Shown: piece after piece, positions 1 through 64,000 of the stretch
Layout: each line of letters starts with the position of its first letter
How positions within the stretch are numbered: position 1 is the stretch's first letter
DNA from: Patescibacteria group bacterium
GTDB taxonomy: Bacteria; Patescibacteriota; Minisyncoccia; RBG-13-40-8-A
Length of the DNA: 64,000 bases
Direction: 5' to 3'
Assembly: GCA_043807255.1 (NCBI GenBank)
Contig: JAZDGD010000004.1
Location: 14,057-78,056, forward strand
Notes under the pieces: generated by a model
What the model was told of the DNA's origin: nothing
What the model saw: the letters and a program-made list of their open reading frames with translations, nothing else
Database searches by the model: none
Made by a program: the position numbers and the translations under genes

Positions 1-62
1 AAATCGATTTAGCTGGCGTCCGCGAAGCAATTAAAAAGGCAGTTGAAGATAAAAAGGAATAA
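1..62 (+). CDS. 3' end of an upstream CDS (partial, product unknown; ...IDLAGVREAIKKAVEDKKE*)
   Basis: open frame running into the window start and ending with TAA at 60-62, followed by a hairpin terminator. Confidence 0.3.
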   Translation, partial: IDLAGVREAIKKAVEDKKE

Positions 63-65
63 TAC

Positions 66-105
66 AAAAAGAGCAGAGAAGTGAATTCTCTGCTCTTTAT
101 TTTTA
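66..105 (+). terminator. rho-independent terminator (aagagcagagaa...tctgctctt followed by a T-run)
   Basis: inverted repeat followed by tttatttttatttt. Confidence 0.5.
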
Positions 106-127
106 TTTTGAATATGTTAATATAAAA

Positions 128-203
128 CTATGCCCCGTAGTGAATTTTCCACTACTGCGGAGCAGTAAAATAAAATTAAGTGGAAAATCTACTACAGTGT
201 ATG
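128..203 (+). repeat. about 76-bp leader element; a near-identical copy lies upstream of murD (47021-47096, minus strand)
   Basis: tatgccccgtagtgaattttccactactgcggagcagtaaaataaaattaagtggaaaatctactacag is present in both copies, in the same orientation relative to the downstream gene. Confidence 0.85.
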
Positions 204-1550
204 GACAATTTAGAAGAAATACGAAAAGTTAGAATACAAAAATTAGAAAATTTGAAGAAAGCTGGAATAGATCCTTATCCAGCAAAGGTTTTGCGCACAC
301 ATACAAATACAGAGGCGTTGAATGGTTTTAAAAAAATGGCTGGTAAAACAAACAAAGAGGGAGTTGTTGTTAAGGGCAAGGCAATAACCTTAGTTGGTAG
401 GATTCGTTCAATTCGCGGTCATGGTGGTTCTACTTTTTGTCATATCGAAGATGGTTTTAGTCAAATTCAAATTTATCTAAGAAAAGATATTGTTGGAGAA
501 AAAGAATACGATCTATTTTTAAGTAATTTTGATATAGGAGATTTTATAGAGGTTTCGGGAAAATTATTTTTAACCCAGAAAGGAGAAAAGACATTACAAG
601 TTTTAAATTATAAAATTTTAACTAAATCGCTTTTACCTTTGCCGAGCGAATGGTATGGTTTGGAAAATATTGAAGAAAGATTTAGAAAAAGATACTTAGA
701 TTTAATTCAAAATAAAGAGATTAAAGATAAATTCATAAAACGTGCTGAAATAATCAAGCAAATAAGGCAATTCTTAGAAAAAGATGGCTTTTTGGAAGTA
801 GAAACGCCAATGCTTCAATCAATGGCTGGTGGAGCCAAGGCGAAACCGTTCAAAACACATTTAAATGCATTAGACATGGATTTATACTTAAGGATAGCCC
901 CGGAACTGTATTTAAAAAGATTATTGGTTGGAGGATTTGATAAAGTTTACGAATTGAATAGAAATTTTAGAAACGAAGGCATGGACAGGGAGCACAATCC
1001 AGAATTTACAATGCTAGAATTTTATGCTGCATATTGGAATTATGAAACAATGATGGATTTTACGGAAAAACTATTAAATTCTTTAGATAAAAAGATATTT
1101 AAAACTCCATTTAAACGCGTTGAATACGATAAAATTGTTAAAGGTGAAGATGAAAAAGAATTTTTCAGCAAGATTGTAGAACCGACGTTTGTGATTAATC
1201 ATCCGATTGAAATTTCGCCATTAGCTAAAAAATTAGAAGGTCAAAACCCCGCAGAGCGGGGCAAGGTTGCTCGATTTCAATTAATTGTTAATGGCATAGA
1301 ATTAGCTAACGCATTTTCTGAATTGAACGATCCCATTGACCAAGCGGAAAGGTTTAGGGCGCAAGAAATTGAAAGAAAGGGCGGGGATGAAGAAGCGCAC
1401 CAATATGATAAAGATTTTATTGAGGCATTAGAATATGGCATGCCTCCGGCATCGGGAATCGGTATTGGTATTGATAGGTTGGTGGCATTATTAACCGATT
1501 CTAAGACATTGCGAGAAATAATTTTATTTCCCACAATGAAACCCAAGTAA
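180..1550 (+). CDS. lysS: lysyl-tRNA synthetase, class II; the true start is probably ATG 201 (MDNLEEIRK...), because the GTG-MENLLQ prefix is encoded by the shared leader repeat
   Basis: class II aaRS motifs; anticodon-binding OB fold; ...FSELNDPIDQAERF... and GIGIDRL near the C-terminus. Confidence 0.9.
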   Translation: MENLLQCMDNLEEIRKVRIQKLENLKKAGIDPYPAKVLRTHTNTEALNGFKKMAGKTNKEGVVVKGKAITLVGRIRSIRGHGGSTFCHIEDGFSQIQIYLRKDIVGEKEYDLFLSNFDIGDFIEVSGKLFLTQKGEKTLQVLNYKILTKSLLPLPSEWYGLENIEERFRKRYLDLIQNKEIKDKFIKRAEIIKQIRQFLEKDGFLEVETPMLQSMAGGAKAKPFKTHLNALDMDLYLRIAPELYLKRLLVGGFDKVYELNRNFRNEGMDREHNPEFTMLEFYAAYWNYETMMDFTEKLLNSLDKKIFKTPFKRVEYDKIVKGEDEKEFFSKIVEPTFVINHPIEISPLAKKLEGQNPAERGKVARFQLIVNGIELANAFSELNDPIDQAERFRAQEIERKGGDEEAHQYDKDFIEALEYGMPPASGIGIGIDRLVALLTDSKTLREIILFPTMKPK

Positions 1551-1557
1551 AAATTTT

Positions 1558-2145
1558 ATGACTAGAGACGAAGCATTAAAATTGTTAAACGAAAAAGTTC
1601 AAAATAAAAACCTAATCAAACATTGTTTGGCGGTTGAGGCGTGCATGAAAGAATTTGCGGGACATTTTTCCCAAAACACTGAACAGTGGGGATTGGCGGG
1701 ATTACTTCACGACATTGATTACGAAACGACTAAAGACAAACCACAGGAACATTCAATTATTGGTGCGAAAATTTTGGAAGATGCAGGATTGGACAAAGAG
1801 ATTGTTGAGGCCGTAAGAACACACAATGAAGCACACGGATTAAAGCCAGAAAGTTTAATGGCAAAAACATTATTGCCGGTTGATCCATTAACTGGACTGA
1901 TTGTGGCATCAACATTAGTTTTGCCTGCCCGCCAAGGCAAGCCTGGCGTTGCAGGCGGGCCAAGTAAAAAAATTGCGGATTTGACTGTTGAGAATATTTT
2001 GAATCGATTTAAAGAAAAAGGATTTGCTAAGGGTGCAAATCGCGAAATTATTGCCAAATGTGTTGATGCTGGTTTAAGCCTAGAAGAATTTGTGAAAATT
2101 GGTTTAAGCGCAATGCAAAAAATAAATATTGAATTGGGACTATAA
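1558..2145 (+). CDS. HD-domain metal-dependent phosphohydrolase
   Basis: H...HD motif (KHCLAVEA...LLHDIDY); size typical of HDIG-type hydrolases. Confidence 0.6.
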   Translation: MTRDEALKLLNEKVQNKNLIKHCLAVEACMKEFAGHFSQNTEQWGLAGLLHDIDYETTKDKPQEHSIIGAKILEDAGLDKEIVEAVRTHNEAHGLKPESLMAKTLLPVDPLTGLIVASTLVLPARQGKPGVAGGPSKKIADLTVENILNRFKEKGFAKGANREIIAKCVDAGLSLEEFVKIGLSAMQKINIELGL

Positions 2146-2149
2146 ATAT

Positions 2150-3454
2150 ATGATCGATATAAAATTATTGAGAGAAAATCCAGAAGAATATAAACAAGCC
2201 GCCAAGAATAAGAATATCAACATAGATATTGATAGGTTGTTGGAATTAGATGAAAAGAAAAGAAAATTAATTACAGAAACAGAAAAGTTAAGAGCCGAAA
2301 GAAACGAAATTTCCTCAGAAACCAAAGGAACAAAGCCAAGCCAGGAAATGATTGATAAGAGTAAAGAAATTAAAGAAAAAATAATTCAATTAGAGAAAGA
2401 AGCGATTTCGGTTGAAGAAGAATATGACAATTTAATGATAAAGGCTCCAATAATTCCATCTGCGGACACGCCGATTTGTAAAGACGAAACAGGCAATGTT
2501 GTTGTTAAGCAATACGGCAAGCCTAAAGAGTTTAAATTTGAACCCAAAACTCACATCGAATTAGCCAAAAATTTAGATTGGATTGATTTTGAGCGAGGAG
2601 TAAAAGTGGCTGGTTATCGAGGATATTTTTTAAAAAATGATGCAACACGAATAGTAATGGCGATGATGATGCACGCAATAAACAAAATGACGGCAAAAGG
2701 TTATACGCCAATGATCGTTCCAACCATTGTTAAAGAATTTGCGCTTTTTGGAAGTGGTTATTTTAAGGGCAAAGAATATAACAGTGAAGTCGATGAAATT
2801 TATCAGATTGCTACATCCGACAAAGAGGCAGACGGAACACTAAGTAAAGAAAAGAAATTTTTAGTAGGTACAGCCGAACCATCGCTTTTGGCTTATTTTT
2901 CGGGAGAAGTTTTAAAAGAAGAAGACTTACCAATAAGAGTTTGCGGGTTTAGTCCTTGTTATCGTAGTGAAATTGGCGGATACGGTAAAGACACTAAAGG
3001 ACTTTATCGGGTACATGAATTTTTTAAAGTGGAACAGGTGATAATCAGTAAAGCAGATATTGAGGAATCGGATAAATTACAACAGGAAATGGTGGCGATT
3101 TCTCGTTCTATCCATGAAGACCTTGAATTTACCTATAGACAGGTTCAAATTTGCACTGGCGATATGTCGGCTGGAAAATATAAGCAATTTGATTTAGAAA
3201 CCTGGCTCCCGGGATCCAAAAGATGGGCTGAAACCGGTTCAGCAAGTAATTTTCTGGATTGGCAAGCAAGAAGATTAAATATCAAATATGTCACCAAGGA
3301 CGGTGAAAAAAAGTATGTTTATTTGTTAAACGATACCGCCTTACCATCACCGCGACCACTTATGGCAATTATGGAGAATTATCAACAAAAAGACGGGACA
3401 ATTAAGGTTCCCAAGATTCTTCAAAAATATATTGGAATTAAAAAAATAGGATAA
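2150..3454 (+). CDS. serS: seryl-tRNA synthetase (the ORF track starts at 2129; MIDIKLLREN at 2150 is the likely start)
   Basis: N-terminal coiled-coil arm, class II core, conserved C-terminal region. Confidence 0.9.
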   Translation: MIDIKLLRENPEEYKQAAKNKNINIDIDRLLELDEKKRKLITETEKLRAERNEISSETKGTKPSQEMIDKSKEIKEKIIQLEKEAISVEEEYDNLMIKAPIIPSADTPICKDETGNVVVKQYGKPKEFKFEPKTHIELAKNLDWIDFERGVKVAGYRGYFLKNDATRIVMAMMMHAINKMTAKGYTPMIVPTIVKEFALFGSGYFKGKEYNSEVDEIYQIATSDKEADGTLSKEKKFLVGTAEPSLLAYFSGEVLKEEDLPIRVCGFSPCYRSEIGGYGKDTKGLYRVHEFFKVEQVIISKADIEESDKLQQEMVAISRSIHEDLEFTYRQVQICTGDMSAGKYKQFDLETWLPGSKRWAETGSASNFLDWQARRLNIKYVTKDGEKKYVYLLNDTALPSPRPLMAIMENYQQKDGTIKVPKILQKYIGIKKIG

Positions 3455-3468
3455 GTTCATAAAATTTT

Positions 3469-4062
3469 ATGAAAAGAAAAACTGTTGATTTTAATCGATA
3501 TCAACATAGGTCCAATAATAAAAAAAGAAAGAAAATACTTTTAATTATTTTCTTTCTTTCTGTTTTGGGATTGATTTATGTTTTAATTCCCCATTTAGAT
3601 TTTAAAACTAACAGAGAGGAAGTGAAAAAATATGAACAAATCGGAATTTTTTGCAAACAAGATACGGCCGATTGTTTTTATATCGATAAACAGGGAATTG
3701 TTTTTGAAGCTGCGCCCAAAACAAGCGGAGGATTGATTGTGTTAATTAAAGATTATTCTAGTAGAAAAGTTAAATTATATGATAAGGTATTAGACTCTGG
3801 GCTTATTGATACAATTTTAGAAATAAAGGATTATTTACCATTAGAAATTGGTTTAAGTGTGGTTAGTTTTGATATAGACAATTATCCAACAGACAAATTA
3901 AGAGTTATAACCAACGAGAGTTGGTATGTTCTACTTGGTTTAAAACAAGAAATTAAAAAACAACTTTTATCGCTAAAAGTTGTTTTAGATGAAAAAATCG
4001 AGGACAGAATGAGCTTGCAGTATATTGATCTAAGAATCGAAAACAGAATATATTATAAATAG
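3469..4062 (+). CDS. membrane-anchored hypothetical protein (possibly FtsQ/DivIB POTRA-like)
   Basis: basic N-terminus, one TM helix, then a roughly 150-aa extracytoplasmic domain; the assignment is weak. Confidence 0.4.
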   Translation: MKRKTVDFNRYQHRSNNKKRKKILLIIFFLSVLGLIYVLIPHLDFKTNREEVKKYEQIGIFCKQDTADCFYIDKQGIVFEAAPKTSGGLIVLIKDYSSRKVKLYDKVLDSGLIDTILEIKDYLPLEIGLSVVSFDIDNYPTDKLRVITNESWYVLLGLKQEIKKQLLSLKVVLDEKIEDRMSLQYIDLRIENRIYYK

Positions 4063-4063
4063 A

Positions 4064-5896
4064 TTATGGAATATAATATACAAATATCGAATTTCCGATA
4101 ACTGTTACGGGTTCATATTGATTGAGCCAGAAATAAAAGTCAGTTTTCTGGGTCCATCCTTTTGTTTGCAGTGCCTGTCCTTGTTGTTTAAATGTTGCAG
4201 AAATTGCTATCCATTTTCCTTTTGCGTCCTTAGGATCATTGTTTCCTGACCATCCCTCAACCTTGTCGCCAAGATAATACTTAGGAATTCCACCCCCAAA
4301 ATAATCTACATAGATTTTGGGGATTTTATTCCCCGCAGACGCAGTTCCTGCTGGCGGGGTAAATTCTTCAACCCACTTCGTAAGTCGTTTTAAGTCTTGT
4401 CCCCAATCAAGATTGGAGTCCGTAACATATTTGTATCCATTTTTTCCTCCACCAGCCAATTCATTAAAATATGATAAATAATATGGGAAAGAAGAGAGCG
4501 AGGAAACCACATACCAACCCGTTAGGCCGATAATTATAATCCAGGAGATTGTAATTATTTTTTTATTGTGGATTTTTTCGAATAATTTTTTCATTTGTCC
4601 AGAAATTAAGACATAGACAAATGGAAAGGTTGGTAAAATATGTCTGACGCCAATATTGAGATTACTGGTTAAGCTTGCGCCCCAATAAATTGCTAAGAAA
4701 ATTAACATTGCAATTTCTGTAAAATACTTGTTTAGCCATTGAGCAAAACGCGAGGCTAAGCCTCGTAAGTTCAATTTCTTACGAGGCTTAGCCTCGTAAG
4801 ATTTAGATCGTTGTGTTAGTATCAATACCAACAATGCAATAATCGTAAAAATATGTAATGCCAATGGTTCTTTAATTGCATAGACAATTGGGAAGTAACT
4901 TTTCCATCCCTTATTTGTAACGTCGCCCAAAAAGAATGTTGTGTTCCCGCCAGTGGCCCTGATAAAGACCATGAACAGCCCCAATGTGTATTGAGCATAT
5001 GGCCTTAATATCGGTTGTTCTGACATCCATATCACAATGTCGCCGGCTGGTTTAAGTGGAAAAGTGGAAGCAAGAAATTTCGTATCAGAAAGTTGTTTTT
5101 CAACGGGATAATTTGCAGTATGAAACATATATACTGGATAGACGAGAATAAAACCAATAATCATGATTAGCACAAATTTCCAAAGATATTTGAGAAAATT
5201 TTTCCAGAATTTTTTGTCTTCTCGCCATTTAATGTAAATATAAATTAAAATTAGAATTCCAAAGTACGGAACCAGTAAAATTAAAGAAAATTTAATTAAT
5301 TGAGCAATGCCAAAAGCAATCCCTGCAAAAAGCAAGTTTTTTCCAGTTTGATCTTTGATCCACTTAATAAAAAAGTAAGAAGCAAAGAAAAATGCAAAAG
5401 CTGCACCGACGTCAGTTGTAACATATCTGCCGTGAGCTAAGAATGTTGGTGAAAAGGCAAATAAAATTGTTGCAAATAGGGCCGGAACTTTGCCATATAA
5501 TTTCTTTGTCCAGCGATAAATAAAAAATCCTAATAAGATTAGGAGTAATAACATTGGAATTCGAGACCAAAAAATAATTTTATCAGCATTATTTCCGGAA
5601 TTATATAAAAAATTAAAACCAAAGTCCCATTGACCATTAACATCAGTTGTCCAAGATTTTATGTTTTCGGGGAAATTAATACCTTTGATAAAAAGCAAGC
5701 CAATTGCCGAAAGATCTTTGAGTAGTGGCGGATGTTCTGGGTTGAGGCGCATATCGTTTTGCGTCATATAGGAATAACCAGCAGGGATATGTGCAACTTC
5801 ATCCATAATTGCCGATTCTTGTTTTTGACTTATTGTTGCCAAAACAAGCATTAATAAAACACAAACTATTGCTAAGATTGGTGCTAATTTCTTCAT
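4064..5896 (-). CDS. GT-C fold glycosyltransferase, family 39/83 (ArnT/PMT-like, lipid-linked sugar transferase)
   Basis: polytopic membrane protein with a first-loop DE motif (MDEVAHIPAGYSY...HPPL) and many TM helices across 610 aa. Confidence 0.7.
   Translation of the reverse strand: MKKLAPILAIVCVLLMLVLATISQKQESAIMDEVAHIPAGYSYMTQNDMRLNPEHPPLLKDLSAIGLLFIKGINFPENIKSWTTDVNGQWDFGFNFLYNSGNNADKIIFWSRIPMLLLLILLGFFIYRWTKKLYGKVPALFATILFAFSPTFLAHGRYVTTDVGAAFAFFFASYFFIKWIKDQTGKNLLFAGIAFGIAQLIKFSLILLVPYFGILILIYIYIKWREDKKFWKNFLKYLWKFVLIMIIGFILVYPVYMFHTANYPVEKQLSDTKFLASTFPLKPAGDIVIWMSEQPILRPYAQYTLGLFMVFIRATGGNTTFFLGDVTNKGWKSYFPIVYAIKEPLALHIFTIIALLVLILTQRSKSYEAKPRKKLNLRGLASRFAQWLNKYFTEIAMLIFLAIYWGASLTSNLNIGVRHILPTFPFVYVLISGQMKKLFEKIHNKKIITISWIIIIGLTGWYVVSSLSSFPYYLSYFNELAGGGKNGYKYVTDSNLDWGQDLKRLTKWVEEFTPPAGTASAGNKIPKIYVDYFGGGIPKYYLGDKVEGWSGNNDPKDAKGKWIAISATFKQQGQALQTKGWTQKTDFYFWLNQYEPVTVIGNSIFVYYIP
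4751..4803. repeat. tandem copies of the CTTACGAGGYYTARCCTCGTAAG palindromic element lying in frame inside the glycosyltransferase CDS
   Basis: cgaggctaagcctcgtaag...cttacgaggcttagcctcgtaag encodes ...SKSYEAKPRKKLNLRGLASRF...; the same element is intergenic at 36183-36208, 42942-42964 and 43931-43953. Confidence 0.75.
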
Positions 5897-5936
5897 ATGT
5901 TTTTATTATAACATATTTGTGATATAATTATATTAT

Positions 5937-6314
5937 ATGGAAGAAATACTTAAAAATTTCGAAAACAAAAAAATAGAAGTCCTCAAACAAATTGACAATA
6001 AAGAGGGCGAATTAAGCATGGAAAAGCAAAAAGAGATTTTAAGAGAAGCGGTTAATGAAAGAATTGCAACCGCCCAACCAATTTCAACTGGACAGCAACA
6101 AGCGATTGTCCAAACTGCTCAAAAACTAAAAGATGAGCCAAAGGAAAGGCAAATTCAATTATTAACCCAAATGGCAGTAGATAAGGGCGTGATTGAAGCA
6201 GTGAATATTGCTCGCAATCTCGATAATCCTTATTTGTTAGACGCGTTTCATGACGCCTTAATTGATCATTTTTATAATCAATTAATTGAAAAAGGGAAAT
6301 TAAAATCAATTTAA
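5937..6314 (+). CDS. hypothetical protein (125 aa, helical and acidic)
   Basis: ORF with no recognisable motif. Confidence 0.45.
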   Translation: MEEILKNFENKKIEVLKQIDNKEGELSMEKQKEILREAVNERIATAQPISTGQQQAIVQTAQKLKDEPKERQIQLLTQMAVDKGVIEAVNIARNLDNPYLLDAFHDALIDHFYNQLIEKGKLKSI

Positions 6315-6318
6315 AAAA

Positions 6319-8763
6319 ATGACCACAATACAGCTTGTTTATATTGTGTCGGGTTTTATCGCACTTCTTCTGGGAGGATTGTTTTTAGCTTTTATTGTTG
6401 AAAAATCAAGAGGCAGAAAAATGATAGTTAAAGCTCTAAATATGAGCTTATTTTTAATTAGAATTCCAAGGGATGCTAAGGAAGATTTATCAACCGAAGA
6501 AAAGAAAAATCGTATTGCGGTAATGGAGCAATTTTTATCAAGCTTAGGTGCTTTATATGAAAAAAAAGCAAGATATGGTCAACCATATATTGTTTTAGAA
6601 ATGGCGGTTCCTTTTTCTGGTTCAGAAATTTCTTTTTATGTTTCAGTGCCGAAAAAATACGAGAATTTCTTAGAAAAACAAATTTATGGATTTTACCCTA
6701 AAGCAATTGTGCAAAAAACAGAGGATTATAATATTTTTAATCCCGAAGGAGAGTCGTCTGGTGGATTTTTTAAATTGGACAAAAACAGTATTTTGCCAAT
6801 TAAGACCTATAAAGAACTAGAAATTGATCCATTGGAAAATCTTTCCACCGCTCTAAGCAAAATTGCAGAGACTGGCGATGGTGGGGCCGTGCAAATTGTA
6901 TTAAAATCAGCTGGCAAAAATTGGGCTAAGTTCGGTTTAAGTATAATCCAAAAAATAAACCAAGGACAAAGCTTTAAGGATGCGATTAAAAACAAGCCCA
7001 AGAAAAAACCCAAAAAAGACGAGCCCGTTGTGCAACAAAGAACGTCTCCTGTTGACGAAGAGATAATCAAAAGCTTACAATCTAAAATTTCTAAAACTGG
7101 GTTTGAAGTAAACATTCGTCTTTTGTTTTCCTCAAAAACAAAAGATAAGGCAGACGAATTATTGTCTCATCTAAGTGGTTCGTTTCAACAATTTGGATCA
7201 CCGAATTTAAATTCATTTAAATTGGAAAAAATGAAGAAAGGCAAATTAAAAAAACTTTTCTTTAGTTTTTCCTTTCGTTTGTTTGAACGCAAACAAAGAT
7301 TGGTTTTAAATAGTGAAGAAATTGCAAGCATTTTTCATTTTCCATTAACCAATCTAAGTTCACCAAAATTAAAATGGTTAAAATCAAAAGAATCAATTCC
7401 CCCGACAACCATGCCGAAAGAAGGCATTATTCTTGGTAAAAATATTTTTAGAGGAGAGGAGACAGAGATAAGAATGACAGACGACGATAGGCGCAGACAT
7501 TTTTATATTGTTGGGCAAACAGGTACAGGTAAAACAACTTTAGCATTAAACATGCTTCAACAGGATATTTTGGCTGGCAAGGGTGTTTGTTATATAGATC
7601 CCCATGGTCAAGACATTGAAATAATATTGGGTATGATTCCACCGGAACGAGCAGAAGATGTAATTTATTTTAATCCTGGCGATCTCGAAAGACCAATGGG
7701 TTTAAATATGCTTGAATATGATCCTAATTTTCCAGAGCAAAAAACGTTTCTTGTTAACGAGATGATTAGTATTTTTAGAAAAATATTTCCCGATTCAGGA
7801 GAAGCTTTGGGGCCGATGTTTCAACAATATATGCGAGGCGCGATGTTATTGGCGATGGATGACGTAGAATCGGGGGCAACACTTTTAGAGGTTCCTAAGG
7901 TTTTGGCCGATACGGCATTTAGAAAATATAAGCTTTCAAAAACAAACAATATCGTGGTTAAGGATTTTTGGGAAAAAGAAGCAGAAAAGGCTGGAGGGGA
8001 AGCTTCTTTGGCAAATTTTGTTCCATATATTACCTCTAAGGTCAATATCTTTTTAGCAAATGATATTATGCGACCGATTTTGTGTCAGCAAAAAAGCGCT
8101 TTCGACTTTAGAAAAATAATGGATGAAAAGAAAATATTTTTAGCCAATTTGTCAAAAGGACGACTGGGCGATTTAAATAGTTATTTGTTGGGACTCATTA
8201 TCGTCGGAAAATTTTTAATGGCAGCATTTTCAAGGGTTGATATAGGCACCAAAGAGTTAAATGATTTTTATCTTTACATTGATGAATTTCAAAATTTCAC
8301 TACAGATACTATTGCCACAATATTATCAGAAGCAAGAAAATTTAAATTAAATTTAATTTTAGCACACCAGTTTATTGGACAATTAGAAGACAAAATTAAA
8401 GATGCAGTTTTCGGAAACGTTGGGAGCATGGCGGTTTATAGGGTTGGGGCCGAAGATGCAGAATTTTTAGTTAAACAATTTGAACCAGTTTTTGATGCAC
8501 AGGACTTATTAAATATTGATAATTATAATGCTTATGTTAAATTATTAATAAATAATATGGTTAGTGTGCCGTTCAATATGAAGTGTAGTCCCAAGCCAAA
8601 GGCCAACGTAGAAATTGCAGCAAAGATCAAAGAGTTGTCTCGTCTAAAATACGGTAGAGAAAAATCAATTGTTGATAAAGAAATTTTTGAAAGATCAAAA
8701 ATCTCTAATAAAATTTCTTCTCCAGGGGCGGATACTCCGCCAGAGGATTTAAGTTTTAGATAA
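6319..8763 (+). CDS. membrane-anchored FtsK/HerA-superfamily P-loop ATPase, TraD/VirD4 (type IV coupling protein)-like
   Basis: N-terminal TM helix; Walker A GQTGTGKTT; Walker B LYIDEFQNF; arginine-finger/Q region ARKFKLNLILAHQ typical of the TraG/TraD and DUF87-HerA families. Confidence 0.55.
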   Translation: MTTIQLVYIVSGFIALLLGGLFLAFIVEKSRGRKMIVKALNMSLFLIRIPRDAKEDLSTEEKKNRIAVMEQFLSSLGALYEKKARYGQPYIVLEMAVPFSGSEISFYVSVPKKYENFLEKQIYGFYPKAIVQKTEDYNIFNPEGESSGGFFKLDKNSILPIKTYKELEIDPLENLSTALSKIAETGDGGAVQIVLKSAGKNWAKFGLSIIQKINQGQSFKDAIKNKPKKKPKKDEPVVQQRTSPVDEEIIKSLQSKISKTGFEVNIRLLFSSKTKDKADELLSHLSGSFQQFGSPNLNSFKLEKMKKGKLKKLFFSFSFRLFERKQRLVLNSEEIASIFHFPLTNLSSPKLKWLKSKESIPPTTMPKEGIILGKNIFRGEETEIRMTDDDRRRHFYIVGQTGTGKTTLALNMLQQDILAGKGVCYIDPHGQDIEIILGMIPPERAEDVIYFNPGDLERPMGLNMLEYDPNFPEQKTFLVNEMISIFRKIFPDSGEALGPMFQQYMRGAMLLAMDDVESGATLLEVPKVLADTAFRKYKLSKTNNIVVKDFWEKEAEKAGGEASLANFVPYITSKVNIFLANDIMRPILCQQKSAFDFRKIMDEKKIFLANLSKGRLGDLNSYLLGLIIVGKFLMAAFSRVDIGTKELNDFYLYIDEFQNFTTDTIATILSEARKFKLNLILAHQFIGQLEDKIKDAVFGNVGSMAVYRVGAEDAEFLVKQFEPVFDAQDLLNIDNYNAYVKLLINNMVSVPFNMKCSPKPKANVEIAAKIKELSRLKYGREKSIVDKEIFERSKISNKISSPGADTPPEDLSFR

Positions 8764-8764
8764 A

Positions 8765-8846
8765 AAAGTAATATCCGAATGATACGAATCTGTATCCGAA
8801 TCAACGAATTTGTAGATTCGCATAACAATTCGTAGATTCGAATAAT
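8765..8846 (+). promoter_or_regulatory. direct-repeat-rich intergenic region (ATCCGAAT x2; TTYGTAGATTCG x2)
   Basis: atccgaatgatacgaatctgtatccgaatcaacgaatttgtagattcgcataacaattcgtagattcgaataatg. Confidence 0.35.
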
Positions 8847-9476
8847 GTGATCATGAAGAAAAAAGATTTAGTTGTGGTTTTTATTTTAAGCGAAATTATT
8901 GCGGTGTTTTTGAGTTTTATTTTGACTGTTAATAAATTTGATCTTTTTCCGGCTTGGTTTTTGTTTATAATTGTTCCAATCTTAGCAATTATTGCTAATT
9001 TTATAGCTTCTTTTGTTGGTAAAAAAATTCCTATTATTTTTCAATTGGCAAGATATTTTACTGTTGGCATAGCGAATACAGTTGTTGACATAGGAATTTT
9101 AAGCTTATTAATGTTAATAAGTGGCATTGCCGAAGGAAATGCTTATTCTGTTTTTAAGGGAATTTCTTTTATAATTGCGGTTGTTCATAGTTATCTTTGG
9201 AATAGGTCTTGGACGTTTGGGGCAACAAGAACCAAAAAAACAAAACAGGAATTTTCTCAGTTTTTTATTATAAGCATAATAGTATTTATAATAAACGTTA
9301 GCATAGCTTCTTTAATAGTTAATATGATTGGGCCTCAATTTGGAGTTTCTAAAGAGCTTTGGGCAACTATTGGAGCTTGCATAGGAAGTGTTGTTAGTTT
9401 AGTTTGTAATTTTATGGGATATAAATTGATTGTATTTAAGGAAAAAAATGGAGAACAACCTAGCAATTTATCGTAA
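8847..9476 (+). CDS. GtrA-family membrane protein
   Basis: RYFTVGIANTVVDIGILSLL and LWNRSWTF motifs; four or more TM helices. Confidence 0.55.
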   Translation: MIMKKKDLVVVFILSEIIAVFLSFILTVNKFDLFPAWFLFIIVPILAIIANFIASFVGKKIPIIFQLARYFTVGIANTVVDIGILSLLMLISGIAEGNAYSVFKGISFIIAVVHSYLWNRSWTFGATRTKKTKQEFSQFFIISIIVFIINVSIASLIVNMIGPQFGVSKELWATIGACIGSVVSLVCNFMGYKLIVFKEKNGEQPSNLS

Positions 9477-10545
9477 ATATCGACCACAAAAATTTTCTGA
9501 CGTCGTTGGGCAAGAACACGTTGTGAAAACTTTAATCAACGCAATTAATAATAATAAAATTGCGCATGCTTATTTATTTGCGGGTCCACGAGGCACGGGC
9601 AAAACAACAATTGCTCGTCTTTTAGCGAAAGCAGTGAACTGCACCGACAAATCTAGTTATGAGCCTTGCAATAAATGCGAATCCTGTGTAGAAATAATGG
9701 AGAATCGGGCGATGGACTTGATTGAGATTGATGCTGCCTCAAATCGTGGGATTGATGAAATTAGGGAATTGCGCGAGAGGATTAGGTTTGCGCCAACACA
9801 TAGTAAATATAAGGTTTTTGTGATTGATGAAGCGCATCAATTGACTAAAGAGGCATTTAATGCGCTCCTGAAGACCCTAGAAGAGCCTCCAGCACACGCA
9901 ATCTTTATTTTGGCTACAACCGAAGCGCATAAGATGTTGCCGACGATTCTGTCACGTGTACAGAGATTTGATTTTAAAAAACTTTCATTGGCCGATGTAA
10001 TAAAAAAGTTAGAAATTGTCTCTAAAAAAGAACAAATTAAAATTAGCGACAAAGCATTAAGAATTATCGCTTTAAACTCGGAAGGATTTATGAGAGACGC
10101 AGAAAGCATGTTAGGACAGGTGATTGCGTTTAGTGGAGACAAAGAAATTACGATTGAAGACATCGAACATATTTTAGGAATTGTAGATATTAATTTGGCA
10201 ATTAAACTTGTAGAAATACTGGCAAAAAAAGATTCTAAAGAAGCATTGTCGTTTATTGATAAATTTGTAAATCAGGGTCTTGATTTGGTGCAATTTACAG
10301 AATCTTTAATAAATTATTTTAGAAAATTAATGCTTTTAAGGGTAAGTAATGATTTGTCAAAACTAATTAAGGAAGAATTAAGCGCCGAACAATTGGGTAC
10401 GGCGATTAAACAAGCAGAACAATTTTCTTTGCAGGAACTGTCCAAAACCATTGAAATTTTAATTCAGACGTTGTATGATATGAAACGTTCATCTTTCCAG
10501 CAAATAAACATGGAATTAGCGGTAGTAGAAATCTGTAACAGATAA
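9448..10545 (+). CDS. dnaX: DNA polymerase III subunit gamma/tau, short form (domains I-III only)
   Basis: MENNLAIYRKYRPQ...GPRGTGKTT Walker A, zinc module CNKCESC, DEAH box VIDEAHQL; 366 aa from the likely start. Confidence 0.85.
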   Translation: MENNLAIYRKYRPQKFSDVVGQEHVVKTLINAINNNKIAHAYLFAGPRGTGKTTIARLLAKAVNCTDKSSYEPCNKCESCVEIMENRAMDLIEIDAASNRGIDEIRELRERIRFAPTHSKYKVFVIDEAHQLTKEAFNALLKTLEEPPAHAIFILATTEAHKMLPTILSRVQRFDFKKLSLADVIKKLEIVSKKEQIKISDKALRIIALNSEGFMRDAESMLGQVIAFSGDKEITIEDIEHILGIVDINLAIKLVEILAKKDSKEALSFIDKFVNQGLDLVQFTESLINYFRKLMLLRVSNDLSKLIKEELSAEQLGTAIKQAEQFSLQELSKTIEILIQTLYDMKRSSFQQINMELAVVEICNR

Positions 10546-10547
10546 AT

Positions 10548-10572
10548 GTTCGGAGGTGGAACCTCCGAATAT
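10548..10572. terminator. ttcggaggtggaacctccgaa hairpin (a second copy is at 49318-49341)
   Basis: perfect inverted repeat immediately after the dnaX stop. Confidence 0.5.
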
Positions 10573-10618
10573 TATAAATTAGAAGATTATTTTAACAATT
10601 AATTGTTGAGTTTAGTCC

Positions 10619-10689
10619 TGCGGGATCGTCTAATGGTAGGACAATTCCCTTTGAAGGAATCGATTTTGGTTCGAATCCAAATCCCGCAG
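10619..10689 (+). tRNA. tRNA-Gln (anticodon UUG); CCA is not encoded
   Basis: hand-folded cloverleaf: acceptor tgcggga/tcccgca, anticodon loop ctTTGaa, T-arm tttgg-ttcgaat-ccaaa; flanked by a perfect 11-bp extension gagtttagtcc/ggactaaactc. Confidence 0.75.
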
Positions 10690-10803
10690 GACTAAACTCG
10701 AACGAAGCTATTAATTTAGGTCCGAATCCTAGCCCCGGAACAAGTTAATGCATTAAAAATTCGGTTGCGATTATTCGCACCGATTTTTTTATTGATTTTA
10801 TGA

Positions 10804-10840
10804 AGAAATACCCGAGGTCTGACCTCGGGTATTTCTTCGA
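10804..10840. repeat. 37-bp perfect palindrome gaagaaatacccgaggtctgacctcgggtatttcttc (CCGAGGTCNGACCTCGG family)
   Basis: the same core atacccgaggtcagacctcgggtat recurs at 49397-49421; the core alone is at 32135-32155, 32876-32896 and 36159-36177. Confidence 0.8.
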
Positions 10841-10908
10841 TACCGCAAAACAAAAGCAAGTGAAAAAAGAGCCACCTTGCAGCAAACCTGCAAAGTGGCT
10901 AGATGTTT

Positions 10909-11469
10909 CTAATTTAGAACGATAAGTTCTTCTTGTGGGTTGACTCTGATAACCCCATCAAAGCCATCGGAATCAATTTGTGACGCGTATTTATGGAAAA
11001 CTTCATAATCGTGAGCAGGGTCATTTTCCGAAAAAAATGTAAGTCCTTTTTCTCGTCGCGTTTTCATTTCTTTTATTTTTGCGATTTCGGGCTTTTTCCA
11101 AAACCATAAATTTACGGTCTCGAGTGGCGTTATAAAGTAAAGAGCTATAATGTGAGTGGCACCATACTGCCTCAGCTTGCTAATGAAAAGTTTTCGTTCT
11201 TTACTTTCGACTGTCCAGGAGTCAAGAATCAACTTAAGTCCTGTTTGCGTTGATAGTTTGCGTCTCAACAGGCGATACATGATTTCTTGGGCAAAGTACA
11301 GCATTCCAGTATGGGGGTCTGTATCAATCGCACCAAATAAACGTAAAAGGATTTCATCGCGACTTACCGCAGACAGTCCGGGTTGATTTTCGATAATACG
11401 TTTGGCATAATAACTTTTACCAGATCCCCGTTGGCCAATTAGTAAATAAACGGTGTTATCTTTTTTCAC
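10909..11469 (-). CDS. P-loop kinase (AAA_33 / zeta-toxin / polynucleotide-kinase-like)
   Basis: Walker A GQRGSGKS near the N-terminus, Walker B-like ILDSW; 186 aa. Confidence 0.5.
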   Translation of the reverse strand: MKKDNTVYLLIGQRGSGKSYYAKRIIENQPGLSAVSRDEILLRLFGAIDTDPHTGMLYFAQEIMYRLLRRKLSTQTGLKLILDSWTVESKERKLFISKLRQYGATHIIALYFITPLETVNLWFWKKPEIAKIKEMKTRREKGLTFFSENDPAHDYEVFHKYASQIDSDGFDGVIRVNPQEELIVLN

Positions 11470-11601
11470 AAAAACCTCCTCTTTTGCAATGTAATGAACT
11501 AGTTCGCATGATAGCTGTTATTTAAAGATTAGTCAAACATTTAAAAAACTCGGTTGCGATTAATCGCGCCGGTTTTTATTTTAATTTTTAAAACTTGACA
11601 A

Positions 11602-11632
11602 AATATATAGATATGCTATAATTATAATGTAG
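11602..11632 (+). promoter_or_regulatory. consensus sigma70-type promoter TTGACA-16-TGCTATAAT
   Basis: cttgacaaaatatatagatatgctataat lies upstream of the 11675 gene. Confidence 0.55.
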
Positions 11633-11674
11633 GACAACGGTGTTCTATAATTTCAAGAAAGGAGACCCATACGA

Positions 11675-12106
11675 ATGGGCGTACTGTCGGAACAACTTTT
11701 TAGGGTGGGACTGCTTTCAAAGCAACAACTTTGTAAGCAGCAGGCAGAGGAAATGTTGGTAGAAGAGCAAAACCAACAGACCAAATTTGCTCAATTTGCC
11801 CAAAAAGGTGCGAAAGGCGGATTCACGGAACTGGATCAGACCACGAGCATGCATGAATTCAAACTCGTCGCCAAACAGCTTTTGCTGAAGAATCCGTCCG
11901 AGATCCAGGTCATCATTCAAAAAGCACATCGCTTTAAGAATGCCGACCAGGGCAAGAAGTTCGTTTGGTTCTTTTATCAGGTACGGGACATTCTGAAGAG
12001 ATTGTCCGCTGAAAAACGCGAACAATTTCTAAACAGGGCATTCCGTCGATCGGGATCGACATTGGAAATCCCTAACGAGATTTCCGAAGAAGATTCCGAG
12101 GGCTAG
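11675..12106 (+). CDS. hypothetical protein (143 aa), GC-elevated, with a strong SD (aaaggaga)
   Basis: ORF with RBS; GC visibly higher than its surroundings; followed by a 7-codon mini-ORF with its own RBS and a terminator. Confidence 0.5.
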   Translation: MGVLSEQLFRVGLLSKQQLCKQQAEEMLVEEQNQQTKFAQFAQKGAKGGFTELDQTTSMHEFKLVAKQLLLKNPSEIQVIIQKAHRFKNADQGKKFVWFFYQVRDILKRLSAEKREQFLNRAFRRSGSTLEIPNEISEEDSEG

Positions 12107-12271
12107 GGCAATCTCTTTCATTGAAAAGGAGGAAAACAATGAAAATGAGAAAGGTCCGGTGAAGCGCTTCGCTAAATAGTGGAGCGCTTACTTTTTTTAT
12201 TTTGATTTAATTAGGATTTTTGGTATAATAAAATTACAGGTTAAAACATAACAATTAATTAAAATAAATTT

Positions 12272-13036
12272 ATGCCATTTCTATTATTTATTGTAATTTT
12301 GGTAGTTTTAGTTATATTGAGCTCGATTAAGCAAATTAATCAATATGAAAAAGGAATTAGGTTTACGATTGGAAAATATACTGGAATGATGAATCCGGGT
12401 TGGCGTTTAATCTTTCCAGTTTTTCAGTCATATCAGAAAGTTGATTTAAGAGTAAAGGCGGTTGACGTGCCAAATCAGGAAGCAATCACTAAAGATAATA
12501 TTTCTGTTAGCGTTAATGCGGTTATTTATTATAAAGTTCAAGATGCTTCCAAGGCAATTTTGGAAGTTGAAAATTTTTATTATGCGATTTCTCAATTAGC
12601 ACAAACAACAATGCGAAATGTTGTTGGTCAGGTTGATTTAGATGAATTGCTTTCCAAAAGAGATAAAATTTCAGAAAACATCAGAAGTATTATTGACTTA
12701 GCAACTGATCCGTGGGGAATTAAGGTTGATAATGTTGAATTAAAAGATATTGTTCTTCCAGAGGAAATGAAAAGAGTGATTGGTAAACAAGCAGAAGCAG
12801 AGAGAGAAAAGAGGGCAATTATTATTAAAGCAGAGGGAGAGGTTTTGGCAGCGGACAATATGGCGAAAGCAGCACAAACATTATCGGGTGCCAGTGGTGC
12901 ATTGCACTTACGAACACTGCAATCAATTAACGATATTAGTTCTGATCAATCCAATACAATTGTTTTTGCGGTGCCATTGGAAGTTTTACGAGCTTTTGAA
13001 AAAATAGGCCAAAAACCAGAAGACAAAAAAGAATAA
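12272..13036 (+). CDS. SPFH/band-7 (stomatin-like) membrane protein
   Basis: N-terminal TM helix followed by an SPFH domain (…VDLRVKAVDVPNQEAITKDNISVSVNAVIYYKV…). Confidence 0.85.
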   Translation: MPFLLFIVILVVLVILSSIKQINQYEKGIRFTIGKYTGMMNPGWRLIFPVFQSYQKVDLRVKAVDVPNQEAITKDNISVSVNAVIYYKVQDASKAILEVENFYYAISQLAQTTMRNVVGQVDLDELLSKRDKISENIRSIIDLATDPWGIKVDNVELKDIVLPEEMKRVIGKQAEAEREKRAIIIKAEGEVLAADNMAKAAQTLSGASGALHLRTLQSINDISSDQSNTIVFAVPLEVLRAFEKIGQKPEDKKE

Positions 13037-13044
13037 ATAAAACC

Positions 13045-14253
13045 ATGCACATCTTAGACGATTTAAAATTTAGAGGACTATTAAATCAATCGACTGATAT
13101 TGATGTTTTGAGTAAGCGACTGGAAAAGCCGTGTGTTTTGTATTGCGGATTTGATGTAACAGCTGATAGTTTGCAATTGGGTAATCTTTTACCTTTGCTT
13201 ACGCTAAAAAGATTTCAATCTTTCGGTCATCAGCCAATCGCGCTTTTGGGCAACGGCACAAGTTTGATTGGCGATCCCAGTGGAAAAAAATCCGAAAGAA
13301 TTTTAAATACCAAAAAAACAGTAGACACTTGGTCCAAAGACATTAAAAAGCAAATAGAAAAAATCGTTTCTATTAACGGAAGAGGAAAAGCAAGGGTTGT
13401 TAGCAATATTGATTGGTTGGGAAAAATCAAAATGATTGATTTCATTCGCGATATTGGCAAACACTTTTCTGTGGGCATGATGCTTGCCAAAGAATCAGTT
13501 AAATCGCGTATTGAGGCGGGGATTTCTTTTACAGAATTCAGCTATATGTTACTTCAATCGTATGATTTTTTACGTTTGCATCAAGATTATAATTGTGAAC
13601 TTCAAATTGGTGGTAGTGATCAATGGGGGAATATTACGGCGGGCGTAGATTTAATTAGAAAAATATCTCAAAAAGAGGTTTATGCTTTAACTATTCCATT
13701 GATTACCAAGTCTGATGGTTCGAAGTTTGGTAAAACCGAAACTGGCGCAATATGGCTCGACGCCAAGAAAACCAGTCCTTATCAATTTTATCAGTTTTGG
13801 ATTAATATTGAAGATAAAGACGTAATTAATTTTTTGAAATATTTTACATTTTTATCACATGAAGAAATTTTGAGATTAGAGACCGAAGAAGTTACAAAAA
13901 ATCCTCAAAATAGAGTTGCACAAAAAGTTTTAGCCAGGGAAGTAACAAAAATGATTCATGGAGAAAAAGAATTAAAAAAAGCAGAGGAGATTACCTGTGC
14001 TTTGTTCGGGGGAGACATTAAAAAGTTTTCAGAAAAAGACATTGAAAATGCCTTTAAGGATATGCCTTATTTCGAAACAGAAAAAAAAGAACCAATTGAT
14101 ATGATTAATCTTTTGGTTGATGCAAAAATTTCCGAATCAAGAAGACAGGCGAAAGAAGATATTGAAAATCATGCTATTTCTACCTATGAATTTAATAAAT
14201 GTATGATTGTCCGCAGAGGTAAAAAAAATTACTTCCTGGTTAAGTGGAAGTAA
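13045..14253 (+). CDS. tyrS: tyrosyl-tRNA synthetase
   Basis: class I motifs (GFDVTADSLQLGNL ~ HIGH region; KFGKTE ~ KMSKS) and a C-terminal S4-like domain. Confidence 0.9.
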   Translation: MHILDDLKFRGLLNQSTDIDVLSKRLEKPCVLYCGFDVTADSLQLGNLLPLLTLKRFQSFGHQPIALLGNGTSLIGDPSGKKSERILNTKKTVDTWSKDIKKQIEKIVSINGRGKARVVSNIDWLGKIKMIDFIRDIGKHFSVGMMLAKESVKSRIEAGISFTEFSYMLLQSYDFLRLHQDYNCELQIGGSDQWGNITAGVDLIRKISQKEVYALTIPLITKSDGSKFGKTETGAIWLDAKKTSPYQFYQFWINIEDKDVINFLKYFTFLSHEEILRLETEEVTKNPQNRVAQKVLAREVTKMIHGEKELKKAEEITCALFGGDIKKFSEKDIENAFKDMPYFETEKKEPIDMINLLVDAKISESRRQAKEDIENHAISTYEFNKCMIVRRGKKNYFLVKWK

Positions 14254-14274
14254 TAAAAAATACTAATTTTAAAA

Positions 14275-14609
14275 AAATAAAGGGTTTCTTCTGCCGACCG
14301 GCAGGAGAAACCCTTTTTCTGTCTCTTTTCTAAGGTCACGTGGACCTTGTTTGAGGGGCGTATCTCCTCGTTGACGATTCCCGAAGGAATCATTTTGGGT
14401 GATAAGCCGAGGGTCCTAAGACCCGTTCCTCTTTTGCCCTTACCTTAGGGCGAGATCCTAGAATGTACATCTACGCAAGCAAACAGTACCCTCCTCTCTT
14501 CCTTTGACGGGGCAGTGGGACTTTACCGAGTGCCTCAGATTTTGACAATCAAATTGTCGTTACCCTCCTTTCGGTGGGATGAGATGTTTGATCACCTCCT
14601 CTCAACGCT
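14275..14609 (-). ncRNA. GC-rich structured ncRNA candidate (about 330 nt) of unassigned family; it has rnpB-like short motifs (GGUAAAGUCC, GGUAAGGGCAAAAGAGG, CGGCUUAUC) but is too short for a canonical RNase P RNA
   Basis: roughly 50% GC in a roughly 35% GC genome; extended -10 promoter TTGACT-16-TGCTACAAT on the minus strand (plus coordinates 14616-14643); ends at the bidirectional terminator; no ORF; three GGAGG motifs in the transcript. Confidence 0.45.
14281..14320. terminator. bidirectional terminator aaagggtttctcctgccggtcggcagaagaaaccctttt, with an A-run and a T-run on the two sides
   Basis: perfect long hairpin flanked by A/T runs; it ends tyrS on the plus strand and the antisense ncRNA on the minus strand. 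Confidence 0.7.
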
Positions 14610-14699
14610 ATTTAAATTGTAGCAAAATTTATGTAAAAGTCAAATAGAATCTGGGGATAACTTATTGATTAAGCATTTAAGTTGTGATAAGATATTTTT

Positions 14700-15860
14700 A
14701 TGGAGAGGAAGCGAACAACTTTCTTTATTTTAATAGCCGTGCTAATCGGCGTAGTTATTGGTATATTCGCGTGGAGAATCCTATCACCAAAATTGGGCGT
14801 GGGGATTTTTTATTACAGAATCGATAAAGATAAGGCCAATATATTTTTATTAAATGGACAAGGAGAGGGCGAAAAAGTTGTTTCAATTAATGGCGAAGAG
14901 GTTGAATTGGGAAAATATAGAGCACCACGACATTCTTTTGTGTCTTCAGATAATCGACAATTAGTTTATTTTAAAAAGACCAGAACGGAAGCGATTCAAA
15001 ATATTGGTAACGATTTAGTTGCAAGCAGAATTTTTTATGAACCAATTTTAATTAATTTAAAAACTGGCACAGAAAAGAAAATAAATCAAACCATTGATTC
15101 TGCGTCTTTGCTTTTTTCTCCAGACAGCAACAGTATTGCTTGGACGAAAGAGGTTCAGGGTTCAACTTATCAAGAAATAGAAACAAGTAATCAAAAACGA
15201 GAATTATGGATAAGTCGTGCCGATGGAGAAAATGCCCAATTATTAATTAGTTTCGATGAAAATGTTGTGTTGTTGAAGCGTTGGTATGATAATTATATAT
15301 ATTTTCAAGGAATTTTTGATGTAAATACAAAAAGCTTGGGCAGGGTAAATATTGAAACAAAACAAATCGAATATATAACCCCTCAGGGTTGTGGCGAGAA
15401 TTTGACTAATTGTCAGAACTTTAGTTTTTCTTTGACGGGGAACCTATATCTCTATGAAATTTATAGCAAAAAAAATGACAAAGAAATTACAGAATTATAT
15501 TTAGGAAGCTTTGATACTAAGGAATATAAGCCAATTTTAACCACAGATAGAATTAGTGACAAGATTTGGTCTGATAATGAAAAAGAGTTTTTTTATACCG
15601 AACAAGAAACAATCGATAACCAAAACGTGAAAGAAACCATTCATTTGGTTGATTTATATAAAGAAACAGATAAAAAGTTGTATTCAGGAAGCTATATTAG
15701 TCAATTAGGATATGAAGATTCTAGTAATTATTTATATTTTCTTGAAAAAGCAGAAAGCGATGTAATAAATACATTTGAAATTATTAGACTAAACATTAAA
15801 AGTCAAAAAGCTGAAACGGTTTTAACGGACAATTACAATAACATTTTGATTATACAATGA
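14700..15860 (+). CDS. hypothetical membrane-anchored protein (386 aa)
   Basis: N-terminal TM helix; Tyr/Asn-rich repeats suggestive of a beta-propeller; no catalytic motif recognised. Confidence 0.45.
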   Translation: MERKRTTFFILIAVLIGVVIGIFAWRILSPKLGVGIFYYRIDKDKANIFLLNGQGEGEKVVSINGEEVELGKYRAPRHSFVSSDNRQLVYFKKTRTEAIQNIGNDLVASRIFYEPILINLKTGTEKKINQTIDSASLLFSPDSNSIAWTKEVQGSTYQEIETSNQKRELWISRADGENAQLLISFDENVVLLKRWYDNYIYFQGIFDVNTKSLGRVNIETKQIEYITPQGCGENLTNCQNFSFSLTGNLYLYEIYSKKNDKEITELYLGSFDTKEYKPILTTDRISDKIWSDNEKEFFYTEQETIDNQNVKETIHLVDLYKETDKKLYSGSYISQLGYEDSSNYLYFLEKAESDVINTFEIIRLNIKSQKAETVLTDNYNNILIIQ

Positions 15861-16999
15861 TGTTAAAATTTCCTGATAAATTTTATTGGGGCACAGCAAC
15901 ATCGTCATATCAAGTTGAAGGAGGAATAAAAAATGATTGGTCCCGCCTCTCCGGCGGGCAAGCTGTTGCAGGCAAGAATTATGACGCAGGTTTGGCTTGC
16001 GACCATTATAATCGGTTTGAAGAAGATTTCGACTTAGCAAAATCAATGAATAATAACGCCCATAGATTTTCAATCGAATGGGCTCGAGTTGAACCAGAAC
16101 AAGGCAAATTTGACCAACAAGAGATTGAGCATTATAGAAAAGTTATTTTAGCCCTGAAACAACGTGGGTTAGAACCGTTTGTAACTTTGTATCATTGGAC
16201 TTTGCCAATTTGGTTTGTAGAAAAAGGTGGATGGTTAAATAAAGATGCGCCCAAATATTTTGAAGAATTTGTTGGAAAAGTCGTATCAGAATATAGGGAT
16301 TTGGTTAAATTTTGGATTACCTTGAATGAGCCGAATATTTATGCGTCACATGCCTATTTGCAAGGTAATTGGCCGCCATTTAAAAGGGGCTTAAATAATT
16401 TTAATAAGGCGATGTTTCAATTGGTTGAGGCGCACAAGCTTGCTTTTAACAAAATTCACGAAATTTCTAATCATGCACGGGTCGGTATCGCATCAAACAA
16501 TATTTGGTATAGGGGAATTATAAAATTATTTTTAGATTATAGGTGGAATTATTGGTTTTTTGACAAAATAAAAAATTGTCAGGATTTTGTGGGAGTAAAT
16601 TATTATTTTAGCAATTCTTTATCAGATTATATTTTTAGTCGACCCAAAATTACAGATTTGGGTTGGAAGATTGTTCCCGAAGGGGTTTATCGCGTTTTGG
16701 TGGGCGTGAAAAAATACAACAAACCGGTTTACGTTTTTGAAAATGGTTTAGCCGACAAAAATGACACGAAACGAGAAAAATTTATTATCGATCATTTAAA
16801 ATGGATACACAAAGCAATAGAAGACGGGGTTGATGTTAAAGGATATTTTCATTGGTCTTTAATTGATAATTTTGAATGGGATAAAGGTTTTGGTCCAAGA
16901 TTTGGCTTGATTGGTATTGACTATGAGGATAATTTAAAGAGAATTCCTCGCCCAAGTAGCAAGATTTACTCTGAAATTTGTAAAAATAACGCAATATGA
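15860..16999 (+). CDS. glycoside hydrolase family 1 (beta-glucosidase-like), short form
   Basis: FYWGTATSSYQVEGG, the TLNEPN acid/base motif and the VFENGLA nucleophile motif. Confidence 0.8.
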   Translation: MLKFPDKFYWGTATSSYQVEGGIKNDWSRLSGGQAVAGKNYDAGLACDHYNRFEEDFDLAKSMNNNAHRFSIEWARVEPEQGKFDQQEIEHYRKVILALKQRGLEPFVTLYHWTLPIWFVEKGGWLNKDAPKYFEEFVGKVVSEYRDLVKFWITLNEPNIYASHAYLQGNWPPFKRGLNNFNKAMFQLVEAHKLAFNKIHEISNHARVGIASNNIWYRGIIKLFLDYRWNYWFFDKIKNCQDFVGVNYYFSNSLSDYIFSRPKITDLGWKIVPEGVYRVLVGVKKYNKPVYVFENGLADKNDTKREKFIIDHLKWIHKAIEDGVDVKGYFHWSLIDNFEWDKGFGPRFGLIGIDYEDNLKRIPRPSSKIYSEICKNNAI

Positions 17000-17889
17000 T
17001 TACTTGGATTTTAATTTTAATTTTAGCTCATTTTTTTTATAGCTTGGTTTTTTTATTAGATAAATATATTCTTTCTGCACCTAAATCTAATCCAATTACA
17101 TACTCTTTTTATGTTGGAGTAATGGGAATAGTAATTTTGGTTTTAATTCCTTTCGGATTTATAATGCCAAATCGCACAGAAATTTTTTGGAGTTTAGTTG
17201 CTGGCATTTCTCAAATTGCAGCATTTATATTTTTTTATAAGGCATTAAACAGTGGCGAAGGAGAGGTTTCTAGAATTGTTCCTTATGTTGGTGCAATCAC
17301 TTCGGTTTTTGTTTTATTTTTTAGCTCTCTAATTATAAAAGAATTTTTAACAAATCAACAAATAATAGCTTTTGTTTTATTGGTTTTGGGGAGCTTAGTT
17401 ATAAGTTTTAAAAAGAATAAAGTTTTTGGAAATAAAATTTGGTGGATGGCAAGTTTTGCTGCTTTATTTTTTGCGTTGTTTTGGGTAACCACTAAATATT
17501 TATTTTTAGGCACCAATTTTATTAGTGGTTTAATTTGGGTTAGGGTCGGGGTGGCAATAATTGCGCTTACATTGTTGCTTTCAAAAAAGAATAGAAAAAT
17601 AATCTTCTCAGAAACTAAACAATCTAAACCAAAAACAACAGGGTTTTTTATGTTGGGTAGGATTTTAAATGTTGCAGGAAGCTTGTTTATATATTGGGCT
17701 GTGTTTTTGGGAAGTGTTTCAATTGTTAACGCCTTACAAGGGCTTCAATATTTGTTTGTGTTTGTTTTAGCGTTATTATTATTTAAAAAAATACCAAGCA
17801 TGAAAGAACAATTTGGCAAAGAATTTCTTGTTCAGAAAATTATTGCTATTGTTCTAATTTGCACTGGACTTGGTCTTTTGGTAATATAA
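16996..17889 (+). CDS. DMT/EamA-like transporter
   Basis: about 10 predicted TM helices in two repeated halves. Confidence 0.5.
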   Translation: MITWILILILAHFFYSLVFLLDKYILSAPKSNPITYSFYVGVMGIVILVLIPFGFIMPNRTEIFWSLVAGISQIAAFIFFYKALNSGEGEVSRIVPYVGAITSVFVLFFSSLIIKEFLTNQQIIAFVLLVLGSLVISFKKNKVFGNKIWWMASFAALFFALFWVTTKYLFLGTNFISGLIWVRVGVAIIALTLLLSKKNRKIIFSETKQSKPKTTGFFMLGRILNVAGSLFIYWAVFLGSVSIVNALQGLQYLFVFVLALLLFKKIPSMKEQFGKEFLVQKIIAIVLICTGLGLLVI

Positions 17890-17893
17890 AATT

Positions 17894-19084
17894 ATGAATA
17901 AAAGAATTTATTTAGATTATGCAGCCACAACTCCGCTCGATGCATCTGTTTTAAAGAAGATGATGCCGTATTTAGAAAATAAATATGGAAATCCATCATC
18001 TATTCATAGGTTTGGGCAAGAGGCGAGTGAGGCAATTGATGATGCCAGAGAAAAAGTGGCTAAATTTTTAAATTGCAGACCAACAGAAATAGTTTTTACT
18101 GGCTCTGCATCGGAAAGCGATAATTTAGCGATTAGGGGCGTAATTAAGGCCATCAGACGCAAAAAACAAGCAGGCGACAGAATACACGTAATAACCACAA
18201 AAATAGAGCATAAGGCAGTTTTAGAGGCATTTAAAGACATAGAAAAAGAGGGCGTGAGAGTTGTTTATTTGCCAGTTGGACCGGACGGGCTTATTAATTT
18301 AGATGATTTAAAAGCAGAAATTGTCCCAGAAACAGATTTAATCTCGATTATGTATGCAAACAATGAAGTTGGTTCAATCCAGTCGATAAAAAAGATTGGC
18401 AAAATGGTAGCAGAAATAAACAAAGCCGAAGAACGTCCAATCTATTTTCATACTGACGCAGTTCAAGCGGCAAATTGGTTAGACTTAAATGTTAATGATT
18501 TGGGAGTCCATTTGCTTACTTTGTCCGGGCACAAGATTTATGGACCAAAGGGGGTTGGTGTTTTATATATTAAAGAAGGAACGCCAATAATGCCCTTGAT
18601 TTCTGGCGGAGATCAAGAATGGAAATTAAGAGCAGGCACTGAAAATGTTGCAGGAATAGTTGGTATGGGCGTAGCAGTTTCTCAAATTAAACATACAAAA
18701 ACAGAAATTTCCGAAATGTTAAAATTGAAAGATAGATTGGTTAAGGGAGTATTAAATAATGTTCAGGGGAGTAAGTTAAATGGTTCCAGAAAACAAGAAG
18801 AGCAATTGCCGAATATTGCGAATTTCAGTTTTTTGGGAGTTGAAGGGGAAAGTTTGGTGATTACTTTAGATCAAGAGGGAATTGCTGTTTCGACTGGTTC
18901 TGCCTGCACTTCGAGTGCGCTTCTGCCATCACACGTTTTGATTGCCATGGGGTTGATTGAACTGGATGCGCATTCAAGTTTAAGAATAAGTTTAGGAAAA
19001 TATACAACGATAGCAGAAATAGATCAATTTATAAAGGTATTACCAAAAGTTATTGAAAAATTAAGAAGAATATCGGGTAGATAA
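17894..19084 (+). CDS. iscS: cysteine desulfurase (class V aminotransferase)
   Basis: DYAATTP..., PLP lysine region SGHKIYGPKGVG, C-terminal catalytic Cys region. Confidence 0.85.
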   Translation: MNKRIYLDYAATTPLDASVLKKMMPYLENKYGNPSSIHRFGQEASEAIDDAREKVAKFLNCRPTEIVFTGSASESDNLAIRGVIKAIRRKKQAGDRIHVITTKIEHKAVLEAFKDIEKEGVRVVYLPVGPDGLINLDDLKAEIVPETDLISIMYANNEVGSIQSIKKIGKMVAEINKAEERPIYFHTDAVQAANWLDLNVNDLGVHLLTLSGHKIYGPKGVGVLYIKEGTPIMPLISGGDQEWKLRAGTENVAGIVGMGVAVSQIKHTKTEISEMLKLKDRLVKGVLNNVQGSKLNGSRKQEEQLPNIANFSFLGVEGESLVITLDQEGIAVSTGSACTSSALLPSHVLIAMGLIELDAHSSLRISLGKYTTIAEIDQFIKVLPKVIEKLRRISGR

Positions 19085-19088
19085 ATTT

Positions 19089-19460
19089 ATGGCGATATAT
19101 AATAAAAAAATAATGGATCACTTTACAAATCCTAAATATTTTGGAAGAATTGATGATCCAGATGTAACTGGCAAGGCAGGGAATCCGCGTTGTGGAGATT
19201 TATTGACTTTATATATAAAATTTGATAAAAAAACCAAAAAAATAAAAGAAATTAAATTCGAAACACTGGGCTGTGCTTCGGCCATCGCCTCTTCGGATAT
19301 GATTTGTCAATTAGCAAAAGGCAAAACAATGGAACAAGCATTAAGCATAGGTTTTCAGGATGTCTCAACTAAATTGGGGACATTGCCTCCACTCAAAATT
19401 CATTGTGCCCAGTTAGTCACTGAGGCATTAAAAGATGCGATTAATAAAATAATTAAGTAA
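19089..19460 (+). CDS. iscU: Fe-S cluster scaffold IscU/NifU-like
   Basis: GNPRCGD...GCASAIASSDM...HCAQL, the three conserved Cys. Confidence 0.85.
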   Translation: MAIYNKKIMDHFTNPKYFGRIDDPDVTGKAGNPRCGDLLTLYIKFDKKTKKIKEIKFETLGCASAIASSDMICQLAKGKTMEQALSIGFQDVSTKLGTLPPLKIHCAQLVTEALKDAINKIIK

Positions 19461-19496
19461 GATCCGCCGTCGCTAAAGCTATGGCGGGACAAGGTT

Positions 19497-20444
19497 ATGG
19501 AAAAAATTAAAAAGTTTATAGTGCCAGTAATTATTGTGATAGTTTTGTTGGGAATTGCGGCCGGACTTTATTATTTAAAAGGGAATACAATTTCTAAAGA
19601 CAAAGCAAGCACAATTGCGATTGATTTTATTAATACCAACTTATCGCAAGGGCAAGCAACAGCAACGGTCAAAGAGATAACTAGCCAGAGTGGTGTTTAT
19701 AGGGTTAAAATCGATGTTCAGGGACAAGAATATTCCGCATACATTACTAAGGATGGAAAAATTTTATTTCCACAAGGAGCAGAAATAACTCCAACAATAG
19801 CAGACACGGTTGATAACGGCAATTCAACAGCCGACATTCCAAAGGCAGAAAAATCAGCAGCAATGTTGTTTGTAATGAGTTTTTGCCCTTATGGAAATCA
19901 AGCAGAAGACGCAATGTTGCCGGTTGTAAATTTATTGAAAGACAAGGCAGATGTTCAATTGCACTACGTAATTTATAGTAATTACAATGGCGGTGGGCCG
20001 AACTATTGTTTAGATGCAGAAAACAAGTATTGTTCAATGCACGGAATTCAAGAATTAAATCAGGGAGTTAGAGAATTGTGCGTTCAAAAATATCAACCAG
20101 ACAAACTTTGGGGTTTTGTTTCACAAGTGAATGTTGCCTGTACTGCACAAGACGCAGATACCTGTTGGCAGGAAGTTGCCACAAAAGCGGGTGTTGATGT
20201 GAACAAGATCAAAACCTGTCAGGCGAATGAGGCCACAACGTTATTGGCAGGCGAATTAGCATTAAATGAAAAGTATGGAGTGCAAGGATCGCCAATGCTT
20301 TTGATTAATGAAAAAGAATTTACCGGAGCAAGAAGCGCAGAAGGATATAAATCAGGAATTTGTGCAGGATTTACAACCGAACCAGCAGAATGTTCACAAT
20401 CATTGAGTTCAACCACTAACGCGGCTGATGGCAGTTGTGAATAA
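19497..20444 (+). CDS. membrane-anchored thioredoxin-fold (DsbA-like) protein with an atypical CPYG motif
   Basis: N-terminal TM helix, FCPYG in place of CxxC, Cys-rich; DsbA-like GSPMLLINEKEF. Confidence 0.4.
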   Translation: MEKIKKFIVPVIIVIVLLGIAAGLYYLKGNTISKDKASTIAIDFINTNLSQGQATATVKEITSQSGVYRVKIDVQGQEYSAYITKDGKILFPQGAEITPTIADTVDNGNSTADIPKAEKSAAMLFVMSFCPYGNQAEDAMLPVVNLLKDKADVQLHYVIYSNYNGGGPNYCLDAENKYCSMHGIQELNQGVRELCVQKYQPDKLWGFVSQVNVACTAQDADTCWQEVATKAGVDVNKIKTCQANEATTLLAGELALNEKYGVQGSPMLLINEKEFTGARSAEGYKSGICAGFTTEPAECSQSLSSTTNAADGSCE

Positions 20445-20508
20445 AATATAGATTAATTTATTAATTTAAAAAGAGGAGACGTTGTTCTCCTCTTTTTGTC
20501 TGTATATA

Positions 20509-20537
20509 GATATCCAGAGGACAGTCCTCTGGATATC
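20509..20537. terminator. perfect palindrome agatatccagaggacagtcctctggatatct (GAGG-loop-CCTC family)
   Basis: inverted repeat after the 19497 gene; a second hairpin aaaagaggagacgttgttctcctcttttt lies at 20471-20499. Confidence 0.5.
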
Positions 20538-20609
20538 TGAAATTTGTTAGTTCGGGGGCATTGGTTTTATCTTTTTGTGTTTTGGATTATTATGATATAA
20601 TGAAAACAT

Positions 20610-21035
20610 ATGAAAAAAGCAATTATTTTTATAGTTTTGGTTGGTTTTTTTATAACCGCAAATAATGTATTAGCCGTGTTTTCTGATGATTTATTGGGAC
20701 CCAAAATTAGTCCAGACAGTAAATTATATTTTTTGAAAGTTTGGTGGGAAAAAATTGTATTAGCATTTACGTTTAATCCGGAGAAAAAGGCCGAAGCATA
20801 CAAGGCGTTTGCCGAAAAAAAAGCAATTGAGGCCAAACAAATGATTCTTGTGGGCAAACCAGCGATTGCAGAAAAATTGAACGCTGTTTACAAAAGTTAT
20901 TTAAATAAAGCGAAAGATATATTAAATAAAGAGATTCAAAAAGCAGTAGACAAGGGCAAAGAAACCCTAAAACAACAACTTGAAAAAATGGTCGATGATA
21001 TAATGAACAAAATTAAAGAAGGTATAAAAATATGA
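20610..21035 (+). CDS. secreted hypothetical protein (signal peptide, Lys/Ala-rich)
   Basis: MKKAIIFIVLVGFFITANNVLA signal-like N-terminus. Confidence 0.45.
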   Translation: MKKAIIFIVLVGFFITANNVLAVFSDDLLGPKISPDSKLYFLKVWWEKIVLAFTFNPEKKAEAYKAFAEKKAIEAKQMILVGKPAIAEKLNAVYKSYLNKAKDILNKEIQKAVDKGKETLKQQLEKMVDDIMNKIKEGIKI

Positions 21036-21280
21036 CAGAACAAAAATTAAAAGTGCGCATATTTTCAACGCCAACGTGTCCATATTGTGTTGCGCTCAAG
21101 GGGCACTTAAAAGATCATAATGTTGAATTTGAAGACATTGATGTTTCGCAGGATTTAGTTGCACAAAAAGAAATGATTGAAAGGTCTGGCCAATATGGTG
21201 TGCCAGTGGCAGATATTAATGGTGAAATTATTATTGGCTTTAATCAAGACAGAATAAACCAATTATTAAATATAAAATAA
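21032..21280 (+). CDS. glutaredoxin-like protein (NrdH/Grx family)
   Basis: CPYC active site within 82 aa. Confidence 0.75.
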   Translation: MTEQKLKVRIFSTPTCPYCVALKGHLKDHNVEFEDIDVSQDLVAQKEMIERSGQYGVPVADINGEIIIGFNQDRINQLLNIK

Positions 21281-21283
21281 TTT

Positions 21284-22195
21284 ATGATTTATGATGTAAT
21301 AATTATTGGTGGTGGGCCAGCTGGAATTACGGCTGGAATTTATGCTGCCAGAAAAAAATTAAAAACACTTTTGATTACCAATGAGTGGGGTGGTCAAATT
21401 ACAAAAGCCGTTGATATTGAAAATTGGCCAGGAACAAAAAAAATTTCTGGAATGGATTTAATGAAACAGATGACTGAACATTTGAAAAATTTTGAATTGG
21501 AAATTAAACAAAACAAAGAAGTTATCGATTTGGATAAAAAGAGCGAGAATTTTATTATCAGGGACAATGATCAAGAATACGAATCAAAATCAGTCATTGT
21601 TGCCACTGGCAAAGTTCCACGATTATTGAATATTCCAGGAGAGAGTGAATTTAAGGGGAAGGGAGTGAGCATTTGTTCAACCTGTGACGCGCCGATGTTT
21701 AAAGATAAAGACGTTGCAGTTGTTGGCGGTGGCAATGCTGGATTTAATGTGGCGTTAGACATGATTAAGTACGCCAAAAAGGTTTATATTTTAGATTTTT
21801 TTGAAGAAATGAAAGGGGATCCAATCACCAAAGATAAATTAGCTCAAAGTGGAATTGTAGAATTTATTACAAATGTTTCGGTCAAAGAAATCAAAGGAAC
21901 TAAATTTGTTGAGAGCTTAGTTTATGAAGACAGAAAAACAAGCAAAGACACGGAAATTGATGTTAAGGGAGTGTTTATTTCTGTTGGCATGGAAGCCAAA
22001 GTTGGTTTTGCAGAAAAGTTGGTTGAATTAAACAGTGTTGGCGAAATTGTAATTGATAAAGATAACAATACAAAAACACCAGGATTGTTTGCTGCAGGAG
22101 ATATTACCGACATTAAATATGAACAAATTGTAATTGCTTGTGGCGAAGGCGCAAAAGCAGTTTTAGCGGCTACGGATTATTTGAAAACGAAATAA
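21284..22195 (+). CDS. trxB: thioredoxin reductase
   Basis: FAD motif GGGPAG, redox CSTCD, NAD(P) motif GGGNAG. Confidence 0.85.
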   Translation: MIYDVIIIGGGPAGITAGIYAARKKLKTLLITNEWGGQITKAVDIENWPGTKKISGMDLMKQMTEHLKNFELEIKQNKEVIDLDKKSENFIIRDNDQEYESKSVIVATGKVPRLLNIPGESEFKGKGVSICSTCDAPMFKDKDVAVVGGGNAGFNVALDMIKYAKKVYILDFFEEMKGDPITKDKLAQSGIVEFITNVSVKEIKGTKFVESLVYEDRKTSKDTEIDVKGVFISVGMEAKVGFAEKLVELNSVGEIVIDKDNNTKTPGLFAAGDITDIKYEQIVIACGEGAKAVLAATDYLKTK

Positions 22196-22377
22196 TTTTA
22201 AAAGAATTGTTTACAAAAAGTCACGTGTCAATTTTGTTGAAACAAAATTGCACTCTATCTCAACCGACTGCGGTCGGTCTCCGATGCGGACTTTTATATA
22301 AACAATTCTTTTTTATTATTGACGGGATTTTATTTAAAAGTTATGCTTTAAGTGTCAAATTTAACAGGAGGTGTACT

Positions 22378-22854
22378 TTGTCTAGAAAAAGTTGGGACGA
22401 ATATTTTGTTGGTTTGTTAGAAGAGATTTCTGGTAGGGCAACCTGTGACAGGGGCAAAAATGCGGCAATTATTACCAAAGATAATCACATTTTAACGACA
22501 GGTTATGTCGGCGCCCCCAGTGGTTCGCCGCACTGTGATGAGGTTGGTCATCTTATGCGTAGGGTCGTGAACGAAGACGATACAATTTCTCAGCACTGTG
22601 TTCGAACCATTCATGCCGAGGAAAACGCAATTCTTCAGGCTGCAAGATTTGGTCCTCCGATAGAAGGAGCTACAATTTATATTAAAATGTCTCCGTGCTA
22701 TCACTGTGCTCTCGTGATAATTCAATCTGGCATTAAAAGAATTGTCGCCGCCAAAAAATATCACGCAGATAAATTATCGAGAGAGTTATTGGAAAAAGCA
22801 GGAATTGAGCTTGTGGTCCTAAGCGAAGAAGTAGTTCGATATAAGAATCAGTAA
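22378..22854 (+). CDS. dCMP (cytidine/deoxycytidylate) deaminase, with a TTG start after aggagg
   Basis: HAEENAI...PCYHCA zinc-binding motifs; the ORF-track N-terminal extension from 22138 is unlikely because it lacks an RBS, while a strong SD sits 7 nt before TTG 22378. Confidence 0.8.
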   Translation: MSRKSWDEYFVGLLEEISGRATCDRGKNAAIITKDNHILTTGYVGAPSGSPHCDEVGHLMRRVVNEDDTISQHCVRTIHAEENAILQAARFGPPIEGATIYIKMSPCYHCALVIIQSGIKRIVAAKKYHADKLSRELLEKAGIELVVLSEEVVRYKNQ

Positions 22855-22949
22855 ATAGCGACCCCGCCCGCGCGGGGTCATTTTTTTATTGCAAAAATTT
22901 TAAATAAAACATATAATAAAATCAGTTCAATTAAAAGGAGGACTGTACC

Positions 22950-23582
22950 ATGGAAAGAAACAAATATCCTGGAAAATTTATTGTCTTTGAAGGATTGGAC
23001 GGCTCTGGGCAATCAACCCAAGCCAAACTTTTACAGAGCCTTGTAAAGAATTGGCCCGCTAATGTTGTGCTCACAAAAGAACCAACGCCCGATTCTGACG
23101 CAGGTAAATTGATCAAAGAAATACTTAGGGGTAAGCAAAAAATGTCTCCGCGAAAATTCCAAAAATTATTTGCGAGAGACAGAGAGATTCATCTGGCGGA
23201 AGTAATTATTCCGCACCTACAACATGGAGATGTTGTCATTTCGGACAGATATTTTTTATCTTCTTTGGCTTTTGGCGCTACGGACGGAGTGGATCTAAAT
23301 TTCCTGATTGATCTAAACGAAAATAAATTAAATCCGGAGCTAATTAAGCCCGATTTGATGTTTTTCTTAGACGTGCGTCCCGAAATAGCAATTTCTAGAA
23401 TCGAGGCCAGAAACAAAGGGAAAGAACATTTCGAAAAACTGGAGAAATTGACGACTGCTCTATCGCACTATAAGTGTTTGATCAGAGATAGATATAATGA
23501 AACCCATGTTGTTGATGGAGAAAAATCAATTCCGGATATTTCTAAGGAAATTCAACATATCGTCGCAGATATGTTGAAATGA
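22950..23582 (+). CDS. tmk: thymidylate kinase
   Basis: FIVFEGLDGSGQST P-loop, DRY motif, lid region. Confidence 0.85.
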   Translation: MERNKYPGKFIVFEGLDGSGQSTQAKLLQSLVKNWPANVVLTKEPTPDSDAGKLIKEILRGKQKMSPRKFQKLFARDREIHLAEVIIPHLQHGDVVISDRYFLSSLAFGATDGVDLNFLIDLNENKLNPELIKPDLMFFLDVRPEIAISRIEARNKGKEHFEKLEKLTTALSHYKCLIRDRYNETHVVDGEKSIPDISKEIQHIVADMLK

Positions 23583-23647
23583 TGTCCTCGGGGCCCCTTC
23601 GTATAAGGGGTCTTTTTTTTATTGATAAAAGGTGATAGTATAAAATT

Positions 23648-25096
23648 ATGGCGAATAAATATGAACCGACAATTGGACTAGAAATCCACGTGGAGTTAAA
23701 GACCAAAACAAAAATGTTTTGTTCTTGTTTGAACGTCCCGACTGCGGTCGGGATCCTCGACACCAACAGTGTCGGGAACCCCAATGTTAATATTTGCCCG
23801 GTCTGTACTGCACAGCCTGGTTCAATGCCGGTAATTAATGAAGAAGCAGTTCACGACGTGATTAAGGCGGGGTTGGCTTTGAATTGTAGAATTAACGAGA
23901 AAACCTGGTTTGAAAGAAAGAATTATTTTTATCCTGATTTGCCAAAAGGATATCAAATTACACAATTTGAATCCCCTCTGTGTTTTGAGGGAAAATTAGA
24001 CAATATTCGGATTAGAAGGATTCATTTAGAGGAGGACGTTGGTAAATCGATTCATGATAGAGGCGACTATTCTTTGGTTGATTATAATCGTGCGGGAGTG
24101 CCTTTAATGGAATTAGTTACTGAACCAGATATTCGTAATGCCCAACAGGCTAAAAAATTTGCCCAAGATCTACAATTAGTTTTTAGATATTTAGGAATTT
24201 CTGATGCTGATATGGAAAAAGGACAAATGCGCGTAGAAGCAAATATTTCTTTAAATATGGGAACAAAAGTTGAAGTGAAAAATCTCAATTCTTTTAGGTC
24301 AGCAGAGAAGGCAATCGAATACGAAATTATTAGGCAACAAGCGGTTTTGGAAGAAGACGGGAAAGTTATTCACGAGACAAGGGGATGGAATGACGCAAAA
24401 GGAGAAACTTTTTCTCAAAGAATCAAAGAAACATCTGACGATTATCGATATTTTCCTGAACCAGACCTACCTCCATTAAATTTTAGCAAAGACGATATTG
24501 AAAAATTAAAACAAGAAATTCCTGAATTACCGTTTGCGAGAAAAGAAAGACTAATAAAAGAATATAAATTATCAGAACAGAGCGTTGATGTTTTGGTTGG
24601 ATTTAAGTATTTATCAGATTTCTTTGAGCAAACAATAGGCGAATTAAAGGGTTGGCTGGAAAGCGGGAAAATTAAAACTGACATTGATCGATTGATTGTA
24701 TTGAGTGCAAATTATATCATTACTGAATTTCCTAAATTTGTACCCACAACTGGAGAAATTAAAATCACCCCAGAAAATTTTGCAGAACTTATCTATATGA
24801 CTTTTATTGGTGATATTTCTTCGAGTGGAGCACAAGAAGTTTTAAAAGAAATGTTTCGAACTGGTGGCGATCCATCACAAATCGTTGAATCAAAAAATCT
24901 AAAACAAATGACTGATACAGGAGAAATGGATGCGATTATTGATAAAATAATAAAAAATAATCCTCAACCGGTTGAGGATTACAAGAAAGGCAAGGGGGCT
25001 GCGTTACAATTTTTAATTGGTTTGGCAATGAAAGAATCAAAAGGCAAGGCCAATCCAAATATCGTAGAGGAGATTGTCAAAAATAAATTAGGATAA
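23648..25096 (+). CDS. gatB: Asp/Glu-tRNA amidotransferase subunit B
   Basis: IGLEIHVEL...ICPVC...NRAGVPLMELVTEPD and a C-terminal GatB/YqeY domain. Confidence 0.9.
   Translation: MANKYEPTIGLEIHVELKTKTKMFCSCLNVPTAVGILDTNSVGNPNVNICPVCTAQPGSMPVINEEAVHDVIKAGLALNCRINEKTWFERKNYFYPDLPKGYQITQFESPLCFEGKLDNIRIRRIHLEEDVGKSIHDRGDYSLVDYNRAGVPLMELVTEPDIRNAQQAKKFAQDLQLVFRYLGISDADMEKGQMRVEANISLNMGTKVEVKNLNSFRSAEKAIEYEIIRQQAVLEEDGKVIHETRGWNDAKGETFSQRIKETSDDYRYFPEPDLPPLNFSKDDIEKLKQEIPELPFARKERLIKEYKLSEQSVDVLVGFKYLSDFFEQTIGELKGWLESGKIKTDIDRLIVLSANYIITEFPKFVPTTGEIKITPENFAELIYMTFIGDISSSGAQEVLKEMFRTGGDPSQIVESKNLKQMTDTGEMDAIIDKIIKNNPQPVEDYKKGKGAALQFLIGLAMKESKGKANPNIVEEIVKNKLG
23737..23779 (+). repeat. palindromic element cccgactgcggtcgggatcctcgacaccaacagtgtcgggaac inside the gatB N-terminus; a near-copy is intergenic at 63124-63166
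   Basis: two overlapping hairpins (gtcgRggatcctcgac and cgacacc..ggtgtcg); encodes VPTAVGILDTNSVGN between the conserved FCSC and PNVNICPVC blocks. Confidence 0.75.
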
Positions 25097-25103
25097 ACCC
25101 CGC

Positions 25104-27080
25104 TTAGCGGGGTAAAAATCGCTTTATTAATTTTTCGGCCCGAACTAGGTTCTTAACCCAGTTTATTTTTTTGCCTGGATATTTATTAAACCAAGTCATT
25201 TGGCGTTTGGCAAAGTTGATAATTTGTTGCTCTAGTTGTTCGATCATTTGTTCTTTGGTTAAGATTCCCTGCAAGTAACGTGCCACATAGCGATACTCTA
25301 GACCAAAATCATCTAAACGTTTCCAGGTTACGCCTTGTTTGTGTAATTTTTTTATTTCTTCAATCATTCCCGCATTAATGCGTTTAATTAGGCGTGTGTG
25401 AATTAATTTTTTTAATTCGGAAATTGATTTCTTAATTCCAACATATAGAACATTGAAATTAGATTCTGTTGAATTTAATTCTGGCACAGGTTTTCCGGTT
25501 TTGATAACAATTTCTAACGCCCTGATTAATCTTCGGCGATTTTTGGCATCAATATTACTTGCTCGATTTGGATCGAGTTTTTTTAGTTGTTCAAATAATT
25601 TTTCGGTTGTTTTCTTTTCCAGTTCTTTTCTTAGTTTCCAATCCGGCGCTACTTCGGGAATATTTATATTTTCAGTTATTGCTTGAATATAAAATCCTGT
25701 TCCCCCGCAAATAATTGGAGTTTTTTCTTTTTTTAAAATTTTATTTATTGCTTCAAGTGCCAATTTTTTGTATTCGGCAACACTAAATTGTTTTTTTGGA
25801 TTTGCAATATCTAATAAATAATGCGGAACTCCTTGCATTTCTTTTTTCGTGATTTTGCCCGTGCCGATATTCATTCCTTTGTAGATTTGTCGAGAGTCGG
25901 CAGAAACTATCTCGGCTTGCCCTGCTTGCCCCGCTCCTGCGGTGGAGCATGGTCGAAGGGCAATTTGTACGGCTAAATCGGACTTGCCAGAGGCAGTAGG
26001 ACCAAGAACCACAATCAATTTAGACTTCTGGTTTACTAATTTTTCTAAAATCTCCCATCGACGCTTTTTCTCGGCAAGTGGAACATTGTCCTCGAATTTT
26101 GCCGCAACCGTGCCTTGGCGAGTTGAATATTTATTGATATATGCCAAATCGAAATTTACTTCTTTAAATAATTTAATCGTATTTTCAAATTGTTTTTTTG
26201 TTTCTCCCGGGAAACCAACAATAATATCGGTTGTAAATTTCGCTTCGGGGATTTTATTTTTTATTTTTTTAATTAAATTGATATAGTGTTCGCGTGTATA
26301 TTTACGATTCATTTTTTCAAGAATTTTATTATCACCACTTTGTACTGGCAAGTGAATTTCTTTACTGATTTTGGAAGAATTTGCAATTACATCAATTAAT
26401 TCATCAGAAAAATCTTTAGGATGCGAGGTTAAGAATTTGATTGTAAAATTCCCAGGAATATTGTTTATCGTTTTAAGGAGTACAGGAAAAGTAGCCGGAG
26501 AACAGTTCTCCGTAATTACGGAGAACTGTTCTCCGTAGTAACTATTTACGTTCTGTCCGAGCAATACGATTTCTTTATAGCCATCTTTAATTAGTTTCCT
26601 AATTTCTTTTATTATATTTTTTGCTGGTCTCGAGGTCTCTCTTCCGCGAGTATGGGGAACAACACAATAGGTACAAAAATTATTGCACCCAGTCATTATT
26701 GGTACATAAGCGGATTTATGATTGGCCTGTCCGCCGGTGAGGTGGGAATGTTTTGGTTGTAATTCTAAATAGTTTTTCCCCAATAATTCATCTATCGATA
26801 ATACTTCATCAAAGAATTTTAAGAACTTAAGTTTATCGGCCTTAATCACGCATCCAGTTAATATTTTTTTGGCTTTTAGTTTTTTAAATTTTCTGTTTAG
26901 TCCAAAAACCCTATCAATTGCTGATTGTCTTACAGAGCAGGCGACAATCACTATCAAATCAGCCCCTTCTATTGTGGGGGCTGATTTAAATCCAGATTGC
27001 TCTAGATAACTACTTATTCTTTCGGAATCAGATATATTCATCTGACATCCGAAAACTTTTAGATAATACCTTTTCCCCAT
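25104..27080 (-). CDS. miaB-miaA: MiaB-MiaA fusion: tRNA-i6A37 methylthiotransferase (MTTase-N plus radical SAM, no TRAM domain) fused to tRNA dimethylallyltransferase
   Basis: N-terminal half has the MTTase Cys triad and radical-SAM CNNFCTYC; C-terminal half has GPTASGKS P-loop ...SADSRQIYKGMNIGT typical of MiaA; a continuous 658-aa ORF. Confidence 0.75.
   Translation of the reverse strand: MGKRYYLKVFGCQMNISDSERISSYLEQSGFKSAPTIEGADLIVIVACSVRQSAIDRVFGLNRKFKKLKAKKILTGCVIKADKLKFLKFFDEVLSIDELLGKNYLELQPKHSHLTGGQANHKSAYVPIMTGCNNFCTYCVVPHTRGRETSRPAKNIIKEIRKLIKDGYKEIVLLGQNVNSYYGEQFSVITENCSPATFPVLLKTINNIPGNFTIKFLTSHPKDFSDELIDVIANSSKISKEIHLPVQSGDNKILEKMNRKYTREHYINLIKKIKNKIPEAKFTTDIIVGFPGETKKQFENTIKLFKEVNFDLAYINKYSTRQGTVAAKFEDNVPLAEKKRRWEILEKLVNQKSKLIVVLGPTASGKSDLAVQIALRPCSTAGAGQAGQAEIVSADSRQIYKGMNIGTGKITKKEMQGVPHYLLDIANPKKQFSVAEYKKLALEAINKILKKEKTPIICGGTGFYIQAITENINIPEVAPDWKLRKELEKKTTEKLFEQLKKLDPNRASNIDAKNRRRLIRALEIVIKTGKPVPELNSTESNFNVLYVGIKKSISELKKLIHTRLIKRINAGMIEEIKKLHKQGVTWKRLDDFGLEYRYVARYLQGILTKEQMIEQLEQQIINFAKRQMTWFNKYPGKKINWVKNLVRAEKLIKRFLPR
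26506..26545. repeat. 40-bp perfect palindrome cggagaacagttctccgtaattacggagaactgttctccg inside the miaB portion
   Basis: encodes YYGEQFSVITENCSP; 21-23-bp cores (g)tacggagaacagttctccgta(c) are intergenic at 32171-32193, 32912-32934 and 33379-33399. Confidence 0.8.
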
Positions 27081-27118
27081 TTTTCATTCTTGCCCCGTAG
27101 TGAGCGCGTAGCGCCCTA

Positions 27119-28885
27119 CTATGGGGTTAACTCTGTTTTTATTTTTTCGATAAATTTATCAATATCGATATTTTCGATTTCTTTTTTGCCTCGAGATCGA
27201 ATCGCCAATTCATTAGAATTCATTTCTTTGTCTCCAACAACAATAATATAGGGGATTTTTTGCATTTCTGCCTCACGAATTTTCTTGCCCACGGTATCAT
27301 CAGAATCATCAACCTCAACTCTAAAATCATGATCACTGAATTGCTTCTTAATTTTTTGAGCAAATTCTTTGTGAGTTTTAGCAACCGGCAAGATTATAAT
27401 TTGTACTGGTGCCAACCAAAACGGAAACGCTCCAGCATAATGTTCAATTAATGTTCCCACAAATCTTTCCATCGAACCAAGTAGGGTTCTGTGGAGCATA
27501 ATTGGAATATGTTCTTTGCCGTCGGGGCCAATGTAGGTCATGCCAAATCTAGTTGGTAAATTCATATCTAGCTGGATGGTTGTACCTTGCCACTCGCGAC
27601 CCATTGAATCAACCGCCTTAAGATCTATCGATGGTCCATAGAATTTTGCTCCGCCAATATCTTTTTTGTATTCAATCTTTCTGTTTTTTAGAATTTCTTC
27701 AAGAGTTTGTTCGGCGAATTTCCAAATTTTTTCATTTTTAATATATTTTGCTTCTTTGTTTTTAACATCGCGAACAGACAAATAAACATTTAATTTATCA
27801 AATCCGAATGCTTTATTAATTTCAATTGCGAAATCAAAAATCTTATTTACTTCGTCGACAAACTGGTCTTCGGTGCAAATTATGTGCGCATCGTCCTGTG
27901 TAAATCCTCTTACTCTAAGCATGCCGTGTAAGACCCCAGATTCTTCATATCTATAAACGCTTCCCAGTTCGCACCATCTTATTGGTAATTCTTTATAGCT
28001 TCTCGGTTTAGATTTGTAAATTCTGATATGAAACGGACAATTCATTGGTTTTGCGTAATATGCCGCATTCTCAGTTTTGTCTTTTAAAGACATTTGCATT
28101 GGGGGATACATCATTTCTTTAAAGTTTTCTAAATGTCCTGATTTTTCCCACAAATTTGAAAGTCCAACATGTGGAGTATATACGTATTGATATCCATTTT
28201 TTCTGTGCTGTTTTCTCCAGTATAACTCTATTTCTTCTCTAACAATAGAAAGTTTTGGATGCCACAACACAAGTCCCGGTCCAACATAATCATCAATTGA
28301 GAATAAGTCTAAATCCCTGCCAAGTTTGCGATGATCTCGTTTTTCTGCTTCTTCAATTTGTTTTAAATAATTTTCTAATTCTTGTTTTGATTCGAAGGCG
28401 ACTCCATAAATTCTTTGTAACATTTTATTTTTTTCGCTTCCTTTCCAATATGCTCCGGCAATTTTTGTGAGTTTGAATGCTTCGGGATCAATTTCTTTGC
28501 TTGATTTAATGTGTGGGCCCTTGCAAAGATCCGTGAATTCTCCGCTTTTATAAATAGTCACATTTTTGCCATCAAGATCTTTTATAAGTTCAAGCTTATA
28601 GGGTTGGTCTTTAAAAAGTTTCCTTGCTTCTGCCTTAGAAATTAGTTTCTTTTTGAATTCAATGTTTTGTTTAATTATTTCTTTCATTCGAGTTTCAATT
28701 CTTGGTAGATCAGCTTCACTGATCGCAGAGACACGCTGATTATTTGCAAAATCAAAATCATAATAAAACCCATTATCAATTATTGGCCCAATACCAAATT
28801 TAATCTTTTCTCCAAAAAGATCTTTTACTGCATGTGCCATAATATGGCTCAACGAGTGTCGTATTAATTCAATTTGTTTTTCCAT
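27119..28885 (-). CDS. thrS: threonyl-tRNA synthetase; the start is taken at MEKQIELIR..., not the Arg-rich extension listed in the ORF track
   Basis: TGS/second additional domain, class II core, C-terminal anticodon-binding domain. Confidence 0.9.
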   Translation of the reverse strand: MEKQIELIRHSLSHIMAHAVKDLFGEKIKFGIGPIIDNGFYYDFDFANNQRVSAISEADLPRIETRMKEIIKQNIEFKKKLISKAEARKLFKDQPYKLELIKDLDGKNVTIYKSGEFTDLCKGPHIKSSKEIDPEAFKLTKIAGAYWKGSEKNKMLQRIYGVAFESKQELENYLKQIEEAEKRDHRKLGRDLDLFSIDDYVGPGLVLWHPKLSIVREEIELYWRKQHRKNGYQYVYTPHVGLSNLWEKSGHLENFKEMMYPPMQMSLKDKTENAAYYAKPMNCPFHIRIYKSKPRSYKELPIRWCELGSVYRYEESGVLHGMLRVRGFTQDDAHIICTEDQFVDEVNKIFDFAIEINKAFGFDKLNVYLSVRDVKNKEAKYIKNEKIWKFAEQTLEEILKNRKIEYKKDIGGAKFYGPSIDLKAVDSMGREWQGTTIQLDMNLPTRFGMTYIGPDGKEHIPIMLHRTLLGSMERFVGTLIEHYAGAFPFWLAPVQIIILPVAKTHKEFAQKIKKQFSDHDFRVEVDDSDDTVGKKIREAEMQKIPYIIVVGDKEMNSNELAIRSRGKKEIENIDIDKFIEKIKTELTP

Positions 28886-28890
28886 AAATT

Positions 28891-31800
28891 TTATCTTTGA
28901 CTTATTAATTCTTCTGCGTCGTCGCAGAGGATTTTTAATTGATCGTCTTTGTCGGTGAGGCGACCAGTAAGCATGATAATTTTTCCTTCTTGCCAAATTG
29001 TCGGATTTTTTTCTAAGATTGTAGCAAAAACCAATATTTCTACTGTTGCAGTTAAGTCCTCAATTTCCACGAATAACATTGGTTTTCCAGACTTTGTAAT
29101 AAATTTAGTAATTTTTATAATTACTCCCGCAACTTTCACTTTACTATCTTTTTTCTCTTTTATCAAGTCCTTGATCTGAACTGTGCGATGTTTTAAGAAT
29201 TCCTTGTGGTCATTTAGAGGATGATCTGAAATATACATTCCTAAAAGCTCTTTTTCCCACTGAATTTCTTCTTGAAGTAATTTCCTTTTTTCTCCATTAC
29301 TGGTTGCAAAAAGTAATTGATTTTTTTGCGAAATCGGTGCCTCGCCGAATAAACTGGTTTGTCCAAGATTTTTAGTTTTTTTTGATTCCTTAGAAAATTC
29401 TAATAAGTCCTCAATTTTATCAAGCAAATCTTTGCGTGGAGCTAAGGCATCGAATGCACCAGCACGGATTAAACTTTCTAAAGATTTTTTGTTTACAATT
29501 GTTGATTGACCTGCCTTCGGAGATAATCTGGTAAGAAAATCAGCCATTGTCTTGTATGTTCCATTTAATTTTCTTTCTGCAACGATTTCTGCAACTACGT
29601 TGTGTCCAACATTTTTAACCGCTGCCATGCCAAAGCGTATGGCGGATGGAGGAACGAGCGTAAAATTATCAAAGCTTTCATTAACGTCTGGTGGCAAAAC
29701 CTGAATTTTCATTTTTTTGGCCTCATCAACCAAAATATTAATTCGGTCTAAATCTTTTTGGTCCGCCTGCATCAATGCGGTTACAAATTCTGCTGGATAG
29801 TTCGCTTTTAAATATGCGGTTTGATAGGCGATTAAAGCATAACAAGTTGCATGTGAACGATTAAATCCGTATTGAGCAAATGGCTCAATCGAATCCCATA
29901 TTTTTTGCGCGATTGCTTTGTCAATTCCATTTTTAATCATTCCTTCAATCATTCTGTCCGCTTGTTGTTCAAGCAATTTTCTAATTTTCTTTCCCACCGC
30001 CTTTCTTAAAACATCTGCTTCGGACATTGAAAATCCAGCCAAGTCTTTGGCAATCTGCATTAATTGTTCTTGATAAATTGTAATGCCGTAAGTATTTTTT
30101 AAAATTGGTTCAAGCATTGGATGATCGTATCTGATTACTTTTTCACCGTTTTTTCTCGCAACATATTCTGGGATAAGATCCATTGGACCTGGACGATATA
30201 GTGCAACCATGGCAATAATATCTTCTAATTCACTGGGTTTTAATTTCTGTAGATATTTTCTCATTCCCGATGATTCAAGCTGAAAGACCCCGATGGTGTC
30301 TGCTTTTCTCAAAAGGTCAAATGTTTTTTTGTCGTCTAAGGGAATATTTTCAATGTTGATTTTAATTCCTCGTAATTTTTCAATAAGATTTAGGGCCGTT
30401 TCAATTGTGGTTAGGTTTTTAAGTCCCAGAAAATCCATTTTTAAAAGCCCCAATGCTTCGATGGCATGCATTTCATATTGCGAGACAATTGAGTTTTCAT
30501 TTTGTGGCGCAAATTGACGAGGAGTATAAAAGTCCAATGAATTTTTTGTGATCACAATTCCGCAAGCATGAGTTGATGCGTGTCTGGCAACACCTTCAAG
30601 CTTTTTCGCAATATCAAGTAATTTTTTGGCTTGATCGTCTGAATCGTATGCCTGTGAAAGTTCGGGCACTTTTTCTATTGCGTCTTTTAAAGAAAACCCA
30701 AAGGGAATCATTTTTGAAAGTTGGTCACAAAAAGCATAGGGATAACCTAGCGCCCTGCCAGCGTCACGAATTGCAGCACGCGCAGCCATTGTTCCAAAGG
30801 TTATAATTTGAGCAACGTGGTCGGCTCCGTATTTTTTCGTTACATAGGCAACAACCTCATCACGTCGGACATCAGCAAAGTCCAAATCAATATCAGGCAT
30901 ACTAATTCTTTCGGGATTTAAAAATCTTTCAAAAAGTAATTTGTATTTTAATGGGTCAACATTAGTAATGTTTAACAGATAAGAAACAATTGAACCAGCT
31001 GCTGAACCACGACCCGGACCAACAACAATGCCATTATTTTTTGCCCAATTAACAACATCTTGAACAATTAAAAAATAGGAAGCAAAACCAGTTTTTTTAA
31101 TTACACCTAATTCGTAGTTCAATTGTTTTTTTGCCTGTTCAGAATTTTCCCCAAAGTCTCTTTTGGTCATTCCTTGTTCGCATAATTCTTTTAAATATCC
31201 ATCAGCGGTTTGGTCGTCGGGAAGAGGGAAGTGGGGAAGTTCGGTTTTGTCGAGTTCCAATTTCACGTCGCACATATCTGCAATTTTTTGAGTATTGGTA
31301 ATTGCTTCAGGAACATTTCTGAATGCTCGAATCATTTCATCGGGCGATTTTAAAGAATAATCTTCATTCATCATATTCATTCTATCTTTTTCATCAACAG
31401 TTCTCACTGTTTGTACGCAAAGTAAAACATCATGAACTTCTGCATCTTCTTTGTTTAAATAATGAGTATCGTTTGTAGCAACTAATGGTAAGTTTGTTTC
31501 TTTGGCTAATTGAATTAATTTCTCGTTTATTCTTACTTGTTCTAAGTCGTTGGGATGATCCATAATTTCCAAATAAAAATGATCTTTACCAAAAAGTTTA
31601 GAATATTCCAGGGCGATTTTTTTTGCTTTTGCTAAATCATCGGAAGCTAACGCAGAAGGAACCTCGCCTTGTGGACAGGCACTTAAAGCAATCAATCCTT
31701 CGTGATATTCTCTTAAAACCTCCCAATCAATACGCGGTTTATAATAAAATCCTTCAAGGTATGATTTGGTTACCAATTTAATTAAATTATGATAGCCGGT

Positions 31801-32091
31801 TTTATTTCTTGCCAATAAAATTAAATGGTGTCGGACATCGCCTTTGCCCATGGTTTTATCGTGTCTGCTTCCGGGAGTAATATAAGTTTCAACACCAATA
31901 ATTGGTTTAATCCCAGCTGCAGTTGCTTTTTTATAAAACTCAACAATACCATACATTGCGCCATGGTCAGTAATAGCCAAGGAATCCATTCCGGTTGCCT
32001 TGGCCTTTTCTACTAATTCATCAATTTTTGCCAGTCCATCCAGCAAAGAATAATGACTGTGTACGTGTAGGTGAGTAAATTTTTGCTCCAT
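28891..32091 (-). CDS. dnaE: DNA polymerase III alpha subunit
   Basis: N-terminal PHP domain HVHSHYSLLDG, polymerase core, OB fold; 1066 aa. Confidence 0.9.
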   Translation of the reverse strand: MEQKFTHLHVHSHYSLLDGLAKIDELVEKAKATGMDSLAITDHGAMYGIVEFYKKATAAGIKPIIGVETYITPGSRHDKTMGKGDVRHHLILLARNKTGYHNLIKLVTKSYLEGFYYKPRIDWEVLREYHEGLIALSACPQGEVPSALASDDLAKAKKIALEYSKLFGKDHFYLEIMDHPNDLEQVRINEKLIQLAKETNLPLVATNDTHYLNKEDAEVHDVLLCVQTVRTVDEKDRMNMMNEDYSLKSPDEMIRAFRNVPEAITNTQKIADMCDVKLELDKTELPHFPLPDDQTADGYLKELCEQGMTKRDFGENSEQAKKQLNYELGVIKKTGFASYFLIVQDVVNWAKNNGIVVGPGRGSAAGSIVSYLLNITNVDPLKYKLLFERFLNPERISMPDIDLDFADVRRDEVVAYVTKKYGADHVAQIITFGTMAARAAIRDAGRALGYPYAFCDQLSKMIPFGFSLKDAIEKVPELSQAYDSDDQAKKLLDIAKKLEGVARHASTHACGIVITKNSLDFYTPRQFAPQNENSIVSQYEMHAIEALGLLKMDFLGLKNLTTIETALNLIEKLRGIKINIENIPLDDKKTFDLLRKADTIGVFQLESSGMRKYLQKLKPSELEDIIAMVALYRPGPMDLIPEYVARKNGEKVIRYDHPMLEPILKNTYGITIYQEQLMQIAKDLAGFSMSEADVLRKAVGKKIRKLLEQQADRMIEGMIKNGIDKAIAQKIWDSIEPFAQYGFNRSHATCYALIAYQTAYLKANYPAEFVTALMQADQKDLDRINILVDEAKKMKIQVLPPDVNESFDNFTLVPPSAIRFGMAAVKNVGHNVVAEIVAERKLNGTYKTMADFLTRLSPKAGQSTIVNKKSLESLIRAGAFDALAPRKDLLDKIEDLLEFSKESKKTKNLGQTSLFGEAPISQKNQLLFATSNGEKRKLLQEEIQWEKELLGMYISDHPLNDHKEFLKHRTVQIKDLIKEKKDSKVKVAGVIIKITKFITKSGKPMLFVEIEDLTATVEILVFATILEKNPTIWQEGKIIMLTGRLTDKDDQLKILCDDAEELISQR

Positions 32092-32125
32092 GTAATGATT
32101 TTAGCATTTTTAAAAAAGAAATGAA

Positions 32126-32235
32126 AACACGAAAATTACCGAGGTCAGACCTCGGACATAATATAATATGTACGGAGAACAGTTCTCCGTACATCTATAT
32201 TGTCTCCATTTTCGTACGGCCGTGAAAAAAGGGAG
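32126..32235 (+). repeat. intergenic module R1 (CCGAGGTCAGACCTCGG hairpin, TACGGAGAACAGTTCTCCGTA hairpin and a GTACGGCCGTG hairpin); a 110-bp identical copy is at 32867-32976
   Basis: direct repeat read by eye. Confidence 0.85.
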
Positions 32236-32258
32236 ACACGGGAAAACAAAAAAAGTAC

Positions 32259-32287
32259 TTGATTAATAATTTTTATAAGTGTATATT
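32259..32287 (+). promoter_or_regulatory. promoter TTGATT-17-TATATT for the small-gene pair
   Basis: spacing and hexamers read by eye. Confidence 0.45.
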
Positions 32288-32331
32288 GTAATTGAATTCG
32301 AGAATCGAATTTTAAAAAAGAGGAGGAAACG

Positions 32332-32604
32332 ATGGAAAACAAAAAAGTTAACGCATGGAAAGTTCCTTTTAAGGCCGTTGGTGTCGCATTGAGAGTAACG
32401 TGGATTTTGCCAGCCTTCTCGCTGTGTTTAATGTTTTACATGATATGTCTGTATCCACAAGAATTTCGTGACGGCGTCAAACACAAAGATGGTTTAATGT
32501 GGTTCTTATCTTACATTATAATCTGTATTGCCTGGATTATTTTTGCAGTGATTCATAAATACAGAAATCGGCGAAACAAGAAGAAATTTCAAAAAATTAA
32601 TTAA
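32332..32604 (+). CDS. small membrane protein (90 aa, 2 TM helices, basic tail), strong SD
   Basis: aaaagaggaggaaacgATG; hydrophobic helices. Confidence 0.5.
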   Translation: MENKKVNAWKVPFKAVGVALRVTWILPAFSLCLMFYMICLYPQEFRDGVKHKDGLMWFLSYIIICIAWIIFAVIHKYRNRRNKKKFQKIN

Positions 32605-32615
32605 GGAGGTACGAA

Positions 32616-32804
32616 ATGATAGTGATTGTGTACTTTATGGAAGGATCGTTACTTAAAAGGATTGAAGGCACTTTTAAGGACAACTTAGAAGCGGCGGATT
32701 ATTTGGTAAAATGTGGGTGGCATCGGTCTCAAGTTAATCGATGGGAGTCCGGGGGCGATAACCATCATGCACGCATTATTCATGTGGATCCGCCTCGTCA
32801 GTAA
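32616..32804 (+). CDS. small hypothetical protein (62 aa), strong SD
   Basis: ttaaggaggtacgaaATG; followed by a terminator at 32806-32866. Confidence 0.45.
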   Translation: MIVIVYFMEGSLLKRIEGTFKDNLEAADYLVKCGWHRSQVNRWESGGDNHHARIIHVDPPRQ

Positions 32805-32866
32805 AAAGGAGGGCGTTTGCACGTGGGTCGGTAACCATCCCGGCCCTTTTTTATTTTTTTTACACA

Positions 32867-33030
32867 AACACGAAAATTACCGAGGTCAGACCTCGGACAT
32901 AATATAATATGTACGGAGAACAGTTCTCCGTACATCTATATTGTCTCCATTTTCGTACGGCCGTGAAAAAAGGGAAACACAAAAAACAACCCAAAAAAAC
33001 TTGACAGGATTTGTGGACGTGCTATAATGG
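32867..33030 (+). repeat. intergenic module R2 (copy of R1 plus the promoter block)
   Basis: 32867-32976 matches 32126-32235; 32940-33030 matches 33400-33490. Confidence 0.85.
33001..33029 (+). promoter_or_regulatory. consensus promoter TTGACA-17-TGCTATAAT
   Basis: ttgacaggatttgtggacgtgctataat. Confidence 0.6.
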
Positions 33031-33034
33031 TAGC

Positions 33035-33320
33035 ATACGAGAAGGTGGGGGGTGCCAAGCAAAAATTGCCCTTTGGCTGCAACACCCCCTTGTTCTTTCC
33101 TTAAGACAACGAACAAATTTTATAGATATGCTATACTGTGGGGAGAGTTATTAATACTGGAGACGGCGAACCGTCAAAAGGCGAGATACTCTCTCCACCC
33201 CAATCTGATCCTTATGTCTTTATGAAATAGGGGACACATAAACGGACGCCAAAAGTGGCTTCTAGTATTCCGTCCCCGCCCCGGCGAGAACTACATTATA
33301 CCCTCGCCGGTATTTTTTTG
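33035..33320 (+). ncRNA. candidate sRNA/leader transcript of unknown family, ending in a terminator
   Basis: driven by the consensus promoter; no RBS-bearing ORF; internal hairpins (GGGGGGTG/CACCCCC; GGGGAGAG/CUCUCCCC); terminator ccggcgag...ctcgccgg plus T-run at 33283-33320. Confidence 0.3.
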
Positions 33321-33376
33321 TTTTAAATTTACCCCATAGCAATTTTGTTAAAAATTTGATATGGAGTTTGCATTAG

Positions 33377-33490
33377 ACATACGGAGAACTGTTCTCCGTA
33401 TGTCTCTCTTTTTGTACGGCCGTGAAAAAAGGGAAACACAAAAAACAACCCAAAAAAACTCAGACAGGATTTGTGGACGTGCTATAATGA
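33377..33490 (+). repeat. intergenic module R3 (partial copy, including the promoter block)
   Basis: shares tacggagaactgttctccgta, gtacggccgtgaaaaaagggaaacacaaaaaacaacccaaaaaaac and ggatttgtggacgtgctataatg. Confidence 0.8.
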
Positions 33491-33494
33491 TAAA

Positions 33495-33722
33495 CATTAA
33501 GAGAATCGATCTTTAATTTTGACTCAATTGAAACGATGGGAAGACTTATGCCTCCTTTGGGCCAGACAAACGAATGAGACCTGACGGTCCGTTTGTACCC
33601 ATTGTTTCTAGTTGATAGAGTTTGTGCGAAGCAGGCCCAATCCGGCGCAAAGGAATGCGCTTCTGTTCGCTAGACTCGACGGGACATTCGAAAGGATGTC
33701 CCGTTTATTTTTTTAAAATTTG
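33495..33722 (+). ncRNA. candidate sRNA or r-protein leader of unknown family, ending in a terminator just upstream of rpmF
   Basis: promoter (C)AGACA-17-TGCTATAAT at 33461-33489; no credible ORF; hairpins; terminator gggacattcgaaaggatgtccc plus T-run at 33689-33722. Confidence 0.3.
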
Positions 33723-33757
33723 CATTAATTTATTTTTTCTGATATCATAAAACCAAT

Positions 33758-34063
33758 ATGCCAATACCAAAACAAAGACACACTAAATCGAGAAGAAACA
33801 GACGAAGATCTCATCTTAAATTGAAGAAGAGAACTCTTTCGAATTGCCCGAAATGTGGAGAAACGATTCTGCCGCACCATGTTTGTGCTTTTTGTGGTTT
33901 CTATAATGGAAAAGAAGAAATTGATGTTCTTGCCAAATTAGAGAAAAAAGACAAAAAGAAAAAAGAAAAAGAATTAAAAGAACATGAACACGACGCTAAA
34001 GAAGACAAAGCCCTGCCTACCGGCAGGCAGGCATTAGATTTAGAGAAAATGTCTAAAAAGTAA
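33758..34063 (+). CDS. rpmF: 50S ribosomal protein L32 with a Lys/Glu-rich C-terminal extension
   Basis: MPIPKQRHTKSRRNRRRSH...CPKCGE...HHVCAFCG. Confidence 0.85.
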   Translation: MPIPKQRHTKSRRNRRRSHLKLKKRTLSNCPKCGETILPHHVCAFCGFYNGKEEIDVLAKLEKKDKKKKEKELKEHEHDAKEDKALPTGRQALDLEKMSKK

Positions 34064-34066
34064 TTT

Positions 34067-34504
34067 ATGTCATCAAGACACATTGCAAGATCAATAGTTT
34101 TACAGTCTCTTTACGAGATAGATTTTAACAAAGAAAAAAAAGAGATTAATATTGATGAAGCATTAAAAAGAAATGCTGAAGAGTTTGGTTCGGGCGTTAA
34201 TGAAGATGCTTTTATTGATGATTTGGCGCACGGGGTTTTAAAACACCAGGCACAAATTGATGAAATTATTATTAAATCAGCGCCAGAATGGCCGTTAGCT
34301 CAAATTACAATTGTTGATAGAAACGTTTTAAGAATTGGAATTTACGAATTATTATTCGGAGATAAACAACAAGTTCCGCCAAAAGTTGCAATCAACGAAG
34401 CAATTGAACTAGCCAAGGGTTATGGTGGAGAAAGTTCGGGTAGGTTTGTAAATGGCGTTTTGGGAACAATTTTTAGAGAAATGGAGAAAACCGAAAACCA
34501 ATGA
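34067..34504 (+). CDS. nusB: transcription antitermination factor NusB
   Basis: [17 protein letters not shown] and the all-alpha NusB fold signature. Confidence 0.8.
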
Positions 34505-35199
34505 TAAATAAAGATTTCGAAAAATTAGAAAAAAATCTTAAAATAAAATTTAAGAATAAGAAATTATTAGAGCAGGCATTCGTGCACCGCTCTTATTTGA
34601 ATGAAAATCCGGGCTGTAAATTAGAGCAAAACGAAAGATTGGAATTTTTGGGTGATGCGGTAATGGAGTTGGTTGTGACGAATTATCTTTTTAATAAATA
34701 TCCGAAAAATCCAGAAGGGGATTTAACTTCTTGGAGAGCGGCACTGGTAAATTCAAAAATGCTTTCCGAGGTTGCGTTTAGATTGGGGTTTAATGATTAT
34801 TTGATTTTATCAAAAGGGGAGTCGCAAGATAATGGTCGTGCAAGACAATTTATTTTAGCAAACACATTAGAGGCGATAATTGGGGCAATTTATTTAGACA
34901 AGGGATACAACAAAGCAGAAGATTTTATTGAGAAAAACATAATCTGTGAATTAAAAAGAGTTTTAGAGGAAAAACTTTATGTTGACCCAAAAAGTTATTT
35001 TCAAGAACAAGCACAGGGAAAAATGGGAGTTACTCCGAGTTACAAAGTAAGAAGCGAAGAGGGTCCCGATCATTGCAAGAAATTTGTTGTTGGGGTTTAT
35101 TTGGGAGACAGTTTAATTGCTGAAGGCGATGGTCCTTCAAAGCAAGTAGCACAAGAAGACGCAGCAAGAAAGGCATTAAAGAAAAAGTGTTGGGAGTAG
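34501..35199 (+). CDS. rnc: ribonuclease III
   Basis: [20 protein letters not shown] signature and a C-terminal dsRBD. Confidence 0.9.
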
Positions 35200-35232
35200 A
35201 CAAAAAAATTATTCTTTGATATATTTAAATTC

Positions 35233-35661
35233 ATGTTAAAAATACGATTACAAAAAGTTGGAAAAAAGAATAGCCCGTCGTTTCGGGTTGTTTTGGTTGA
35301 GCACACATTTAGACCACAAGGAAAGTTTCTTGAATTATTGGGTTCGTATAATAAAATTCAAAAACAAAAAAGTTTAAATAAAGAAAGAATCTTACATTGG
35401 ATTTCAAAAGGCGCACAATGTTCAGATACGATGCACAATATGTTGGTTGATGAAAAAATTATCGATAAACCAAAAGTGAAAGCATGGAAGCCGAAGAAAA
35501 AACCCGCCGGAGAAACAGAAAAACCCGTTAAGAAAATAGATGCATCTATAGATGCATCGACCGAAAAAGTTGAAGAAACCACGAAAGTTCCCAAGGAGGA
35601 ACTCAAAGTGGCTCCGACGCTCGAAGAGGTCGGAGTTGACACGGAAACAAAAACGTCATAA
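35233..35661 (+). CDS. rpsP: 30S ribosomal protein S16 with a C-terminal extension
   Basis: MLKIRLQKVGKKNSPSFRVV. Confidence 0.85.
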   Translation: MLKIRLQKVGKKNSPSFRVVLVEHTFRPQGKFLELLGSYNKIQKQKSLNKERILHWISKGAQCSDTMHNMLVDEKIIDKPKVKAWKPKKKPAGETEKPVKKIDASIDASTEKVEETTKVPKEELKVAPTLEEVGVDTETKTS

Positions 35662-35726
35662 AATTGTAATATAGTTAGTAAAAGGTCGGTTGTTAGAAAA
35701 GCAGTAATCAGATAATATTCAAAAAC

Positions 35727-36047
35727 ATGTCAAAGCCAAAAGATCAGGAATTTCTTGAATCAATAGTCGATGGAATTGTTAACAATCCTAAAGACGTTAA
35801 GATTGAAAGAAATGTTGATGAAATGGGCGTACTCTTGACCTTGAAAGTTAACCCAGAAGATATGGGAGCTTTAATCGGTCGTGGAGGTTCAACCGCAAGA
35901 GCTATTCGAACTTTATTGAGAATAGTTGGCGCCAAGAACAATGCTCGTGTCAACCTTAAAATCGAAGAACCAGAAGGTGGCAGAAGAATCGTAGAACCCG
36001 CCACAGTCAGAGATGTTGACAGCGTAGTCGACGATTTAAAGATTTAA
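35727..36047 (+). CDS. KH-domain RNA-binding protein (YlqC-like)
   Basis: [20 protein letters not shown] motif; conserved position after rpsP. Confidence 0.75.
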
Positions 36048-36060
36048 TATTATAGTCGAA

Positions 36061-36212
36061 CCCCGCAGTAGCGGGGCAATGCTTGTCAAAAACCGCGCTA
36101 TTTATAGCGCGGTTTTTAGTTTACCCCGCCTTTTAGCGGGGTTTGCCCTAGGCAATGTGCCGAGGTCAGACCTCGGACATCTCAATCTTACGAGGTCGAA
36201 CCTCGTAAGATT
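36061..36212. repeat. cluster of five consecutive hairpins (two CCCCGC..GCGGGG, one ACCGCGCTAT..ATAGCGCGGT, one CCGAGGTCAGACCTCGG, one CTTACGAGGTCGAACCTCGTAAG)
   Basis: read directly; lies between the KH-protein gene and trmD. Confidence 0.8.
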
Positions 36213-36258
36213 CGCAAGATATCTTGTTCTCTGGGTTAATTTGTGGCATGATGTATTT

Positions 36259-36954
36259 ATGAAGTTCAACATAATCACAATCTTTCCAGATATATTTCAA
36301 AGCTATTTTAACGAGAGCATTATTAAGCGTGCGCAGGAAACCCTAGTCCGACCGGACGGGTCTAGGAAGAAATTGGTGAATATTAAAATTCATAATTTAA
36401 GAGATTATACGGACGATAAAAGAAATACCGTTGATGACCATCCTTACGGTGGTGGGCCGGGAATGGTAATGATGGTGGAACCAATATTTAAAGCAATTAA
36501 AAAGTTGTCCCGCGTAGCGGGATCCCGCTCTGCGGGAAAGAATACCAAGATTATTCTCTTTTCCACTCGTGGGAAAAAGTTTGACCAGGCGATGGCGAAA
36601 AGATTTTCAAAATTAGATAATTTAATTATGATTTGTGGACGATACGAAGGAGTCGACGAAAGAGTGGCAAAGTATATTGCTGATGAAGAAGTTTCAATCG
36701 GGGACTATGTTTTAACTGGCGGAGAAATTCCGGCAATGATTGTCGTGGACGCGGTGAGTCGCCTGATTCCTGGCGTTTTAGGAAAACACGAATCACTCGA
36801 AGAAATTAAAGGTAGTTATCCTGTTTACACCCGCCCGCACAAATTTTCTCCAAAGAGAAAATTCAAGCGGGTAAATCCCGAAACCTGGAGGGTCCCAGAA
36901 GTTTTGTTGTCCGGCGATCACAAAAAAATAAACGAGTGGAGAAAGGGAAAATAA
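36259..36954 (+). CDS. trmD: tRNA (guanine37-N1)-methyltransferase (the ORF-track start at 36079 spans the hairpin cluster; [13 protein letters not shown] at 36259 is the likely start)
   Basis: [10 protein letters not shown], ...[12 protein letters not shown]..., C-terminal HKKINEWR; contains two GC-rich in-frame hairpin segments (36331-36357 and 36511-36545). Confidence 0.85.
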
Positions 36955-36956
36955 AT
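36916..36956 (+). repeat. junction repeat gatcacaaaaaaataaaYgagtggagRRgggaaaataaat (copy 1, the native trmD 3' end)
   Basis: further copies at 38407-38444 (3' end of ddl) and a partial one at 39645-39670. Confidence 0.8.
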
Positions 36957-36972
36957 GTTATAATACATATAT

Positions 36973-37359
36973 ATGGAATCCATAGAAAAAAGTAAGAGAA
37001 AAATACAGAAGAACGAAAATAATCCCGCTCCGTGTATTGAAAAAAAGTGTTCTGCTTGTTGCGATCCGGTAAAGGTAGACAGATTTTTTCAGGATGATGA
37101 AATACCCGTCGACGAAAATGGTAATAAAATTTGGAAGGAATGGCCAGAACTATTAATTCCAGAAGACGAAATCGATATAACAAAACTAAAATCTTACGAC
37201 TGTTTAAAATTAGATAAATCAACGGGAAAATGCCGAGATTACGAAAAAAGACCACCTATTTGTAAAAGATGTAGTTGTATTAAAAAAGATTCGAAAGAAA
37301 GCATTGACGAACAACACAAAAAATTAGCAAAGAAAAAATTTATAGTTATTAAAACATAA
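36973..37359 (+). CDS. Cys-rich hypothetical protein (C-x4-C-x2-CC, YkgJ/UPF0153-like putative Fe-S or Zn binding)
   Basis: CIEKKCSACCD plus additional C-terminal Cys. Confidence 0.4.
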   Translation: MESIEKSKRKIQKNENNPAPCIEKKCSACCDPVKVDRFFQDDEIPVDENGNKIWKEWPELLIPEDEIDITKLKSYDCLKLDKSTGKCRDYEKRPPICKRCSCIKKDSKESIDEQHKKLAKKKFIVIKT

Positions 37360-37360
37360 T

Positions 37361-38422
37361 ATGGAAAAAATAAATGTTGGAATTTTTTTCGGCGGGAAAT
37401 CAGTAGAGCATGAAATATCGCTTATTTCAGCGAAAAATATTATAAATGTCATTGATAAAAATAAATACAATATAATTCCTATTGGCATAAATAAAAATGG
37501 CGAATTTCTTTTTTACGACGGAGAAGGTTTTATTTTAAATGAAGATGATCCTAAAAAAGTACATCTAAATTCAAATGGCGTGCCTATAACTTTTTCTTTT
37601 GGGTCAAAACAAGAACTCGTTGGAGTTGCAGATAAAAATTTAAAAATAAAAATAGACGTTGCGTTCCCTGTTCTGCATGGCAGTTTTGGAGAAGACGGAA
37701 CAATCCAAGGTCTTTTCGAAATGGCAAGCATTCCCTATGTTGGCACTGGAGTTTTGGGGTCTTCAATCGGGATGAACAAAGACATCGCCAAAAGATTATT
37801 AGAAAATTCGGGAGTCAAAACAGCAAAATTTTTAGTTTTCGATGTATCGGAAAAAGAAAAAATTGATTTTTCTGACATTGTTTCTCGATTAAAATTGCCG
37901 TTTTTCATTAAACCAACCAACCTTGGTTCGTCAGTGGGCGTTCATAAAATAGAAAATGAAAAAGATTTTCATGAAAAAATAAATGAAGTTTTTAAATTGT
38001 GCGACAGAATTATGTGCGAAGAGATGATCATTGGCAGAGAAATTGAATGTTCGGTTTTGGGTGTTGAAAATCCAATTGCCTCTTTGTCGGGAGAAATTAT
38101 AGTAAGTCGAGGATTTTATTCTTATGAGGCAAAATATTTAGACGAAAATAATGCACAATTAAAAGCTCCAGCAGACTTATCTAAAGAAATAGTGCAAAAA
38201 GTTCAAGAAACAGCAATCAAGATTTTTAAATTATTAGAATGCAGAGGAATGGCACGGGTGGACGGATTTGTTAAAGAAAACGGAGATTATATTTTTAATG
38301 AAATTAATACCATCCCTGGTTTTACAAAGATTAGTATGTATCCCAAACTTTGGGAAATAAGCAAGATTCCCCAAACAGAATTAGTTGATAAACTGATTCA
38401 AATGGCGATCACAAAAAAATAA
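37361..38422 (+). CDS. ddl: D-alanine--D-alanine ligase
   Basis: ATP-grasp fold; GGKSVEHEISL near the N-terminus; ...EINTIPGFT... Confidence 0.9.
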   Translation: MEKINVGIFFGGKSVEHEISLISAKNIINVIDKNKYNIIPIGINKNGEFLFYDGEGFILNEDDPKKVHLNSNGVPITFSFGSKQELVGVADKNLKIKIDVAFPVLHGSFGEDGTIQGLFEMASIPYVGTGVLGSSIGMNKDIAKRLLENSGVKTAKFLVFDVSEKEKIDFSDIVSRLKLPFFIKPTNLGSSVGVHKIENEKDFHEKINEVFKLCDRIMCEEMIIGREIECSVLGVENPIASLSGEIIVSRGFYSYEAKYLDENNAQLKAPADLSKEIVQKVQETAIKIFKLLECRGMARVDGFVKENGDYIFNEINTIPGFTKISMYPKLWEISKIPQTELVDKLIQMAITKK

Positions 38423-38446
38423 ATGAGTGGAGGGGAAAATAAATTC

Positions 38447-39640
38447 ATGAATAGATTCGAAGAAATTCCACAACAGAAACCAGCGGAAGTAAACAAAAAA
38501 GAAAACGAAAATAAGGCAGATTTGAAATTGGAAAAATTAAAATCAGTTTGTGATGACCCAAAATTTCAAGAACTTTTACCAGAATACATAGAAAACGAAA
38601 AAGACAAAAAGTTGGAAGTAAACGAACCGTTGGTCCATGGCACAGGATCTTTTGCATTAAAAAGAATAATCGAACAAGGATTTGTTCCGCAAAGAGGCGG
38701 AGAATTATTGCATGGAGAAAAAGTTACTCACCACACTAATGCCGAAAAAGAAGAAGTTAATCCGATATCTCTTACAACCGAAGATGAAACTGGCGAAATG
38801 ATTGGCCATTGGTACGCTCTATTGGCAACAAAAGGATCACAACTTCAATTTAATTCCGATAAATTTCTAGATAAAAGATTGACTCGAATATTAAACGAAG
38901 TTTATGGAGGCACGGACACTGCTACGGAATTAAGGTTGAAGGGAGAAATTGATTTGTTAATTAAAACCAAGGAACCAAATTTAACTCAGGCCGTAGAGAT
39001 TTCTAAACAAGAATTAATTAAAGATTTCGAACAAAAATTAATCGATCGAAGCAGAGAGGGTGCAAATGTTTTTGATGTTGATTTTGTAAAAAATAAAATT
39101 GAAAAACTGAATCTATTGTTGGACCAAAAAATAAAAGACGCTGACCAAGTCGAAGAAATTTTAAGAGAAAATAATTTATTAGAAAGTTTTCGTCATTATT
39201 TTGCGCCGAGAGGGGAAAGGTTGCCAATATGTAAAACCAGAGAAATTACGCAAAGATTACTTGAAAATAGGCAAGAAGATTCTTGGGTTTACGATGAAAT
39301 TAGAAAAATAAGAGATATTTTACAGGGCAAGGTTGATAATTACAATAATCTTTCAGAACAAGAGCGCAAAGAAATCGATAATCAATTTCCTTGTTTTATA
39401 ACCATCGAAAGTGAAAAGCTTGAGTTAAAAGATAAGTCTGAGCGCATGCACGACAAAGTAAGAGAACTTGTAAGTGATAGCGTGATTGAAAAAGAAAGAA
39501 TAAAAGAAATTCAAGTTCCAAAATCAAAGATTGAAGAAGTGCAAAAATGGTTAAAAGAATTCAAATTAGAAAATGTTCGTATGATCCCTTTTGAGTATTA
39601 CGAAATGAGGCAAGTCATAGAACATTCTCCTGCTGAATAG
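38447..39640 (+). CDS. hypothetical acidic Lys/Glu-rich protein (about 398 aa from ATG 38447)
   Basis: strong SD gagtggaggggaaaataaattcATG; no recognisable motif. Confidence 0.45.
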   Translation: MNRFEEIPQQKPAEVNKKENENKADLKLEKLKSVCDDPKFQELLPEYIENEKDKKLEVNEPLVHGTGSFALKRIIEQGFVPQRGGELLHGEKVTHHTNAEKEEVNPISLTTEDETGEMIGHWYALLATKGSQLQFNSDKFLDKRLTRILNEVYGGTDTATELRLKGEIDLLIKTKEPNLTQAVEISKQELIKDFEQKLIDRSREGANVFDVDFVKNKIEKLNLLLDQKIKDADQVEEILRENNLLESFRHYFAPRGERLPICKTREITQRLLENRQEDSWVYDEIRKIRDILQGKVDNYNNLSEQERKEIDNQFPCFITIESEKLELKDKSERMHDKVRELVSDSVIEKERIKEIQVPKSKIEEVQKWLKEFKLENVRMIPFEYYEMRQVIEHSPAE

Positions 39641-39673
39641 CTATAATAAACGAGTGGAGGGGAAAATAGATTT

Positions 39674-40180
39674 ATGAAAATCAATACATTGATTTACGAT
39701 GTGACATATCCGTCAAATATTGGTGAGATTATACGTACATCGCATGTTCTCGGAGAAGGAACCAGCGATTTATATTTTTACGATCCAAGAAATATTTTAG
39801 ACAAAGAGAAAGATGAAATTGAAAATTTTTCTTGTAATATCGCAAGCCTGAAGGAATTTAAAATTTTGAATTCAGACATAAATGATTTTCTAAAAAAATA
39901 TAATGGCAGAAAAATAGCCACTCTAATATCTGACAAATCAACAAAATTAAAAGACTTTAATTTTGAAGAAAACGATTTGATATTATTTGGTAACGAAAGG
40001 ACTGGATTGCCCGATGAAATAATTGAACTTTGTGACGAGAAAATAATTATTCCGATGAAGGGATCTGTCTATAATAAAACAGATCATCATCTAGGAACGC
40101 CAATAAAGGGAATTGGAGAATATCCAACATTAAAAGTTTCAATTGCCCACGCTATCGTATTGTATGGGGCACTAGAATAA
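39674..40180 (+). CDS. SPOUT (SpoU/TrmH-like) RNA 2'-O-methyltransferase
   Basis: motif 1 NIGEIIRTSHVLG, motif 2 LFGNERTGL, motif 3 IIIPM...TLKVSIAHAIVLY. Confidence 0.65.
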   Translation: MKINTLIYDVTYPSNIGEIIRTSHVLGEGTSDLYFYDPRNILDKEKDEIENFSCNIASLKEFKILNSDINDFLKKYNGRKIATLISDKSTKLKDFNFEENDLILFGNERTGLPDEIIELCDEKIIIPMKGSVYNKTDHHLGTPIKGIGEYPTLKVSIAHAIVLYGALE

Positions 40181-40186
40181 AAACCC

Positions 40187-40214
40187 TTGACACCCGATTT
40201 AAATCGAGTATAAT
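40187..40214 (+). promoter_or_regulatory. rRNA promoter TTGACA-16-TATAAT
   Basis: cccttgacacccgatttaaatcgagtataatgg, about 270 nt upstream of the 16S. Confidence 0.55.
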
Positions 40215-40480
40215 GGATAGTACATAATCATTAATTAAATTTTTATGTAAAAGAGCGATAACAATAAGCGTACTTTAAAACAGAGTTTAGTTTTGGAACG
40301 TAGTTCAAAAATTGAGCTCTGTTTTTTAATCAGAAAAACATGTACACAATATTCTAATATGTTTTTATGTAATTTACAGTAGTTTGTGTGAGTTTGTTAG
40401 ATCAAATCGAATCTTTTATGGTTATCCTGATACAATCAGAAGTAGGCAGGCCGTTTCGGCCAATCTACTTCTGAATCTTT

Positions 40481-41940
40481 ATTGAGAGTTTGATCCTAGC
40501 TCAGGACGAACGCTGGCGGCGTGGATTAGGCATGCAAGTCGAATGGGTTTAGACCCATGGCGAACGAGTTAGTAAGACGTAGGTACATCCCTCTGACTCG
40601 GACATAACTTGCCGAAAGGCAAGATAATTTCCGATGGTCTCGAAAGAGTAAAGTCTTATCGCAAGATAAGATGGTGAGAGAGTGGCCTGCGCCCTATCAG
40701 CTAGTTGGTGAGGTAATGGCTCACCAAGGCTATGACGGGTAGGGGGCGTGAGAGCGTGTTCCCCAACGATGGCACTGAGATACGGGCCCTACTCCTACGG
40801 GAGGCTGCAGTCGAGAATCTTCCACAATGGACGAAAGTCTGATGGAGCGACGCCGCGTGAATGAAGAAGTCCTTCGGGATGTAAAGTTCTTTTCTAGAGG
40901 AGCAATTTTTGAGTGTACTCTAGGAATAAGGGGTTGCTAAACTCGTGCCAGCAGCAGCGGTAATACGAGTACCCCAAGCGTTGTCCGGAATTACTGGGCG
41001 TAAAGCGTCTGTAGGGTGTTTGATACGTCTTCTGTTAAATTTCGATGCTCAACATCGGAGCTGCAGGGGAAACGGTCAGACTAGAGAGTGTGAGAGGCTG
41101 ATGGAACTTAAGGAGTAGGGGTGAAATCCGTTGATACCTTAGGGAATACCAAAGGCGAAGGCATTTGGCTGGTGCATTTCTGACCCTGAGAGACGAAAGC
41201 GTGGGGAGCAAAAAGGATTAGATACCCTTGTAGTCCACGCCCTAAACTATGAATACTAGTTGTCTGAAGTATCGACCCTTCAGGTGACGAAGCTAACGCG
41301 TTAAGTATTCCGCCTGGGAAGTACGGTCGCAAGACTAAAACTCAAAGGAATAGACGGGAGCTTGCACAAGCGGTGGAGCGTCTGGTTTAATTCGACGGTA
41401 AGCGAAGAACCTTACCAGGGTTTGAAATTCTAGTGAAAACCTGATGAAAGTCGGGTCTTCTACAAGGACACTAGAACAGGTGCTGCATGGTTGTCGTCAG
41501 CTTGTGGCGTGAGTTGCTCCGTTAATTCGGGTAACAAGCGCAACCCCTGTCGTCTGTTATAAGTGTCAGACGAGACTGCCTCGTGATACGAGGAGGAAGG
41601 TAGGGATGACGCCAAATCAGCATGGCCCTTTGATACCCTGGGCAACACAGGCGCTACAATGGCCGAGACAATGGGTCGCCAAATCGTAAGATGGAGCCAA
41701 TCCCATCAAACTCGGTCCCAGTTCGGATTGGGGTCTGCAATTCGACCCCATGAAGTTGGAATCGCTAGTAATCGCAGATCAGCTACGCTGCGGTGAATAC
41801 GTTCTCAAGCTTTGTACTCACCGCCTGTCACACCAGAGAAGCCGGGAGTACCTGACGTGCCACGATTCGTGGTCCTAAGGTAAATTCGGTGACTAGGGTG
41901 AAGTCATAACAAGGCATCCGTAGGGGAACCTGTGGATGGA
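40481..41940 (+). rRNA. rrs: 16S rRNA (about 1460 nt); the gene ends ...GGGGAACCTGTGGATGGA and the canonical 3' tail GATCACCTCCTTA is not present
   Basis: AGAGTTTGATCCTAGCTCAG at the 5' end; universal blocks (GTGCCAGCAGCAGCGGTAATAC, GCATGGTTGTCGTCAGC, GTCATAACAAGG...); leader and trailer complementarity (TTATCCTG / CAGGATAA) brackets the mature gene. Confidence 0.9.
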
Positions 41941-42186
41941 CAATATTTTTACTTAGTTGATAAAATTTCTAGGTAAAGTCGATTATCTTGCATTGCAGGA
42001 TAAAGCAAAAAAGTTTTTTAATTGTTTGTACTAAACAAACAGTAAGTATCGGGAGAACCATAAAAGATTTGATAATAAAAAAACGAGATTTAATCTCGTT
42101 TTTTTATTATATGCTTGCGTTTATTATTATTTTAGCTGTATAATATAAATAGTATTTTGATAATAATTAATAGTGAATAAAATATT

Positions 42187-42372
42187 ATGGCGGATATAAT
42201 AACCGACAATCCTGTTGCTCAAATTGCTTATTGCGTTAAGTGTAGGGCAAAGCAAGAAATGAAAGACGCAAAAGAAGTTAGAATGAAAGGCAAGGGAGGT
42301 GAAAGGCGCGCCTTGAAAGGTGTTTGCCCAGTTTGTGGAACTGGAATGTTTAGAATTTTAGGTAAGGCATAA
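42187..42372 (+). CDS. small zinc-ribbon protein (61 aa, CxxC...CxxC)
   Basis: CVKCRAK...CPVCGTGM; lies in the 16S-tRNA spacer after the hairpin aaaaaaacgagatttaatctcgttttttt; no SD. Confidence 0.35.
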   Translation: MADIITDNPVAQIAYCVKCRAKQEMKDAKEVRMKGKGGERRALKGVCPVCGTGMFRILGKA

Positions 42373-42450
42373 TTTAGAATGAGGCCTATAACCCAATGAG
42401 ACAGAGTCTCATTTTGGGTTCGGCCCGACCCAAATTATTTTGGGTTTAGG

Positions 42451-42524
42451 GGGCGTATAGCTCAGTTGGCTAGAGCGCGTCACTGATAATGACGAGGTCC
42501 ATGGTTCGAGTCCATGTACGCCCA
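42451..42524 (+). tRNA. tRNA-Ile (anticodon GAU); CCA not encoded
   Basis: gggcgta...ctGATaa...ggttcgagtcc...tacgccca cloverleaf. Confidence 0.85.
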
Positions 42525-42532
42525 TTTTTATC

Positions 42533-42603
42533 GGGCCTGTAGCTTAGTGGTAGAGCTCCCGATTTGCATTCGGGGGACGGGAGTTCGATTCTCCCCAGGT
42601 CCA
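42533..42603 (+). tRNA. tRNA-Ala (anticodon UGC) with the G3:U70 identity pair; CCA not encoded
   Basis: gggcctg...ttTGCat...gagttcgattctc...caggtcca. Confidence 0.85.
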
Positions 42604-42626
42604 TTGTAATAATTAACAATAAAAAC

Positions 42627-42890
42627 ATGACACACGAATCAATAGAATTTTCAAAAGTTCCCGATTCTGAGAATGTTAGAAAATTTTTAGATCCATTTAA
42701 AATTGAAGAGGGTATGAAATCTGGCGCACTTAACGATGTAAAAATTAAACGATCTTCTGGAGAAATAGAAAGTGGGTGGGAAATTATTGATTTTGATTTT
42801 AAGTCTGGCGATGTTGTGGCGTGCAAAAAAGAAGGAGATGATTTGCTCCGCAAAAGAGTACAGCTACAAAATTTACGAGAGTGGAACTAA
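42627..42890 (+). CDS. hypothetical protein (88 aa); the ORF-track start at 42564 overlaps tRNA-Ala
   Basis: ATG 42627 lies downstream of the tRNA; no motif. Confidence 0.35.
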   Translation: MTHESIEFSKVPDSENVRKFLDPFKIEEGMKSGALNDVKIKRSSGEIESGWEIIDFDFKSGDVVACKKEGDDLLRKRVQLQNLREWN

Positions 42891-42936
42891 AATAGAATAT
42901 AAAAAAAGAGGCAAAGGCCTCTTTTTTTATGCTCAT

Positions 42937-43002
42937 AATCTTACGAGGTTTAACCTCGTAAGATTTCCTCTCCGATTTTATAAACATCTCCCGCGCTTTG
43001 GA
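42937..43002 (+). repeat. left 66-bp direct repeat, a degenerate duplicate of the murC 3' end plus the palindromic element (attL-like)
   Basis: aatcttacgaggtttaacctcgtaagatttcctctccgattttataaacatctcccgcgctttgga compared with 43926-43991 (about 8 mismatches); the reverse frame encodes QSAGDVYKIGEEILRG*, as does the murC C-terminus. Confidence 0.8.
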
Positions 43003-43003
43003 A

Positions 43004-43032
43004 AATATAAAAATCTGCATACGTTGACAGAT
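43004..43032 (+). promoter_or_regulatory. perfect consensus promoter TTGACA-17-TATAAT driving the inserted gene
   Basis: ttgacagattttttgtttaggcgtataat. Confidence 0.65.
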
Positions 43033-43196
43033 TTTTTGTTTAGGCGTATAATGTAATAAGATTAAATTGTTCTCTAAACAGATAAATAGATTCTACCTGC
43101 AAATATCCAATATGGCGAACCCACGCCTTTGGCGGGGCCACGCCGTATTGGTTCCGTGCCAGACATTTTTGTCTGAGCAAAGAGGAGGAACTGTCC

Positions 43197-43868
43197 ATGA
43201 AAAATCGTGGAACTGTCCGTCTCGCGACACCGGGTCAAATCAAGGATTTGATCTCGGCTCTGGCGCAGGCCATTCCCGCGAATCTGACCTTTACCCAGGC
43301 CAGTTACGGAATCGGCCACAAGAAAGAATTGGCGAAAAAAGTCGGAGAATTTTTCCGCAATTCTTTTATTGAAGCCGTGGAAGATGGGCGAGCGAGTCTT
43401 TTCCCGAGGTGGAAAACTATCGTCGTCGGCGCCTATCAGTCAACTGAAGTTTGGATTGAAGTTCTGTCTGGTGCCGGTTTCCGAATGGGCCTGGTAATCA
43501 GGGACCTCTTGAGTAAAACCAAGAAATTCCAAGACCGGTCCCTCGTAAGCTTTGCCAGGGCGACTGGAGCCGAACTGGGCTTTACGGAGTTGTTTGGGAC
43601 AACTGAACTTATCGCCCGAATCAGGGAGTTCGGTGGAGAACCCTGCAATTCAGATGATGCCCCGGCCCTACGCCAGGCTTATACCGAACAACCCGACGGA
43701 GAATGTCTTTATGTGGTTGTTGAGCCGATTTGCGGTTCGGACGGTCGTATCTGGATTTATGAATTGGTTAGCAGTATCGGCATGCTGTGTATTGACGGCA
43801 ACCATGCCGATCCTGGCATTTATTGGTCTCCCGACTATTCCTTCGTTTTTCGTATCTTCGGCAAGTAG
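43197..43868 (+). CDS. GC-rich (about 55%) hypothetical protein of 223 aa, the cargo of the cassette inserted at the murC 3' end
   Basis: strong SD aaagaggagga; compositional outlier (several overlapping open frames on both strands are typical of high GC); terminator gccccatacagattcgtctgtgtggggc plus T-run at 43876-43918. Confidence 0.6.
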   Translation: MKNRGTVRLATPGQIKDLISALAQAIPANLTFTQASYGIGHKKELAKKVGEFFRNSFIEAVEDGRASLFPRWKTIVVGAYQSTEVWIEVLSGAGFRMGLVIRDLLSKTKKFQDRSLVSFARATGAELGFTELFGTTELIARIREFGGEPCNSDDAPALRQAYTEQPDGECLYVVVEPICGSDGRIWIYELVSSIGMLCIDGNHADPGIYWSPDYSFVFRIFGK

Positions 43869-43925
43869 AATTTTTCGCCCCATACAGATTCGTCTGTGTG
43901 GGGCATCTTTATTTTTTTCATCATA

Positions 43926-43991
43926 AATCTTACGAGGTTTAGCCTCGTAAGATTTCTTCTCCGATTTTGTAAACATCTCCAGCGCCTTGGA
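43926..43991 (+). repeat. right 66-bp direct repeat (the functional murC 3' end; attR-like)
   Basis: see the left repeat. Confidence 0.8.
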
Positions 43992-45240
43992 GGAGGATGA
44001 TGTCGTCTTTTTTCGCCTTGAGTTCTAAATATTTTTTGATGTCATCGAAAGTACTTATATATTGAATGTTTTTTACTTGTCCGCCGAGGAGGCGGATTTT
44101 CTCAACCAGATCTTTGGCGTGAATTGTGTGATCGTCTTTTTCTCGCGAACCATAAATATCGGTGACAATCACTTCGTCTGCTAAATCAAAAGCGGTTGCA
44201 AAATCATTTAATAAAAGCTTTGTGCGCGAATATAGGTGTGGTTGGAAAATAACAAATAATTTATTATTTGGATATTGTTCTTTCGTTGCCTTTATGGTTG
44301 CTTTAATTTCTGTGGGATGATGACCATAATCATTATAAATTAGAGCACCTTTTTTGGTGTTTCCCATAAAATCAAATCTGCGCCAGGTACCAGTATAATC
44401 TTTCAGAATTTTTAAGGCAGTTTTTTCTTCAAGTCCAATTAATTTAGCCGCGCTTAGCGCGGCTTGCGCATTTTTAAAATTGTGTTCGCCGGGAACTGAC
44501 AATTTAATATTTGCGGTTTCTTGTAAATAATTGATTTTTTTGATCTTTGTATTAGAATTTTTTAAAACATCTAAAATGTTTTGATCGTCGCCATTGTAGA
44601 TAATATATCCGTCTTCAGGAACTTTTTCTACCATTTTTTTGAACGCAGTTTTTACATTTTCAATGGTGCCATAATAATCTAAATGATCATTATCAATATT
44701 TAAAATAATTAAAATATTGGGAGTTAAGTTTAAAAACGATTCTTTGTATTCGCAAGCTTCAACAATAAAATATTTACTACTTCCTAAAACAAAATTATCT
44801 TCTTGTTTTTGTAAAAGACCGCCAACAACAACTGTGGGGTCTAAATTTCCATAAATCATTAATTCGGCAATCATGCAGGTGGTGGTTGTTTTGCCGTGAG
44901 TTCCGGAAACCGCAATTGTAAACATATTTTTAGAAATCATTCCTAAAATTTCTGGATATGAATATGTGGGAATGTTTAATTCTTTAGCGTAAATCATCTC
45001 CGGATTGTCTTCGGTTATAGCGGGGGAGTAAACAACCATATCTGCGTCCTGTGGTAAATTTTCGCGTTTATGGCCAATAAAAATTTTGCCGTGGATGGTT
45101 TGAATTCTTTCGGCCATTTTATTCATCGAAACATCGGAGCCAGTAACTTTTATTCCTTTAAGTCGTGCCATTCTGGCAATCGCCGAAACTCCCACGCCCC
45201 CAACTCCAATAAAATGTATTTTTTTAACATGATCTAGCAT
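43939..45240 (-). CDS. murC: UDP-N-acetylmuramate--L-alanine ligase
   Basis: IHFIGVGGVGVSAIA Rossmann N-terminus; GTHGKTTTT P-loop; Mur ligase middle and C-terminal domains. Confidence 0.9.
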   Translation of the reverse strand: MLDHVKKIHFIGVGGVGVSAIARMARLKGIKVTGSDVSMNKMAERIQTIHGKIFIGHKRENLPQDADMVVYSPAITEDNPEMIYAKELNIPTYSYPEILGMISKNMFTIAVSGTHGKTTTTCMIAELMIYGNLDPTVVVGGLLQKQEDNFVLGSSKYFIVEACEYKESFLNLTPNILIILNIDNDHLDYYGTIENVKTAFKKMVEKVPEDGYIIYNGDDQNILDVLKNSNTKIKKINYLQETANIKLSVPGEHNFKNAQAALSAAKLIGLEEKTALKILKDYTGTWRRFDFMGNTKKGALIYNDYGHHPTEIKATIKATKEQYPNNKLFVIFQPHLYSRTKLLLNDFATAFDLADEVIVTDIYGSREKDDHTIHAKDLVEKIRLLGGQVKNIQYISTFDDIKKYLELKAKKDDIILLQGAGDVYKIGEEILRG

Positions 45241-45351
45241 GTTTAAATCTTATCATTTTAAATTAATAAAACAAAATTATTGACAACAATACAATTACTT
45301 GTTATCTTGTAACCAGAACCTTTAAGGTTACTTTTTGTAAGGAGGATGATT

Positions 45352-45585
45352 GTGAAATACAATTCACTAAAGGCAACGAGGGCGGTGACTGGGGTAGAAC
45401 TCGATTTTATTGGGCATGCTCAGGGCCTTCTTCCGATTTTACAGCAAGAGCTTGTTGAAATCAACGAACAAATTAAAAAATTAGGGAGAAGAGCAGGGAT
45501 CAAAAGACTTCTTCGAAGTCTTGCCATTGATGAACTAATCAAGGATCTCAAGGGGGCCATTAAACGGCACGGAGGGAAGGTCTGA
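45352..45585 (+). CDS. small hypothetical protein (about 77 aa), GC-elevated, strong SD, GTG start
   Basis: gtaaggaggatgattGTG; promoter TTGACA-17-TATCTT at 45289-45317; terminator ggacgggggccaaccctcgtccg plus T-run. Confidence 0.4.
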   Translation: MKYNSLKATRAVTGVELDFIGHAQGLLPILQQELVEINEQIKKLGRRAGIKRLLRSLAIDELIKDLKGAIKRHGGKV

Positions 45586-45685
45586 CGTGGAATACGAAAC
45601 GGACGGGGGCCAACCCTCGTCCGTATTTTTTTATTCTAAAATTGACTTGTTTCTCTTTTTGTACGGCCGCGTAAAAAGAGAAATA

Positions 45686-47023
45686 CTATTTCTTTACGTA
45701 TTTTACGAATTGATCACTGCGGTCGTATTCATTTTTGAAAACACCAAACGATGCTGCGCCGGGAGACAATAAAATAATGTCTCCTTTTTTTGTAAATTTT
45801 CTCGCTTCTTTAATCGCTAATTGCATTGAGTCAACGACAATATATTCGGGAAAATCTTTAGGCAAAACGCTTAAAATCTTATCAGTCGCTGTGCCTTTTA
45901 TGAATACAACATTTTTAGTTGTGTTTGTTGTGACTTCTAACATGTCGTTGAAGTTTAATTCTTTATTTGCCCCTCCACAAATTAAAACAATATTTTTCTT
46001 GTTTTTATATAAAGAATTTAGTGCGGCAATACAGGCGTCAGGAGTTGTGGCATTAGAATCGTTATAATAAGTAATTCCGTTCTTCTTTAAAATCATTTGT
46101 AATCGTCCAGGTTCGCCAGGATAGGTAGCAATTGCTTGTTTGATTTGTTTTTGATTTAATTTCATTAATTTTAAAACTTCAACAGCTAAGGCAATGTTTG
46201 TCTTGTTGTGTTCGCCAATTAATTTTGTTTTGAAATTTCTAATTGTATCTTCATTAACAACAATAATCTTGGGATTTATCCCGCCTTGGCGGGACCTCTT
46301 TTTTATTTGCACCATCGCTTGTTCACTGATAATTAAAAAATCATTTTCTGTTTGGTATTTAAAAATTTCCGCCTTGTCATCAAAATATCTTTGCATATCA
46401 TTTTTATAATAATTCATATGATCATTCATAAAGGTTGTGAAAACAGCAATGTGTGGACTGATTTTTGATTCACCAAAACCTTGTAATTGCCAAGAGTCGA
46501 GCTCCAAGACAACGACATCGTTATCCTTAACTTTTTCCAGCAAAGGAAGCGTGGCAAGTCCACGAATATTTCCACCCAAAAATACATTTCCTTTTTTATA
46601 ATATTTTTTTAAACCATGATAAATCATTTTTGTGACCGTTGATTTTCCGCGCGTGCCAGTGATGCCAATAATTTTAGCTTTAGTAAATTTGGTAAACAGA
46701 GAAGCATCCATTTCAATGGGAATGCTGTTTTTTCTTGCTTCTGCCAGATAAATAGAATCAAAGGGAACTCCTGCGGCTTTAATCAATGTGTCGGCCTGTT
46801 GAAAATCTTCAATGCGATGCTGGCCTAAAATATATTTTATGTTTTTAAATTTTTTGAGTTGTTTTAGAGAAGAAGCAAGTTGTTGTTCGGTTTTTAAATC
46901 AGTAATTAAAAGATTGGCATCGTGTTTGGCCAAAAATTTCGCAACATTAATTCCTCGGCCAAGTAGCCCAAGTCCCATGATGATGATTTTTTTGTTTTTG
47001 AAATATTCTTTGTAATTAAGCAT
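45686..47023 (-). CDS. murD: UDP-N-acetylmuramoylalanine--D-glutamate ligase; the start is probably ATG 47023 (MLNYKEYF...), because the MENLLQG prefix in the ORF track lies in the shared leader repeat
   Basis: IIIMGLGLLGRG, GITGTRGKSTVT P-loop, Mur ligase domains. Confidence 0.85.
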   Translation of the reverse strand: MLNYKEYFKNKKIIIMGLGLLGRGINVAKFLAKHDANLLITDLKTEQQLASSLKQLKKFKNIKYILGQHRIEDFQQADTLIKAAGVPFDSIYLAEARKNSIPIEMDASLFTKFTKAKIIGITGTRGKSTVTKMIYHGLKKYYKKGNVFLGGNIRGLATLPLLEKVKDNDVVVLELDSWQLQGFGESKISPHIAVFTTFMNDHMNYYKNDMQRYFDDKAEIFKYQTENDFLIISEQAMVQIKKRSRQGGINPKIIVVNEDTIRNFKTKLIGEHNKTNIALAVEVLKLMKLNQKQIKQAIATYPGEPGRLQMILKKNGITYYNDSNATTPDACIAALNSLYKNKKNIVLICGGANKELNFNDMLEVTTNTTKNVVFIKGTATDKILSVLPKDFPEYIVVDSMQLAIKEARKFTKKGDIILLSPGAASFGVFKNEYDRSDQFVKYVKK

Positions 47024-47096
47024 ACCCTGTAGTAGATTTTCCACTTATTTTTATTTTACTGCTCCGCAGTAGTGGAAAATTCACTACGGGGCATAT
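47021..47096 (-). repeat. leader element copy 2 (see 128-203)
   Basis: the reverse complement matches the lysS leader over about 76 bp. Confidence 0.85.
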
Positions 47097-47220
47097 TTAA
47101 TTCTATCATTATAATATTTTTTAGACAAAATCCCGATGTAGGGTCGGGATAAAAAAAAGAGGGGAGACGCAACAACGATTGTTCGTTGTTTTGTCTCCCC
47201 ACGCTCCGGCCGTTCGTTAT

Positions 47221-47469
47221 CTACTTGGCCAGTTGTTCGATGGCTTTGACGATATTGAGTCCGATACTAAAGATAAGCGTGATGATGGCCAGAAAAGAGC
47301 TAAAAAGTTGCCTGGAAAGATGCCCTTCGTTCCTGTTTTCCGCTGCGCCAATTACCACCAAAATAAAACTGATGACGACAGCCACGAGCATACTAGTAAA
47401 CATTTTATCCTCCAACGTACGAGATAGTGGGTCGATTCGCATCAACACCACGCTAACATATGTAATCAT
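47221..47469 (-). CDS. small membrane protein (82 aa), GC-elevated, apparently leaderless
   Basis: two TM helices; the minus-strand promoter TTGACA-16-TATGAT ends 5 nt before the ATG; terminator ggggagac...gtctcccc plus T-run at 47170-47215; overlapping plus-strand ORFs are judged artefacts. Confidence 0.4.
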   Translation of the reverse strand: MITYVSVVLMRIDPLSRTLEDKMFTSMLVAVVISFILVVIGAAENRNEGHLSRQLFSSFLAIITLIFSIGLNIVKAIEQLAK

Positions 47470-47512
47470 AGCATATACACAAAATTTGTCAAGTTTTTTC
47501 GGGTAAAATAAA

Positions 47513-47550
47513 AATACTGTAAATTGAACGATCGTTCAAAATACAGTATT
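47513..47550. promoter_or_regulatory. 38-bp near-perfect palindrome aatactgtaaattgaacgatcgttcaaaatacagtatt (operator-like); a related copy is at 56545-56580
   Basis: ATACTGTA-N6-ACGATCGT-N6-TACAGTAT architecture at both loci, each next to a strong promoter. Confidence 0.5.
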
Positions 47551-47601
47551 TTAGAAATTATTAATTTTATTCAATGTTTTTATTTTACAAAAAAATTAAT
47601 A

Positions 47602-48534
47602 ATGTATAGTATAAATTATATGTTAAAAGTGTTTTTGGATGCGTTGATTGATAGCGCGAAAATGATTCCGTTGCTTTTTGTGATTTATGTTGCGATTGAA
47701 TTGATTGAATATAAATTTGGAAACAAAATCAGAGAAAAAATGCAGAGCGCAGGAAAATCCGGTCCAGCGATTGGTTCAATTGTTGGTAGTTTTCCGCAGT
47801 GCGGTTTTTCAGTTATTGCTACTGCGCTATATAACCAGAGATTGGTTACAATTGGAACGTTGTTAGCGGTTTATCTCTCAACATCTGACGAAGCAATTCC
47901 TGTGATTTTGTCGCAACCAGAAAAAGCGAAAATGATTTTGCCATTAATTTTAATAAAAATTGTGATCGCTTTAATTGCCGGATATTTTGTTGATTTTATT
48001 TTTAAAAAAAACAAAAACAATGTTTTAACCCATATTGAAAACTATAAACACGGAACAGACGACAAAACCCATCACCATGAATCAGTAATTGAAGAAAAAT
48101 CTTGTTGTGGACATATGCCCAATTCTGTTTCTAAAAAATTTAATCCCAAAGAAATATTTTTTCATCCCTTAATCCATACATTAAAAATTTTCCTTTTTAT
48201 ATTTTGTGCTTCACTTTTAATCGGCATTTTTATTTTTTTGATAGGTGAAGAAACATTTTATAAATTCTTTTCGAATCAAAAATTTTTACAGCCATTTTTA
48301 GCAGCGATAATCGGATTAATTCCTAATTGTGCATCGTCAGTTTTGATTGCACAACTATATTTAAAAGACGTGATTACTTTCGGCTCAATGATTGCTGGGC
48401 TCTGTGCGGGTGGGGGATTGGGAATATTAATTTTATTTAAGGAAGAAAAAAACAAAAGAAATGCATTTAAAGTTTTGGCGTTGCTTTTGGGCATCAGTAT
48501 TTTTGTTGGTTTGACAATTCAATATGTGCTATAA
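47602..48534 (+). CDS. polytopic membrane protein with a central His/Cys-rich loop (HGTDDKTHHHESVIEEKSCCGH), possibly a metal transporter
   Basis: hydrophobic helices in two halves separated by the His-rich loop. Confidence 0.45.
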   Translation: MYSINYMLKVFLDALIDSAKMIPLLFVIYVAIELIEYKFGNKIREKMQSAGKSGPAIGSIVGSFPQCGFSVIATALYNQRLVTIGTLLAVYLSTSDEAIPVILSQPEKAKMILPLILIKIVIALIAGYFVDFIFKKNKNNVLTHIENYKHGTDDKTHHHESVIEEKSCCGHMPNSVSKKFNPKEIFFHPLIHTLKIFLFIFCASLLIGIFIFLIGEETFYKFFSNQKFLQPFLAAIIGLIPNCASSVLIAQLYLKDVITFGSMIAGLCAGGGLGILILFKEEKNKRNAFKVLALLLGISIFVGLTIQYVL

Positions 48535-48582
48535 TTTGTTTTGGAGGGGCTAATTAAATAATTTTATCCGCCTTGGGCGGAA

Positions 48583-49266
48583 ATGTTCAAAAAAAATATG
48601 ATCGAAATTTTATTGAGTTCGTTGAAAGAGGTTTGGGGGAGTTTTATTGGATTTCTTCCAACCCTTATCGCGGCGTTGATTGTTTTTATTGTTGGTTGGT
48701 TAATTGCCATTTTCGTTGGCAAATTAATCAATAAATTAGTAAAAGCAATAAAGTTAGATTCGCTTTTAGAAAAAATTGGTTTTGGAAAGGCATTGTCAAA
48801 AACAAAAATTAAATTAGATTCAGCCAAGTTTTTTGAAGAACTTGTAAAATGGTTTTTGATTATTGTGTTTTTGATGACCGCAGTTGATATTTTAGGACTT
48901 GAAGAATTAAGGTTCTTTTTGGGGAAAATTCTTGCTTTTATTCCCGTGGTAATAATTTCTGCGGTTGTTTTGTTGGTGACGGTTCTTATTGCAAGATTTA
49001 TGCACAAGATTATTAAGGCAAGCGCTGATGCCGCAGGATTGCATTCGTCTTCAGTAATTGCAGGAATTGCAAGATGGGCAATTTTGATTTTTGGTTTCGT
49101 GATTGCTTTAACGCAGTTAAGAATTACTACGAAGTTAATTGAAACAATTGTTTCTTGGATCATTATAATGTTGGCAATTGCCGGTGGATTGGCATTCGGT
49201 TTGGGTGGCAAGAATATGGCAGAAAAAACTCTTGAAAAACTGAAAGACGATTTAACGGAAAAATAA
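48583..49266 (+). CDS. TM-helix-repeat / MscS-related small membrane protein
   Basis: repeated amphipathic TM segments; the minus-strand ORF 48564-49211 is judged an artefact. Confidence 0.4.
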   Translation: MFKKNMIEILLSSLKEVWGSFIGFLPTLIAALIVFIVGWLIAIFVGKLINKLVKAIKLDSLLEKIGFGKALSKTKIKLDSAKFFEELVKWFLIIVFLMTAVDILGLEELRFFLGKILAFIPVVIISAVVLLVTVLIARFMHKIIKASADAAGLHSSSVIAGIARWAILIFGFVIALTQLRITTKLIETIVSWIIIMLAIAGGLAFGLGGKNMAEKTLEKLKDDLTEK

Positions 49267-49450
49267 CCCTTCGACCTGCCTGCCGGTAGGCAGGTAAAAA
49301 TTCAGGGTAAATAAAAATTCGGAGGTGGAACCTCCGAATATGGAGTAGATATCAAGGGGCCAGAAACATCCGTTTCTGGCCCCTTTGATTGGTCGCAAAG
49401 ACAGAGATACCCGAGGTCAGACCTCGGGTATTTTCTATTATCGGAAACGA

Positions 49451-49479
49451 TTGACACGACTATTTTACGAGAATATAAT
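49451..49479 (+). promoter_or_regulatory. perfect consensus promoter TTGACA-17-TATAAT
   Basis: ttgacacgactattttacgagaatataat; the ATG lies 8 nt downstream (leaderless). Confidence 0.55.
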
Positions 49480-49487
49480 TTGTCTAT

Positions 49488-49658
49488 ATGCGAGAAACAA
49501 AATGCGATTTATGCAAAAAGAAAATTTCTGAAGAACCGATAATCGCTGGTTTGGGATTTTTTCCAAAAGCCGAATTGTGCGAAAAGTGTGGTGCACCAAT
49601 TTTGAATTTTTTAAAGAAACATAAATTCATAAAAACCGAAAAGAAAAAGAAAAGATAA
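49488..49658 (+). CDS. small zinc-ribbon-like protein (56 aa; CDLC...CEKC), leaderless
   Basis: MRETKCDLCKK...ELCEKCGAPI; not in the ORF track because it is under 60 aa. Confidence 0.35.
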   Translation: MRETKCDLCKKKISEEPIIAGLGFFPKAELCEKCGAPILNFLKKHKFIKTEKKKKR

Positions 49659-49891
49659 CATAAAATAAATTAAAGGGCTTGACCCCTCACATGAAAACAA
49701 TATACTCAACCACTTGACACGCTATTTTTTTTCGCATAAACTAACAACATATAAGAACTATGAGAAAAAACCAAAAACAACTTATGAAAACAAGCGGTTG
49801 ATAAAACCTGGTATTTTCATACCTCGTATTACTCAGACCGCCAAAAGCGGTTTTTTTAAATCATAGAATCGGAAGACCTTAACAACCCCTA

Positions 49892-49987
49892 AATCTCGCA
49901 AGGCGAGATCGGGAGCCCGACCGAAAGGTGTAGGGCTCCCCAAGTATCGCAAAGCGAGATCGGGAGCCCGACCGAAAGGTGTAGGGC
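49892..49987 (+). repeat. tandem direct repeat (2 x about 45 bp) in the 23S leader, each unit with two hairpins
   Basis: atctcgcaaggcgagatcgggagcccgaccgaaaggtgtagggct appears twice. Confidence 0.8.
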
Positions 49988-50636
49988 TGAATATGTTTCG
50001 ACATCAAGTAAAAAAAACAATAAAAGAAAAAGCATTTTTTATCGAGTAAAAAAGGTTAAAAATAAAAGCAATTAAAGTCTAAGTAGTAATGTCTATAAAT
50101 TGCCAGCTAAATTAAGCAGGTTAGTAAGGGTATATGGTGGATGCCTTGACACTAGAAGGCGAAGAAGGACGTGGCGTAACTGCGATAAGTCTCGGGGAGG
50201 TGTGTAGCAACCTATGATCCGGGAATCTCCGAATGAGGAAACTCAATTCCAATAAACTGGAATTATCCCGATTGAAATCGGGAAGCGAACTCGGCGAAGT
50301 AAAACATTTCAGTAGCCGAAGGAATAGAAAACAAAAGTAATTCCCCAAGTAGTGGCGAGCGAAAAGGGAACAGCCCAAACCCGATCCTAGAACCGCTTTG
50401 CGGTTCGGATTTAGGGGGTAGTAAGATAATAACGTCGAGAGAAATCTCGGGAAAGTGGATACAAAACTAAGACTTCCTTAGTTGAAGGAACTGGAAAGTT
50501 CTACCAAAGAAGGTAATAGTCCTGTAAACGAAAAGCCTATTATACTACTATTATTGAATATTGAGTACCGCGATAACATATAATCTAGCGGGAATCATCC
50601 TGAACTATCTAGGAAAGGCTAAATACTTCTAGTGAT

Positions 50637-50675
<39 letters not shown>

Positions 50676-52732
50676 GCCCGATAAGGGCGTTGAAATAGTA
50701 CCTGAAATCATATACTTACAAAGAGTCGGAGTCCGACCCGCAAGGGGTTAGGATGACGGCGTGCTTTTTGCAGAACGAACCAACGAGTTTACCGCAGACT
50801 GTTGTCTAAGTCCGTATAGGACGGAGGCATAGGGAAACCGAGTGTTAATAGCGCGAAATTATAACAGTATGCGTAAGACCCGAAGCCAGGTGAGCTACCC
50901 ATGGCCAGGATGAACTCTGATGAAAATCAGAGGGAGGTCCGGACCCACCAGCCGTGCAATACTGGGGGATGAGTTGTGGGTTGGAGTGAAAAGCTAATCG
51001 AACCTGGTAATAGCTGGTTCTCCTCGAAATATGTTTAGGCATAGCCTCTTGTTTTTTCTCCTTAGGGGTAGAGCACTAAATTGGTTGAGGTGGCGCAAGC
51101 CTACTCACTAAATTAAACTCCGAATACTAAGGCAGATAGCAAGGGAGTAAGACTGTGGGGGCTAAGCTCCATGGTCAAAAGGGAAATAGCCCAGATCGTC
51201 GTCTAAGGTCCCAAAACTAAATTAAGTGGTAAAAGAAGTGTTTCGTCTTTGACAGATGGGATGTTGGCTTAGAAGTAGCCATCATTTAAAGAGTGTGTAA
51301 CAACTCACCATTCTATTCTCGATTTATCGAGAGCTATGACAAGACGCGCTGAAAATGTAACGGGGCTCAAATTTAGTACCGAAGACACGGATTTTCAAAT
51401 TAATTTTTGAAAGTGGTAGAGGAGCATTTTTTCAACAGTGAAGCTAATTCGTGAGAGTTGGTGGAGTTGAAAGAAGAGAGAATGTTGGTATGAGTAACCG
51501 CAAGTCCGATGAGAAATCGGACCATCGAAAGCCCGAGGTTTCCTTGGCAATGTAAATCAGCCAAGGGTTAGGCGGATCTAAGGCAATCCCGAAAGGGGTA
51601 GCTGATGTTCAATCGGTTAATATTCCGATCCTTCTGTATTTTTCTATGGAGTGACGGAGTTTAGTAGTTAGAGCAGATTATTGGATTTCTGTTTATATAT
51701 TAAGAAGCCAGATTAGGCAAATCCGGTCTGGAATACTTCAAGATACGTATAAAGGTTCAACTTCGGTTGGATTTATTCTAATGAGCAAGCTTCCAAGAAA
51801 AACTTCTATGGTTAGAAATATAGAATCCGTACTTAAACTGACACAGGTGGGCGAGGCGAGGAGCCTAAGATGAACGGGTTAACCTTCGTTAAGGAACTCG
51901 GCAAAACAACGGCCGTAAGTTCGCAATAAGGCCTTCCCCGACCCGCAAGGGATTAGGGGACGCAGCTAAAGATTCCTAGCGACTGTTTACTAAAAACACA
52001 GGTCCCTGCTAACTCGTAAGAGGATGTATAGGGGCTGACACTTGACCAGTGCTGGAAGGTTAATAGTGGGGGTGTATGTCTCGCTTTGCGAGATGTATGC
52101 TCACTGCTTGAAGCCCCAGTGAACGTCGGCGATAACTATAATCGTCCTAAGGTACCGAAATTCCTTGGCATGTAAGTTATGTCCTGCAGGAAAAGTGTAA
52201 CGACTGGGAAACTGTCTCAACGAAGAGCCCGGTGAAAATGCAATGTCAGTGAAGATGCTGACTACCCGCGACAAGACGAAAAGACCCCAGGAGCTTTACT
52301 ATATCTTGGTATTGTTTTAATGATTTTAATGCGTAGCGTAGACGGTAGGATTTGAAGGTTGCCTCTCGGGGCGACTGGATCCGACAATGAAACACCGTTC
52401 TTTGAAATTGTTAAAACTAACCCCTTCTATATGAAGAGGAACAGTGCCAGGTGGGTAGTTTTGGTGGGGCGCTAGCCTCCTAAAGAGTAACGGAGGCGTT
52501 TAAAGGTTGACTAGCTCCGGATGGAAATCGGAGCGATAGTGTAAGAGCAAAAGTCAGCTTTACTGCAAGACTGACAGGTCGCGCAGTTACGAAAGTAGAA
52601 TCTAGTGAACCGACCCTGGTTAATAGAATCGGGGGAGATCATCGGATAAAAGCTACCCTGGGGATAACAGGCTGGTAGACGCTAAGAGTCCATATCGACG
52701 CGTCTGTTCGGCACCTCGATGTCGGCTCATCT

Positions 52733-52763
<31 letters not shown>

Positions 52764-52784
52764 TGGCTGTTCGCCAATTAAAGA

Positions 52785-52824
<40 letters not shown>

Positions 52825-52872
52825 ACTCCTATCTGTCGTGGGCGTAGATACTTGAGAGACTTTGTCCCTAGT

Positions 52873-53637
52873 AAGAATATTGCTACTGTCCGAAGTAATT
52901 CGGACTGACAATGTGGCTTATAACGGTGAAGTCTTAATGATGTTTGGTCTGTTGATAACTATTATTGCATCGGTCCGATGATAATGGTACAATTTAATTG
53001 AGGACCAGATAATTATTAAGATAATACCGTGGGAAGTCGATCTAAAATTAATTACGCATATATTGCAGGATTTCTTGATGGTGATGGAAGTTTAATGTTT
53101 CAAATTAAAAAACGGAAAGATGGTAAGTCTAAAACAAGATTTATGCTGACAATCTGTTTTTATCAAGATTCGAGACACGCTAAGCCATTGTTCTGGATTC
53201 AAAAGGTTCTGAAAATAGGTTATATTTCAAAACGTAAAGATGGAATTACAGAATTAAGAATAAATGGTTATAAGCAAGTCAAAAATATTTTGAAAAATTT
53301 AATTCCATTCATCAAATTCAAGAAAATTCAAGCAAAAGCAATGTATGACGCCACAAATCTTTTATGTGCTGTGAAAAATATAAATTTGTCTAAAAGCAAT
53401 TTATATAAGTTAATTAATTATATTTTGACAATTCAAAATAATAATTATGCGACTAAACACAAAAAAACTAAAAAAGATTTGTTGAAAATTTTAGGTTTGA
53501 CCCCGTAACGACTTGGTTTGACTTCGGTCAGCCAGAGTTTAACAGCAATGTTAAGCTAACATGCCACCACCCTAATTCCGATATTATTGGAATGGGTGAA
53601 GATATAGTCTGCGCACATAGTGATATGTGATAACGTG
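52873..53637 (+). mobile_element. self-splicing (probably group I) intron in 23S carrying a homing-endonuclease ORF; the insertion lies within the sarcin-ricin loop sequence context
   Basis: exon 1 ends in U, the intron ends in G; flanking exon sequence reconstitutes CCUAGUACGAGAGGACC. Confidence 0.65.
53029..53508 (+). CDS. LAGLIDADG homing endonuclease (single-motif, homodimer type)
   Basis: YIAGFLDGDGSLMFQIKK motif; located inside the 23S intron. Confidence 0.8.
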   Translation: MGSRSKINYAYIAGFLDGDGSLMFQIKKRKDGKSKTRFMLTICFYQDSRHAKPLFWIQKVLKIGYISKRKDGITELRINGYKQVKNILKNLIPFIKFKKIQAKAMYDATNLLCAVKNINLSKSNLYKLINYILTIQNNNYATKHKKTKKDLLKILGLTP

Positions 53638-53949
53638 ACGAGAGGACCGGGATGAACAAACCTCTGGTGTACCAGCTGTCCTGCCAAGGGCACTGCTGGG
53701 TAGCTAAGTTTGGCAGGGATAAACGCTGAAAGCATATAAGCGTGAAACCCTTCTCGAGATTAGGTATCATAGATTGGTTGAAGATTACGACCTTGATAGG
53801 CTTCAGGTGTAAGTACCGAGAGGTATTGAGCCGAGAAGTACTAATAAATCATTTGCCTGTTTAATTAGGCTGGCAATTTGTGGACGTTATTTAGATTTAT
53901 TTATTTTAGTTGATATCGAAAAATTGTGATTCAAAATTATAACCATTAT

Positions 53950-54056
53950 AAGGGAGCTATACCTGGAGTGCTCCACCTGTTCCCATTCCGAACACAGAAG
54001 TGAAATCTTTCAGGGCCGATGATAGCGGATTACCGCAAAAGTAGGTGACCCTCCTA
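53950..54056 (+). rRNA. rrf: 5S rRNA
   Basis: CCACCTGTTCCCATTCCGAACACAGAAGT...GCCGATGATAGCGG; terminator gctccgcaactgcgggg plus T-run at 54081-54117. Confidence 0.8.
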
Positions 54057-54139
54057 TAATAATCACAATTAGCAAATAAGATGAAAGCTCCGCAACTGCG
54101 GGGTTTTTGTTTTTTTAAAAATTTGTTATACTATAATCA

Positions 54140-54937
54140 ATGAGTCATTATTCTAAAAAACAACTTAAAATCGGAATTGTGTATTTAGTAATCATTGCGA
54201 TTATTGTTGTTGGAATTTATTTTATTAATCGACCGACTGGACCAACTTGTTCTGATGGAATCAAAAATCAAAACGAAGAAGATATTGATTGTGGTGGATT
54301 GTGTGGACAATGCCAAAAAATTGACGATTTGCAAATTATTTTAGAAAAATTTATTTCCACAACAAACAGTAATTATGATTTGATTGTGAAAATTAAAAAT
54401 CCCAATATTGTTTGGGCAGTAGAATCAGCAGATTATCAAATTAATTTATACGATGCAAGCGACCAATTGATTGGCACCAAAACCAATAGAACCTATATTT
54501 TACCGCAAGAAACAAAATATATCGTTGAGCAAAAGTTTTTTTCAGAAAAACAAGTTGCCAAAATCGAAACCAAATTATCAAATATTATTTGGAAAAAATT
54601 ATCAGAGTTCAGCGATTTAGACATTAGAAACAGAAAAACAGAATATCAGATACTAGAAAACGGTTTTAGTTTGTTGGTAGGTTCGATTGAAAATAAAACC
54701 AGTTACGATTTAGATAAGATTGAAGTTGTGGGCGTTTTGTTTAATGGTCAAAATGAGATTATTGCGGTTGGCAAAACTTTAATGAATACGTTCTTAAGAA
54801 ATGAAAGCAGGGGATTTGAGATGATTTGGCCATATATTATTTCTGAAGAGGTAAAATCGTTTGATGTTAGACCATATACGAATATTTTCCTTGATGAAAA
54901 TTTTATCAAAACACAAGACGGTCAGAGCACATATTAA
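54140..54937 (+). CDS. membrane-anchored hypothetical protein (265 aa) upstream of ftsW
   Basis: N-terminal TM helix; extracytoplasmic domain with a CGGLCGQC motif. Confidence 0.45.
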   Translation: MSHYSKKQLKIGIVYLVIIAIIVVGIYFINRPTGPTCSDGIKNQNEEDIDCGGLCGQCQKIDDLQIILEKFISTTNSNYDLIVKIKNPNIVWAVESADYQINLYDASDQLIGTKTNRTYILPQETKYIVEQKFFSEKQVAKIETKLSNIIWKKLSEFSDLDIRNRKTEYQILENGFSLLVGSIENKTSYDLDKIEVVGVLFNGQNEIIAVGKTLMNTFLRNESRGFEMIWPYIISEEVKSFDVRPYTNIFLDENFIKTQDGQSTY

Positions 54938-54943
54938 ATTAAT

Positions 54944-56029
54944 ATGTTTTTATATTTCTTGAAAAAACTTGACTGGGTGCTGATTATATCGGTTTTGCTT
55001 TTGGCAACCATTGGATTGATGTCGATCTATAGTACCTCTTTCTATCACGAGAAAAGTTATTTTTATAAACAGGCCGGATTTATAATTCTTGGTCTTTTTT
55101 TAATGTTGATTCTTGCGTTCATTGATTATCGACTTTTTAGAAACCATCCCACATTACTTCTGATTTTTTATTTTATTAGCGTTTTTCTCCTGGTTGCGGT
55201 TTTATTTGTGGGCAAATCTAGGGGGGCCGCAAGTTGGTTTAGTTTGGGATTTATTAACATTGAACCAGTTGAAATTGCAAAACTTGTAATGATCTTAATT
55301 TTTGCGCAATATTTTTCTCTCCGACACATTGAATTGTATCGTTTGCGACACATTATTATTTCTGGAATCTATACCGCCCTAGTTGTGGGACTCATTTTTC
55401 TTCAACCGGACATGGGTTCAGCAATGGTGCTGATTTTTCTTTGGTTGGGAGTTATGGTAATTGCAGGAATTAAATTGAGACAGCTTTTGCTTTTGTTTTT
55501 AATTGGAGTTATTTTGCTTGGCGTTGCCTGGGTTGGAGTTTTAAGGCCATATCAAAAAGATAGAATTACTAGTTTTGTTAATCCCTACTTAGACCCACAA
55601 GGAAGTGGTTACCATCGCATTCAATCAATGATTGCAATTGGTTCGGGACAATTTTGGGGCAGAGGGCTTGGACACGGGCCACAATCACAATTGAATTTCT
55701 TGCCCGAACAACATACGGATTTTATTTTTGCATCTATCGGCGAAGAATGGGGATTTGTTGGCTTGATAATTGTTTTTATATTGTATCTTCTGTTGTTTTT
55801 TAGAATTATTAAAATTGCGATTAGGGCTGACAATAATTTTGCAAGATTGTTTTGTGTTGGCACGGCAATTGTTTTAGCTTTTCAGACATTTGTGAATATT
55901 GGTATGAATCTGGGAATTTTGCCAATCACAGGAATTCCTTTGCCATTTGTTTCTTATGGTGGAAGTAATTTATTGATTAATTTTGTAGCGCTGGGGATTA
56001 TTCAAAGTATTGCGATACGAGAAAAATAA
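54944..56029 (+). CDS. ftsW: SEDS-family peptidoglycan glycosyltransferase (FtsW/RodA)
   Basis: 10-TM SEDS architecture; conserved ...PDMGSAMV... and GGSN...motifs. Confidence 0.85.
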   Translation: MFLYFLKKLDWVLIISVLLLATIGLMSIYSTSFYHEKSYFYKQAGFIILGLFLMLILAFIDYRLFRNHPTLLLIFYFISVFLLVAVLFVGKSRGAASWFSLGFINIEPVEIAKLVMILIFAQYFSLRHIELYRLRHIIISGIYTALVVGLIFLQPDMGSAMVLIFLWLGVMVIAGIKLRQLLLLFLIGVILLGVAWVGVLRPYQKDRITSFVNPYLDPQGSGYHRIQSMIAIGSGQFWGRGLGHGPQSQLNFLPEQHTDFIFASIGEEWGFVGLIIVFILYLLLFFRIIKIAIRADNNFARLFCVGTAIVLAFQTFVNIGMNLGILPITGIPLPFVSYGGSNLLINFVALGIIQSIAIREK

Positions 56030-56115
56030 AATTTGCGCATAAACAAAAACCCCCCGAACCGATAGGTTATAGGGGGTATTTTTGTTTTTAAATCGTATAC
56101 AATTTAAAATGAGTG

Positions 56116-56379
56116 TTAGGAAAGGTGTTTTGAAACAAGTTTCGTCATTTCAAACATATCTACGGTTCCTTTTCCCTTGAAAACAGCTTTCAAGTTTGCA
56201 TCAGCAATAATGTTGCGTTTTGCCTTTGGATCTTGAAGATTGTTCTTCTTCATATATATCCAAAGCTTTTTAACAACTTCTGATCTTGGCAATGGACCCT
56301 TTCCGACGACCAATGCAAGTTCTTCGCTCACTTTTAATGGTTTCATGAAGGCTGCATTTGGTTTTCTTTTTGTCGCCAT
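56116..56379 (-). CDS. SWIB/MDM2-domain protein (87 aa from MATKRKP)
   Basis: ...PLKVSEELALVVGKGPLPRSEVVKKLWIYMKKNNLQDPKAKRNIIADANLKAVF... is a typical SWIB fold sequence. Confidence 0.65.
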   Translation of the reverse strand: MATKRKPNAAFMKPLKVSEELALVVGKGPLPRSEVVKKLWIYMKKNNLQDPKAKRNIIADANLKAVFKGKGTVDMFEMTKLVSKHLS

Positions 56380-56678
56380 AAAAATTGTTTTACTTATGCT
56401 TATTAAAAGACCTTTATGTACATAGTATAGCATAGATAAATAAATTGCAAAAGTTTATTTATCATGTCGACACGTTTTAGGCAAGGACATTTTGCCTGAC
56501 GAGAGGACAGTCTTTTAAGGGGCTTCGGCCCCTTTTTTATTCTTATACTGTATTTTGTACGATCGTTTTATTTACAGTATAAATTATTAATTTGTTTGAC
56601 TTTTTGTCTAGTCTTGCTACAATCTAACCAAGGAGGCACATAGCTCCTTAAATCTAAATAAAAAAAAGGAAGGAAGAG

Positions 56679-57071
56679 ATGTTTAAAGATTTGACGGAAG
56701 TGTTGAGCAAGCTAAATCAACTGGTCAAAAAGATCAAAGAAGACGCCATTGTTCAGGTCAAATTTGGCCCAACAATCATATTTGATCTAAACGAAAAATA
56801 CTACGTCAGTGTAAGCATTGAATTTCGAGGGATATCGGATTTTAGCATGAACCATCTTGTAGAAATGGCACAGTTCTATAAGGTCACAAGCACCACGGAT
56901 TGGGCGATATCGATTGATGGATCTGTGAGCATTTCGCTTTCAAGTGTTGTCACTGTTAGAGAAAATTATTTACGACTCTATATTTCGCGTACCAAGTATA
57001 TGGATTTTCTGAAGAAACACAATAAGTCGGATGTCGTGGCGACTTACACGGATGCGGAGCTTAGAATGTAG
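56679..57071 (+). CDS. hypothetical protein (130 aa) with its own promoter TTGACT-16-TGCTACAAT
   Basis: promoter at 56595-56624; SD ggaaggaagag; GC-elevated. Confidence 0.45.
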   Translation: MFKDLTEVLSKLNQLVKKIKEDAIVQVKFGPTIIFDLNEKYYVSVSIEFRGISDFSMNHLVEMAQFYKVTSTTDWAISIDGSVSISLSSVVTVRENYLRLYISRTKYMDFLKKHNKSDVVATYTDAELRM

Positions 57072-57192
57072 AACCCAAGCACTCTTTGTCCAAATGATCT
57101 CGGGCCCCCCGTGGGTCCCGTTTTTTATTTGGTATTGACTTTTTCCAAGGGACGTGCTATACTTACAACATAGTTCAAATAAGGAGGATGCG

Positions 57193-57342
57193 ATGAATAT
57201 CAAGTCATTGCTGGTCGGAGTCGTGTTGGTGGTGTTGAGTAAGTGGTTCGGCGGATTCTTTTTCGTCGCCGGTATCGCTCTCATCCTTTCCTCGGCGGGA
57301 AAGACAAGGTTCACCAGGAACAGTTCTTTGTCAAATTTCTGA
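57193..57342 (+). CDS. small membrane peptide (49 aa, one TM helix)
   Basis: promoter TTGACT-17-TATACT (ggacgtgctatact); SD aaggagga; hydrophobic core LLVGVVLVVL...FFFVAGIALIL. Confidence 0.45.
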   Translation: MNIKSLLVGVVLVVLSKWFGGFFFVAGIALILSSAGKTRFTRNSSLSNF

Positions 57343-57449
57343 AACCCAGAAACTTCGGCACATCATGGGGCTCGCTTCGCGAGCCTCTCTTTTTATTTTG
57401 AATTGACATTTCACCCCTTTTTGCTACAATCTAATCAGAGGAGAGAGAC

Positions 57450-57620
57450 ATGAAAAACTTGAACTTTGGCAAGTCGAACAAGCAAATCGGCAAAAGGAGG
57501 AACGTTCAGCCCAAGCCAACGGCAAAACAAGTCAAAAGAGCCAGAAGGCAAAAAGCCATTAAGGCAAAAGAAGTCAGATTCGGGAAGAGCAAAGACTATA
57601 GTTATTTGTTTGAATTTTAA
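57450..57620 (+). CDS. small highly basic peptide (56 aa, Lys/Arg-rich)
   Basis: promoter TTGACA-16-TGCTACAAT at 57404-57433; SD gaggagagaga; not in the ORF track because it is under 60 aa. Confidence 0.4.
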   Translation: MKNLNFGKSNKQIGKRRNVQPKPTAKQVKRARRQKAIKAKEVRFGKSKDYSYLFEF

Positions 57621-57634
57621 ACAAGGAGGAGAAG

Positions 57635-57880
57635 ATGAAAACTGGTGTTGCGTTTTTGTTTCGCGGTGAACGAGAAGAAACCGAGAAGGCGAAAAAACTC
57701 TTAGATGAGGCAAAAATTCCATACGAGGAAAAAGAACAAGGACCCGAAGACGGAGGACCGATACTCCATGTTCTTTGTAGGACAAGAGAATACTACGGGT
57801 TGGAGGAAATAGAAACCCTCATCCGCGGGTGGAAAGAATTCCAATCCGTTTCTACTCCCGATAACATGTACAACGAATAA
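57635..57880 (+). CDS. hypothetical protein (81 aa, acidic)
   Basis: SD acaaggaggagaag; terminator gggggcttcggcccc plus T-run at 57882-57905. Confidence 0.45.
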   Translation: MKTGVAFLFRGEREETEKAKKLLDEAKIPYEEKEQGPEDGGPILHVLCRTREYYGLEEIETLIRGWKEFQSVSTPDNMYNE

Positions 57881-57951
57881 CGGGGGCTTCGGCCCCTTTT
57901 TTATTTTTTTGGGTTGACCCCGCTGTTTTAAATTTATATAATAAAAGAGAG

Positions 57952-58512
57952 ATGAACGAACAAAATAAAACAATTTATATATTTATAGATGCATCAAATG
58001 TTTGGAATGCGGTTAAGTCGGTTAAAAAGTTTATTGAATACAAAACTCTTAAAGATTATTTTAGGAAAAATTTTAATGCAGACAAGGTTGAAATTTTTTA
58101 TTACGATGCCTATCCAAAAGCCGGAACAAGAGATTATGACTTGGATGGAAAGCATAAATTTTTTACTTATCTTAAGAAGGGGCTTGGTTTTACTGTGAGA
58201 AAAAAAGAGTTAAAAAGAATTTCCGTTATTGGCGAGAGTGGAGAATCTATCATAGAAAAAGGAAATATGGATGTGGAAATAACAATTGACGCGATGCATA
58301 ACATTGATAAATATAATATAGCCGTCTTTTTTAGCGGGGATGCTGATTTTCTTGCATTGGTGAATTATTTAAAAAATATTAGTAAAAAGGTCTATATTTT
58401 TTCGTCAAAAGATAATATTTCTCACGAACTAAAAACTGGCGGAGATGGTTATTTTGATTTAAAAGATATACATGAATTTTGGGGTAAAGATTTAAAACAT
58501 CGCACAAAATAA
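57952..58512 (+). CDS. NYN-domain (LabA-like, PIN-related) putative ribonuclease
   Basis: IFIDASNV...GNMDVEITIDAMH...FSGDADFLALV signature acidic residues. Confidence 0.65.
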   Translation: MNEQNKTIYIFIDASNVWNAVKSVKKFIEYKTLKDYFRKNFNADKVEIFYYDAYPKAGTRDYDLDGKHKFFTYLKKGLGFTVRKKELKRISVIGESGESIIEKGNMDVEITIDAMHNIDKYNIAVFFSGDADFLALVNYLKNISKKVYIFSSKDNISHELKTGGDGYFDLKDIHEFWGKDLKHRTK

Positions 58513-58664
58513 CAATATATAAACGAAAGTCACCCTCAATTAAGAGGGTGACCCTACGATGTATAACCCTAACGGTTCTATGGATAGAACCGAAAGACAT
58601 TATTAGTATAGATAAATTAATTAGGTAAGTCAATAGCGAGTTATCCACAGACAAAACAAATCTT

Positions 58665-58970
58665 ATGCGATACAATAAACTTGTCCGAGATAAAATACCG
58701 GAAATAATAAGAGGGAAGGGCGAGACGCTGATTACGCATATTGCTGACGATCAGGAATACGAGATTAAGCTAAAAGAAAAACTTCAAGAAGAAGTTGGGG
58801 AATTTTTAAAAGACAGTAATGCCGAAGAGTTGGCTGATATTTTAGAGGTTATTTATGCGCTTGGCGATAATATTGGAGTTGCCAAAGAAGAACTAGAAAA
58901 AATCCGTGCAGAAAAAGCTGAAAAACGTGGGGGATTTAAAGAAAAAATAATTTTAGATGAAACGAAATAA
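58665..58970 (+). CDS. MazG-like / PRA-PH-like all-alpha nucleoside-triphosphate pyrophosphohydrolase
   Basis: KLVRDKIPEII...EEVGEFL...EELADILEVIYAL...KRGGF pattern. Confidence 0.6.
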   Translation: MRYNKLVRDKIPEIIRGKGETLITHIADDQEYEIKLKEKLQEEVGEFLKDSNAEELADILEVIYALGDNIGVAKEELEKIRAEKAEKRGGFKEKIILDETK

Positions 58971-58972
58971 AT

Positions 58973-59578
58973 ATGAACTATAAAGACATAGAAGAATTAA
59001 TTCCGTTTTTATTTAAGATTCGAGAATTGCATCAAGTCTACAGGGCGACCCCTGAATTGGATGGAAGATTCGAAAATGACGCAGAACATACTTGGTCGGT
59101 CGCAATGACCGTTGCTTTGGCGTTGCCATACCTGGAGAAAGAATTAAATATAAAAATAGATCGGGAGAAAATTTTTATTATGTCTTTAATCCATGATTTG
59201 GCTGAAATTAAAACGGGGGACACAAAAACATGGGACGCAACCGCACGCATCAATAAAGAAGAGAAAGAAAGAGACGCAATGACAGAATTATTTAATTTAT
59301 TGCCCAACGAACATGCGGAAAAATTTAAGGCACTTTGGGAGGAATGTGAAAAACAAGAAACTCTCGAGGCCAAAATAGTTAAATCAATTGACCGCATGGA
59401 TCCCGTTATTCACAGAACCTCGACTAAATTGGGTTGGCACGATGTTGAAGATGGACACAATACAATCGATGCTCTAAATCAAAGACAATTACCAAGGCAT
59501 AATTTTTCCAAAAGTTTAACCGATTTATTTAAAAAAATAAGAGATATAGCAGAAAACGATAATTTATTTAAAAAATAA
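58973..59578 (+). CDS. HD-domain phosphohydrolase (YfbR-like 5'-deoxynucleotidase family)
   Basis: ENDAEHTWSVAM...LIHDLAEIKTGD; starts 3 nt after the MazG-like stop. Confidence 0.7.
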   Translation: MNYKDIEELIPFLFKIRELHQVYRATPELDGRFENDAEHTWSVAMTVALALPYLEKELNIKIDREKIFIMSLIHDLAEIKTGDTKTWDATARINKEEKERDAMTELFNLLPNEHAEKFKALWEECEKQETLEAKIVKSIDRMDPVIHRTSTKLGWHDVEDGHNTIDALNQRQLPRHNFSKSLTDLFKKIRDIAENDNLFKK

Positions 59579-59579
59579 C

Positions 59580-59840
59580 GTGCCACAAATAATATTTAAA
59601 ATTCAGAAAGCGGGGGAGAGAGGAAGATCTCCGATCGAAATAATTGTTAAAAATAATAATAAATCCTACAGTCAGATTACGGCGGAGACCGATAAATTGT
59701 TATTAACACTTGACAAGGTTTTAAAATCTGCTAAACTTAAAATAGAATTAGTTAAGGATATCAAAGTTATAAGTCATAAAGAAGCCGGGCTCACATCACA
59801 AAGAATTGTGAGAGCCATCAAACAAGCACTTGACTTCTAA
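59580..59840 (+). CDS. hypothetical protein (86 aa, GTG start overlapping the previous stop)
   Basis: ORF only. Confidence 0.35.
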   Translation: MPQIIFKIQKAGERGRSPIEIIVKNNNKSYSQITAETDKLLLTLDKVLKSAKLKIELVKDIKVISHKEAGLTSQRIVRAIKQALDF

Positions 59841-59939
59841 ATTTAATTAAATTAGTATAGAAAAAGCTGGAAAAGCCCTATTTTAGGGTCAGTTTCTATA
59901 TTTTAATATATTTTTAATCGGGTAAAAGCCTCCGTTATC

Positions 59940-62900
59940 ATGATTAAATATTTTTCGAACTATCCCAAAAAACAATATCCTCTTCCAAACTTAGTTGAGA
60001 TACAGCTCAACAGTTACAAATTATTTTTTGAAAAGGGGTTAAGAGAACTTTCTGATGAAATGTCTCCTATCGTCGATTACGGCGGTAAGGACCTTTCTTT
60101 GTATTTCAAAGAGTATTATTTAGATGAACCTAAGTGTGATGAACTCAAAGCGAAGAAGAATGGCTTATCATACGAAGCGCCACTTAAGGTTAAATTAAAA
60201 TTAGTCAACAAAAAAGCGAACGAGACAAAGGAACAGGAGATTTTTCTTACTGATATTCCTTTGATGACTCCCCGCGGAACATTTATTGTCAACGGAGTGG
60301 AAAGAGTAGTTATTTCCCAGTTGATTAGATCCGCGGGTGTTTTTTTTAAGACAGCATATATTAAGGGTAGAAAAGTTCATGGCGCAAAAATTATTCCAAA
60401 CAGAGGCGCTTGGTTAGAATTTGACACCGAAGCAAACAATACAATTGTTGTGAGAATTGACCGAAAAAGAAAAATTCCCGCAACCTCATTGTTAAGAATT
60501 TTTGGTTTAGAAACCGATGAACAAATTTTAAAAGAATTCAAAGATGCTGATAATGACCCAGAAATACAATTTATAAAAGAAACCTTGGACAAGGACCCAG
60601 CAAAAACGCCAGACGAGGCTTGGATCGAAATTTATAAAAGAATTAGACCAGGCGATTTAGCCGCAATTGATAATGCCAGACAATTGATTGAAAATATGTT
60701 TAAGAATTTTGAAAGATATGATTTGTCAGAGGTTGGAAGATATAAATTAAATCATCGAATGGGACTTAAAACCCCATTAGACCCAGAACATAGAATTTTG
60801 AGAAAAGAAGATATCGTTGCAACCCTGAAAGAAATTATTAAATTAAACAATAGTCCTGATATGGTTGGCGATGACATTGATCACTTAGGAAATAGGCGCG
60901 TAAGATCATTGGGCGAGCTTTTACAAAACAAATTTAGAGTAGGAATGGCGAGAACAATTAGGATTGTTAGAGACAGAATGAGTACGATGGATGCTTATAA
61001 TTTAGCTCCAGCACAACTTTTGAATGCGCGACCATTAATGGCAGCAGTCAAAGAATTTTTTACCTCATCGCAATTATCCCAATTTATGGACCAAGACAAT
61101 CCCTTGTCGGAACTGGAACACAAAAGAAGATTGTCAGCAATGGGTCCGGGCGGTTTAACTAAAGAAAGAGCTGGTTTTGAGGTTCGTGACGTGCATCCAT
61201 CTCACTATGGAAGAATTTGTCCAATTGAAACACCGGAAGGCCCAAACATTGGTTTGGTTGGCCATTTAGCAAGTTATGCCAAAATTAATGACTATGGATT
61301 TATTGAAACTCCATATAGAAAGGTTAAAGACGGAAAACTTACTAATGAAATTATTTATATGGATGCTTCGGAAGAAGAGAAATATAACATTGCTCATGCT
61401 GGAGTACACATTGAAGCCGATGGAAAGATTGGCGAAAAAAGGGTTGAAGCAAGAATTCATGGTGAACCAGGAATTGTTGACAGAAACGATGTTGATTATA
61501 TGGACGTTTCTCCTTATCAATGTATTTCTATTGCCACCGCTTTAATTCCATTTGTTGAGCATGATGATTCTAATCGTGCACTTATGGGTTCGAACATGCA
61601 GAAGCAGGCAGTGCCATTAGTTAATCCGCAAGCACCGCTTGTGGGAACTGGGATTGAAAGAAAGGCAGCCATGGATTCAGGACAAGTTATGTTGGCACCA
61701 AATGATGGGGTAATTAAAGAAGTTGATGCATCACATATTGTTATTTCTTCAAAAGGTACAATTAAAAATTATCCTTTAAATAATTATCTTCGTTCCAATG
61801 AATATACCTGTATTCATCAAAGACCAATAGTAAAACAGGGCCAGAAAATTAAAATGGGAGATGTTATTGCTGATAGTACTTCAACTCAAGGAGGAGAATT
61901 GGCATTGGGACAAAATTTATTGGTTGCGTTCTTGTCTTGGTCAGGAGCAAATTTTGAAGATGCAATTGTGCTTTCGGAAAAATTAGTTAAAGATGATAGG
62001 TTTAGTTCGATACACATTGAAGAACATGATTGCGATGTTCGTGATACAAAATTAGGACCAGAAATTACAACCCCCGATATTCCTAACGTTGGAGAAGATC
62101 GACTAAAAGATTTAGACGAAGAAGGAATTGTGAGAATTGGTGCAGAAGTTGGTCCAGACGATATTTTGGTAGGAAAAATATCACCAAAAGGTGAGACCGA
62201 TTTAACTGCAGAAGAAAGATTGTTAAGGGCTATTTTTGGCGATAAGGCCAGAGACATTAAAGATACATCATTGAGATTATCTCATGGAAAGCGTGGAAGA
62301 GTTGTGGGAGTTAAAATCTTTTCAAGAGACAAAGGAGATAAATTACAAACTGGCGTGATCAAATCAGTTAGAGTTGAAATTGCTCAATTTAGAAAGGTCT
62401 CCATTGGCGACAAGCTTGCTGGAAGACATGGAAACAAAGGCGTTATTTCAAAAGTATTACCAGAACAAGATATGCCATACTTAGAAGACGGTACACCAGT
62501 TGAAATTGTTTTAAATCCATTGGGCGTTGCTTCTCGTATGAATTTGGGACAGATTTTAGAAACTCATTTAGGATGGGCGGCAAAAAAATTAGGATACAGA
62601 ACATATAGCCCGCCATTTTCAGGCGTTACAGAAGAAGAAATTAAGGCAGAACTTAAAAAAGCAGGACTTCCAGAAAGCGGGAAGGTTACATTATATGACG
62701 GAAGAACTGGCGAACCATTTATCAATAAAGTTACAGTTGGTCAGATTTATATGTTGAAATTAAATCATTTAGTTGAAGACAAAATTCATATGCGTTCAAT
62801 TGGGCCATACTCATTGATTACACAGCAACCACTTGGTGGAAAAGCACAATTTGGAGGTCAGAGATTTGGAGAAATGGAGGTCTGGGCACTCGAAGGTTAT

Positions 62901-63134
62901 GGAGCTGCTCATACATTGCAAGAAATGTTAACCATAAAATCTGATGACGTTATCGGCCGTGCCAATGCTTACGATTCCATTATTAAAGGCAGACCAATAC
63001 AAAATCCACACTTACCATCATCGTTTAATGTTTTATTAAGTGAAATTAGATCGCTTGGATTTGCGATTAATACGGTGAACGAAGTTGATACAACAAAAAT
63101 CGATAATAAAAAAATTAAAAAATCCCGACCATAG
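59940..63134 (+). CDS. rpoB: DNA-directed RNA polymerase subunit beta (compact, 1064 aa)
   Basis: conserved rifampicin-cluster region, ...GRHGNKGV..., NADFDGDQM-equivalent blocks. Confidence 0.9.
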
Positions 63135-63166
63135 TCGAGGATCCTCGACACCAAAGGTGTCGGGAC
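63124..63166 (+). repeat. palindromic element cccgaccatagtcgaggatcctcgacaccaaaggtgtcgggac in the rpoB-rpoC spacer (a copy of the gatB-internal element)
   Basis: perfect gtcgaggatcctcgac and cgacaccaaaggtgtcg hairpins. Confidence 0.8.
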
Positions 63167-63173
63167 AATCATT

Positions 63174-64000
63174 ATGCATTTTGACGACGATCAAAAACAA
63201 GAAGAGTTTAATGGGCTTCAAATAAAGATTGCTGGACCAGAAGAAATTTTGGCCTGGTCTCATGGCGAAATTACAAAACCGGAAACCATTAACTATCGAA
63301 CTCAGCGAGCCGAGAAAGATGGTTTGTTTTGTGAGAAAATTTTTGGTCCAGAAAAAGATTGGGAATGTTATTGCGGAAAATACAGAAAGATTAGATACAA
63401 AGGAATTGTTTGTGATCGTTGTGGAGTAGAGGTAACTAGGTCGATTGTTAGACGTGAAAGAATGGGACACATCCATCTGGCCGTGCCCGTTTCTCATATT
63501 TGGTTTTTACGAGGCGTGCCATCAAGAATAGGTTTAATTTTAAATGTTTCAGTACAAAAACTTGAGAAAGTTGCTTATTTTGCTGCCTATATTATTACGA
63601 AAGTTGATGAAAAAGCAAAAGAAAAAGCATTTAATGATATTGAACGAGAATACAAGGCCAAATTAAAAACAGTTGACAGTAGAGACGCAAAGAAAGATTT
63701 GAAAATGGCAACAGATAGAGCAAAAGATGAACTTTCGAAAATCCAAAAATTAGAAATCATTTCCGAATTAGCATTCAGGCATTTATCACAAAAGTATAGT
63801 GAAGTTTTTTCGGCAGGGATTGGCGCAGAAGCATTAAGAGATATTTGTAAAGACATTGACTTAGAAAAATTAGCAGTAGAACTTGAAATAGAATTAAAAC
63901 AAGTCGAAGCAATGCAAAAACGAAAAGTAATGCATAGATTGAGATTGGTTAGAGGATTTCAAAGAGCAAGCATTAGACCAGAATGGATGTTTTTGGTGAA
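63174..64000 (+). CDS. rpoC: DNA-directed RNA polymerase subunit beta' (5' part; runs off the window)
   Basis: zinc-binding [23 protein letters not shown] and ...[18 protein letters not shown]. Confidence 0.85.

Follow-up and report, generated by a model that had tools for sequence, protein, structure and literature searches.

The 1.6-kb interval between dnaE and rpmF in the stretch of DNA that we analyzed (64,000 nucleotides, here called the window) is best explained, with a probability of roughly 60%, as a hotspot of variable insertion, situated between the divergent promoters of dnaE and rpmF in a Parcubacteria/Paceibacteria-type genome and occupied by a stack of exchangeable cassettes with BIME-like insulation. 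The island contains three predicted promoter-to-terminator cassettes, all pointing towards rpmF and each equipped with a predicted promoter of the sigma-70 type, whose cargo consists of two small proteins of orphan families and two RNAs that are structured and poor in ORFs (Table 1); mosaics of mobile palindromes lie between the cassettes. The predicted promoter and terminator signals match the quality of those at the rRNA and other genes here. The architecture outlined in the initial annotation of this region (three repeated modules, a two-gene operon and three terminators) is present in the sequence almost to the base, with small corrections.

Table 1. Predicted features of the dnaE-rpmF island, in coordinates of the window.
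Feature	Position	Strand	Description
dnaE promoter-like site	32098..32127	-	TTTTCA-18-TAAAAT with upstream TG; left island edge
Module R1	32125..32262	+	Three-palindrome mosaic, then A-rich tract running into the -35 element
Hairpin 1a	32139..32155	.	CCGAGGTCAGACCTCGG; dispersed CGAGG-N5-CCTCG hairpin family
Hairpin 2a (REP)	32168..32194	.	ATGTACGGAGAACAGTTCTCCGTACAT
Hairpin 3a	32201..32238	.	Stem variable; loop/core GTACGGCCGTG invariant
Cassette 1 promoter (predicted)	32259..32287	+	TTGATT-17-TATATT; then 5'UTR hairpin AATTCGAGAATCGAATT at 32295-32311
p90	32332..32604	+	90 aa, two hydrophobic segments
p62	32616..32804	+	62 aa, soluble, no hydrophobic segment; lineage-restricted orphan family
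Cassette 1 terminator (predicted)	32825..32860	+	GGGTCGGTAACCATCCCGGCCC stem 32825-32846, then T-run
Module R2	32866..33000	+	Hairpin 1b 32880-32896; REP 2b 32909-32935; hairpin 3b 32942-32979; then A/C-rich tract
Cassette 2 promoter (predicted)	33001..33028	+	TTGACA-16-TATAAT with upstream TG; 12/12
Unit 2	33036..33319	+	GC-enriched structured region; 5' hairpin 33044-33089; long hairpin 33138-33198; predicted terminator 33281-33310, then T7 (read directly from the sequence; loop too long for the scanner)
Spacer	33321..33373	+	Degenerate, rpmF-promoter-like (likeness judged by eye): TTTTAAATTT..GCA..TTAAAAATT..TGATAT, then TTTGCAT
Module R3	33374..33460	+	REP 2c 33375-33405; hairpin 3c 33401-33438; hairpin 1 absent
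Cassette 3 promoter (predicted)	33461..33488	+	-35 CAGACA (mutated); extended -10 TGCTATAAT intact
Unit 3	33496..33716	+	17-bp closing helix 33524-33540 with 33598-33615; second domain 33618-33677
Unit 3 terminator (predicted)	33678-33705	+	Hairpin, then T-run
rpmF promoter (predicted)	33719..33748	+	TTTGCA-18-TATCAT with upstream TG; right island edge

A synteny comparison, which the initial annotation had proposed for what it termed an accessory island, was carried out with 16 related metagenomic contigs spanning dnaE and rpmF. The flanking genes, dnaE on one side and rpmF-nusB-rnc on the other, are the same in the window and at all 16 loci. Eight of these relatives (L081, L082, L083, L084, L087, L089, L090, and L091) possess only 63-150 nt between dnaE and rpmF; such empty sites occur in genomes with DnaE identities of 76-97% (amino acids, N-terminal 400 residues), the value of 97% being that of L081. 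In the remaining eight the site is occupied by different cargo, which in every case lies on the rpmF strand. For the relatives, the divergence of dnaE at the DNA level amounts to 10-25%, which makes this a comparison between species and not a series of strain-level snapshots. With half of the sites empty and half filled with other cargo, the locus behaves as a variable insertion hotspot, and the island is evidently a genuine insertion, as its designation as accessory had implied. Its edges were also found outside the window: the counterpart of the dnaE promoter (TTTTAACAC/TTTTAGCAT) is present at the empty sites of L081 and L082, and every close relative, whether its site is empty or not, retains the rpmF promoter next to rpmF.

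The occupied sites are very small (0.4-1.7 kb) and, the p62 and p90 families excepted, their proteins are mutually unrelated. L102 carries a p90-like and a p62-like gene, each in a unit of its own on either side of a module, L094 two p62 paralogues, L088 a 160-aa protein together with p62, and L161 a p62 gene followed by the same spacer and promoter as in the window and then by a non-coding start. An unrelated 91-aa protein is encoded by L086, an 82-aa membrane protein plus a homologue of unit 3 by L093, a 60-aa membrane protein plus a REP-RAYT-REP arrangement by L092, and a REP-RAYT-REP arrangement by L085. Cassettes with different cargo have their junction sequences (promoter, 5'UTR hairpin, terminators, spacer) in common. 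In more distant relatives, rnhB occupies the position between dnaE and rpmF. The initial annotation had named a degraded remnant of a known gene as the finding that would speak against its reading; when 18 syntenic RNase HII proteins were searched against the window by tblastn, the best match had an E-value of 0.12, nothing notable fell within the island, and no trace of rnhB was detectable. Searches of the island by blastn against phage and plasmid collections and a pattern search of viral contigs yielded no match; the island cargo gave zero hits with PADLOC and a single one (0.065) with PHROG, and no toxin-antitoxin, defence or phage family matched the island.

The repeated modules were described initially as identical over 110 bp in R1 and R2, with about 90 bp shared by R2 and R3. 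We find 115 nt of 99% identity between R1 (32125-32239) and R2 (32866-32980), a match that stretches to about 140 nt at 93.6% in blastn, and 95% identity between positions 32942-33001 of R2 and 33401-33460 of R3, with about 90 nt in common overall; R2 and R3 additionally have an identical 27-nt stretch, GACAGGATTTGTGGACGTGCTATAATG. The proposal that the modules are assembled from palindromes found elsewhere in the window holds for all three elements. Hairpin 1 (CCGAGGTCAGACCTCGG) recurs at 10812, 36160, and 49411, hairpin 2 (TACGGAGAACAGTTCTCCGTA) as a doublet at 26494-26537, and hairpin 3 as GTACGGCCG at 45648-45686, with about 0 copies expected by chance in each case. The hairpin-3 core is found with different stems at window position 45648 and in L102, whose module also contains a co-varying copy of hairpin 1, GGCAGAGGTCTGACCTCTGCC, at the equivalent place. 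The full composite module is present only in this island, in three local copies, whereas its sub-elements are dispersed and each of them also stands alone elsewhere.

The description of the region as modular, with repeated promoter/hairpin modules made of palindromes dispersed in the genome, is thus borne out; that of one duplicated regulatory cassette is not. The modules are mosaics of independent palindromic elements, and they come in the orders hairpin 1-REP-hairpin 3 (R1 and R2), REP-hairpin 3 (R3), and hairpin 1-hairpin 3 in the otherwise equivalent module of L102, from which the REP is missing. REPs combined with other motifs in a fixed order and in several copies constitute a BIME-like mosaic, and the modules are best read as BIME-like spacers that lead from the terminator of one cassette to the promoter of the next. 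The rpmF-promoter-like spacer is likewise shared: L161 carries the same spacer of 36 nt behind its p62 terminator.

Under the hotspot reading, cassettes would be gained, lost, and reshuffled via recombination between their shared junctions and between the flanking core genes, as the comparative anatomy of the loci suggests; no excision or insertion intermediate was seen among the compared loci. The 115-nt direct repeat of R1 and R2, which brackets cassette 1, may be the footprint of such a recombination or may provide the substrate of a future one. The hairpins would insulate adjacent units and stabilize transcripts, and the cargo (small membrane proteins, small phage-like soluble proteins, and a structured RNA with an exposed CCUCC) would serve envelope or conflict roles rather than housekeeping. 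The tiny genomes of Patescibacteria (CPR bacteria) are commonly called streamlined and poor in mobile DNA. Here, one of their lineages appears to keep an intergenic slot of fixed position, flanked by two essential operons, in which tiny orphan-protein and RNA cassettes, predicted to be self-expressing, come and go. Should the cargo act on the envelope, the host cell or phages, strain-specific interaction factors of these episymbionts might be sought in this one compact slot.

We read hairpin 2 as a genuine REP of the type mobilized by a REP-associated tyrosine transposase (RAYT). REPs (repetitive extragenic palindromes), the mosaic clusters that they form (BIMEs), and REPtrons, with their REP-associated tyrosine transposases, are reviewed in PMC3733652. 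The sequence TACGGAGAACNGTTCTCCGTA is a multi-copy palindrome, with five copies (up to 3 mismatches) in the 64 kb against 0 expected, and a REP variant, TACGGAGGACTGTCCTCCGTA, flanks the RAYT genes at the dnaE-rpmF site of L085 and L092 and is also embedded within these Y1_Tnp genes. Their product matches Pfam PF01797 (Y1_Tnp; E = 9.4e-12) and, as its best NCBIfam match, REP_Tyr_transpos (NF047646; E = 6.5e-12), the score of 45.5 bits lying below the curated RAYT cut-off of 80; the transposase is, judged from these matches, a divergent RAYT relative. The window itself contains no RAYT gene, and the link between the REP and a transposase therefore rests on the relatives. As in known REP/BIME/REPtron systems, the palindromes are short, perfect or near-perfect, intergenic, repeated, located beside terminators, and combined with other motifs, and in relatives an IS200-like Y1 transposase gene lies between copies of a variant, an arrangement typical of REPtrons. 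The island differs in that outward promoters are joined to its mosaic, which separates exchangeable cassettes, and in that the relatives' transposase stays below the NCBIfam cut-off. In the REP super-families, one end of the hairpin bears an unpaired tag, GTAG or CGTC (PMC3733652); the island REPs, by contrast, have no such tag and are fully paired (ATGTAC...GTACAT or ATATAC...GTATAT).

Cassette 1 corresponds closely to the two-gene small-protein operon with perfect Shine-Dalgarno sequences that had been proposed. Both ORFs have a GGAGG 5-6 nt ahead of their ATG, p62 follows p90 after a gap of 11 nt with its own strong ribosome-binding site, and a hairpin with a T-run ends the unit. The promoter/5'UTR sequence TATATTGTAATTGAATTCG... 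is common to the window, L088, L102, and L161 and precedes p62 homologues in all three relatives, and the p62 terminator is kept after the p62 homologues of L102 and L161. Homology searches with the two proteins, also proposed at the outset, uncovered tiny orphan families and no known one. The p90 homologue of L102 (83 aa) is 34% identical (pairwise E = 1.5e-16); no homologue of p90 was found in a set of 5.8 billion proteins, and no family match in Pfam, NCBIfam, PADLOC or PHROG. The p62 family has five other members among the 5.8 billion proteins (33-52% identity), and its alignment contains 7-10 invariant columns. An AlphaFold model of p62 (pLDDT 84; order of elements beta-beta-alpha-beta-beta-beta) had no match in the PDB; it resembles small uncharacterized phage proteins with TM scores of 0.74-0.81, but with E-values above 0.004. 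Cassette 1 is best read as intact and as probably encoding members of rare, fast-diverging orphan families.

The promoter of cassette 2 is a perfect consensus. Only 9 sites in the 64-kb window score 11/12 or better, including one upstream of the 16S rRNA, so that this promoter is not a chance match. A consensus promoter had been noted in both R2 and R3: this is correct for R2, with a spacing of 16, while the R3 site reaches only 10/12 because CAGACA replaces TTGACA. The promoter sequence TTGACAGGATTT is present twice in the window and in L092, L093, and L161, where it precedes small membrane-protein genes (L092 and L093) or a non-coding start (L161). The transcript predicted downstream of the R2 promoter, unit 2, folds with a minimum free energy z-score of -4.4 (sub-hairpins, -4.1 and -3.3). 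A second promoter-like sequence, TGCTATACT, at 33129-33137 means that unit 2 may be two transcripts. Its description as ORF-less is only approximately right: it contains mechanical ORFs of 30-57 aa, for which no convincing ribosome-binding site and no homologue were found. An nhmmer search of 161 loci detected no homologue of unit 2. In L161 the 5' layout is similar, but this counterpart is partial and doubtful, with an unconvincing alignment and a contig that ends there. We regard unit 2 as a second ORF-poor structured unit of uncertain status.

Unit 3 is, by its predicted base pairs, a conserved structured RNA without an Rfam family. It folds with a z-score of -6.7 and has one homologue, located in L093 downstream of the small membrane-protein gene (nhmmer E = 1.6e-13). 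All 46 predicted pairs are kept between the two copies; 21 of them are changed (8 double and 13 single compensatory changes) and 0 are broken, and slid-partner controls gave 0-2 double changes against the 8 real ones, a contrast that is inflated to some extent, as only two sequences were compared and the structure was derived from the same two. A covariance model of unit 3 recovered no further copy in 0.9 Mb. The Rfam scan that had been proposed, whose families include 6S, SRP, RNase P, tmRNA, riboswitches, leaders, and known sRNAs, produced no hit in the island at the gathering threshold, the matches up to E = 10 being at chance level (<=20 bits), and ARAGORN predicted no tmRNA. Of the two sRNA-like units envisaged initially, unit 3 hence behaves as a structured RNA, as its compensatory changes indicate, whereas unit 2 has no convincing homologue. 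The unit looks like the 3' part of a small-membrane-protein cassette whose ORF has been lost, and not like an sRNA gene that evolved independently. The best reading is that cassette 3 derives from a cassette composed of a small membrane protein and a structured 3' RNA, which appears intact in L093; in the window this cassette lacks the ORF, so that its promoter adjoins the conserved RNA almost immediately.

A rival view is that the region is mostly junk, i.e., decaying cassettes and selfish palindromes, with units 2 and 3 as the leftover 5'UTRs, 3'UTRs, and terminators of ORF-deleted cassettes and with a structure that reflects only GC-rich terminator- or REP-like hairpins. Cassette 3 amounts to the L093 cassette minus its ORF, unit 2 has no homologue, half of the relatives manage without the island, and hairpin-rich sequence by itself yields strongly negative z-scores. 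The mutated -35 element of R3 and the missing ORF fit decay as well as function. Nevertheless, we consider this view unlikely. The DNA of unit 3 is conserved to the same degree as that of dnaE (77% and 74% identity, respectively, between the window and L093), and the concentration of its differences in pair-preserving changes would be unexpected for neutral leftovers at this divergence; moreover, the R2 promoter retains its perfect consensus, and the proteins of cassette 1 are intact and belong to families.

The functional proposal of the initial annotation, a duplicated regulatory cassette that drives a membrane toxin, its partner, and two trans-acting sRNAs, appears improbable to us. According to it, the locus would be a module of toxin-antitoxin-like or immunity character, with p90 neutralized either by p62 or by the RNAs. 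The small size and two predicted transmembrane segments of p90 and the close placement of p62 would suit such a module, type I toxins being typically small hydrophobic proteins; the CCUCC within unit 3 (33551-33555) could pair with the GGAGG ribosome-binding sites, and in L093 the unit-3 RNA directly follows a small membrane-protein gene. The relatives speak against an obligate pair, however, because most p62 homologues occur without p90: they are found alone, doubled, or next to the unrelated 160-aa protein, with no p90-like gene in L094, L088, and L161, and in L102 the p90-like and p62-like genes form separate predicted transcription units. RNAduplex energies between units 2 or 3 and the translation-start regions of p90 and p62 fell within the distribution of shuffled controls, so that no antisense complementarity beyond the controls was found, and the searches of Pfam, NCBIfam, PADLOC, and PHROGs returned no match that would support a toxin. 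The retention of unit 3 here without a membrane-protein gene is the reverse of what antitoxin addiction predicts. In type I toxin-antitoxin loci (hok/sok-like), a small hydrophobic toxin is encoded by a highly structured mRNA. The island shares with them small hydrophobic proteins, strong ribosome-binding sites, a strain-variable presence and, in L093, a long structured untranslated RNA attached to a membrane-protein gene; it differs in that no antisense RNA gene or overlapping convergent promoter was found and in that its proteins (60-90 aa, two TM segments) exceed the size of most type I toxins.

The fixed chromosomal site, the variable stack of short, mostly single-gene units in the same orientation, and the imperfect palindromes between them recall integron arrays. 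It is conceivable, but quite improbable in our estimation, that the locus is an integrase-less, integron-like exchange point through which promoter-equipped micro-cassettes for small membrane or soluble proteins and for structured RNA circulate among related Paceibacteria, with unit 3 as a functional regulatory RNA of the anti-Shine-Dalgarno type that has outlived its partner gene. Capture might then proceed via hairpin 1, hairpin 3 (with its GTACGGCCGTG core), and the rpmF-promoter-like spacer, the REP-associated transposase might process cassettes in trans, and unit 3 would stand for a novel structured-RNA class. In integrons, an adjacent tyrosine-recombinase integrase (IntI) comes with attI and Pc, and the cassettes, which end in attC, mostly lack promoters; every cassette of the island, in contrast, has its own promoter-like site and predicted intrinsic terminator. 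Furthermore, the island palindromes do not resemble attC and also occur scattered at other places of the genome, and no integrase was found near the island, neither in the window nor at the 16 loci, nor any integrase ORF within the islands. Neisseria Correia elements, pneumococcal BOX, and enterobacterial ERIC are composite intergenic repeats that carry expression signals. The island modules resemble them in being modular, intergenic, about 100-160 nt long, built from hairpin sub-elements, and able to supply promoters, terminators or RNA-processing sites, but the composite is local only and is not delimited as a transposable unit by terminal inverted repeats or target-site duplications. Flexible genomic islets are integration hotspots between conserved core genes. 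The hotspot that we favor agrees with them in its constant core-gene flanks and in a site that is either empty or filled with lineage-specific orphan cargo, and differs in that the cargo consists of single small ORFs or RNAs instead of multi-gene systems and in that no tRNA, integrase or phage attachment site is present here. The dnaE-rpmF locus is an interesting variable spot rather than a new kind of system.

Both known copies of unit 3 lie immediately upstream of rpmF, with the terminator about 50 nt before the rpmF start, as would be expected of a cis-regulatory leader (an attenuator or a riboswitch-like element) of the rpmF-nusB-rnc operon. Such a role is very unlikely: rpmF has its own conserved promoter downstream of the terminator, at least 10 relatives, the closest included, have rpmF and this promoter without such an element, the L093 copy comes after the stop codon of another gene, and no Rfam leader was matched. 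An assembly artefact, in which the repeats and the mosaic stem from mis-joined reads of strains co-existing in a metagenome bin, can be practically dismissed, for although the source is evidently an uncultured-type genome and related populations with different cargo co-occur (e.g., L081, L088, and L097 from one sample series), the junction of p62 terminator, spacer, and TTGACAGGATTT promoter recurs in the independent assembly L161, the module between cassettes in L102 and the junction of unit 3 and the rpmF promoter in L093 (independent samples), and the 115-nt repeat is shorter than typical read pairs.

Beyond the variable slot, the locus holds at least one conserved, presumably structured RNA for which no family has been described, and REP-type palindromes, which a divergent RAYT transposase connects with REPtrons, seem to be spread through the intergenic DNA of this lineage. 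We found no report in the literature of REPs or RAYTs in a Patescibacteria-type genome. REP copies inside genes are already known (PMC3733652). The in-frame copies of the REP within miaB and within the transposase gene would constitute a second, Rickettsia-like case of palindromes tolerated within proteins.

The DnaE protein encoded in the window is at most 63% identical to that of any GTDB species representative, and its best matches all derive from metagenome-assembled genomes of the Parcubacteria group; judged from its sequence, the genome is of the Parcubacteria/Paceibacteria type (Patescibacteria, CPR). The divergently oriented dnaE and rpmF-nusB-rnc genes are separated by a spacer of 1,666 nt, which holds three self-contained units with good predicted expression signals, each of them closed by a predicted intrinsic terminator. 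The repeated modules (R1, R2, and R3) that the initial annotation had reported in this island are indeed present. R1 and R2 match over 115 nt with 99% identity, and over 140 nt with 93.6% identity when the match is extended; R2 and R3 share a segment with 95% identity plus an identical 27-nt promoter core. The predicted R2 promoter reads TTGACA-16-TATAAT with a TG upstream; only nine sites in the 64 kb reach a promoter match of at least 11/12, and one of these precedes the 16S rRNA gene. The predicted R3 promoter possesses CAGACA as its -35 element.

Table. Positions of the features discussed, in window coordinates.
Feature	Position	Strand	Remarks
MiaB-MiaA fusion ORF	25104-27080	minus	658 aa; fusion judged by eye
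REP doublet	26494-26537		head-to-head; in frame within the miaB part of the preceding ORF
dnaE	28891-32091	minus	
R1, part matching R2	32125-32239		
p90 (90-aa protein)	32332-32604		cassette 1
p62 (62-aa protein)	32616-32804		cassette 1
R2, part matching R1	32866-32980		
R2, part matching R3	32942-33001		
Unit 2	33036-33319		cassette 2
R3, part matching R2	33401-33460		
Unit 3	33496-33716		cassette 3
rpmF-nusB-rnc	from 33758	plus	
16S rRNA	40478-41951		
tRNA-Ile/Ala	42451-42603		
Further small-protein cassette	47150-47520	minus	predicted promoter at 47492
ORF of this cassette	47221-47469	minus	82 aa, ATG-initiated
Promoter and Cys-rich ORF	49451-49658		
Tandem hairpin unit	49887-49988		
23S rRNA	50114-52868		~7.5 kb of protein-coding DNA between tRNA-Ile/Ala and 23S
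5S rRNA	53949-54057		1.1 kb downstream of 23S

Relatives were collected by scanning metagenomes with the N-terminal 400 residues of DnaE; they share 76-98% amino acid identity over these residues and 74-90% DNA identity in dnaE. Their comparison demonstrates that the dnaE-rpmF position is a variable slot, either empty or differently filled, and the description of the region as an accessory island is thus borne out by synteny. In eight loci (L081, L082, L083, L084, L087, L089, L090, and L091), the start codons of dnaE and rpmF lie merely 63-150 nt apart, and the slot as read in L081 and L082 contains two promoters only. In the remaining relatives, other cargo occupies exactly this place, and it always lies on the same strand as rpmF. 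In L102, a p90-like gene and its terminator are followed by a module, a promoter, and a p62-like gene; L094 has two p62 paralogues; L088 encodes a 160-aa protein together with a p62 homologue; and L086 encodes an unrelated 91-aa protein. In L093, the gene of an 82-aa membrane protein precedes a unit 3 homologue; in L092, that of a 60-aa membrane protein precedes a transposase gene between repetitive extragenic palindromes (REPs); and L085 has this REP-transposase-REP arrangement. In L161, p62 is followed by the 36-nt spacer and the TTGACAGGATTT promoter that the window also has, and then by a non-coding hairpin. Junction sequences are common to units with different cargo.

Two further sequence elements of the related loci are absent from the window. 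A two-hairpin 3' end, GTCGCCGAGGAGGGCGAC followed by a terminator, with an invariant loop TAGTTCTACGGAAC and a co-varying stem, is conserved across unrelated cassettes (L088, 393-436 and 45-89; L092, 864-909; L094, 755-799). A GC-rich palindromic insert of ~66 nt (CCCGCCTGCCATGCAAGCCAACTTGTTGGCGTTGCGGGCAGG) sits between the start codon and the promoter of dnaE in L081 (4007-4072) and L088 (about 1025-1090).

Each module consists of a string of palindromes, an A/C-rich tract, and a promoter. The palindromes are hairpin 1 (CCGAGGTCAGACCTCGG), hairpin 2 (ATGTACGGAGAACAGTTCTCCGTACAT), and hairpin 3 (an invariant GTACGGCCGTG inside a variable stem), each of which has further copies in the window, far more than chance would give. 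Hairpin 1 is a member of a larger CGAGG-N5-CCTCG family with copies after terminators at 10812, 36160, 36190, 49320, and 49411, and its copy in L102 co-varies; hairpin 3 keeps an 11-nt core while its stem changes across four window copies and L102. In DNA pattern scans, exact matches to hairpin 3 were found neither in viral nor in metagenome contigs, and exact REP matches were likewise missing from the viral contigs. The transposase gene in the slots of L085 and L092 encodes an IS200-like Y1 enzyme (Pfam PF01797, E = 9.4e-12), whose best NCBIfam model is "REP-associated tyrosine transposase" (RAYT; E = 6.5e-12, under the model cut-off). It has TACGGAGGACTGTCCTCCGTA on both flanks plus one in-frame copy within, and TACGGAGGACTGTCCTCCGTA is a variant of hairpin 2 of the window with two co-varying positions. 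Through these relatives, the island is connected to REP/RAYT systems, and hairpin 2 is probably a REP in the REPtron sense. The otherwise equivalent L102 module, with a hairpin 1 variant and hairpin 3, lacks hairpin 2, which is therefore an independent insertion into the spacer. Hence, the "composite modules" of the initial annotation are real repeats, but we reinterpret them as a BIME-like mosaic between one terminator and the next promoter; since the complete composite is found only within the island, R1, R2, and R3 are local duplications.

The two divergent RAYT-like genes (231 aa; L085, 6756-7451; L092, 74-769; minus strand of the loci) carry their third REP in frame in the coding sequence (KYGGQSSVN and KHGGQSSVS, respectively); L024 and L072 contain weaker homologues. 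Within the MiaB-MiaA fusion ORF of the window, the REP doublet encodes GQNVNSY-YGEQFSVITENCSP-ATFPVLL. In L090 (80% DnaE identity), the same codon position (11402-11445; NGGQSSVFTEDCPP) is occupied by a doublet of the REP type particular to that genome (GGAGGAC), so that these in-gene palindromes are retained and co-vary with the REP type of the genome. They are reminiscent of the Rickettsia palindromic elements.

Unit 3 is a conserved structured RNA. It folds far better than shuffled sequences (z = -6.7) and has one homologue, in L093 (nhmmer E = 1.6e-13). Each of the 46 predicted pairs is of a standard type in both, and the two sequences differ by 8 double and 13 single changes that preserve pairing, with no pair broken; when the partners were slid as a control, 0-2 double changes and 29-49% pairing were obtained. 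At 77%, the identity to L093 is at least that of the dnaE DNA of the same genomes (74%), and the short ORFs within the unit are not conserved. A covariance model detected no further copies in 0.9 Mb (the window and 82 related loci). The element lies behind the stop codon of the membrane-protein gene in L093; in the window, almost nothing separates it from a promoter and a 5'UTR-type hairpin. By its sequence, cassette 3 therefore resembles an L093-type cassette without its ORF.

Unit 2 also folds stably (z = -4.4; sub-hairpins, -4.1 and -3.3). A promoter-like TGCTATACT in its interior is similar to the promoter at 11595. No homologue of the unit was found by nhmmer. The predicted transcript start in L161 has a similar nested hairpin and GUUCUUU tail, but the alignment is poor and unconvincing, the L161 contig ends, and the similarity is one of layout. 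An Rfam scan of the whole window at the gathering threshold, and of 32000-33800 with E up to 10, gave nothing credible in the island; neither unit 2 nor unit 3, for which such a scan had been proposed, matches any family. One of the two main rival explanations is that both units are decaying leftovers, in keeping with the mutated -35 element and with the absence of an ORF and of homologues; the conservation pattern of unit 3 speaks against it.

The p90 and p62 proteins represent two real orphan families. p90 has two hydrophobic segments and is 34% identical to its L102 homologue; p62 is soluble. Look-ups by exact sequence returned no entry for p62, p90, RpmF, or NusB, and word-indexed homology searches with p62 or p90 alone yielded no match. 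With a profile of contig-derived p62 homologues, only five other family members were recovered from 5.8 billion proteins, and an exhaustive phmmer search of 1.84 billion representatives added none, apart from two weak partial matches. That p62 is a genuine folded protein is indicated by the alignment of its family and by a model from AlphaFold (pLDDT 84; element order beta-beta-alpha-beta-beta-beta). The model has no neighbor in the PDB, and its likeness to small uncharacterized phage proteins (TM 0.74-0.81, E at least 0.004) stays below significance. No family in Pfam, NCBIfam, PADLOC, or PHROG fits either protein, and phage and plasmid nucleotide collections gave no match. Most homologues of p62 are found without p90, and p90 in the window stands behind the promoter and 5'UTR that precede p62 elsewhere; the p90-p62 operon is therefore derived in this genome, and the proposed "partner pair" is not conserved. 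This weakens the other main rival explanation, the model of a membrane toxin, its partner, and two sRNAs. So does the complementarity of units 2 and 3 to the start regions of p90 and p62, which does not exceed chance; a role of the two units as antisense regulators is not supported.

More distant relatives (54-63% DnaE identity; L001-L080, e.g., L030, L054, and L055) carry rnhB (RNase HII) between dnaE and rpmF, and the gene is missing from this position throughout the clade close to the window (L081-L094). These 80 loci from GTDB species representatives are too distant for comparison with the island, which they resemble at neither the DNA nor the protein level. As neither rnhB nor a detectable remnant of it was found anywhere in the 64 kb, degradation of this known gene is rejected as the origin of the island, which leaves its accessory character standing.

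The cassettes may be exchanged through recombination at shared junctions and flanks, and the R1/R2 direct repeat of 115 nt that brackets cassette 1 could be the footprint of such an event or the substrate for one. Insulation and stabilization of the units would be the role of the hairpins, and the cargo might serve the envelope or take part in conflicts. As kinds of elements, REPs, BIMEs, RAYTs, variable islets, and orphan small proteins are known. New are the combination, a fixed slot in which micro-cassettes with their own promoters are stacked between mosaics of the REP type, its occurrence in a lineage of the CPR, and a structured RNA not described before; no report of REP/RAYT systems in CPR/Patescibacteria was found in the literature searched.

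Small-protein cassettes are not limited to the dnaE-rpmF slot: a further one, with a near-consensus predicted promoter (TTGACA-16-TATGAT with TG), a long 5'UTR, a GGAGGA ribosome-binding site, and a strong terminator, encodes a hydrophobic protein of ~60 aa by eye, inside a longer ORF. The rRNA genes of the window are dispersed over 40478-54057. About 130 nt upstream of the 23S start, a 51-nt GC-rich hairpin-forming unit is tandemly duplicated (92% identical). Within ~10 nt downstream of a perfect TTGACA-17-TATAAT promoter lies an ORF of 56 aa that is Cys-rich (zinc-ribbon-like) and devoid of a Shine-Dalgarno sequence, so that its transcript is probably leaderless. The rpmF and dnaE genes likewise have very short leaders without Shine-Dalgarno sequences; the island cassettes possess strong GGAGG sites instead.

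Follow-up and report, generated by a model that had tools for sequence, protein, structure and literature searches.

The gene unit lying beside the 3' end of murC in this Patescibacteria genome is probably an orphan copy, without RT or TR, of a lectin-fold family of CPR DGR targets, and it would have arrived by a recombination event that duplicated its target site. This reading comes from an analysis of a window of 64,000 nucleotides, the whole stretch of DNA considered here, together with related loci from other genomes. What appeared to be an alien orphan gene thus becomes an identifiable stand-alone member of the main DGR-target family of the CPR, and a further member of an already known kind of DGR target.

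As the original prediction stated, the unit is a compact, self-contained expression cassette in which promoter, leader, Shine-Dalgarno sequence, ORF and hairpin terminator are all present. The 923 nt between the two flanking repeats are wholly occupied by this one promoter-leader-ORF-terminator unit; the other ORFs listed between the repeats all overlap the 223-aa gene, which alone has family support. The features of the locus are:

42899-42930, no strand assigned: bidirectional terminator-like hairpin, its 14-bp stem set between A- and T-runs; it ends an 87-aa ORF (42627-42890) and closely precedes the left repeat
42937-43002, no strand assigned: left repeat copy, consisting of the palindrome (42937-42965) and the last 16 murC codons plus stop, here displaced and without function
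43024-43052, plus strand: sigma-70-type promoter TTGACA-17-TATAAT, 12/12 matches
43053-43196, plus strand: 5' leader of about 140 nt (144 nt from the -10 hexamer to the ATG)
43107-43151, plus strand: long irregular hairpin of the leader, CCAATATGGCG...CGCCGTATTGG
43157-43179, plus strand: second leader hairpin, directly before the Shine-Dalgarno sequence
43183-43188, plus strand: Shine-Dalgarno sequence AGGAGG, 8 nt 5' of the ATG
43197-43868, plus strand: 223-aa ORF; in the model, residues 1-62 form an N-terminal helical region and residues ~67-220 a C-type-lectin-fold domain
43734-43865, plus strand: segment equivalent to the VR by comparison with DGR-linked homologues, the last 132 coding nt
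43877-43904, plus strand: intrinsic terminator, a GC-rich hairpin with a 12-bp stem and a 4-nt TTCG loop, followed by a T-run
43926-43991, no strand assigned: right repeat copy, consisting of the palindrome (43926-43954), with the murC stop in its loop, and the functional last 16 murC codons
43939-45240, minus strand: murC, 433 aa, with Mur ligase N, M and C domains

The promoter had been recognised correctly down to its perfect match, but had been placed at 43004-43032, and the leader, given as about 160 nt, measures 144 nt; the strong AGGAGG element stands as described. The leader folds with a minimum free energy of -52.4 kcal/mol (z = -4.87), and none of 200 shuffled sequences was equally stable. 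Rfam 15 gave no match to leader and cassette at the gathering score, and by E-value threshold only sub-threshold matches at chance level; since no Rfam family matched, a riboswitch reading of the leader was dropped. A covariance model of the family leader hairpin (R1), built from 20 homologous leaders and comprising 22 pairs, 15 of them with compensatory changes, scores 34-87 bits in 34 related loci. Against the cassette leader (43067-43152) it yields a non-significant 8.4 bits (E 2.8), and an analogous long hairpin is found at the same place. Among 77 family copies the promoter matches the consensus at 10/12 positions or better in 80%, and family leaders fold with a mean z of -3.5. A strong sigma-70 promoter, a long structured leader and a Shine-Dalgarno sequence are therefore traits common to the whole family, and the same promoter type also stands at native genes of this genome (family D8), so that these signals do not mark an imported, trimmed-down unit as had been proposed. 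The protein would be made from its own monocistronic transcript.

A word-indexed homology search with the single protein as query retrieved only itself and a full phmmer scan was required. Run against 1.84 billion representatives, it placed at least 1,288 clusters in the family at E<=1e-3, of which 205 reached E<=1e-10. The conserved core of the family reads W72...G78...LGF...CPAEVGPQLRL.Y.DQP.GE...M...F218. No match to the 223-aa protein was obtained with Pfam, NCBIfam, PHROGs or PADLOC, a sequence-profile search of the PDB gave chance-level matches only, and Pfam was equally negative for 41 homologues, which leaves the family without a Pfam model. AlphaFold2 (AF2) from the single sequence reached a pLDDT of 37, which is unusable, and a homologue alignment was needed; with 117 homologues the pLDDT rose to 85.6 overall and to more than 90 across residues 70-220. 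The C-terminal domain models as a C-type-lectin fold: the top Foldseek matches of the model are CTLDs, albeit weak ones (best E 0.05), and a fold search of BFVD returned nothing. The family, centred on CPR/Patescibacteria, is predicted to consist of proteins of ~200 aa in which a short helical region at the N-terminus is followed by a C-terminal ligand-binding domain of C-type-lectin fold. CPR DGR targets typically carry no recognisable transmembrane or other conserved domain (Roux et al., PMC8144416). The protein may act as a binding module whose specificity would reside in the C-terminal ~44 residues.

The cargo had been described as a protein without recognisable motif, a view superseded by the size of the family, its lectin-fold model and the members that are demonstrable DGR variable proteins. 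As for the functions suggested at the time, toxin and immunity roles find no support; a ligand-binding or host-interaction factor comes nearest. The closest homologue (L090, protein P0002, 51% identity) is likewise an orphan cassette: its promoter is TTGACT-17-TATAAT, and DGR genes are absent within 5 kb. Two further homologues (L089, P0003, and L092, P0004, each 39% identical) show the cassette layout of the window on contigs too short to exclude a nearby DGR; in L089 the nucleotides near the Shine-Dalgarno sequence and start codon are near-identical to those of the window cassette. The family is nearly absent from mobile DNA, with no matches among phages, two weak ones among plasmids and one weak one in IMG/VR, and carriage by a phage or plasmid was rejected on these counts.

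Base composition had been taken as evidence of a foreign origin. The ORF is indeed GC-rich, but the 55% against 35% first given overstates the case: its GC content is 0.507 compared with 0.361 for the window, and only 200-nt windows peak at 0.55. At third codon positions the value is 0.54, against 0.25-0.31 in 16 neighbouring genes. Across 68 family copies the GC excess over the flanks amounts to +0.10 to +0.16 and is limited to the ORF; in 47 of 48 loci the family gene is richer in GC than the sequence around it, and RT and Avd lie 5 points below their flanks. The ORF-confined excess is thus a family-wide trait in which the adjacent Avd and RT genes have no part, and a regression over the family predicts 0.517 for a host of 36% GC, close to the 0.507 observed. 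Because the excess is family-wide, the GC-richness of the cassette is no evidence of recent transfer, and the earlier use of composition as a sign of foreign origin falls with it.

In a DGR, the VR is rewritten from the TR by adenine-specific mutagenic reverse transcription. This arrangement can be read directly in several relatives of the cassette: TR-paired 3' VRs are seen in five homologues (L002, L024, L036, L070 and L080). In L002 the VR (5467-5598) and TR (5948-6079) differ exclusively at TR adenines and are adjoined by bAvd and RVT_1 genes; L024 has a single TR for two family genes, with mismatches at TR adenines in 23/23 and 29/30 cases; and L070 possesses VR and TR with no RT within 5 kb. 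In the linked layout the VR forms the last ~130 nt of the gene, directly followed by TR, Avd and RT. Counting full-length copies with at least 2 kb of downstream sequence, 16 of ~43 have Avd ~490 nt and RT ~870-930 nt downstream, another 3 or 4 have an RT nearby in a different arrangement, and ~24 have none. The gene is therefore a bona fide DGR target, with 3' VR, adenine-only TR mismatches, Avd and RT, in about 40% of well-sampled loci, and roughly half of the sampled family copies stand without a nearby DGR.

The copy beside murC belongs to the latter group. No repeat of its VR-equivalent segment occurs anywhere in the 64-kb window, and tblastn, run with two RTs of CPR DGRs and two Avds as queries, found nothing below E 0.2 there; the cassette is an orphan, with TR, RT and Avd absent from the window. 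The VR-equivalent segment is depleted in adenine (0.174 compared with 0.244 in the remainder of the gene); the last 132 nt have 0.139 in linked copies and 0.166 in orphans. The terminator hairpin starts 8 nt past the stop codon, the place where DGR targets have a GC-rich inverted repeat (PMC5758913). The C-terminus, FVFRIFGK followed by the stop, differs from the WVF..PR motif that ends the VR in linked members. The binding surface may be frozen in this genome, or a DGR located outside the window may diversify it in trans.

Two direct repeats bracket the cassette. The 66-nt copies, correctly described at the outset as containing a palindrome and the last 16 murC codons, are identical at 61 of 66 positions, and in a gapped alignment weaker similarity runs further left into T-tracts, to about 42916 and 43902. 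Read in frame with murC, the right copy gives LQGAGDVYKIGEEILRG and stop, which confirms it as the real C-terminus of the Mur ligase (433 aa); the left copy gives FQSAGDVYKIGEEILRG and stop, with QSAGDVYKIGEEILRG and stop as its minus-strand reading. The palindrome supplies the last four murC codons and the stop (ILRG and stop), and in the two closest available genomes (L005 and L006) murC ends in ...GAGDVYKIGEEIVKK and stop, without a palindrome. Four of the five differences between the copies are synonymous and one changes Gly to Ser at a conserved residue, a 4:1 ratio that involves few sites and fits either a decaying in-situ duplicate or a diverged donor/recipient allele. With L005 and L006 as reference, the left copy shows the derived state at three of the four coding differences. 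A reading of the 66-nt pair as VR and TR of a DGR was rejected, the pair lying outside the ORF and its five mismatches not being adenine-specific.

The palindrome, CTTACGAGG-N5-CCTCGTAAG, has a 9-5-9 arrangement extendable to 14-1-14 and occurs at four loci in the 64 kb, giving eight strand-matches where none are expected. Its copies away from murC are:

4745-4801, no strand assigned: a full copy (4778-4800) and a degenerate copy just upstream (about 4745-4770), both in frame within the ORF of a PMT-family membrane protein
36187-36209, no strand assigned: a copy among five clustered GC-rich hairpins that lie upstream of trmD

The palindrome was not found in the fetched loci of L005 and L006. 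It is a multi-copy, genome-wide REP-like element in a genome that holds 14 perfect short GC-rich palindromes against ~0.15 expected; readings as an integron attC or a dif-like site were rejected for sequence mismatch and for its multi-copy distribution within ORFs. A repeat that is merely a genome-wide element unrelated to murC thus describes the palindrome but not the remaining 37 nt adjoining it, which are murC-specific; only the 23-29-nt palindrome recurs elsewhere. Two other units of this genome also lie between direct repeats, one pair of 115 nt (32125/32866, 99% identity) and one of 45 nt (10755/11544, 84%), neither of them a gene end. Around family copies, flanking repeats measure 66 nt in the window, 69 nt in L011, 73 nt in L035 and 126 nt in L080. 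At equal flank lengths, repeats of at least 60 nt accompany 3/57 family copies and 0/220 control genes (Fisher p = 0.008; ~0.04 after removal of the ascertainment case).

The murC-murD neighbourhood was compared among genomes, as proposed earlier. The cassette is absent from both L005 (MurC 83% identical) and L006 (78%), which retain the order 16S-tRNA-[slot]-murC-murD-23S, but other genes fill the slot: L005 has an SBP_bac_3/Lig_chan gene and L006 a convergent gene, SDR-like by inspection, so that neither is an exact empty site. The slot 3' of murC is occupied differently in each relative, and the gene may be old here and lost or replaced elsewhere. These comparisons support an insertion into the variable slot that separates tRNA-Ala from murC, which the gene would have entered by recombination duplicating the target. 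Recombination of the homology-anchored or Campbell type may have followed DNA uptake; alternatively, replication may have switched template at the hairpin. Nothing indicates that the cassette integrated through an integrase of its own. As first noted, the insert contains no mobility gene; in a Pfam scan of the 45 other ORFs of at least 120 aa in the window, the 25 families listed of 77 matched are all housekeeping, with no integrase or recombinase among them. Site-specific integration, the mechanism originally put forward, is one of several routes to such a duplication; an att-type recombinase was seen neither in the insert nor among the families listed, and the genome-wide palindrome makes up half of the repeat.

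Other origins can be weighed against the same observations. A larger island bearing an integrase of the tyrosine or serine type could have integrated at the 3' end of murC, with the last 16 codons and the palindrome as att, and later been deleted internally to a single gene. Repeats that contain and restore the 3' end of the target gene would suit such a remnant, as would the relatives without cassette and the synonymous nature of four of the five repeat differences, expected if both copies were once functional gene ends. We nevertheless consider it quite improbable: the 923-nt unit matches the layout of repeat-less family members elsewhere and so bears no scar of a larger element, an integrase is seen neither in the insert nor among the 25 of 77 window Pfam families listed, the family is nearly absent from phages, plasmids and IMG/VR contigs, and this genome has two more units between direct repeats that are not gene ends. 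Similarly small is the chance that the gene is a long-resident native and its 66-nt repeat no acquisition footprint, having arisen as a by-product of local rearrangement at the palindrome, either through replication that slipped or switched template or through unequal recombination of intergenic modules that carry hairpins. The wealth of short palindromes, the other repeat-bracketed units and a GC content that agrees with the family regression for this host speak for such a history; L005 and L006, however, both lack gene and palindrome at the site, and the 37 nt of murC coding sequence upstream of the cassette promoter are hard to obtain without an insertion between the copies. A chimeric join in the MAG that placed foreign GC-rich DNA between collapsed repeats is very unlikely indeed. 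The locus comes from a single MAG contig, the protein is seen on one contig only and the composition changes sharply; yet the repeat copies differ at five positions and are therefore not a collapsed repeat, the same combination of GC island, promoter and leader is found again in over 60 independently assembled AT-rich CPR genomes, and the promoter is of the host's own type (D8).

The preferred reading of an orphan family copy that entered by target-duplicating recombination is compatible with, and would be refined by, a further proposal: that the gene is an active remote target, diversified in trans by a TR that lies outside the window and matches 43734-43865, with the post-stop hairpin as its recognition inverted repeat. 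Non-adjacent and remote DGR targets are documented (PMC5758913), the single TR serving two genes in L024 and the VR and TR kept in L070 with no RT within 5 kb offer precedents within the family, and the A-depleted 3' end with its GC-rich hairpin 8 nt past the stop would suit such a target. Against it stand the absence of a TR from the 64 kb, the orphan state of L090 together with the lack of any DGR on the short contigs of L089 and L092, the departure of the C-terminus from WVF..PR, and the hairpin itself, which is equally explicable as a plain terminator; we regard active diversification of this copy as unlikely. Rather improbable, too, is a broader idea in which the family genes are autonomous target cassettes, each made up of a GC-rich CLec ORF with promoter, structured leader and terminator. 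Needing no recombinase of their own, they would spread within a CPR genome and from one to another through recombination associated with hairpins, leaving ~65-125 nt of the target duplicated; the flanking repeats of the window copy, L011, L035 and L080 speak for this idea. If it were true, the ORF-confined GC excess and the leader hairpin absent from Rfam would reflect a family-specific process, possibly an RNA handle or cDNA-mediated conversion tied to DGR biology.

For the annotation of AT-rich CPR genomes, the locus illustrates that an abrupt rise in GC together with a perfect promoter marks this family and not recent horizontal transfer. Several family features may be of interest for work on DGRs and the CPR: about half of the copies occur without a nearby DGR, GC enrichment is restricted to the ORF, the 5' leader has a covarying hairpin absent from Rfam, and some cassettes are bracketed by target duplications of ~70 nt.

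The cassette shares features with several known systems. Integrative elements that insert at gene 3' ends with duplication of att resemble it in repeats that include the 3' end, in the regenerated gene and in an insert absent from relatives; it differs from them as a single 923-nt unit with no integrase seen, half of its repeat spread genome-wide and its family nearly absent from phages and plasmids. Integron cassettes and Xer-dependent pdif/IMEX modules likewise are one-gene modules of ~1 kb with palindrome-containing repeat borders and no recombinase of their own. In contrast to integron cassettes, the unit beside murC has its own 12/12 promoter, a palindrome without a GTTRRRY core and no IntI in sight, and unlike dif/Xer sites the palindrome has no 11-6-11 layout and occurs in frame inside ORFs. 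Closer to CTTACGAGG-N5-CCTCGTAAG are REP and Rickettsia-palindromic-element-like repeats, which are also multi-copy, GC-rich in an AT-rich genome and found both between genes and in frame within coding sequence, here including the last murC codons; the palindrome is much shorter than RPEs, and unlike REP it has no RAYT or transposase identified with it. With the CLec targets of DGRs (Bordetella phage Mtd, Treponema TvpA, the CPR 'clade 2' of PMC8144416 and the 'UVR' classes of Wu et al. 2018, PMC5758913) the protein has no sequence similarity to the Mtd, TvpA or FGE-type CLec domains (Pfam negative), and this copy differs in having no TR, Avd or RT within 64 kb. What it shares with them is the modelled CLec-fold C-terminal domain and, as in other CPR targets, a small size without signal peptide, transmembrane segment or Pfam domain, while its homologues share the ~130-nt 3' VR, the cognate TR, adenine-only mismatches, bAvd and a DGR-type RT.

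The gene carried by the cassette at the murC 3' end is an orphan member of a family of C-type-lectin-fold proteins that are DGR targets in CPR bacteria. Curated libraries gave no match to the 223-aa protein, and a word-indexed search returned the protein itself alone, from a Patescibacteria MAG. The original prediction had described this cargo as free of recognisable motifs; a phmmer search of 1.84 billion representatives recovered 1,288 relatives at E<=1e-3 (205 at E<=1e-10), with similarity confined to residues ~67-220. The family core is strongly conserved and reads ...W.TI..G...LGF...CPAEVGPQLRLQY.DQP.GEW..IAMEPI...G...F...FVF. A Pfam search of the family found no model, and Foldseek gave weak matches (E 0.05), with CTLDs at the top.

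The anatomy given in the original prediction is borne out. The cassette lies between two direct repeats, with the following elements in window positions.

Elements of the cassette and its flanking repeats
42937-43002 and 43926-43991: 66-nt direct repeat, copies identical at 61/66 positions
43024-43052: promoter TTGACA-17-TATAAT, a 12/12 match, between the repeats
144 nt between the repeats: leader
43183-43188: AGGAGG, between the repeats
43197-43868: 223-aa ORF, between the repeats
43877-43904: GC-rich hairpin with a 12-bp stem and a T-run, between the repeats

The textbook promoter is real, and its original placement was 20 nt too far left. Each repeat copy contains first the palindrome AATCTTACGAGG-N5-CCTCGTAAGATT and then minus-strand murC coding sequence; a weaker, gapped similarity extends ~20 nt further left, where two terminators have their T-tracts. 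The true C-terminal end of a 433-aa Mur ligase with N, M and C domains is encoded by the right copy, which reads LQGAGDVYKIGEEILRG*, while the left copy reads FQSAGDVYKIGEEILRG* in the murC frame. A 10-nt direct repeat, GGAACTGTCC, brackets the start codon both in the window (43186-43195 and 43209-43218) and at L089 (244-253 and 267-276), the locus of a homologue. Across this repeat, the SD and the first ~25 codons the two loci share ~85% nucleotide identity, and the proteins overall are 39% identical; the repeat may be an operator or translational control site.

The view of a compact unit that sits inside a target duplication, lacks a mobility gene and is missing from relatives holds. The murC-murD neighbourhood was compared in two relatives found with MurC: L005, a chromosome of 626 kb (83% identity), and L006 (78%). 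The minus strand of L005 carries 16S, two tRNAs, one gene, murC, murD and, further on, 23S, which is the window's unusual order, and its tRNAs correspond to tRNA-Ile and tRNA-Ala of the window. The slot from the tRNAs to murC is taken in L005 by an SBP_bac_3/ligand-gated-channel gene and in L006 by a different, convergent gene that is SDR-like by inspection; neither has an exact empty site. The cassette thus occupies a variable slot and is missing from the nearest genomes. In both relatives murC ends in ...GAGDVYKIGEEI(V/I)... without the palindrome, which therefore supplies the last codons of the window's murC, ILRG*. Protein genes spanning ~7.5 kb interrupt the surrounding rRNA operon (window 40478-54057; L005:1-10399). 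Its order in the window is 16S, tRNA-Ile, tRNA-Ala, an 87-aa ORF, the cassette, murC, murD, an ArsP_2-like permease, an MscS-like protein, 23S, a LAGLIDADG endonuclease ORF (53029-53508) and 5S, and it recurs in L005 except for the content of the slot.

The link to DGRs is evident in L002, a locus of a Patescibacteria genome, where bAvd, on the opposite strand, and an RVT_1 gene follow the homologue P0169. The last 132 nt of the P0169 gene (5467-5598) recur at 5948-6079, and the downstream copy has adenine at every mismatch, the signature of a DGR variable region (VR) and template repeat (TR). The survey took in 80 metagenomic loci and 6 others with family members, and linkage was counted for full-length copies followed by at least 2 kb of sequence. 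Avd lies ~490 nt and RT ~870-930 nt downstream in 16 of these; in three or four others an RT is nearby in a different arrangement, and ~24 have no DGR genes within 5 kb. At L024 a single TR is common to two family genes, which flank Avd and RT (VR/TR segments 2715-2842, 3230-3357 and 5516-5647), with mismatches at TR adenines in 23/23 and 29/30 cases. L070 has a VR/TR pair (2029-2159 and 2465-2595; 29/29 mismatches adenine-specific), and neither RT nor Avd lies in the 5 kb downstream. This linkage agrees with the literature, in which CPR DGRs form their own clade with targets that lack recognisable domains (PMC8144416). [quoted passage not shown] The L002 contig also carries a second, unrelated DGR (1642-4068) with VR 2122-2257, TR 2585-2720, bAvd, RT and a 205-aa target without similarity to the family; the two DGRs are 3 kb apart, with tpiA in between and pgk after the second RT.

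Within the 64-kb window the cassette is an orphan. CPR DGR RTs and Avds used as tblastn queries gave no match there, and no second copy of the ORF 3' end was found either. Its closest homologue, P0002 (L090, 51% identity), is likewise a stand-alone cassette, with parB on one side, topA on the other, a TTGACT-17-TATAAT promoter and no DGR genes within 5 kb. The same layout is seen at L089 (P0003, 39%; TTGACA-17-TATAAT) and L092 (P0004, 39%), on contigs too short to exclude a nearby DGR; at the SD and first ~25 codons, L089 and the window are nearly identical in nucleotides. In many members, pyrimidine-rich (C/T)CTTGG / CCCTTTG repeats occupy the 3' UTR from stop codon to terminator (L001:4440-4500, L090:5470-5540, L092:1910-1970, L011:1260-1320, L035:1020-1090, L003:4215-4800); the 3' UTR of the window copy has none.

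Composition checks confirmed that the ORF is GC-rich (50.7%, GC3 0.54, against 36.1% for the window and GC3 of 0.25-0.31 in 16 other genes). This excess is shared by the family. Across 68 copies in the comparison loci L001-L092, from hosts of 30-58% GC, it amounts to +0.10 to +0.16 over the locus background and does not extend beyond the ORF's ~700 nt, dropping to zero on both sides. In 47 of 48 loci the family gene is richer in GC than its flanks, and the neighbouring Avd and RT genes, ~0.5-1 kb off, lie on average 5 points below the flanks. Gene GC follows host GC (r = 0.53, slope 0.53), and the regression predicts 0.517 for a 36.1% GC host, where 0.507 is observed. The last 132 nt are depleted in adenine, with 0.139 in DGR-linked copies, 0.166 in orphans and 0.174 in the window, against ~0.25 in the rest of the gene. 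Similarly, within 300 nt upstream a sigma-70 match reaches at least 10/12 in 80% of 77 copies and at least 11/12 in 57%. The leaders typically measure 50-230 nt and have strong structure (mean z -3.5; window -4.87), and the AAAACTTGACA-N17-TGCTATAAT promoter type also occurs at native genes of the window genome. The GC island, like the strong promoter and the leader, is a family trait, and the composition argument for a recent foreign origin therefore fails. The original prediction was partly right; it went wrong on the identity of the cargo and in taking GC and promoter as recent-foreign marks.

Alignment of homologue leaders revealed a conserved long hairpin, ...ACTTGC...GGCAGTCATAGCC-AAAAG-[variable stem-loop]-TTTCT-GGCTATGACTGCC, for which RNAalifold predicted 22 pairs, 15 with compensatory double changes. 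A covariance model located it in 34 loci (34-87 bits; 12 of them not in the building set), each time directly before the family gene and nowhere else, with DGR-linked and orphan copies alike (L001:3673-3760, L020:4718-4805, L082:3126-3214 and 31 further loci). Rfam 15 holds no family for it. The window leader has an analogous hairpin after ACCTGC, at a non-significant 8.4 bits (E 2.8).

Nothing suggests a resident integrase. A single unit of the family-typical kind takes up all 923 nt between the repeats, and searches of phages, plasmids and IMG/VR found the family essentially missing there. The two repeat copies differ at five positions. In the murC frame four of these differences are synonymous, and the fifth replaces the conserved Gly of QGAGD by Ser; judged against L005 and L006, the left copy is derived at three of the four coding differences. 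This suits a displaced resident end, now decaying, and a diverged donor allele alike. Bracketing repeats also occur at other family copies.

Repeats bracketing family copies at other loci
L011: 69 nt, 93%, left half of a REP-like palindrome
L035: 73 nt, 93%
L080: 126 nt, 78%, palindromic MITE-like element
L077: 89 nt, 74%

Repeats of at least 60 nt at equal flank lengths were found at 3/57 family copies versus 0/220 control genes (p = 0.008; ~0.04 without the ascertainment case). The window contains two other bracketed units, a 115-nt repeat (99%; 32125-32239 / 32866-32980) around two small ORFs (90 aa, membrane-like, and 62 aa) and a 45-nt terminator-like repeat (84%; 10755-10799 / 11544-11588) around an AAA_33 ORF adjoining tRNA-Gln. 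These observations together favour recombination tied to hairpin-bearing sequences. The murC end could have been duplicated by homology-anchored or Campbell-type recombination following DNA uptake or, alternatively, by template switching at the hairpin; confidence in each single mechanism is low. The GC-island ORFs, the conserved leader hairpin and the occasional ~70-nt target duplications make the family worth following up.

The repeat might itself have been a genome-wide element unrelated to murC, which would have told against the original prediction. This is only half the case: its palindrome is genome-wide and occurs at four loci in 64 kb (0 expected), and the other 37 nt are murC-specific. 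A full copy with a degenerate neighbour lies in frame within a PMT-family ORF (4745-4801), and a further copy belongs to a hairpin cluster upstream of trmD (36060-36210); none was found in the fetched loci of L005 and L006. GC-rich perfect palindromes form a larger population in the window genome (14 versus ~0.15 expected), with short examples at 4745-4801, 36060-36210, 36340-36366, 10549, 10802, 26496, 32168, 32909, 49317 and 49407. Some are in frame within ORFs, for example that of the PMT-family membrane protein and possibly trmD, a pattern reminiscent of the Rickettsia palindromic elements.

Follow-up and report, generated by a model that had tools for sequence, protein, structure and literature searches.

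A likely hypervariable islet of small moron-like expression cassettes between core genes of an uncultured Patescibacteria genome

Shine-Dalgarno (SD) tracts that are apparently selected in a host without an anti-SD raise the question of how such a class of genes is translated or regulated and where it came from. An islet of approximately 1.4 kb poses this question in the window analyzed here, a 64-kb stretch of DNA from the metagenome-assembled genome of an uncultured, Parcubacteria-like member of the Patescibacteria. The 3' tail of the host's 16S rRNA does not contain CCUCC (the anti-SD), and the native genes, those for ribosomal proteins included, have no SD. Loss of the anti-SD in Parcubacteria has already been described (PMC9297842). 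GGAG-type SD tracts were found in approximately 20 of 20 cassette genes from the islet and its relatives, including paralogues with only about 25% identity.

The islet is located between the core genes rodA and SWIB on one side and MazG-like, p86, and rpoB on the other. Its flanking genes (rodA, SWIB, NYN, MazG-like, HD, and rpoB) are housekeeping genes on both sides, and the promoter of the native NYN gene begins at 57914. The following features were identified, with positions given in the window.

56463-56544, plus strand: window-specific stem-loops that end in an intrinsic terminator (56517-56540); fold z = -3.2
56545-56593, no strand assigned: palindrome and tail, consisting of the 36-bp ATACTGTA-N6-ACGATCGT-N6-TACAGTAT and a shared AAATTATTAATTT tail
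56596-56623, plus strand: promoter P1, TTGACT-16-TACAAT with TG, which is TTGAC-N15-GCTACAAT (extended -10); module conserved in relatives
56630-56678, plus strand: p130 leader, with the inverted repeat AAGGAG-N8-CTCCTT (56630-56649), an A-rich spacer, and the purine tract GGAAGGAAGAG
56679-57071, plus strand: p130, a cytosolic alpha/beta ORFan of 130 aa (NCBI V1686_01060)
57102-57127, plus strand: intrinsic terminator of the p130 unit, kept together with P2 in the related locus L093 (at 3585-3660)
57135-57163, plus strand: promoter P2, TTGACT-17-TATACT with TG
57193-57342, plus strand: p49, a hydrophobic protein of 49 aa (pI 12, GRAVY 0.99) with the SD AAGGAGG
57367-57397, plus strand: intrinsic terminator of the p49 unit
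57403-57430, plus strand: promoter P3, TTGACA-16-TACAAT with TG, 11/12
57450-57620, plus strand: p56, a very basic protein of 56 aa (pI 11.2, charge +14.5; NCBI V1686_01065)
57635-57880, plus strand: p81, an acidic protein of 81 aa (charge -6.4), co-transcribed with p56
57882-57910, plus strand: intrinsic terminator of the p56-p81 operon

All four small ORFs were found where an earlier note on this DNA had placed them. The strong promoters that it described before the first three genes are also present, at positions 1-3 nt from those it gave. Its picture of four individually promoted genes does not hold. The p56 and p81 genes share one promoter, with a gap of 14 nt and no terminator between them, and form one bicistronic unit; thus there are three transcription units and not four. 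Every unit is preceded by an extended -10 promoter close to the consensus and closed by an intrinsic terminator. In the region, 18 promoter-like sites were observed (9.3 ± 3.3 expected), as were 8 terminators (2.4 ± 1.4 expected), and the best four plus-strand promoter-like sites each lie immediately 3' of a terminator and 5' of an ORF. Strong transcription of each unit, independent of its neighbors, would be expected from the consensus matches only.

The raised GC content of the island was borne out. In 400-nt windows it reaches 0.42-0.47, compared with 0.353 for the whole window without rRNA, and it is above the 95th percentile of 300-nt windows. The excess is mostly at third codon positions. 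GC3 is 0.46, 0.68, 0.53, and 0.43 for the four ORFs, against a native value of 0.286 ± 0.023 (23 long ORFs) and 0.30-0.33 for bL32 and bS16. Homologues were sought among 5.8 billion and among 1.84 billion proteins, with only 1-5 matches, all restricted to the clade. Conserved core genes of native composition, the outcome that the earlier note had set against its own reading, are not what is present here; the evidence supports autonomous accessory units of non-native composition. Since no homologues outside the clade and no donor were found, it is only composition and SD use that point to a foreign origin. Further GC-rich promoter-terminator units are present in the window; these have a non-coding look and no codon periodicity.

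Those further units, together with the consecutive locus tags 01060 and 01065, which suggest that the NCBI record has no annotation for p49, would fit a reading in which some units, mainly the 49-aa one, are non-coding RNAs with spurious ORFs. This is very improbable. The codon-position GC of p49 is 17/20/34 of 49 (3-periodicity, p = 0.0012), an AAGGAGG tract lies 6 nt upstream of its ATG, and its product is coherently hydrophobic. There are protein-level homologues for p130, p56, and p81, and Rfam gave nothing relevant, either at the gathering threshold on the window or in E-value mode on the island. Between the window and the related locus L001, p130 has a dN/dS of 0.21, a dS of 0.60, and 82% nucleotide identity, with flanks at 92%. 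Judged by these substitutions, p130 is a real coding sequence under purifying selection.

Related loci were found by scanning metagenomes for the promoter-leader pattern. Five loci were recovered, all in the same neighborhood and with different cargo. The comparison set amounts to about six short related contigs, and the picture of turnover and recombination is drawn from these few genomes. The neighborhood of rodA, SWIB, MazG-like, p86, and rpoB is shared by five related metagenome contigs, and the cassettes within it are different. The relatives' rodA and SWIB are approximately 92% identical at the DNA level, yet the gene content of the islet differs. It is thus a locus in which syntenic core flanks are kept and content varies between close relatives. 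Another 80 genome loci were found by anchoring on SWIB; these were non-syntenic, because SWIB is conserved across phyla, and tblastn found no island gene in them.

Unrelated cargo is preceded by a conserved promoter-leader module, TTGAC-N15-GCTACAAT-CTAAYCA-AGGAGGC-loop-GCTCCTTAA, and the leader alignment across relatives is invariant at GGAGGC...GCTCCTTAA. In L093, the terminator and P2 module precede a different ORF, and in L095 another promoter module is repeated before two different cargos. Homology to L001 and L091 stops at 56459-56462, which in L001 is the spacer of the basic-peptide promoter. The breakpoints at 56459-56462 and 57420 bracket a block of 960 bp, and in L001 they fall inside one single promoter. 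The -35 element and spacer of P3 resemble the promoter of the 131-aa cassette in L094 (88% identity, a blastn segment of 41 nt), and from the -10 box onward P3 resembles the basic-peptide promoter of L001. P3 is a chimera of those two promoters. The location of the homology breakpoints at the -10 box would fit homologous exchange. The stem-loop stretch at 56463-56544 is probably what is left of the 3' end of a cassette that was lost. Its terminator (56517-56540) shares 96% identity with that at 57883-57908. Terminator direct repeats were considered as insertion scars and rejected, as the likeness of 56519-56544 to 57883-57908 is only a 26-nt hairpin and T-run; it may be convergent.

The region is likely an accessory islet, hypervariable in content, whose moron-like expression cassettes are reshuffled by recombination at shared promoter modules. 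Each cassette pairs one or two small ORFans with a near-consensus sigma-70 promoter of the extended -10 type, a short leader, a purine tract of the GGAG type, and an intrinsic terminator. Homologous recombination could duplicate cassettes, delete them, or join them to new cargo; its substrates would be the repeated promoter-leader and terminator modules, as well as the flanking core genes. The source of the cargo would be a pool of genes that is restricted to the clade, has higher GC3, and uses SD-like tracts. Patescibacteria have tiny genomes and are mostly described by what is missing. Here they would have a compact, actively reshuffled platform of insulated orphan genes beside core genes, and the presence of promoter modules before unrelated cargo suggests a simple route by which a minimal genome could keep and exchange accessory functions.

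The genes could instead encode lineage-specific, highly expressed housekeeping small proteins (ribosome- or nucleoid-associated, for example) whose composition reflects expression level. The strong promoters are in keeping with this, as are the N-terminus of the basic peptide, which is conserved in three relatives, and the location close to rpoB and the rRNA operon. It is quite improbable, however, given that GC3 is native (0.30-0.33) in the ribosomal-protein genes, which also lack an SD, and that the presence, order, and partners of the cassettes differ among close relatives. Natural strains without p49 and without p81 already seem to exist. Nor does the divergence of p130 resemble that of a housekeeping gene. 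Its family is fast-diverging, clade-restricted, and paralogous (hhalign probability 82%, E = 1e-5), with members approximately 25% identical where rodA is 86% identical. Two candidates, P0007 and P0008, did not have significant homology to p130. The structure model of p130 has a pLDDT of 69.6, which is of moderate confidence, and the fold search with it gave no match.

Phage morons of the Hendrix type are the closest description of a single cassette: single small genes with their own promoter and terminator and deviant GC, between conserved genes (PMC3594210). The small ORFans without homologues would also suit a decayed prophage, or morons remaining in the chromosome, and the earlier note had likened the genes to phage-derived modules. 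A phage origin is quite unlikely. The flanks contain housekeeping genes and no phage gene, and there was no match in INPHARED (tblastn), IMG/VR (two scans), PHROGs, or the folds of BFVD. One of the two IMG/VR scans used an alignment of p81 and found no relatives. Several related loci also have cassettes at this hot spot, and the core genes around them are intact. Unlike morons, the islet is not in a phage or prophage, and several of its units share a promoter-leader module and are arrayed at a chromosomal hot spot. In the other IMG/VR scan, a loose form of the promoter pattern had seven matches; all lay within coding regions, lacked a -35 element, and were discarded as chance matches.

Other known arrays can be compared. 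The rAID-1 orphan-immunity arrays of Bacteroidales possess small fast-diverging genes, skewed GC, and repetitive intergenic sequences (10.1101/471110), and the islet resembles these and integron cassette arrays in its small fast-diverging genes, the skewed GC of its cargo, and its repetitive intergenic sequences. It differs from both in having no XerD or integron integrase nearby and apparently no attC-like sites. No integrase, transposase, or other mobile-element gene was found within approximately 4 kb on either side, and no tyrosine recombinase or integrase was found among the ORFs of 53029-63134. The repeated intergenic unit is a complete promoter and leader; besides promoter-leader units, the intergenic repeats comprise simple terminators, and neither kind is an imperfect palindrome of the attC type. 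The cargo also has no similarity to known immunity families. With flexible genomic islets, the locus shares conserved core flanks, variable content, and atypical composition. It differs from them in its very small size (approximately 1.4 kb), in the individual insulation of every gene, and in shared promoter modules that appear to serve as recombination substrates.

The earlier note had also seen a likeness to toxin-antitoxin systems. In this reading, p49 would be a type I membrane toxin and p56 and p81 a toxin-antidote pair, with the acidic protein neutralizing the basic one. The p49 peptide has hydrophobic segments at residues of approximately 5-15 and 19-33 and a cationic C-terminal end, and would be membrane-inserting. 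It resembles type I toxins (Hok, Fst, and TisB) in being hydrophobic, shorter than 60 aa, cationic at its tail, and behind a strong promoter. It differs in that no antisense RNA gene was found, as there is no minus-strand promoter-like site opposite it in 57165-57400, and in that its transcript has no detected conserved fold-back elements. In Pfam, p49 had only sub-threshold matches to DUF308 and ATP1G1, and NCBIfam and PADLOC were empty; none of the four proteins rose above threshold in Pfam, PHROGs, NCBIfam, or PADLOC, and no toxin-antitoxin family was matched.

As in a type II system, the small p56 and p81 genes are co-transcribed, and their products are oppositely charged. The pair is kept in L091, and the N-terminus of p56, MKN(L/V)NFGKSN, is kept in L001 and L091. 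A p81 homologue in L082 adjoins HicAB and a nucleotidyltransferase, an accessory context. However, the partners are not obligate, since in L001 the ORF after the basic peptide has 78 aa, is nearly neutral, and is unrelated to p81, and in L082 the p81 family is present without a basic peptide. The charge complementarity of p56 and p81 is only partial, and neither has homology to a toxin-antitoxin family. A toxin-antitoxin role is thus unlikely. The p56 product is probably a nucleic-acid-binding peptide.

The earlier statement that none of the genes has a recognizable motif was mistaken for p81. Its predicted structure (AF2 pLDDT 76.7, with all five models in agreement) is a beta-alpha-beta-beta-beta-alpha fold like that of thioredoxin and glutaredoxin. 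In a Foldseek search of the PDB, nearly all of the top 50 matches were thioredoxin-fold proteins (TMq ≤0.64, best probability 1.0), with glutaredoxins, GST N-terminal domains, SelW, and the PDI b' domain at the top. A sequence profile of p81 found nothing significant in the PDB, and there is no Pfam family. After beta-1, p81 has G-E-R-E-E and not the CxxC or CxxS of the glutaredoxin/thioredoxin families, and no cysteine is conserved in three homologues. Its likeness, in predicted fold only, is to proteins of this fold without the redox motif (SH3BGR-like proteins and the PDI b' domain). It would be a redox-dead, acidic thioredoxin-fold protein and most plausibly a binding partner, not an enzyme. 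About four members of its family are known. Among the candidates, P0005 is real, and P0004 (an ankyrin-repeat protein) and P0006 were rejected as repeat-inflated false matches. Ten cargo proteins from the relatives had no Pfam match. The cargo proteins define several new clade-restricted families, including this redox-dead protein of predicted thioredoxin fold. Conflict or immunity-type genes are the best fit for the role of the cargo because they agree best with rapid turnover, foreign composition, and insulated, constitutive-looking expression. This is a guess, and a somewhat doubtful one.

The SD tracts were said earlier to be of the AGGAGG type on all four genes. All four do have a GGAG-type tract, but the perfect AGGAGG of p130 (56631-56636) lies 43 nt before its ATG as one arm of the leader inverted repeat, and the tract adjacent to the start is GGAAGGAAGAG. 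The 49-nt leader has zero substitutions against L001, compared with the ORF dS of 0.60, and is more conserved than synonymous sites. The AAGGAG-N8-CTCCTT repeat forms a 5-bp stem that is invariant and has no covariation, so a DNA operator is an equally possible reading. A mini-ORF in the leader was rejected because neither its frame nor its start codon is kept from one leader to another. 5' stem-loop and STAB-SD mRNA leaders are known from B. subtilis and from cryIIIA of B. thuringiensis. The p130 leader is like STAB-SD in that AGGAGG is near the predicted 5' end, far before the start codon, and in a short hairpin. As the host's 16S rRNA has no anti-SD, 30S binding to such a leader cannot be assumed.

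It is conceivable, but rather unlikely, that in Parcubacteria without an anti-SD selection maintains canonical GGAGG tracts in a distinct class of accessory cassettes and that the promoter-leader is a crossover for capture without a recombinase. If so, the tracts would be read by something other than the 16S tail. They could be recognized by a different way of initiating translation, by a trans-acting RNA resembling an anti-SD, or by a common repressor that binds the AAGGAG-N7-8-CTCCTT repeat; AGGAGG, CUCCUU, and a GGAGG further downstream could also act in cis as an SD/anti-SD switch. The shared promoter-leader would have a second role, as the place of the crossovers by which cassettes are captured with no recombinase.

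A 36-bp palindrome (56545-56580) before the first promoter and a relative of it at approximately 47.5 kb had both been pointed out, and both were confirmed. The palindrome ends 15 nt upstream of the -35 element of P1 (56596). The second copy is at 47514-47549, with its tail extending to 47567, and the two copies are 92% complementary. The palindrome is absent from the related loci. A LexA or Cheo-box reading was set aside, as GAAC-N4-GTTC is present in the 47.5-kb copy and the island copy is degenerate there. The pattern occurs twice in the window, compared with 0.07 expected, and the palindrome is possibly a regulator-binding site.

The four open reading frames (ORFs) reported in the earlier note, named here p130, p49, p56, and p81 by length in amino acids, were confirmed in the island at 56440-57905. 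The strong promoters described before the first three were recovered by a consensus scan, which also identified intrinsic terminators.

Features of the island (window positions)
56517, 57102, 57367, 57882, + strand: intrinsic terminators
56596-56623, + strand: P1 promoter, TTGACT-16-TACAAT, TG-extended
56679-57071, + strand: p130, 130 aa
57135-57163, + strand: P2 promoter, TTGACT-17-TATACT, TG-extended
57193-57342, + strand: p49, 49 aa
57403-57430, + strand: P3 promoter, TTGACA-16-TACAAT, TG-extended, 11/12
57450-57620, + strand: p56, 56 aa
57635-57880, + strand: p81, 81 aa

Terminator-like sites are over-represented in the island region (8 versus 2.4 +/- 1.4 expected). The 14-nt gap between p56 and p81 is terminator-free; thus, there appear to be three transcription units. 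The four gene units described previously stand as ORFs but not as separate transcripts, as p56 and p81 share one. The fourth promoter found by the scan, at 57914, is that of the downstream NYN gene. Expression of the cassettes is deduced from consensus signals. The AGGAGG-type Shine-Dalgarno (SD) tract claimed for each gene is present at all four, but the perfect AGGAGG of p130 is not start-proximal. It lies 43 nt 5' of the ATG and is one arm of an inverted repeat in the leader (the promoter-to-ATG stretch). Both the 56545-56580 palindrome and the related one at 47514-47549 were confirmed, and the window has no third occurrence. The latter lies between a 61-aa gene (47404-47220, minus strand) and the start of an ArsP_2-like permease gene. 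This 61-aa gene is GC-elevated and encodes a two-TM protein; its signals comprise a TTGACA-N16-TATGAT promoter and a GGAGGAT tract as well as a terminator. The palindrome there may be a regulatory site common with the island.

All four ORFs were accepted as coding, p49 being the least certain. A single homologue of p130, 77% identical, was found on ENA contig L001 (dN 0.127, dS 0.604, dN/dS 0.21), and differences by codon position are 16/18/36, concentrated at the third. The p56 N-terminus, MKN(L/V)NFGKSN, is kept in L001 and in the related contig L091. Homologues of p81 are an 86-aa protein in L091 and P0005 (70 aa, 46% identity) on L082, an unrelated AT-rich contig. No homologue of p49 was found. 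Its GC by codon position shows strong periodicity (17/20/34 of 49, p = 0.0012), which is absent from three other promoter-terminator units of the window that are GC-rich and apparently non-coding. That the island instead specifies non-coding RNA is contradicted by selection and codon periodicity and is very improbable. At NCBI, p130 (V1686_01060) and p56 (V1686_01065) are hypothetical proteins of a 'Patescibacteria group bacterium' MAG; as these tags are consecutive, p49 is seemingly unannotated. Outside the clade, P0005 on L082 (1-2280) is the one p81 homologue; it has its own TTGACA-17-TATGAT promoter and adjoins a HicA/HicB pair and a Pol-beta-type nucleotidyltransferase.

Upstream of the island are 23S, a LAGLIDADG ORF, 5S, a 265-aa ORF, rodA/ftsW, and SWIB (minus strand). 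Downstream are NYN, a MazG-like gene, an HD phosphohydrolase, an 86-aa ORF (p86), and rpoB. No integrase, transposase, or phage genes occur within about 4 kb of the island. The suggestion of phage-derived modules is not borne out; a prophage or moron origin is quite unlikely, since the genomic context is unsuitable and four independent phage searches were negative. The rRNA operon is itself split in the window (42603-50114, 52868-54057), with 7.5 kb parting 16S, tRNA-Ile, and tRNA-Ala from 23S. This stretch encodes two Mur-ligase genes, the ArsP_2-like permease, and an MscS-like protein. A 51-nt GC-rich unit is tandemly duplicated (92% identical) at 49887-49988, just 5' of the 23S rRNA gene, and the LAGLIDADG endonuclease ORF (53029-53508) sits between 23S and 5S.

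The raised GC of the island was upheld, with a peak of 0.42-0.47 in 400-nt windows versus 0.353 for the window minus rRNA. The surplus is mostly at third codon positions. GC3 is 0.46 in p130, 0.68 in p49, 0.53 in p56, and 0.43 in p81; that of 23 long window ORFs is 0.286 +/- 0.023 (maximum 0.33). High expression does not explain the surplus, because GC3 of the ribosomal-protein genes bL32 and bS16 is only 0.30-0.33. The TrmD gene (36079-36954) has a GC3 of 0.43, unusually high for the genome, and a roughly 95-aa N-terminal extension ahead of the Pfam domain.

The most surprising element is the occurrence of SD tracts inside a host without an anti-SD. The 16S gene ends in ...GGGGAACCTGTGGATGG-ACAATATTTTTA, with GGATGG before ACAATATTTTTA (window 41900-42130). 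The canonical GGATCACCTCCTT tail is missing, and there is no CCTCC downstream either. Anti-SD loss is documented for a subgroup of Parcubacteria (PMC9297842). Consistent with this loss, native genes are A/T-rich upstream and SD-less, including rodA, SWIB, rpoB, MazG-like, HD, p86, bL32, bS16, NusB, and KhpA. A GGAGG-type tract was found at only 4 of 41 long ORFs and at 9/9 GC-elevated cassette genes of the window (Fisher's exact test p = 2.9e-7), these being the four island genes, ORFs 11675, 32332, 32616, and 43197, and the small membrane gene 47404-47220. Every related locus is alike, with the tract in about 20/20 cassette genes versus 0/~14 native ones. On L082, HicAB and the nucleotidyltransferase are SD-less, and P0005 and its neighbouring ORF have AAGGAGG. 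Many native genes have TAAAAT(A/T)-like upstream tracts; complementarity of these to the altered 16S tail is speculative.

The 49-nt p130 leader (AGGAGG to ATG) has zero substitutions and two single-nucleotide indels relative to L001, with an ORF dS of 0.60. If it evolved like third positions (28% different), we estimate the chance of zero substitutions at about 1e-7; thus, the leader and purine tract look selected, not relict. The leader repeat AAGGAG-N7-8-CTCCTT is invariant, with no covariation. It could be a 5' RNA hairpin, an in-cis SD/anti-SD-like switch, or a DNA operator just 3' of the -10 box.

The p130-type promoter and leader also precede other ORFs within L001. Because of this recurrence, a metagenome collection was scanned with TTGAC-N15-GCTACAATYYAAYCA-N0-3-GGAG. 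All five matches were relatives with the same chromosomal neighbourhood and other cassettes, and the comparison rests on about six short related contigs.

Gene orders (P, promoter; T, intrinsic terminator; (-), minus strand)
Window: rodA, SWIB(-), remnant terminator, palindrome, P-130-T, P-49-T, P-56-81-T, NYN, MazG-like, HD, p86, rpoB
L001/L090: rodA, 197-aa GC-rich ORF, SWIB(-), P-54-78-T, P-130, P-136-T
L091+L094: 133-aa ORF, SWIB(-), 105-aa ORF, 45-aa basic peptide, 86-aa p81 homologue, T, P-131-T, MazG-like, 125-aa ORF, p86-like, rpoB
L093: 265-like ORF, rodA, P-131-T, P-(new ORF)
L092: P-79-T, P-121, p86-like

Seven aligned leaders share an invariant GCTACAAT..AAYCA..GGAGGC-(4-5 nt)-GCTCCTTAA. 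The window terminator plus P2 module (57098-57173) is also in L093, before another ORF. In L095 (130-745), two successive cassettes with unrelated ORFs have a common repeated promoter module, TTGACA-ATTTTTATTAARGGYGTARGATAAAGAAAAATCA; module reuse is therefore not confined to the GCTACAAT type. Window-L001 homology ends at 56459-62, within the spacer of the L001 basic-peptide promoter, and restarts exactly at the P3 -10 box (57420), which places a 960-bp window block inside a single L001 promoter. The P3 -35 and spacer agree with the L094 promoter in front of the 131-aa cassette, at 88% identity across 41 aligned nt. These alignments show promoter modules being retained as the cargo is exchanged. 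The rodA-SWIB intergenic region is 86 bp in the window and holds extra GC-elevated ORFs in relatives, a 197-aa ORFan (L001 144-1000) and a 133-aa p130-family member (L091 1417-1818). The intergenic region is thus another insertion slot within this hot spot.

Homology spans the full length of the p130-family proteins from the window, L001, and L093 (~25% identity, E = 1e-7), and a profile of the three aligns to the L091/P0009 pair at 82% probability (E = 1e-5). The proteins P0007 and P0008 have the p130-type leader, the same length, and a weak colinear resemblance, but no significant relationship to p130. In L093, rodA is 86% identical and the p130-family member about 25%, which indicates very fast divergence or non-orthologous replacement. 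The earlier note would have been overturned by conserved core genes of native composition. Variable content among relatives and atypical composition were found, both of which contradict core housekeeping small proteins, a reading that has little likelihood.

We favor, with some reserve, a hypervariable accessory islet of insulated, moron-like expression cassettes as both architecture and evolutionary model. Shared promoter, leader, and terminator modules would double as expression signals and recombination substrates. Cassettes would be reshuffled by recombination at conserved -10/leader and terminator modules and between core flanks, and the source of the cargo would be a clade-restricted gene pool characterised by higher GC3 and by SD-like tracts. 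The architecture is similar to that of phage morons (PMC3594210), but the islet is not within a phage. It resembles rAID-1 and integron arrays (10.1101/471110) in repeated intergenic modules and skewed GC. Unlike these, it has no recombinase among the ORFs from 53029 to 63134, and what is repeated between its genes looks like a full promoter with its leader rather than an attC site. We rate it as a variant of flexible islets and moron-like cassettes.

Nothing above threshold was found for the four island proteins in Pfam, PHROGs, NCBIfam, or PADLOC, and ten cargo proteins from relatives have no above-threshold Pfam match. The toxin/antitoxin resemblance proposed earlier is weakened, as known-family membership and an antisense gene are missing and partner pairing is not obligate; such modules are unlikely. 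Turnover, composition, and insulation of the cassettes point to conflict or immunity-type roles, which are a tentative possibility. The p56 protein has a pI of 11.2 and a charge of +14.5, and p49 has a pI of 12, a GRAVY of 0.99, and two hydrophobic segments. Structures of p130 and p81 are predictions from very shallow alignments. The AF2 model of p130 (5-sequence alignment) is alpha-beta-beta-alpha-beta4-alpha (pLDDT 69.6, pTM 0.65), with no fold match in PDB or BFVD (TM <= 0.4). That of p81 is beta-alpha-beta-beta-beta-alpha, consistent across five models (pLDDT 74-77). Its best 50 PDB matches are almost all thioredoxin-fold proteins, among them Grx1 3msz at TMq 0.60 and GST N-terminal domains at TMq 0.64, each at a probability of 1.0. 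The claim of no recognisable motif thus gives way, for p81, to a predicted thioredoxin-like fold. Because GEREE occupies the CxxC position and no cysteine is conserved among the three homologues, p81 is predicted to be redox-dead despite its thioredoxin fold and to serve most likely as a binding module. Most simply, p56-p81 would be a basic, probably nucleic-acid-binding peptide and its thioredoxin-fold binding partner.

Elsewhere in the window, a same-style cassette at 11596-12200 consists of a 143-aa ORFan (11675-12106, GC3 0.53, no Pfam match) with a TTGACA...TGCTATAAT promoter, an AAGGAGA tract, and a terminator. The minus strand at 14290-14650 has a TTGACT-N16-TGCTACAAT promoter, then a GC-rich, highly structured ~330-nt transcript with a strong terminator at its end. 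The transcript is apparently non-coding, lacks codon periodicity, and contains GGTAAAGTCCC, reminiscent of RNase P RNA; Rfam gave no match to it, even in E-value mode. A ~110-nt repeat occurs three times in 32125-33720 (32125-32245, 32868-32985, 33360-33440). Downstream of these repeats, near-identical promoters (..GACAGGATTTGTGGACGTGCTATAAT) at 32998-33028 and 33460-33488 drive GC-rich, apparently non-coding RNAs (33030-33320, 33490-33712) with predicted terminators and no Rfam match. In the latter RNA, a hairpin loop is predicted to contain CCUCCUUU, which is anti-SD-like but occurs just once and has a chance of about 0.07. A 989-bp segment whose GC peaks at 0.54 is bracketed by 66-nt direct repeats (92% identical, with a hairpin in each) at 42937-43991, within the 16S-23S spacer and directly 3' of tRNA-Ala. 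It encodes a 223-aa ORF (43197-43868, GC3 0.53, AGGAGG SD, no Pfam match) and looks like an inserted element.
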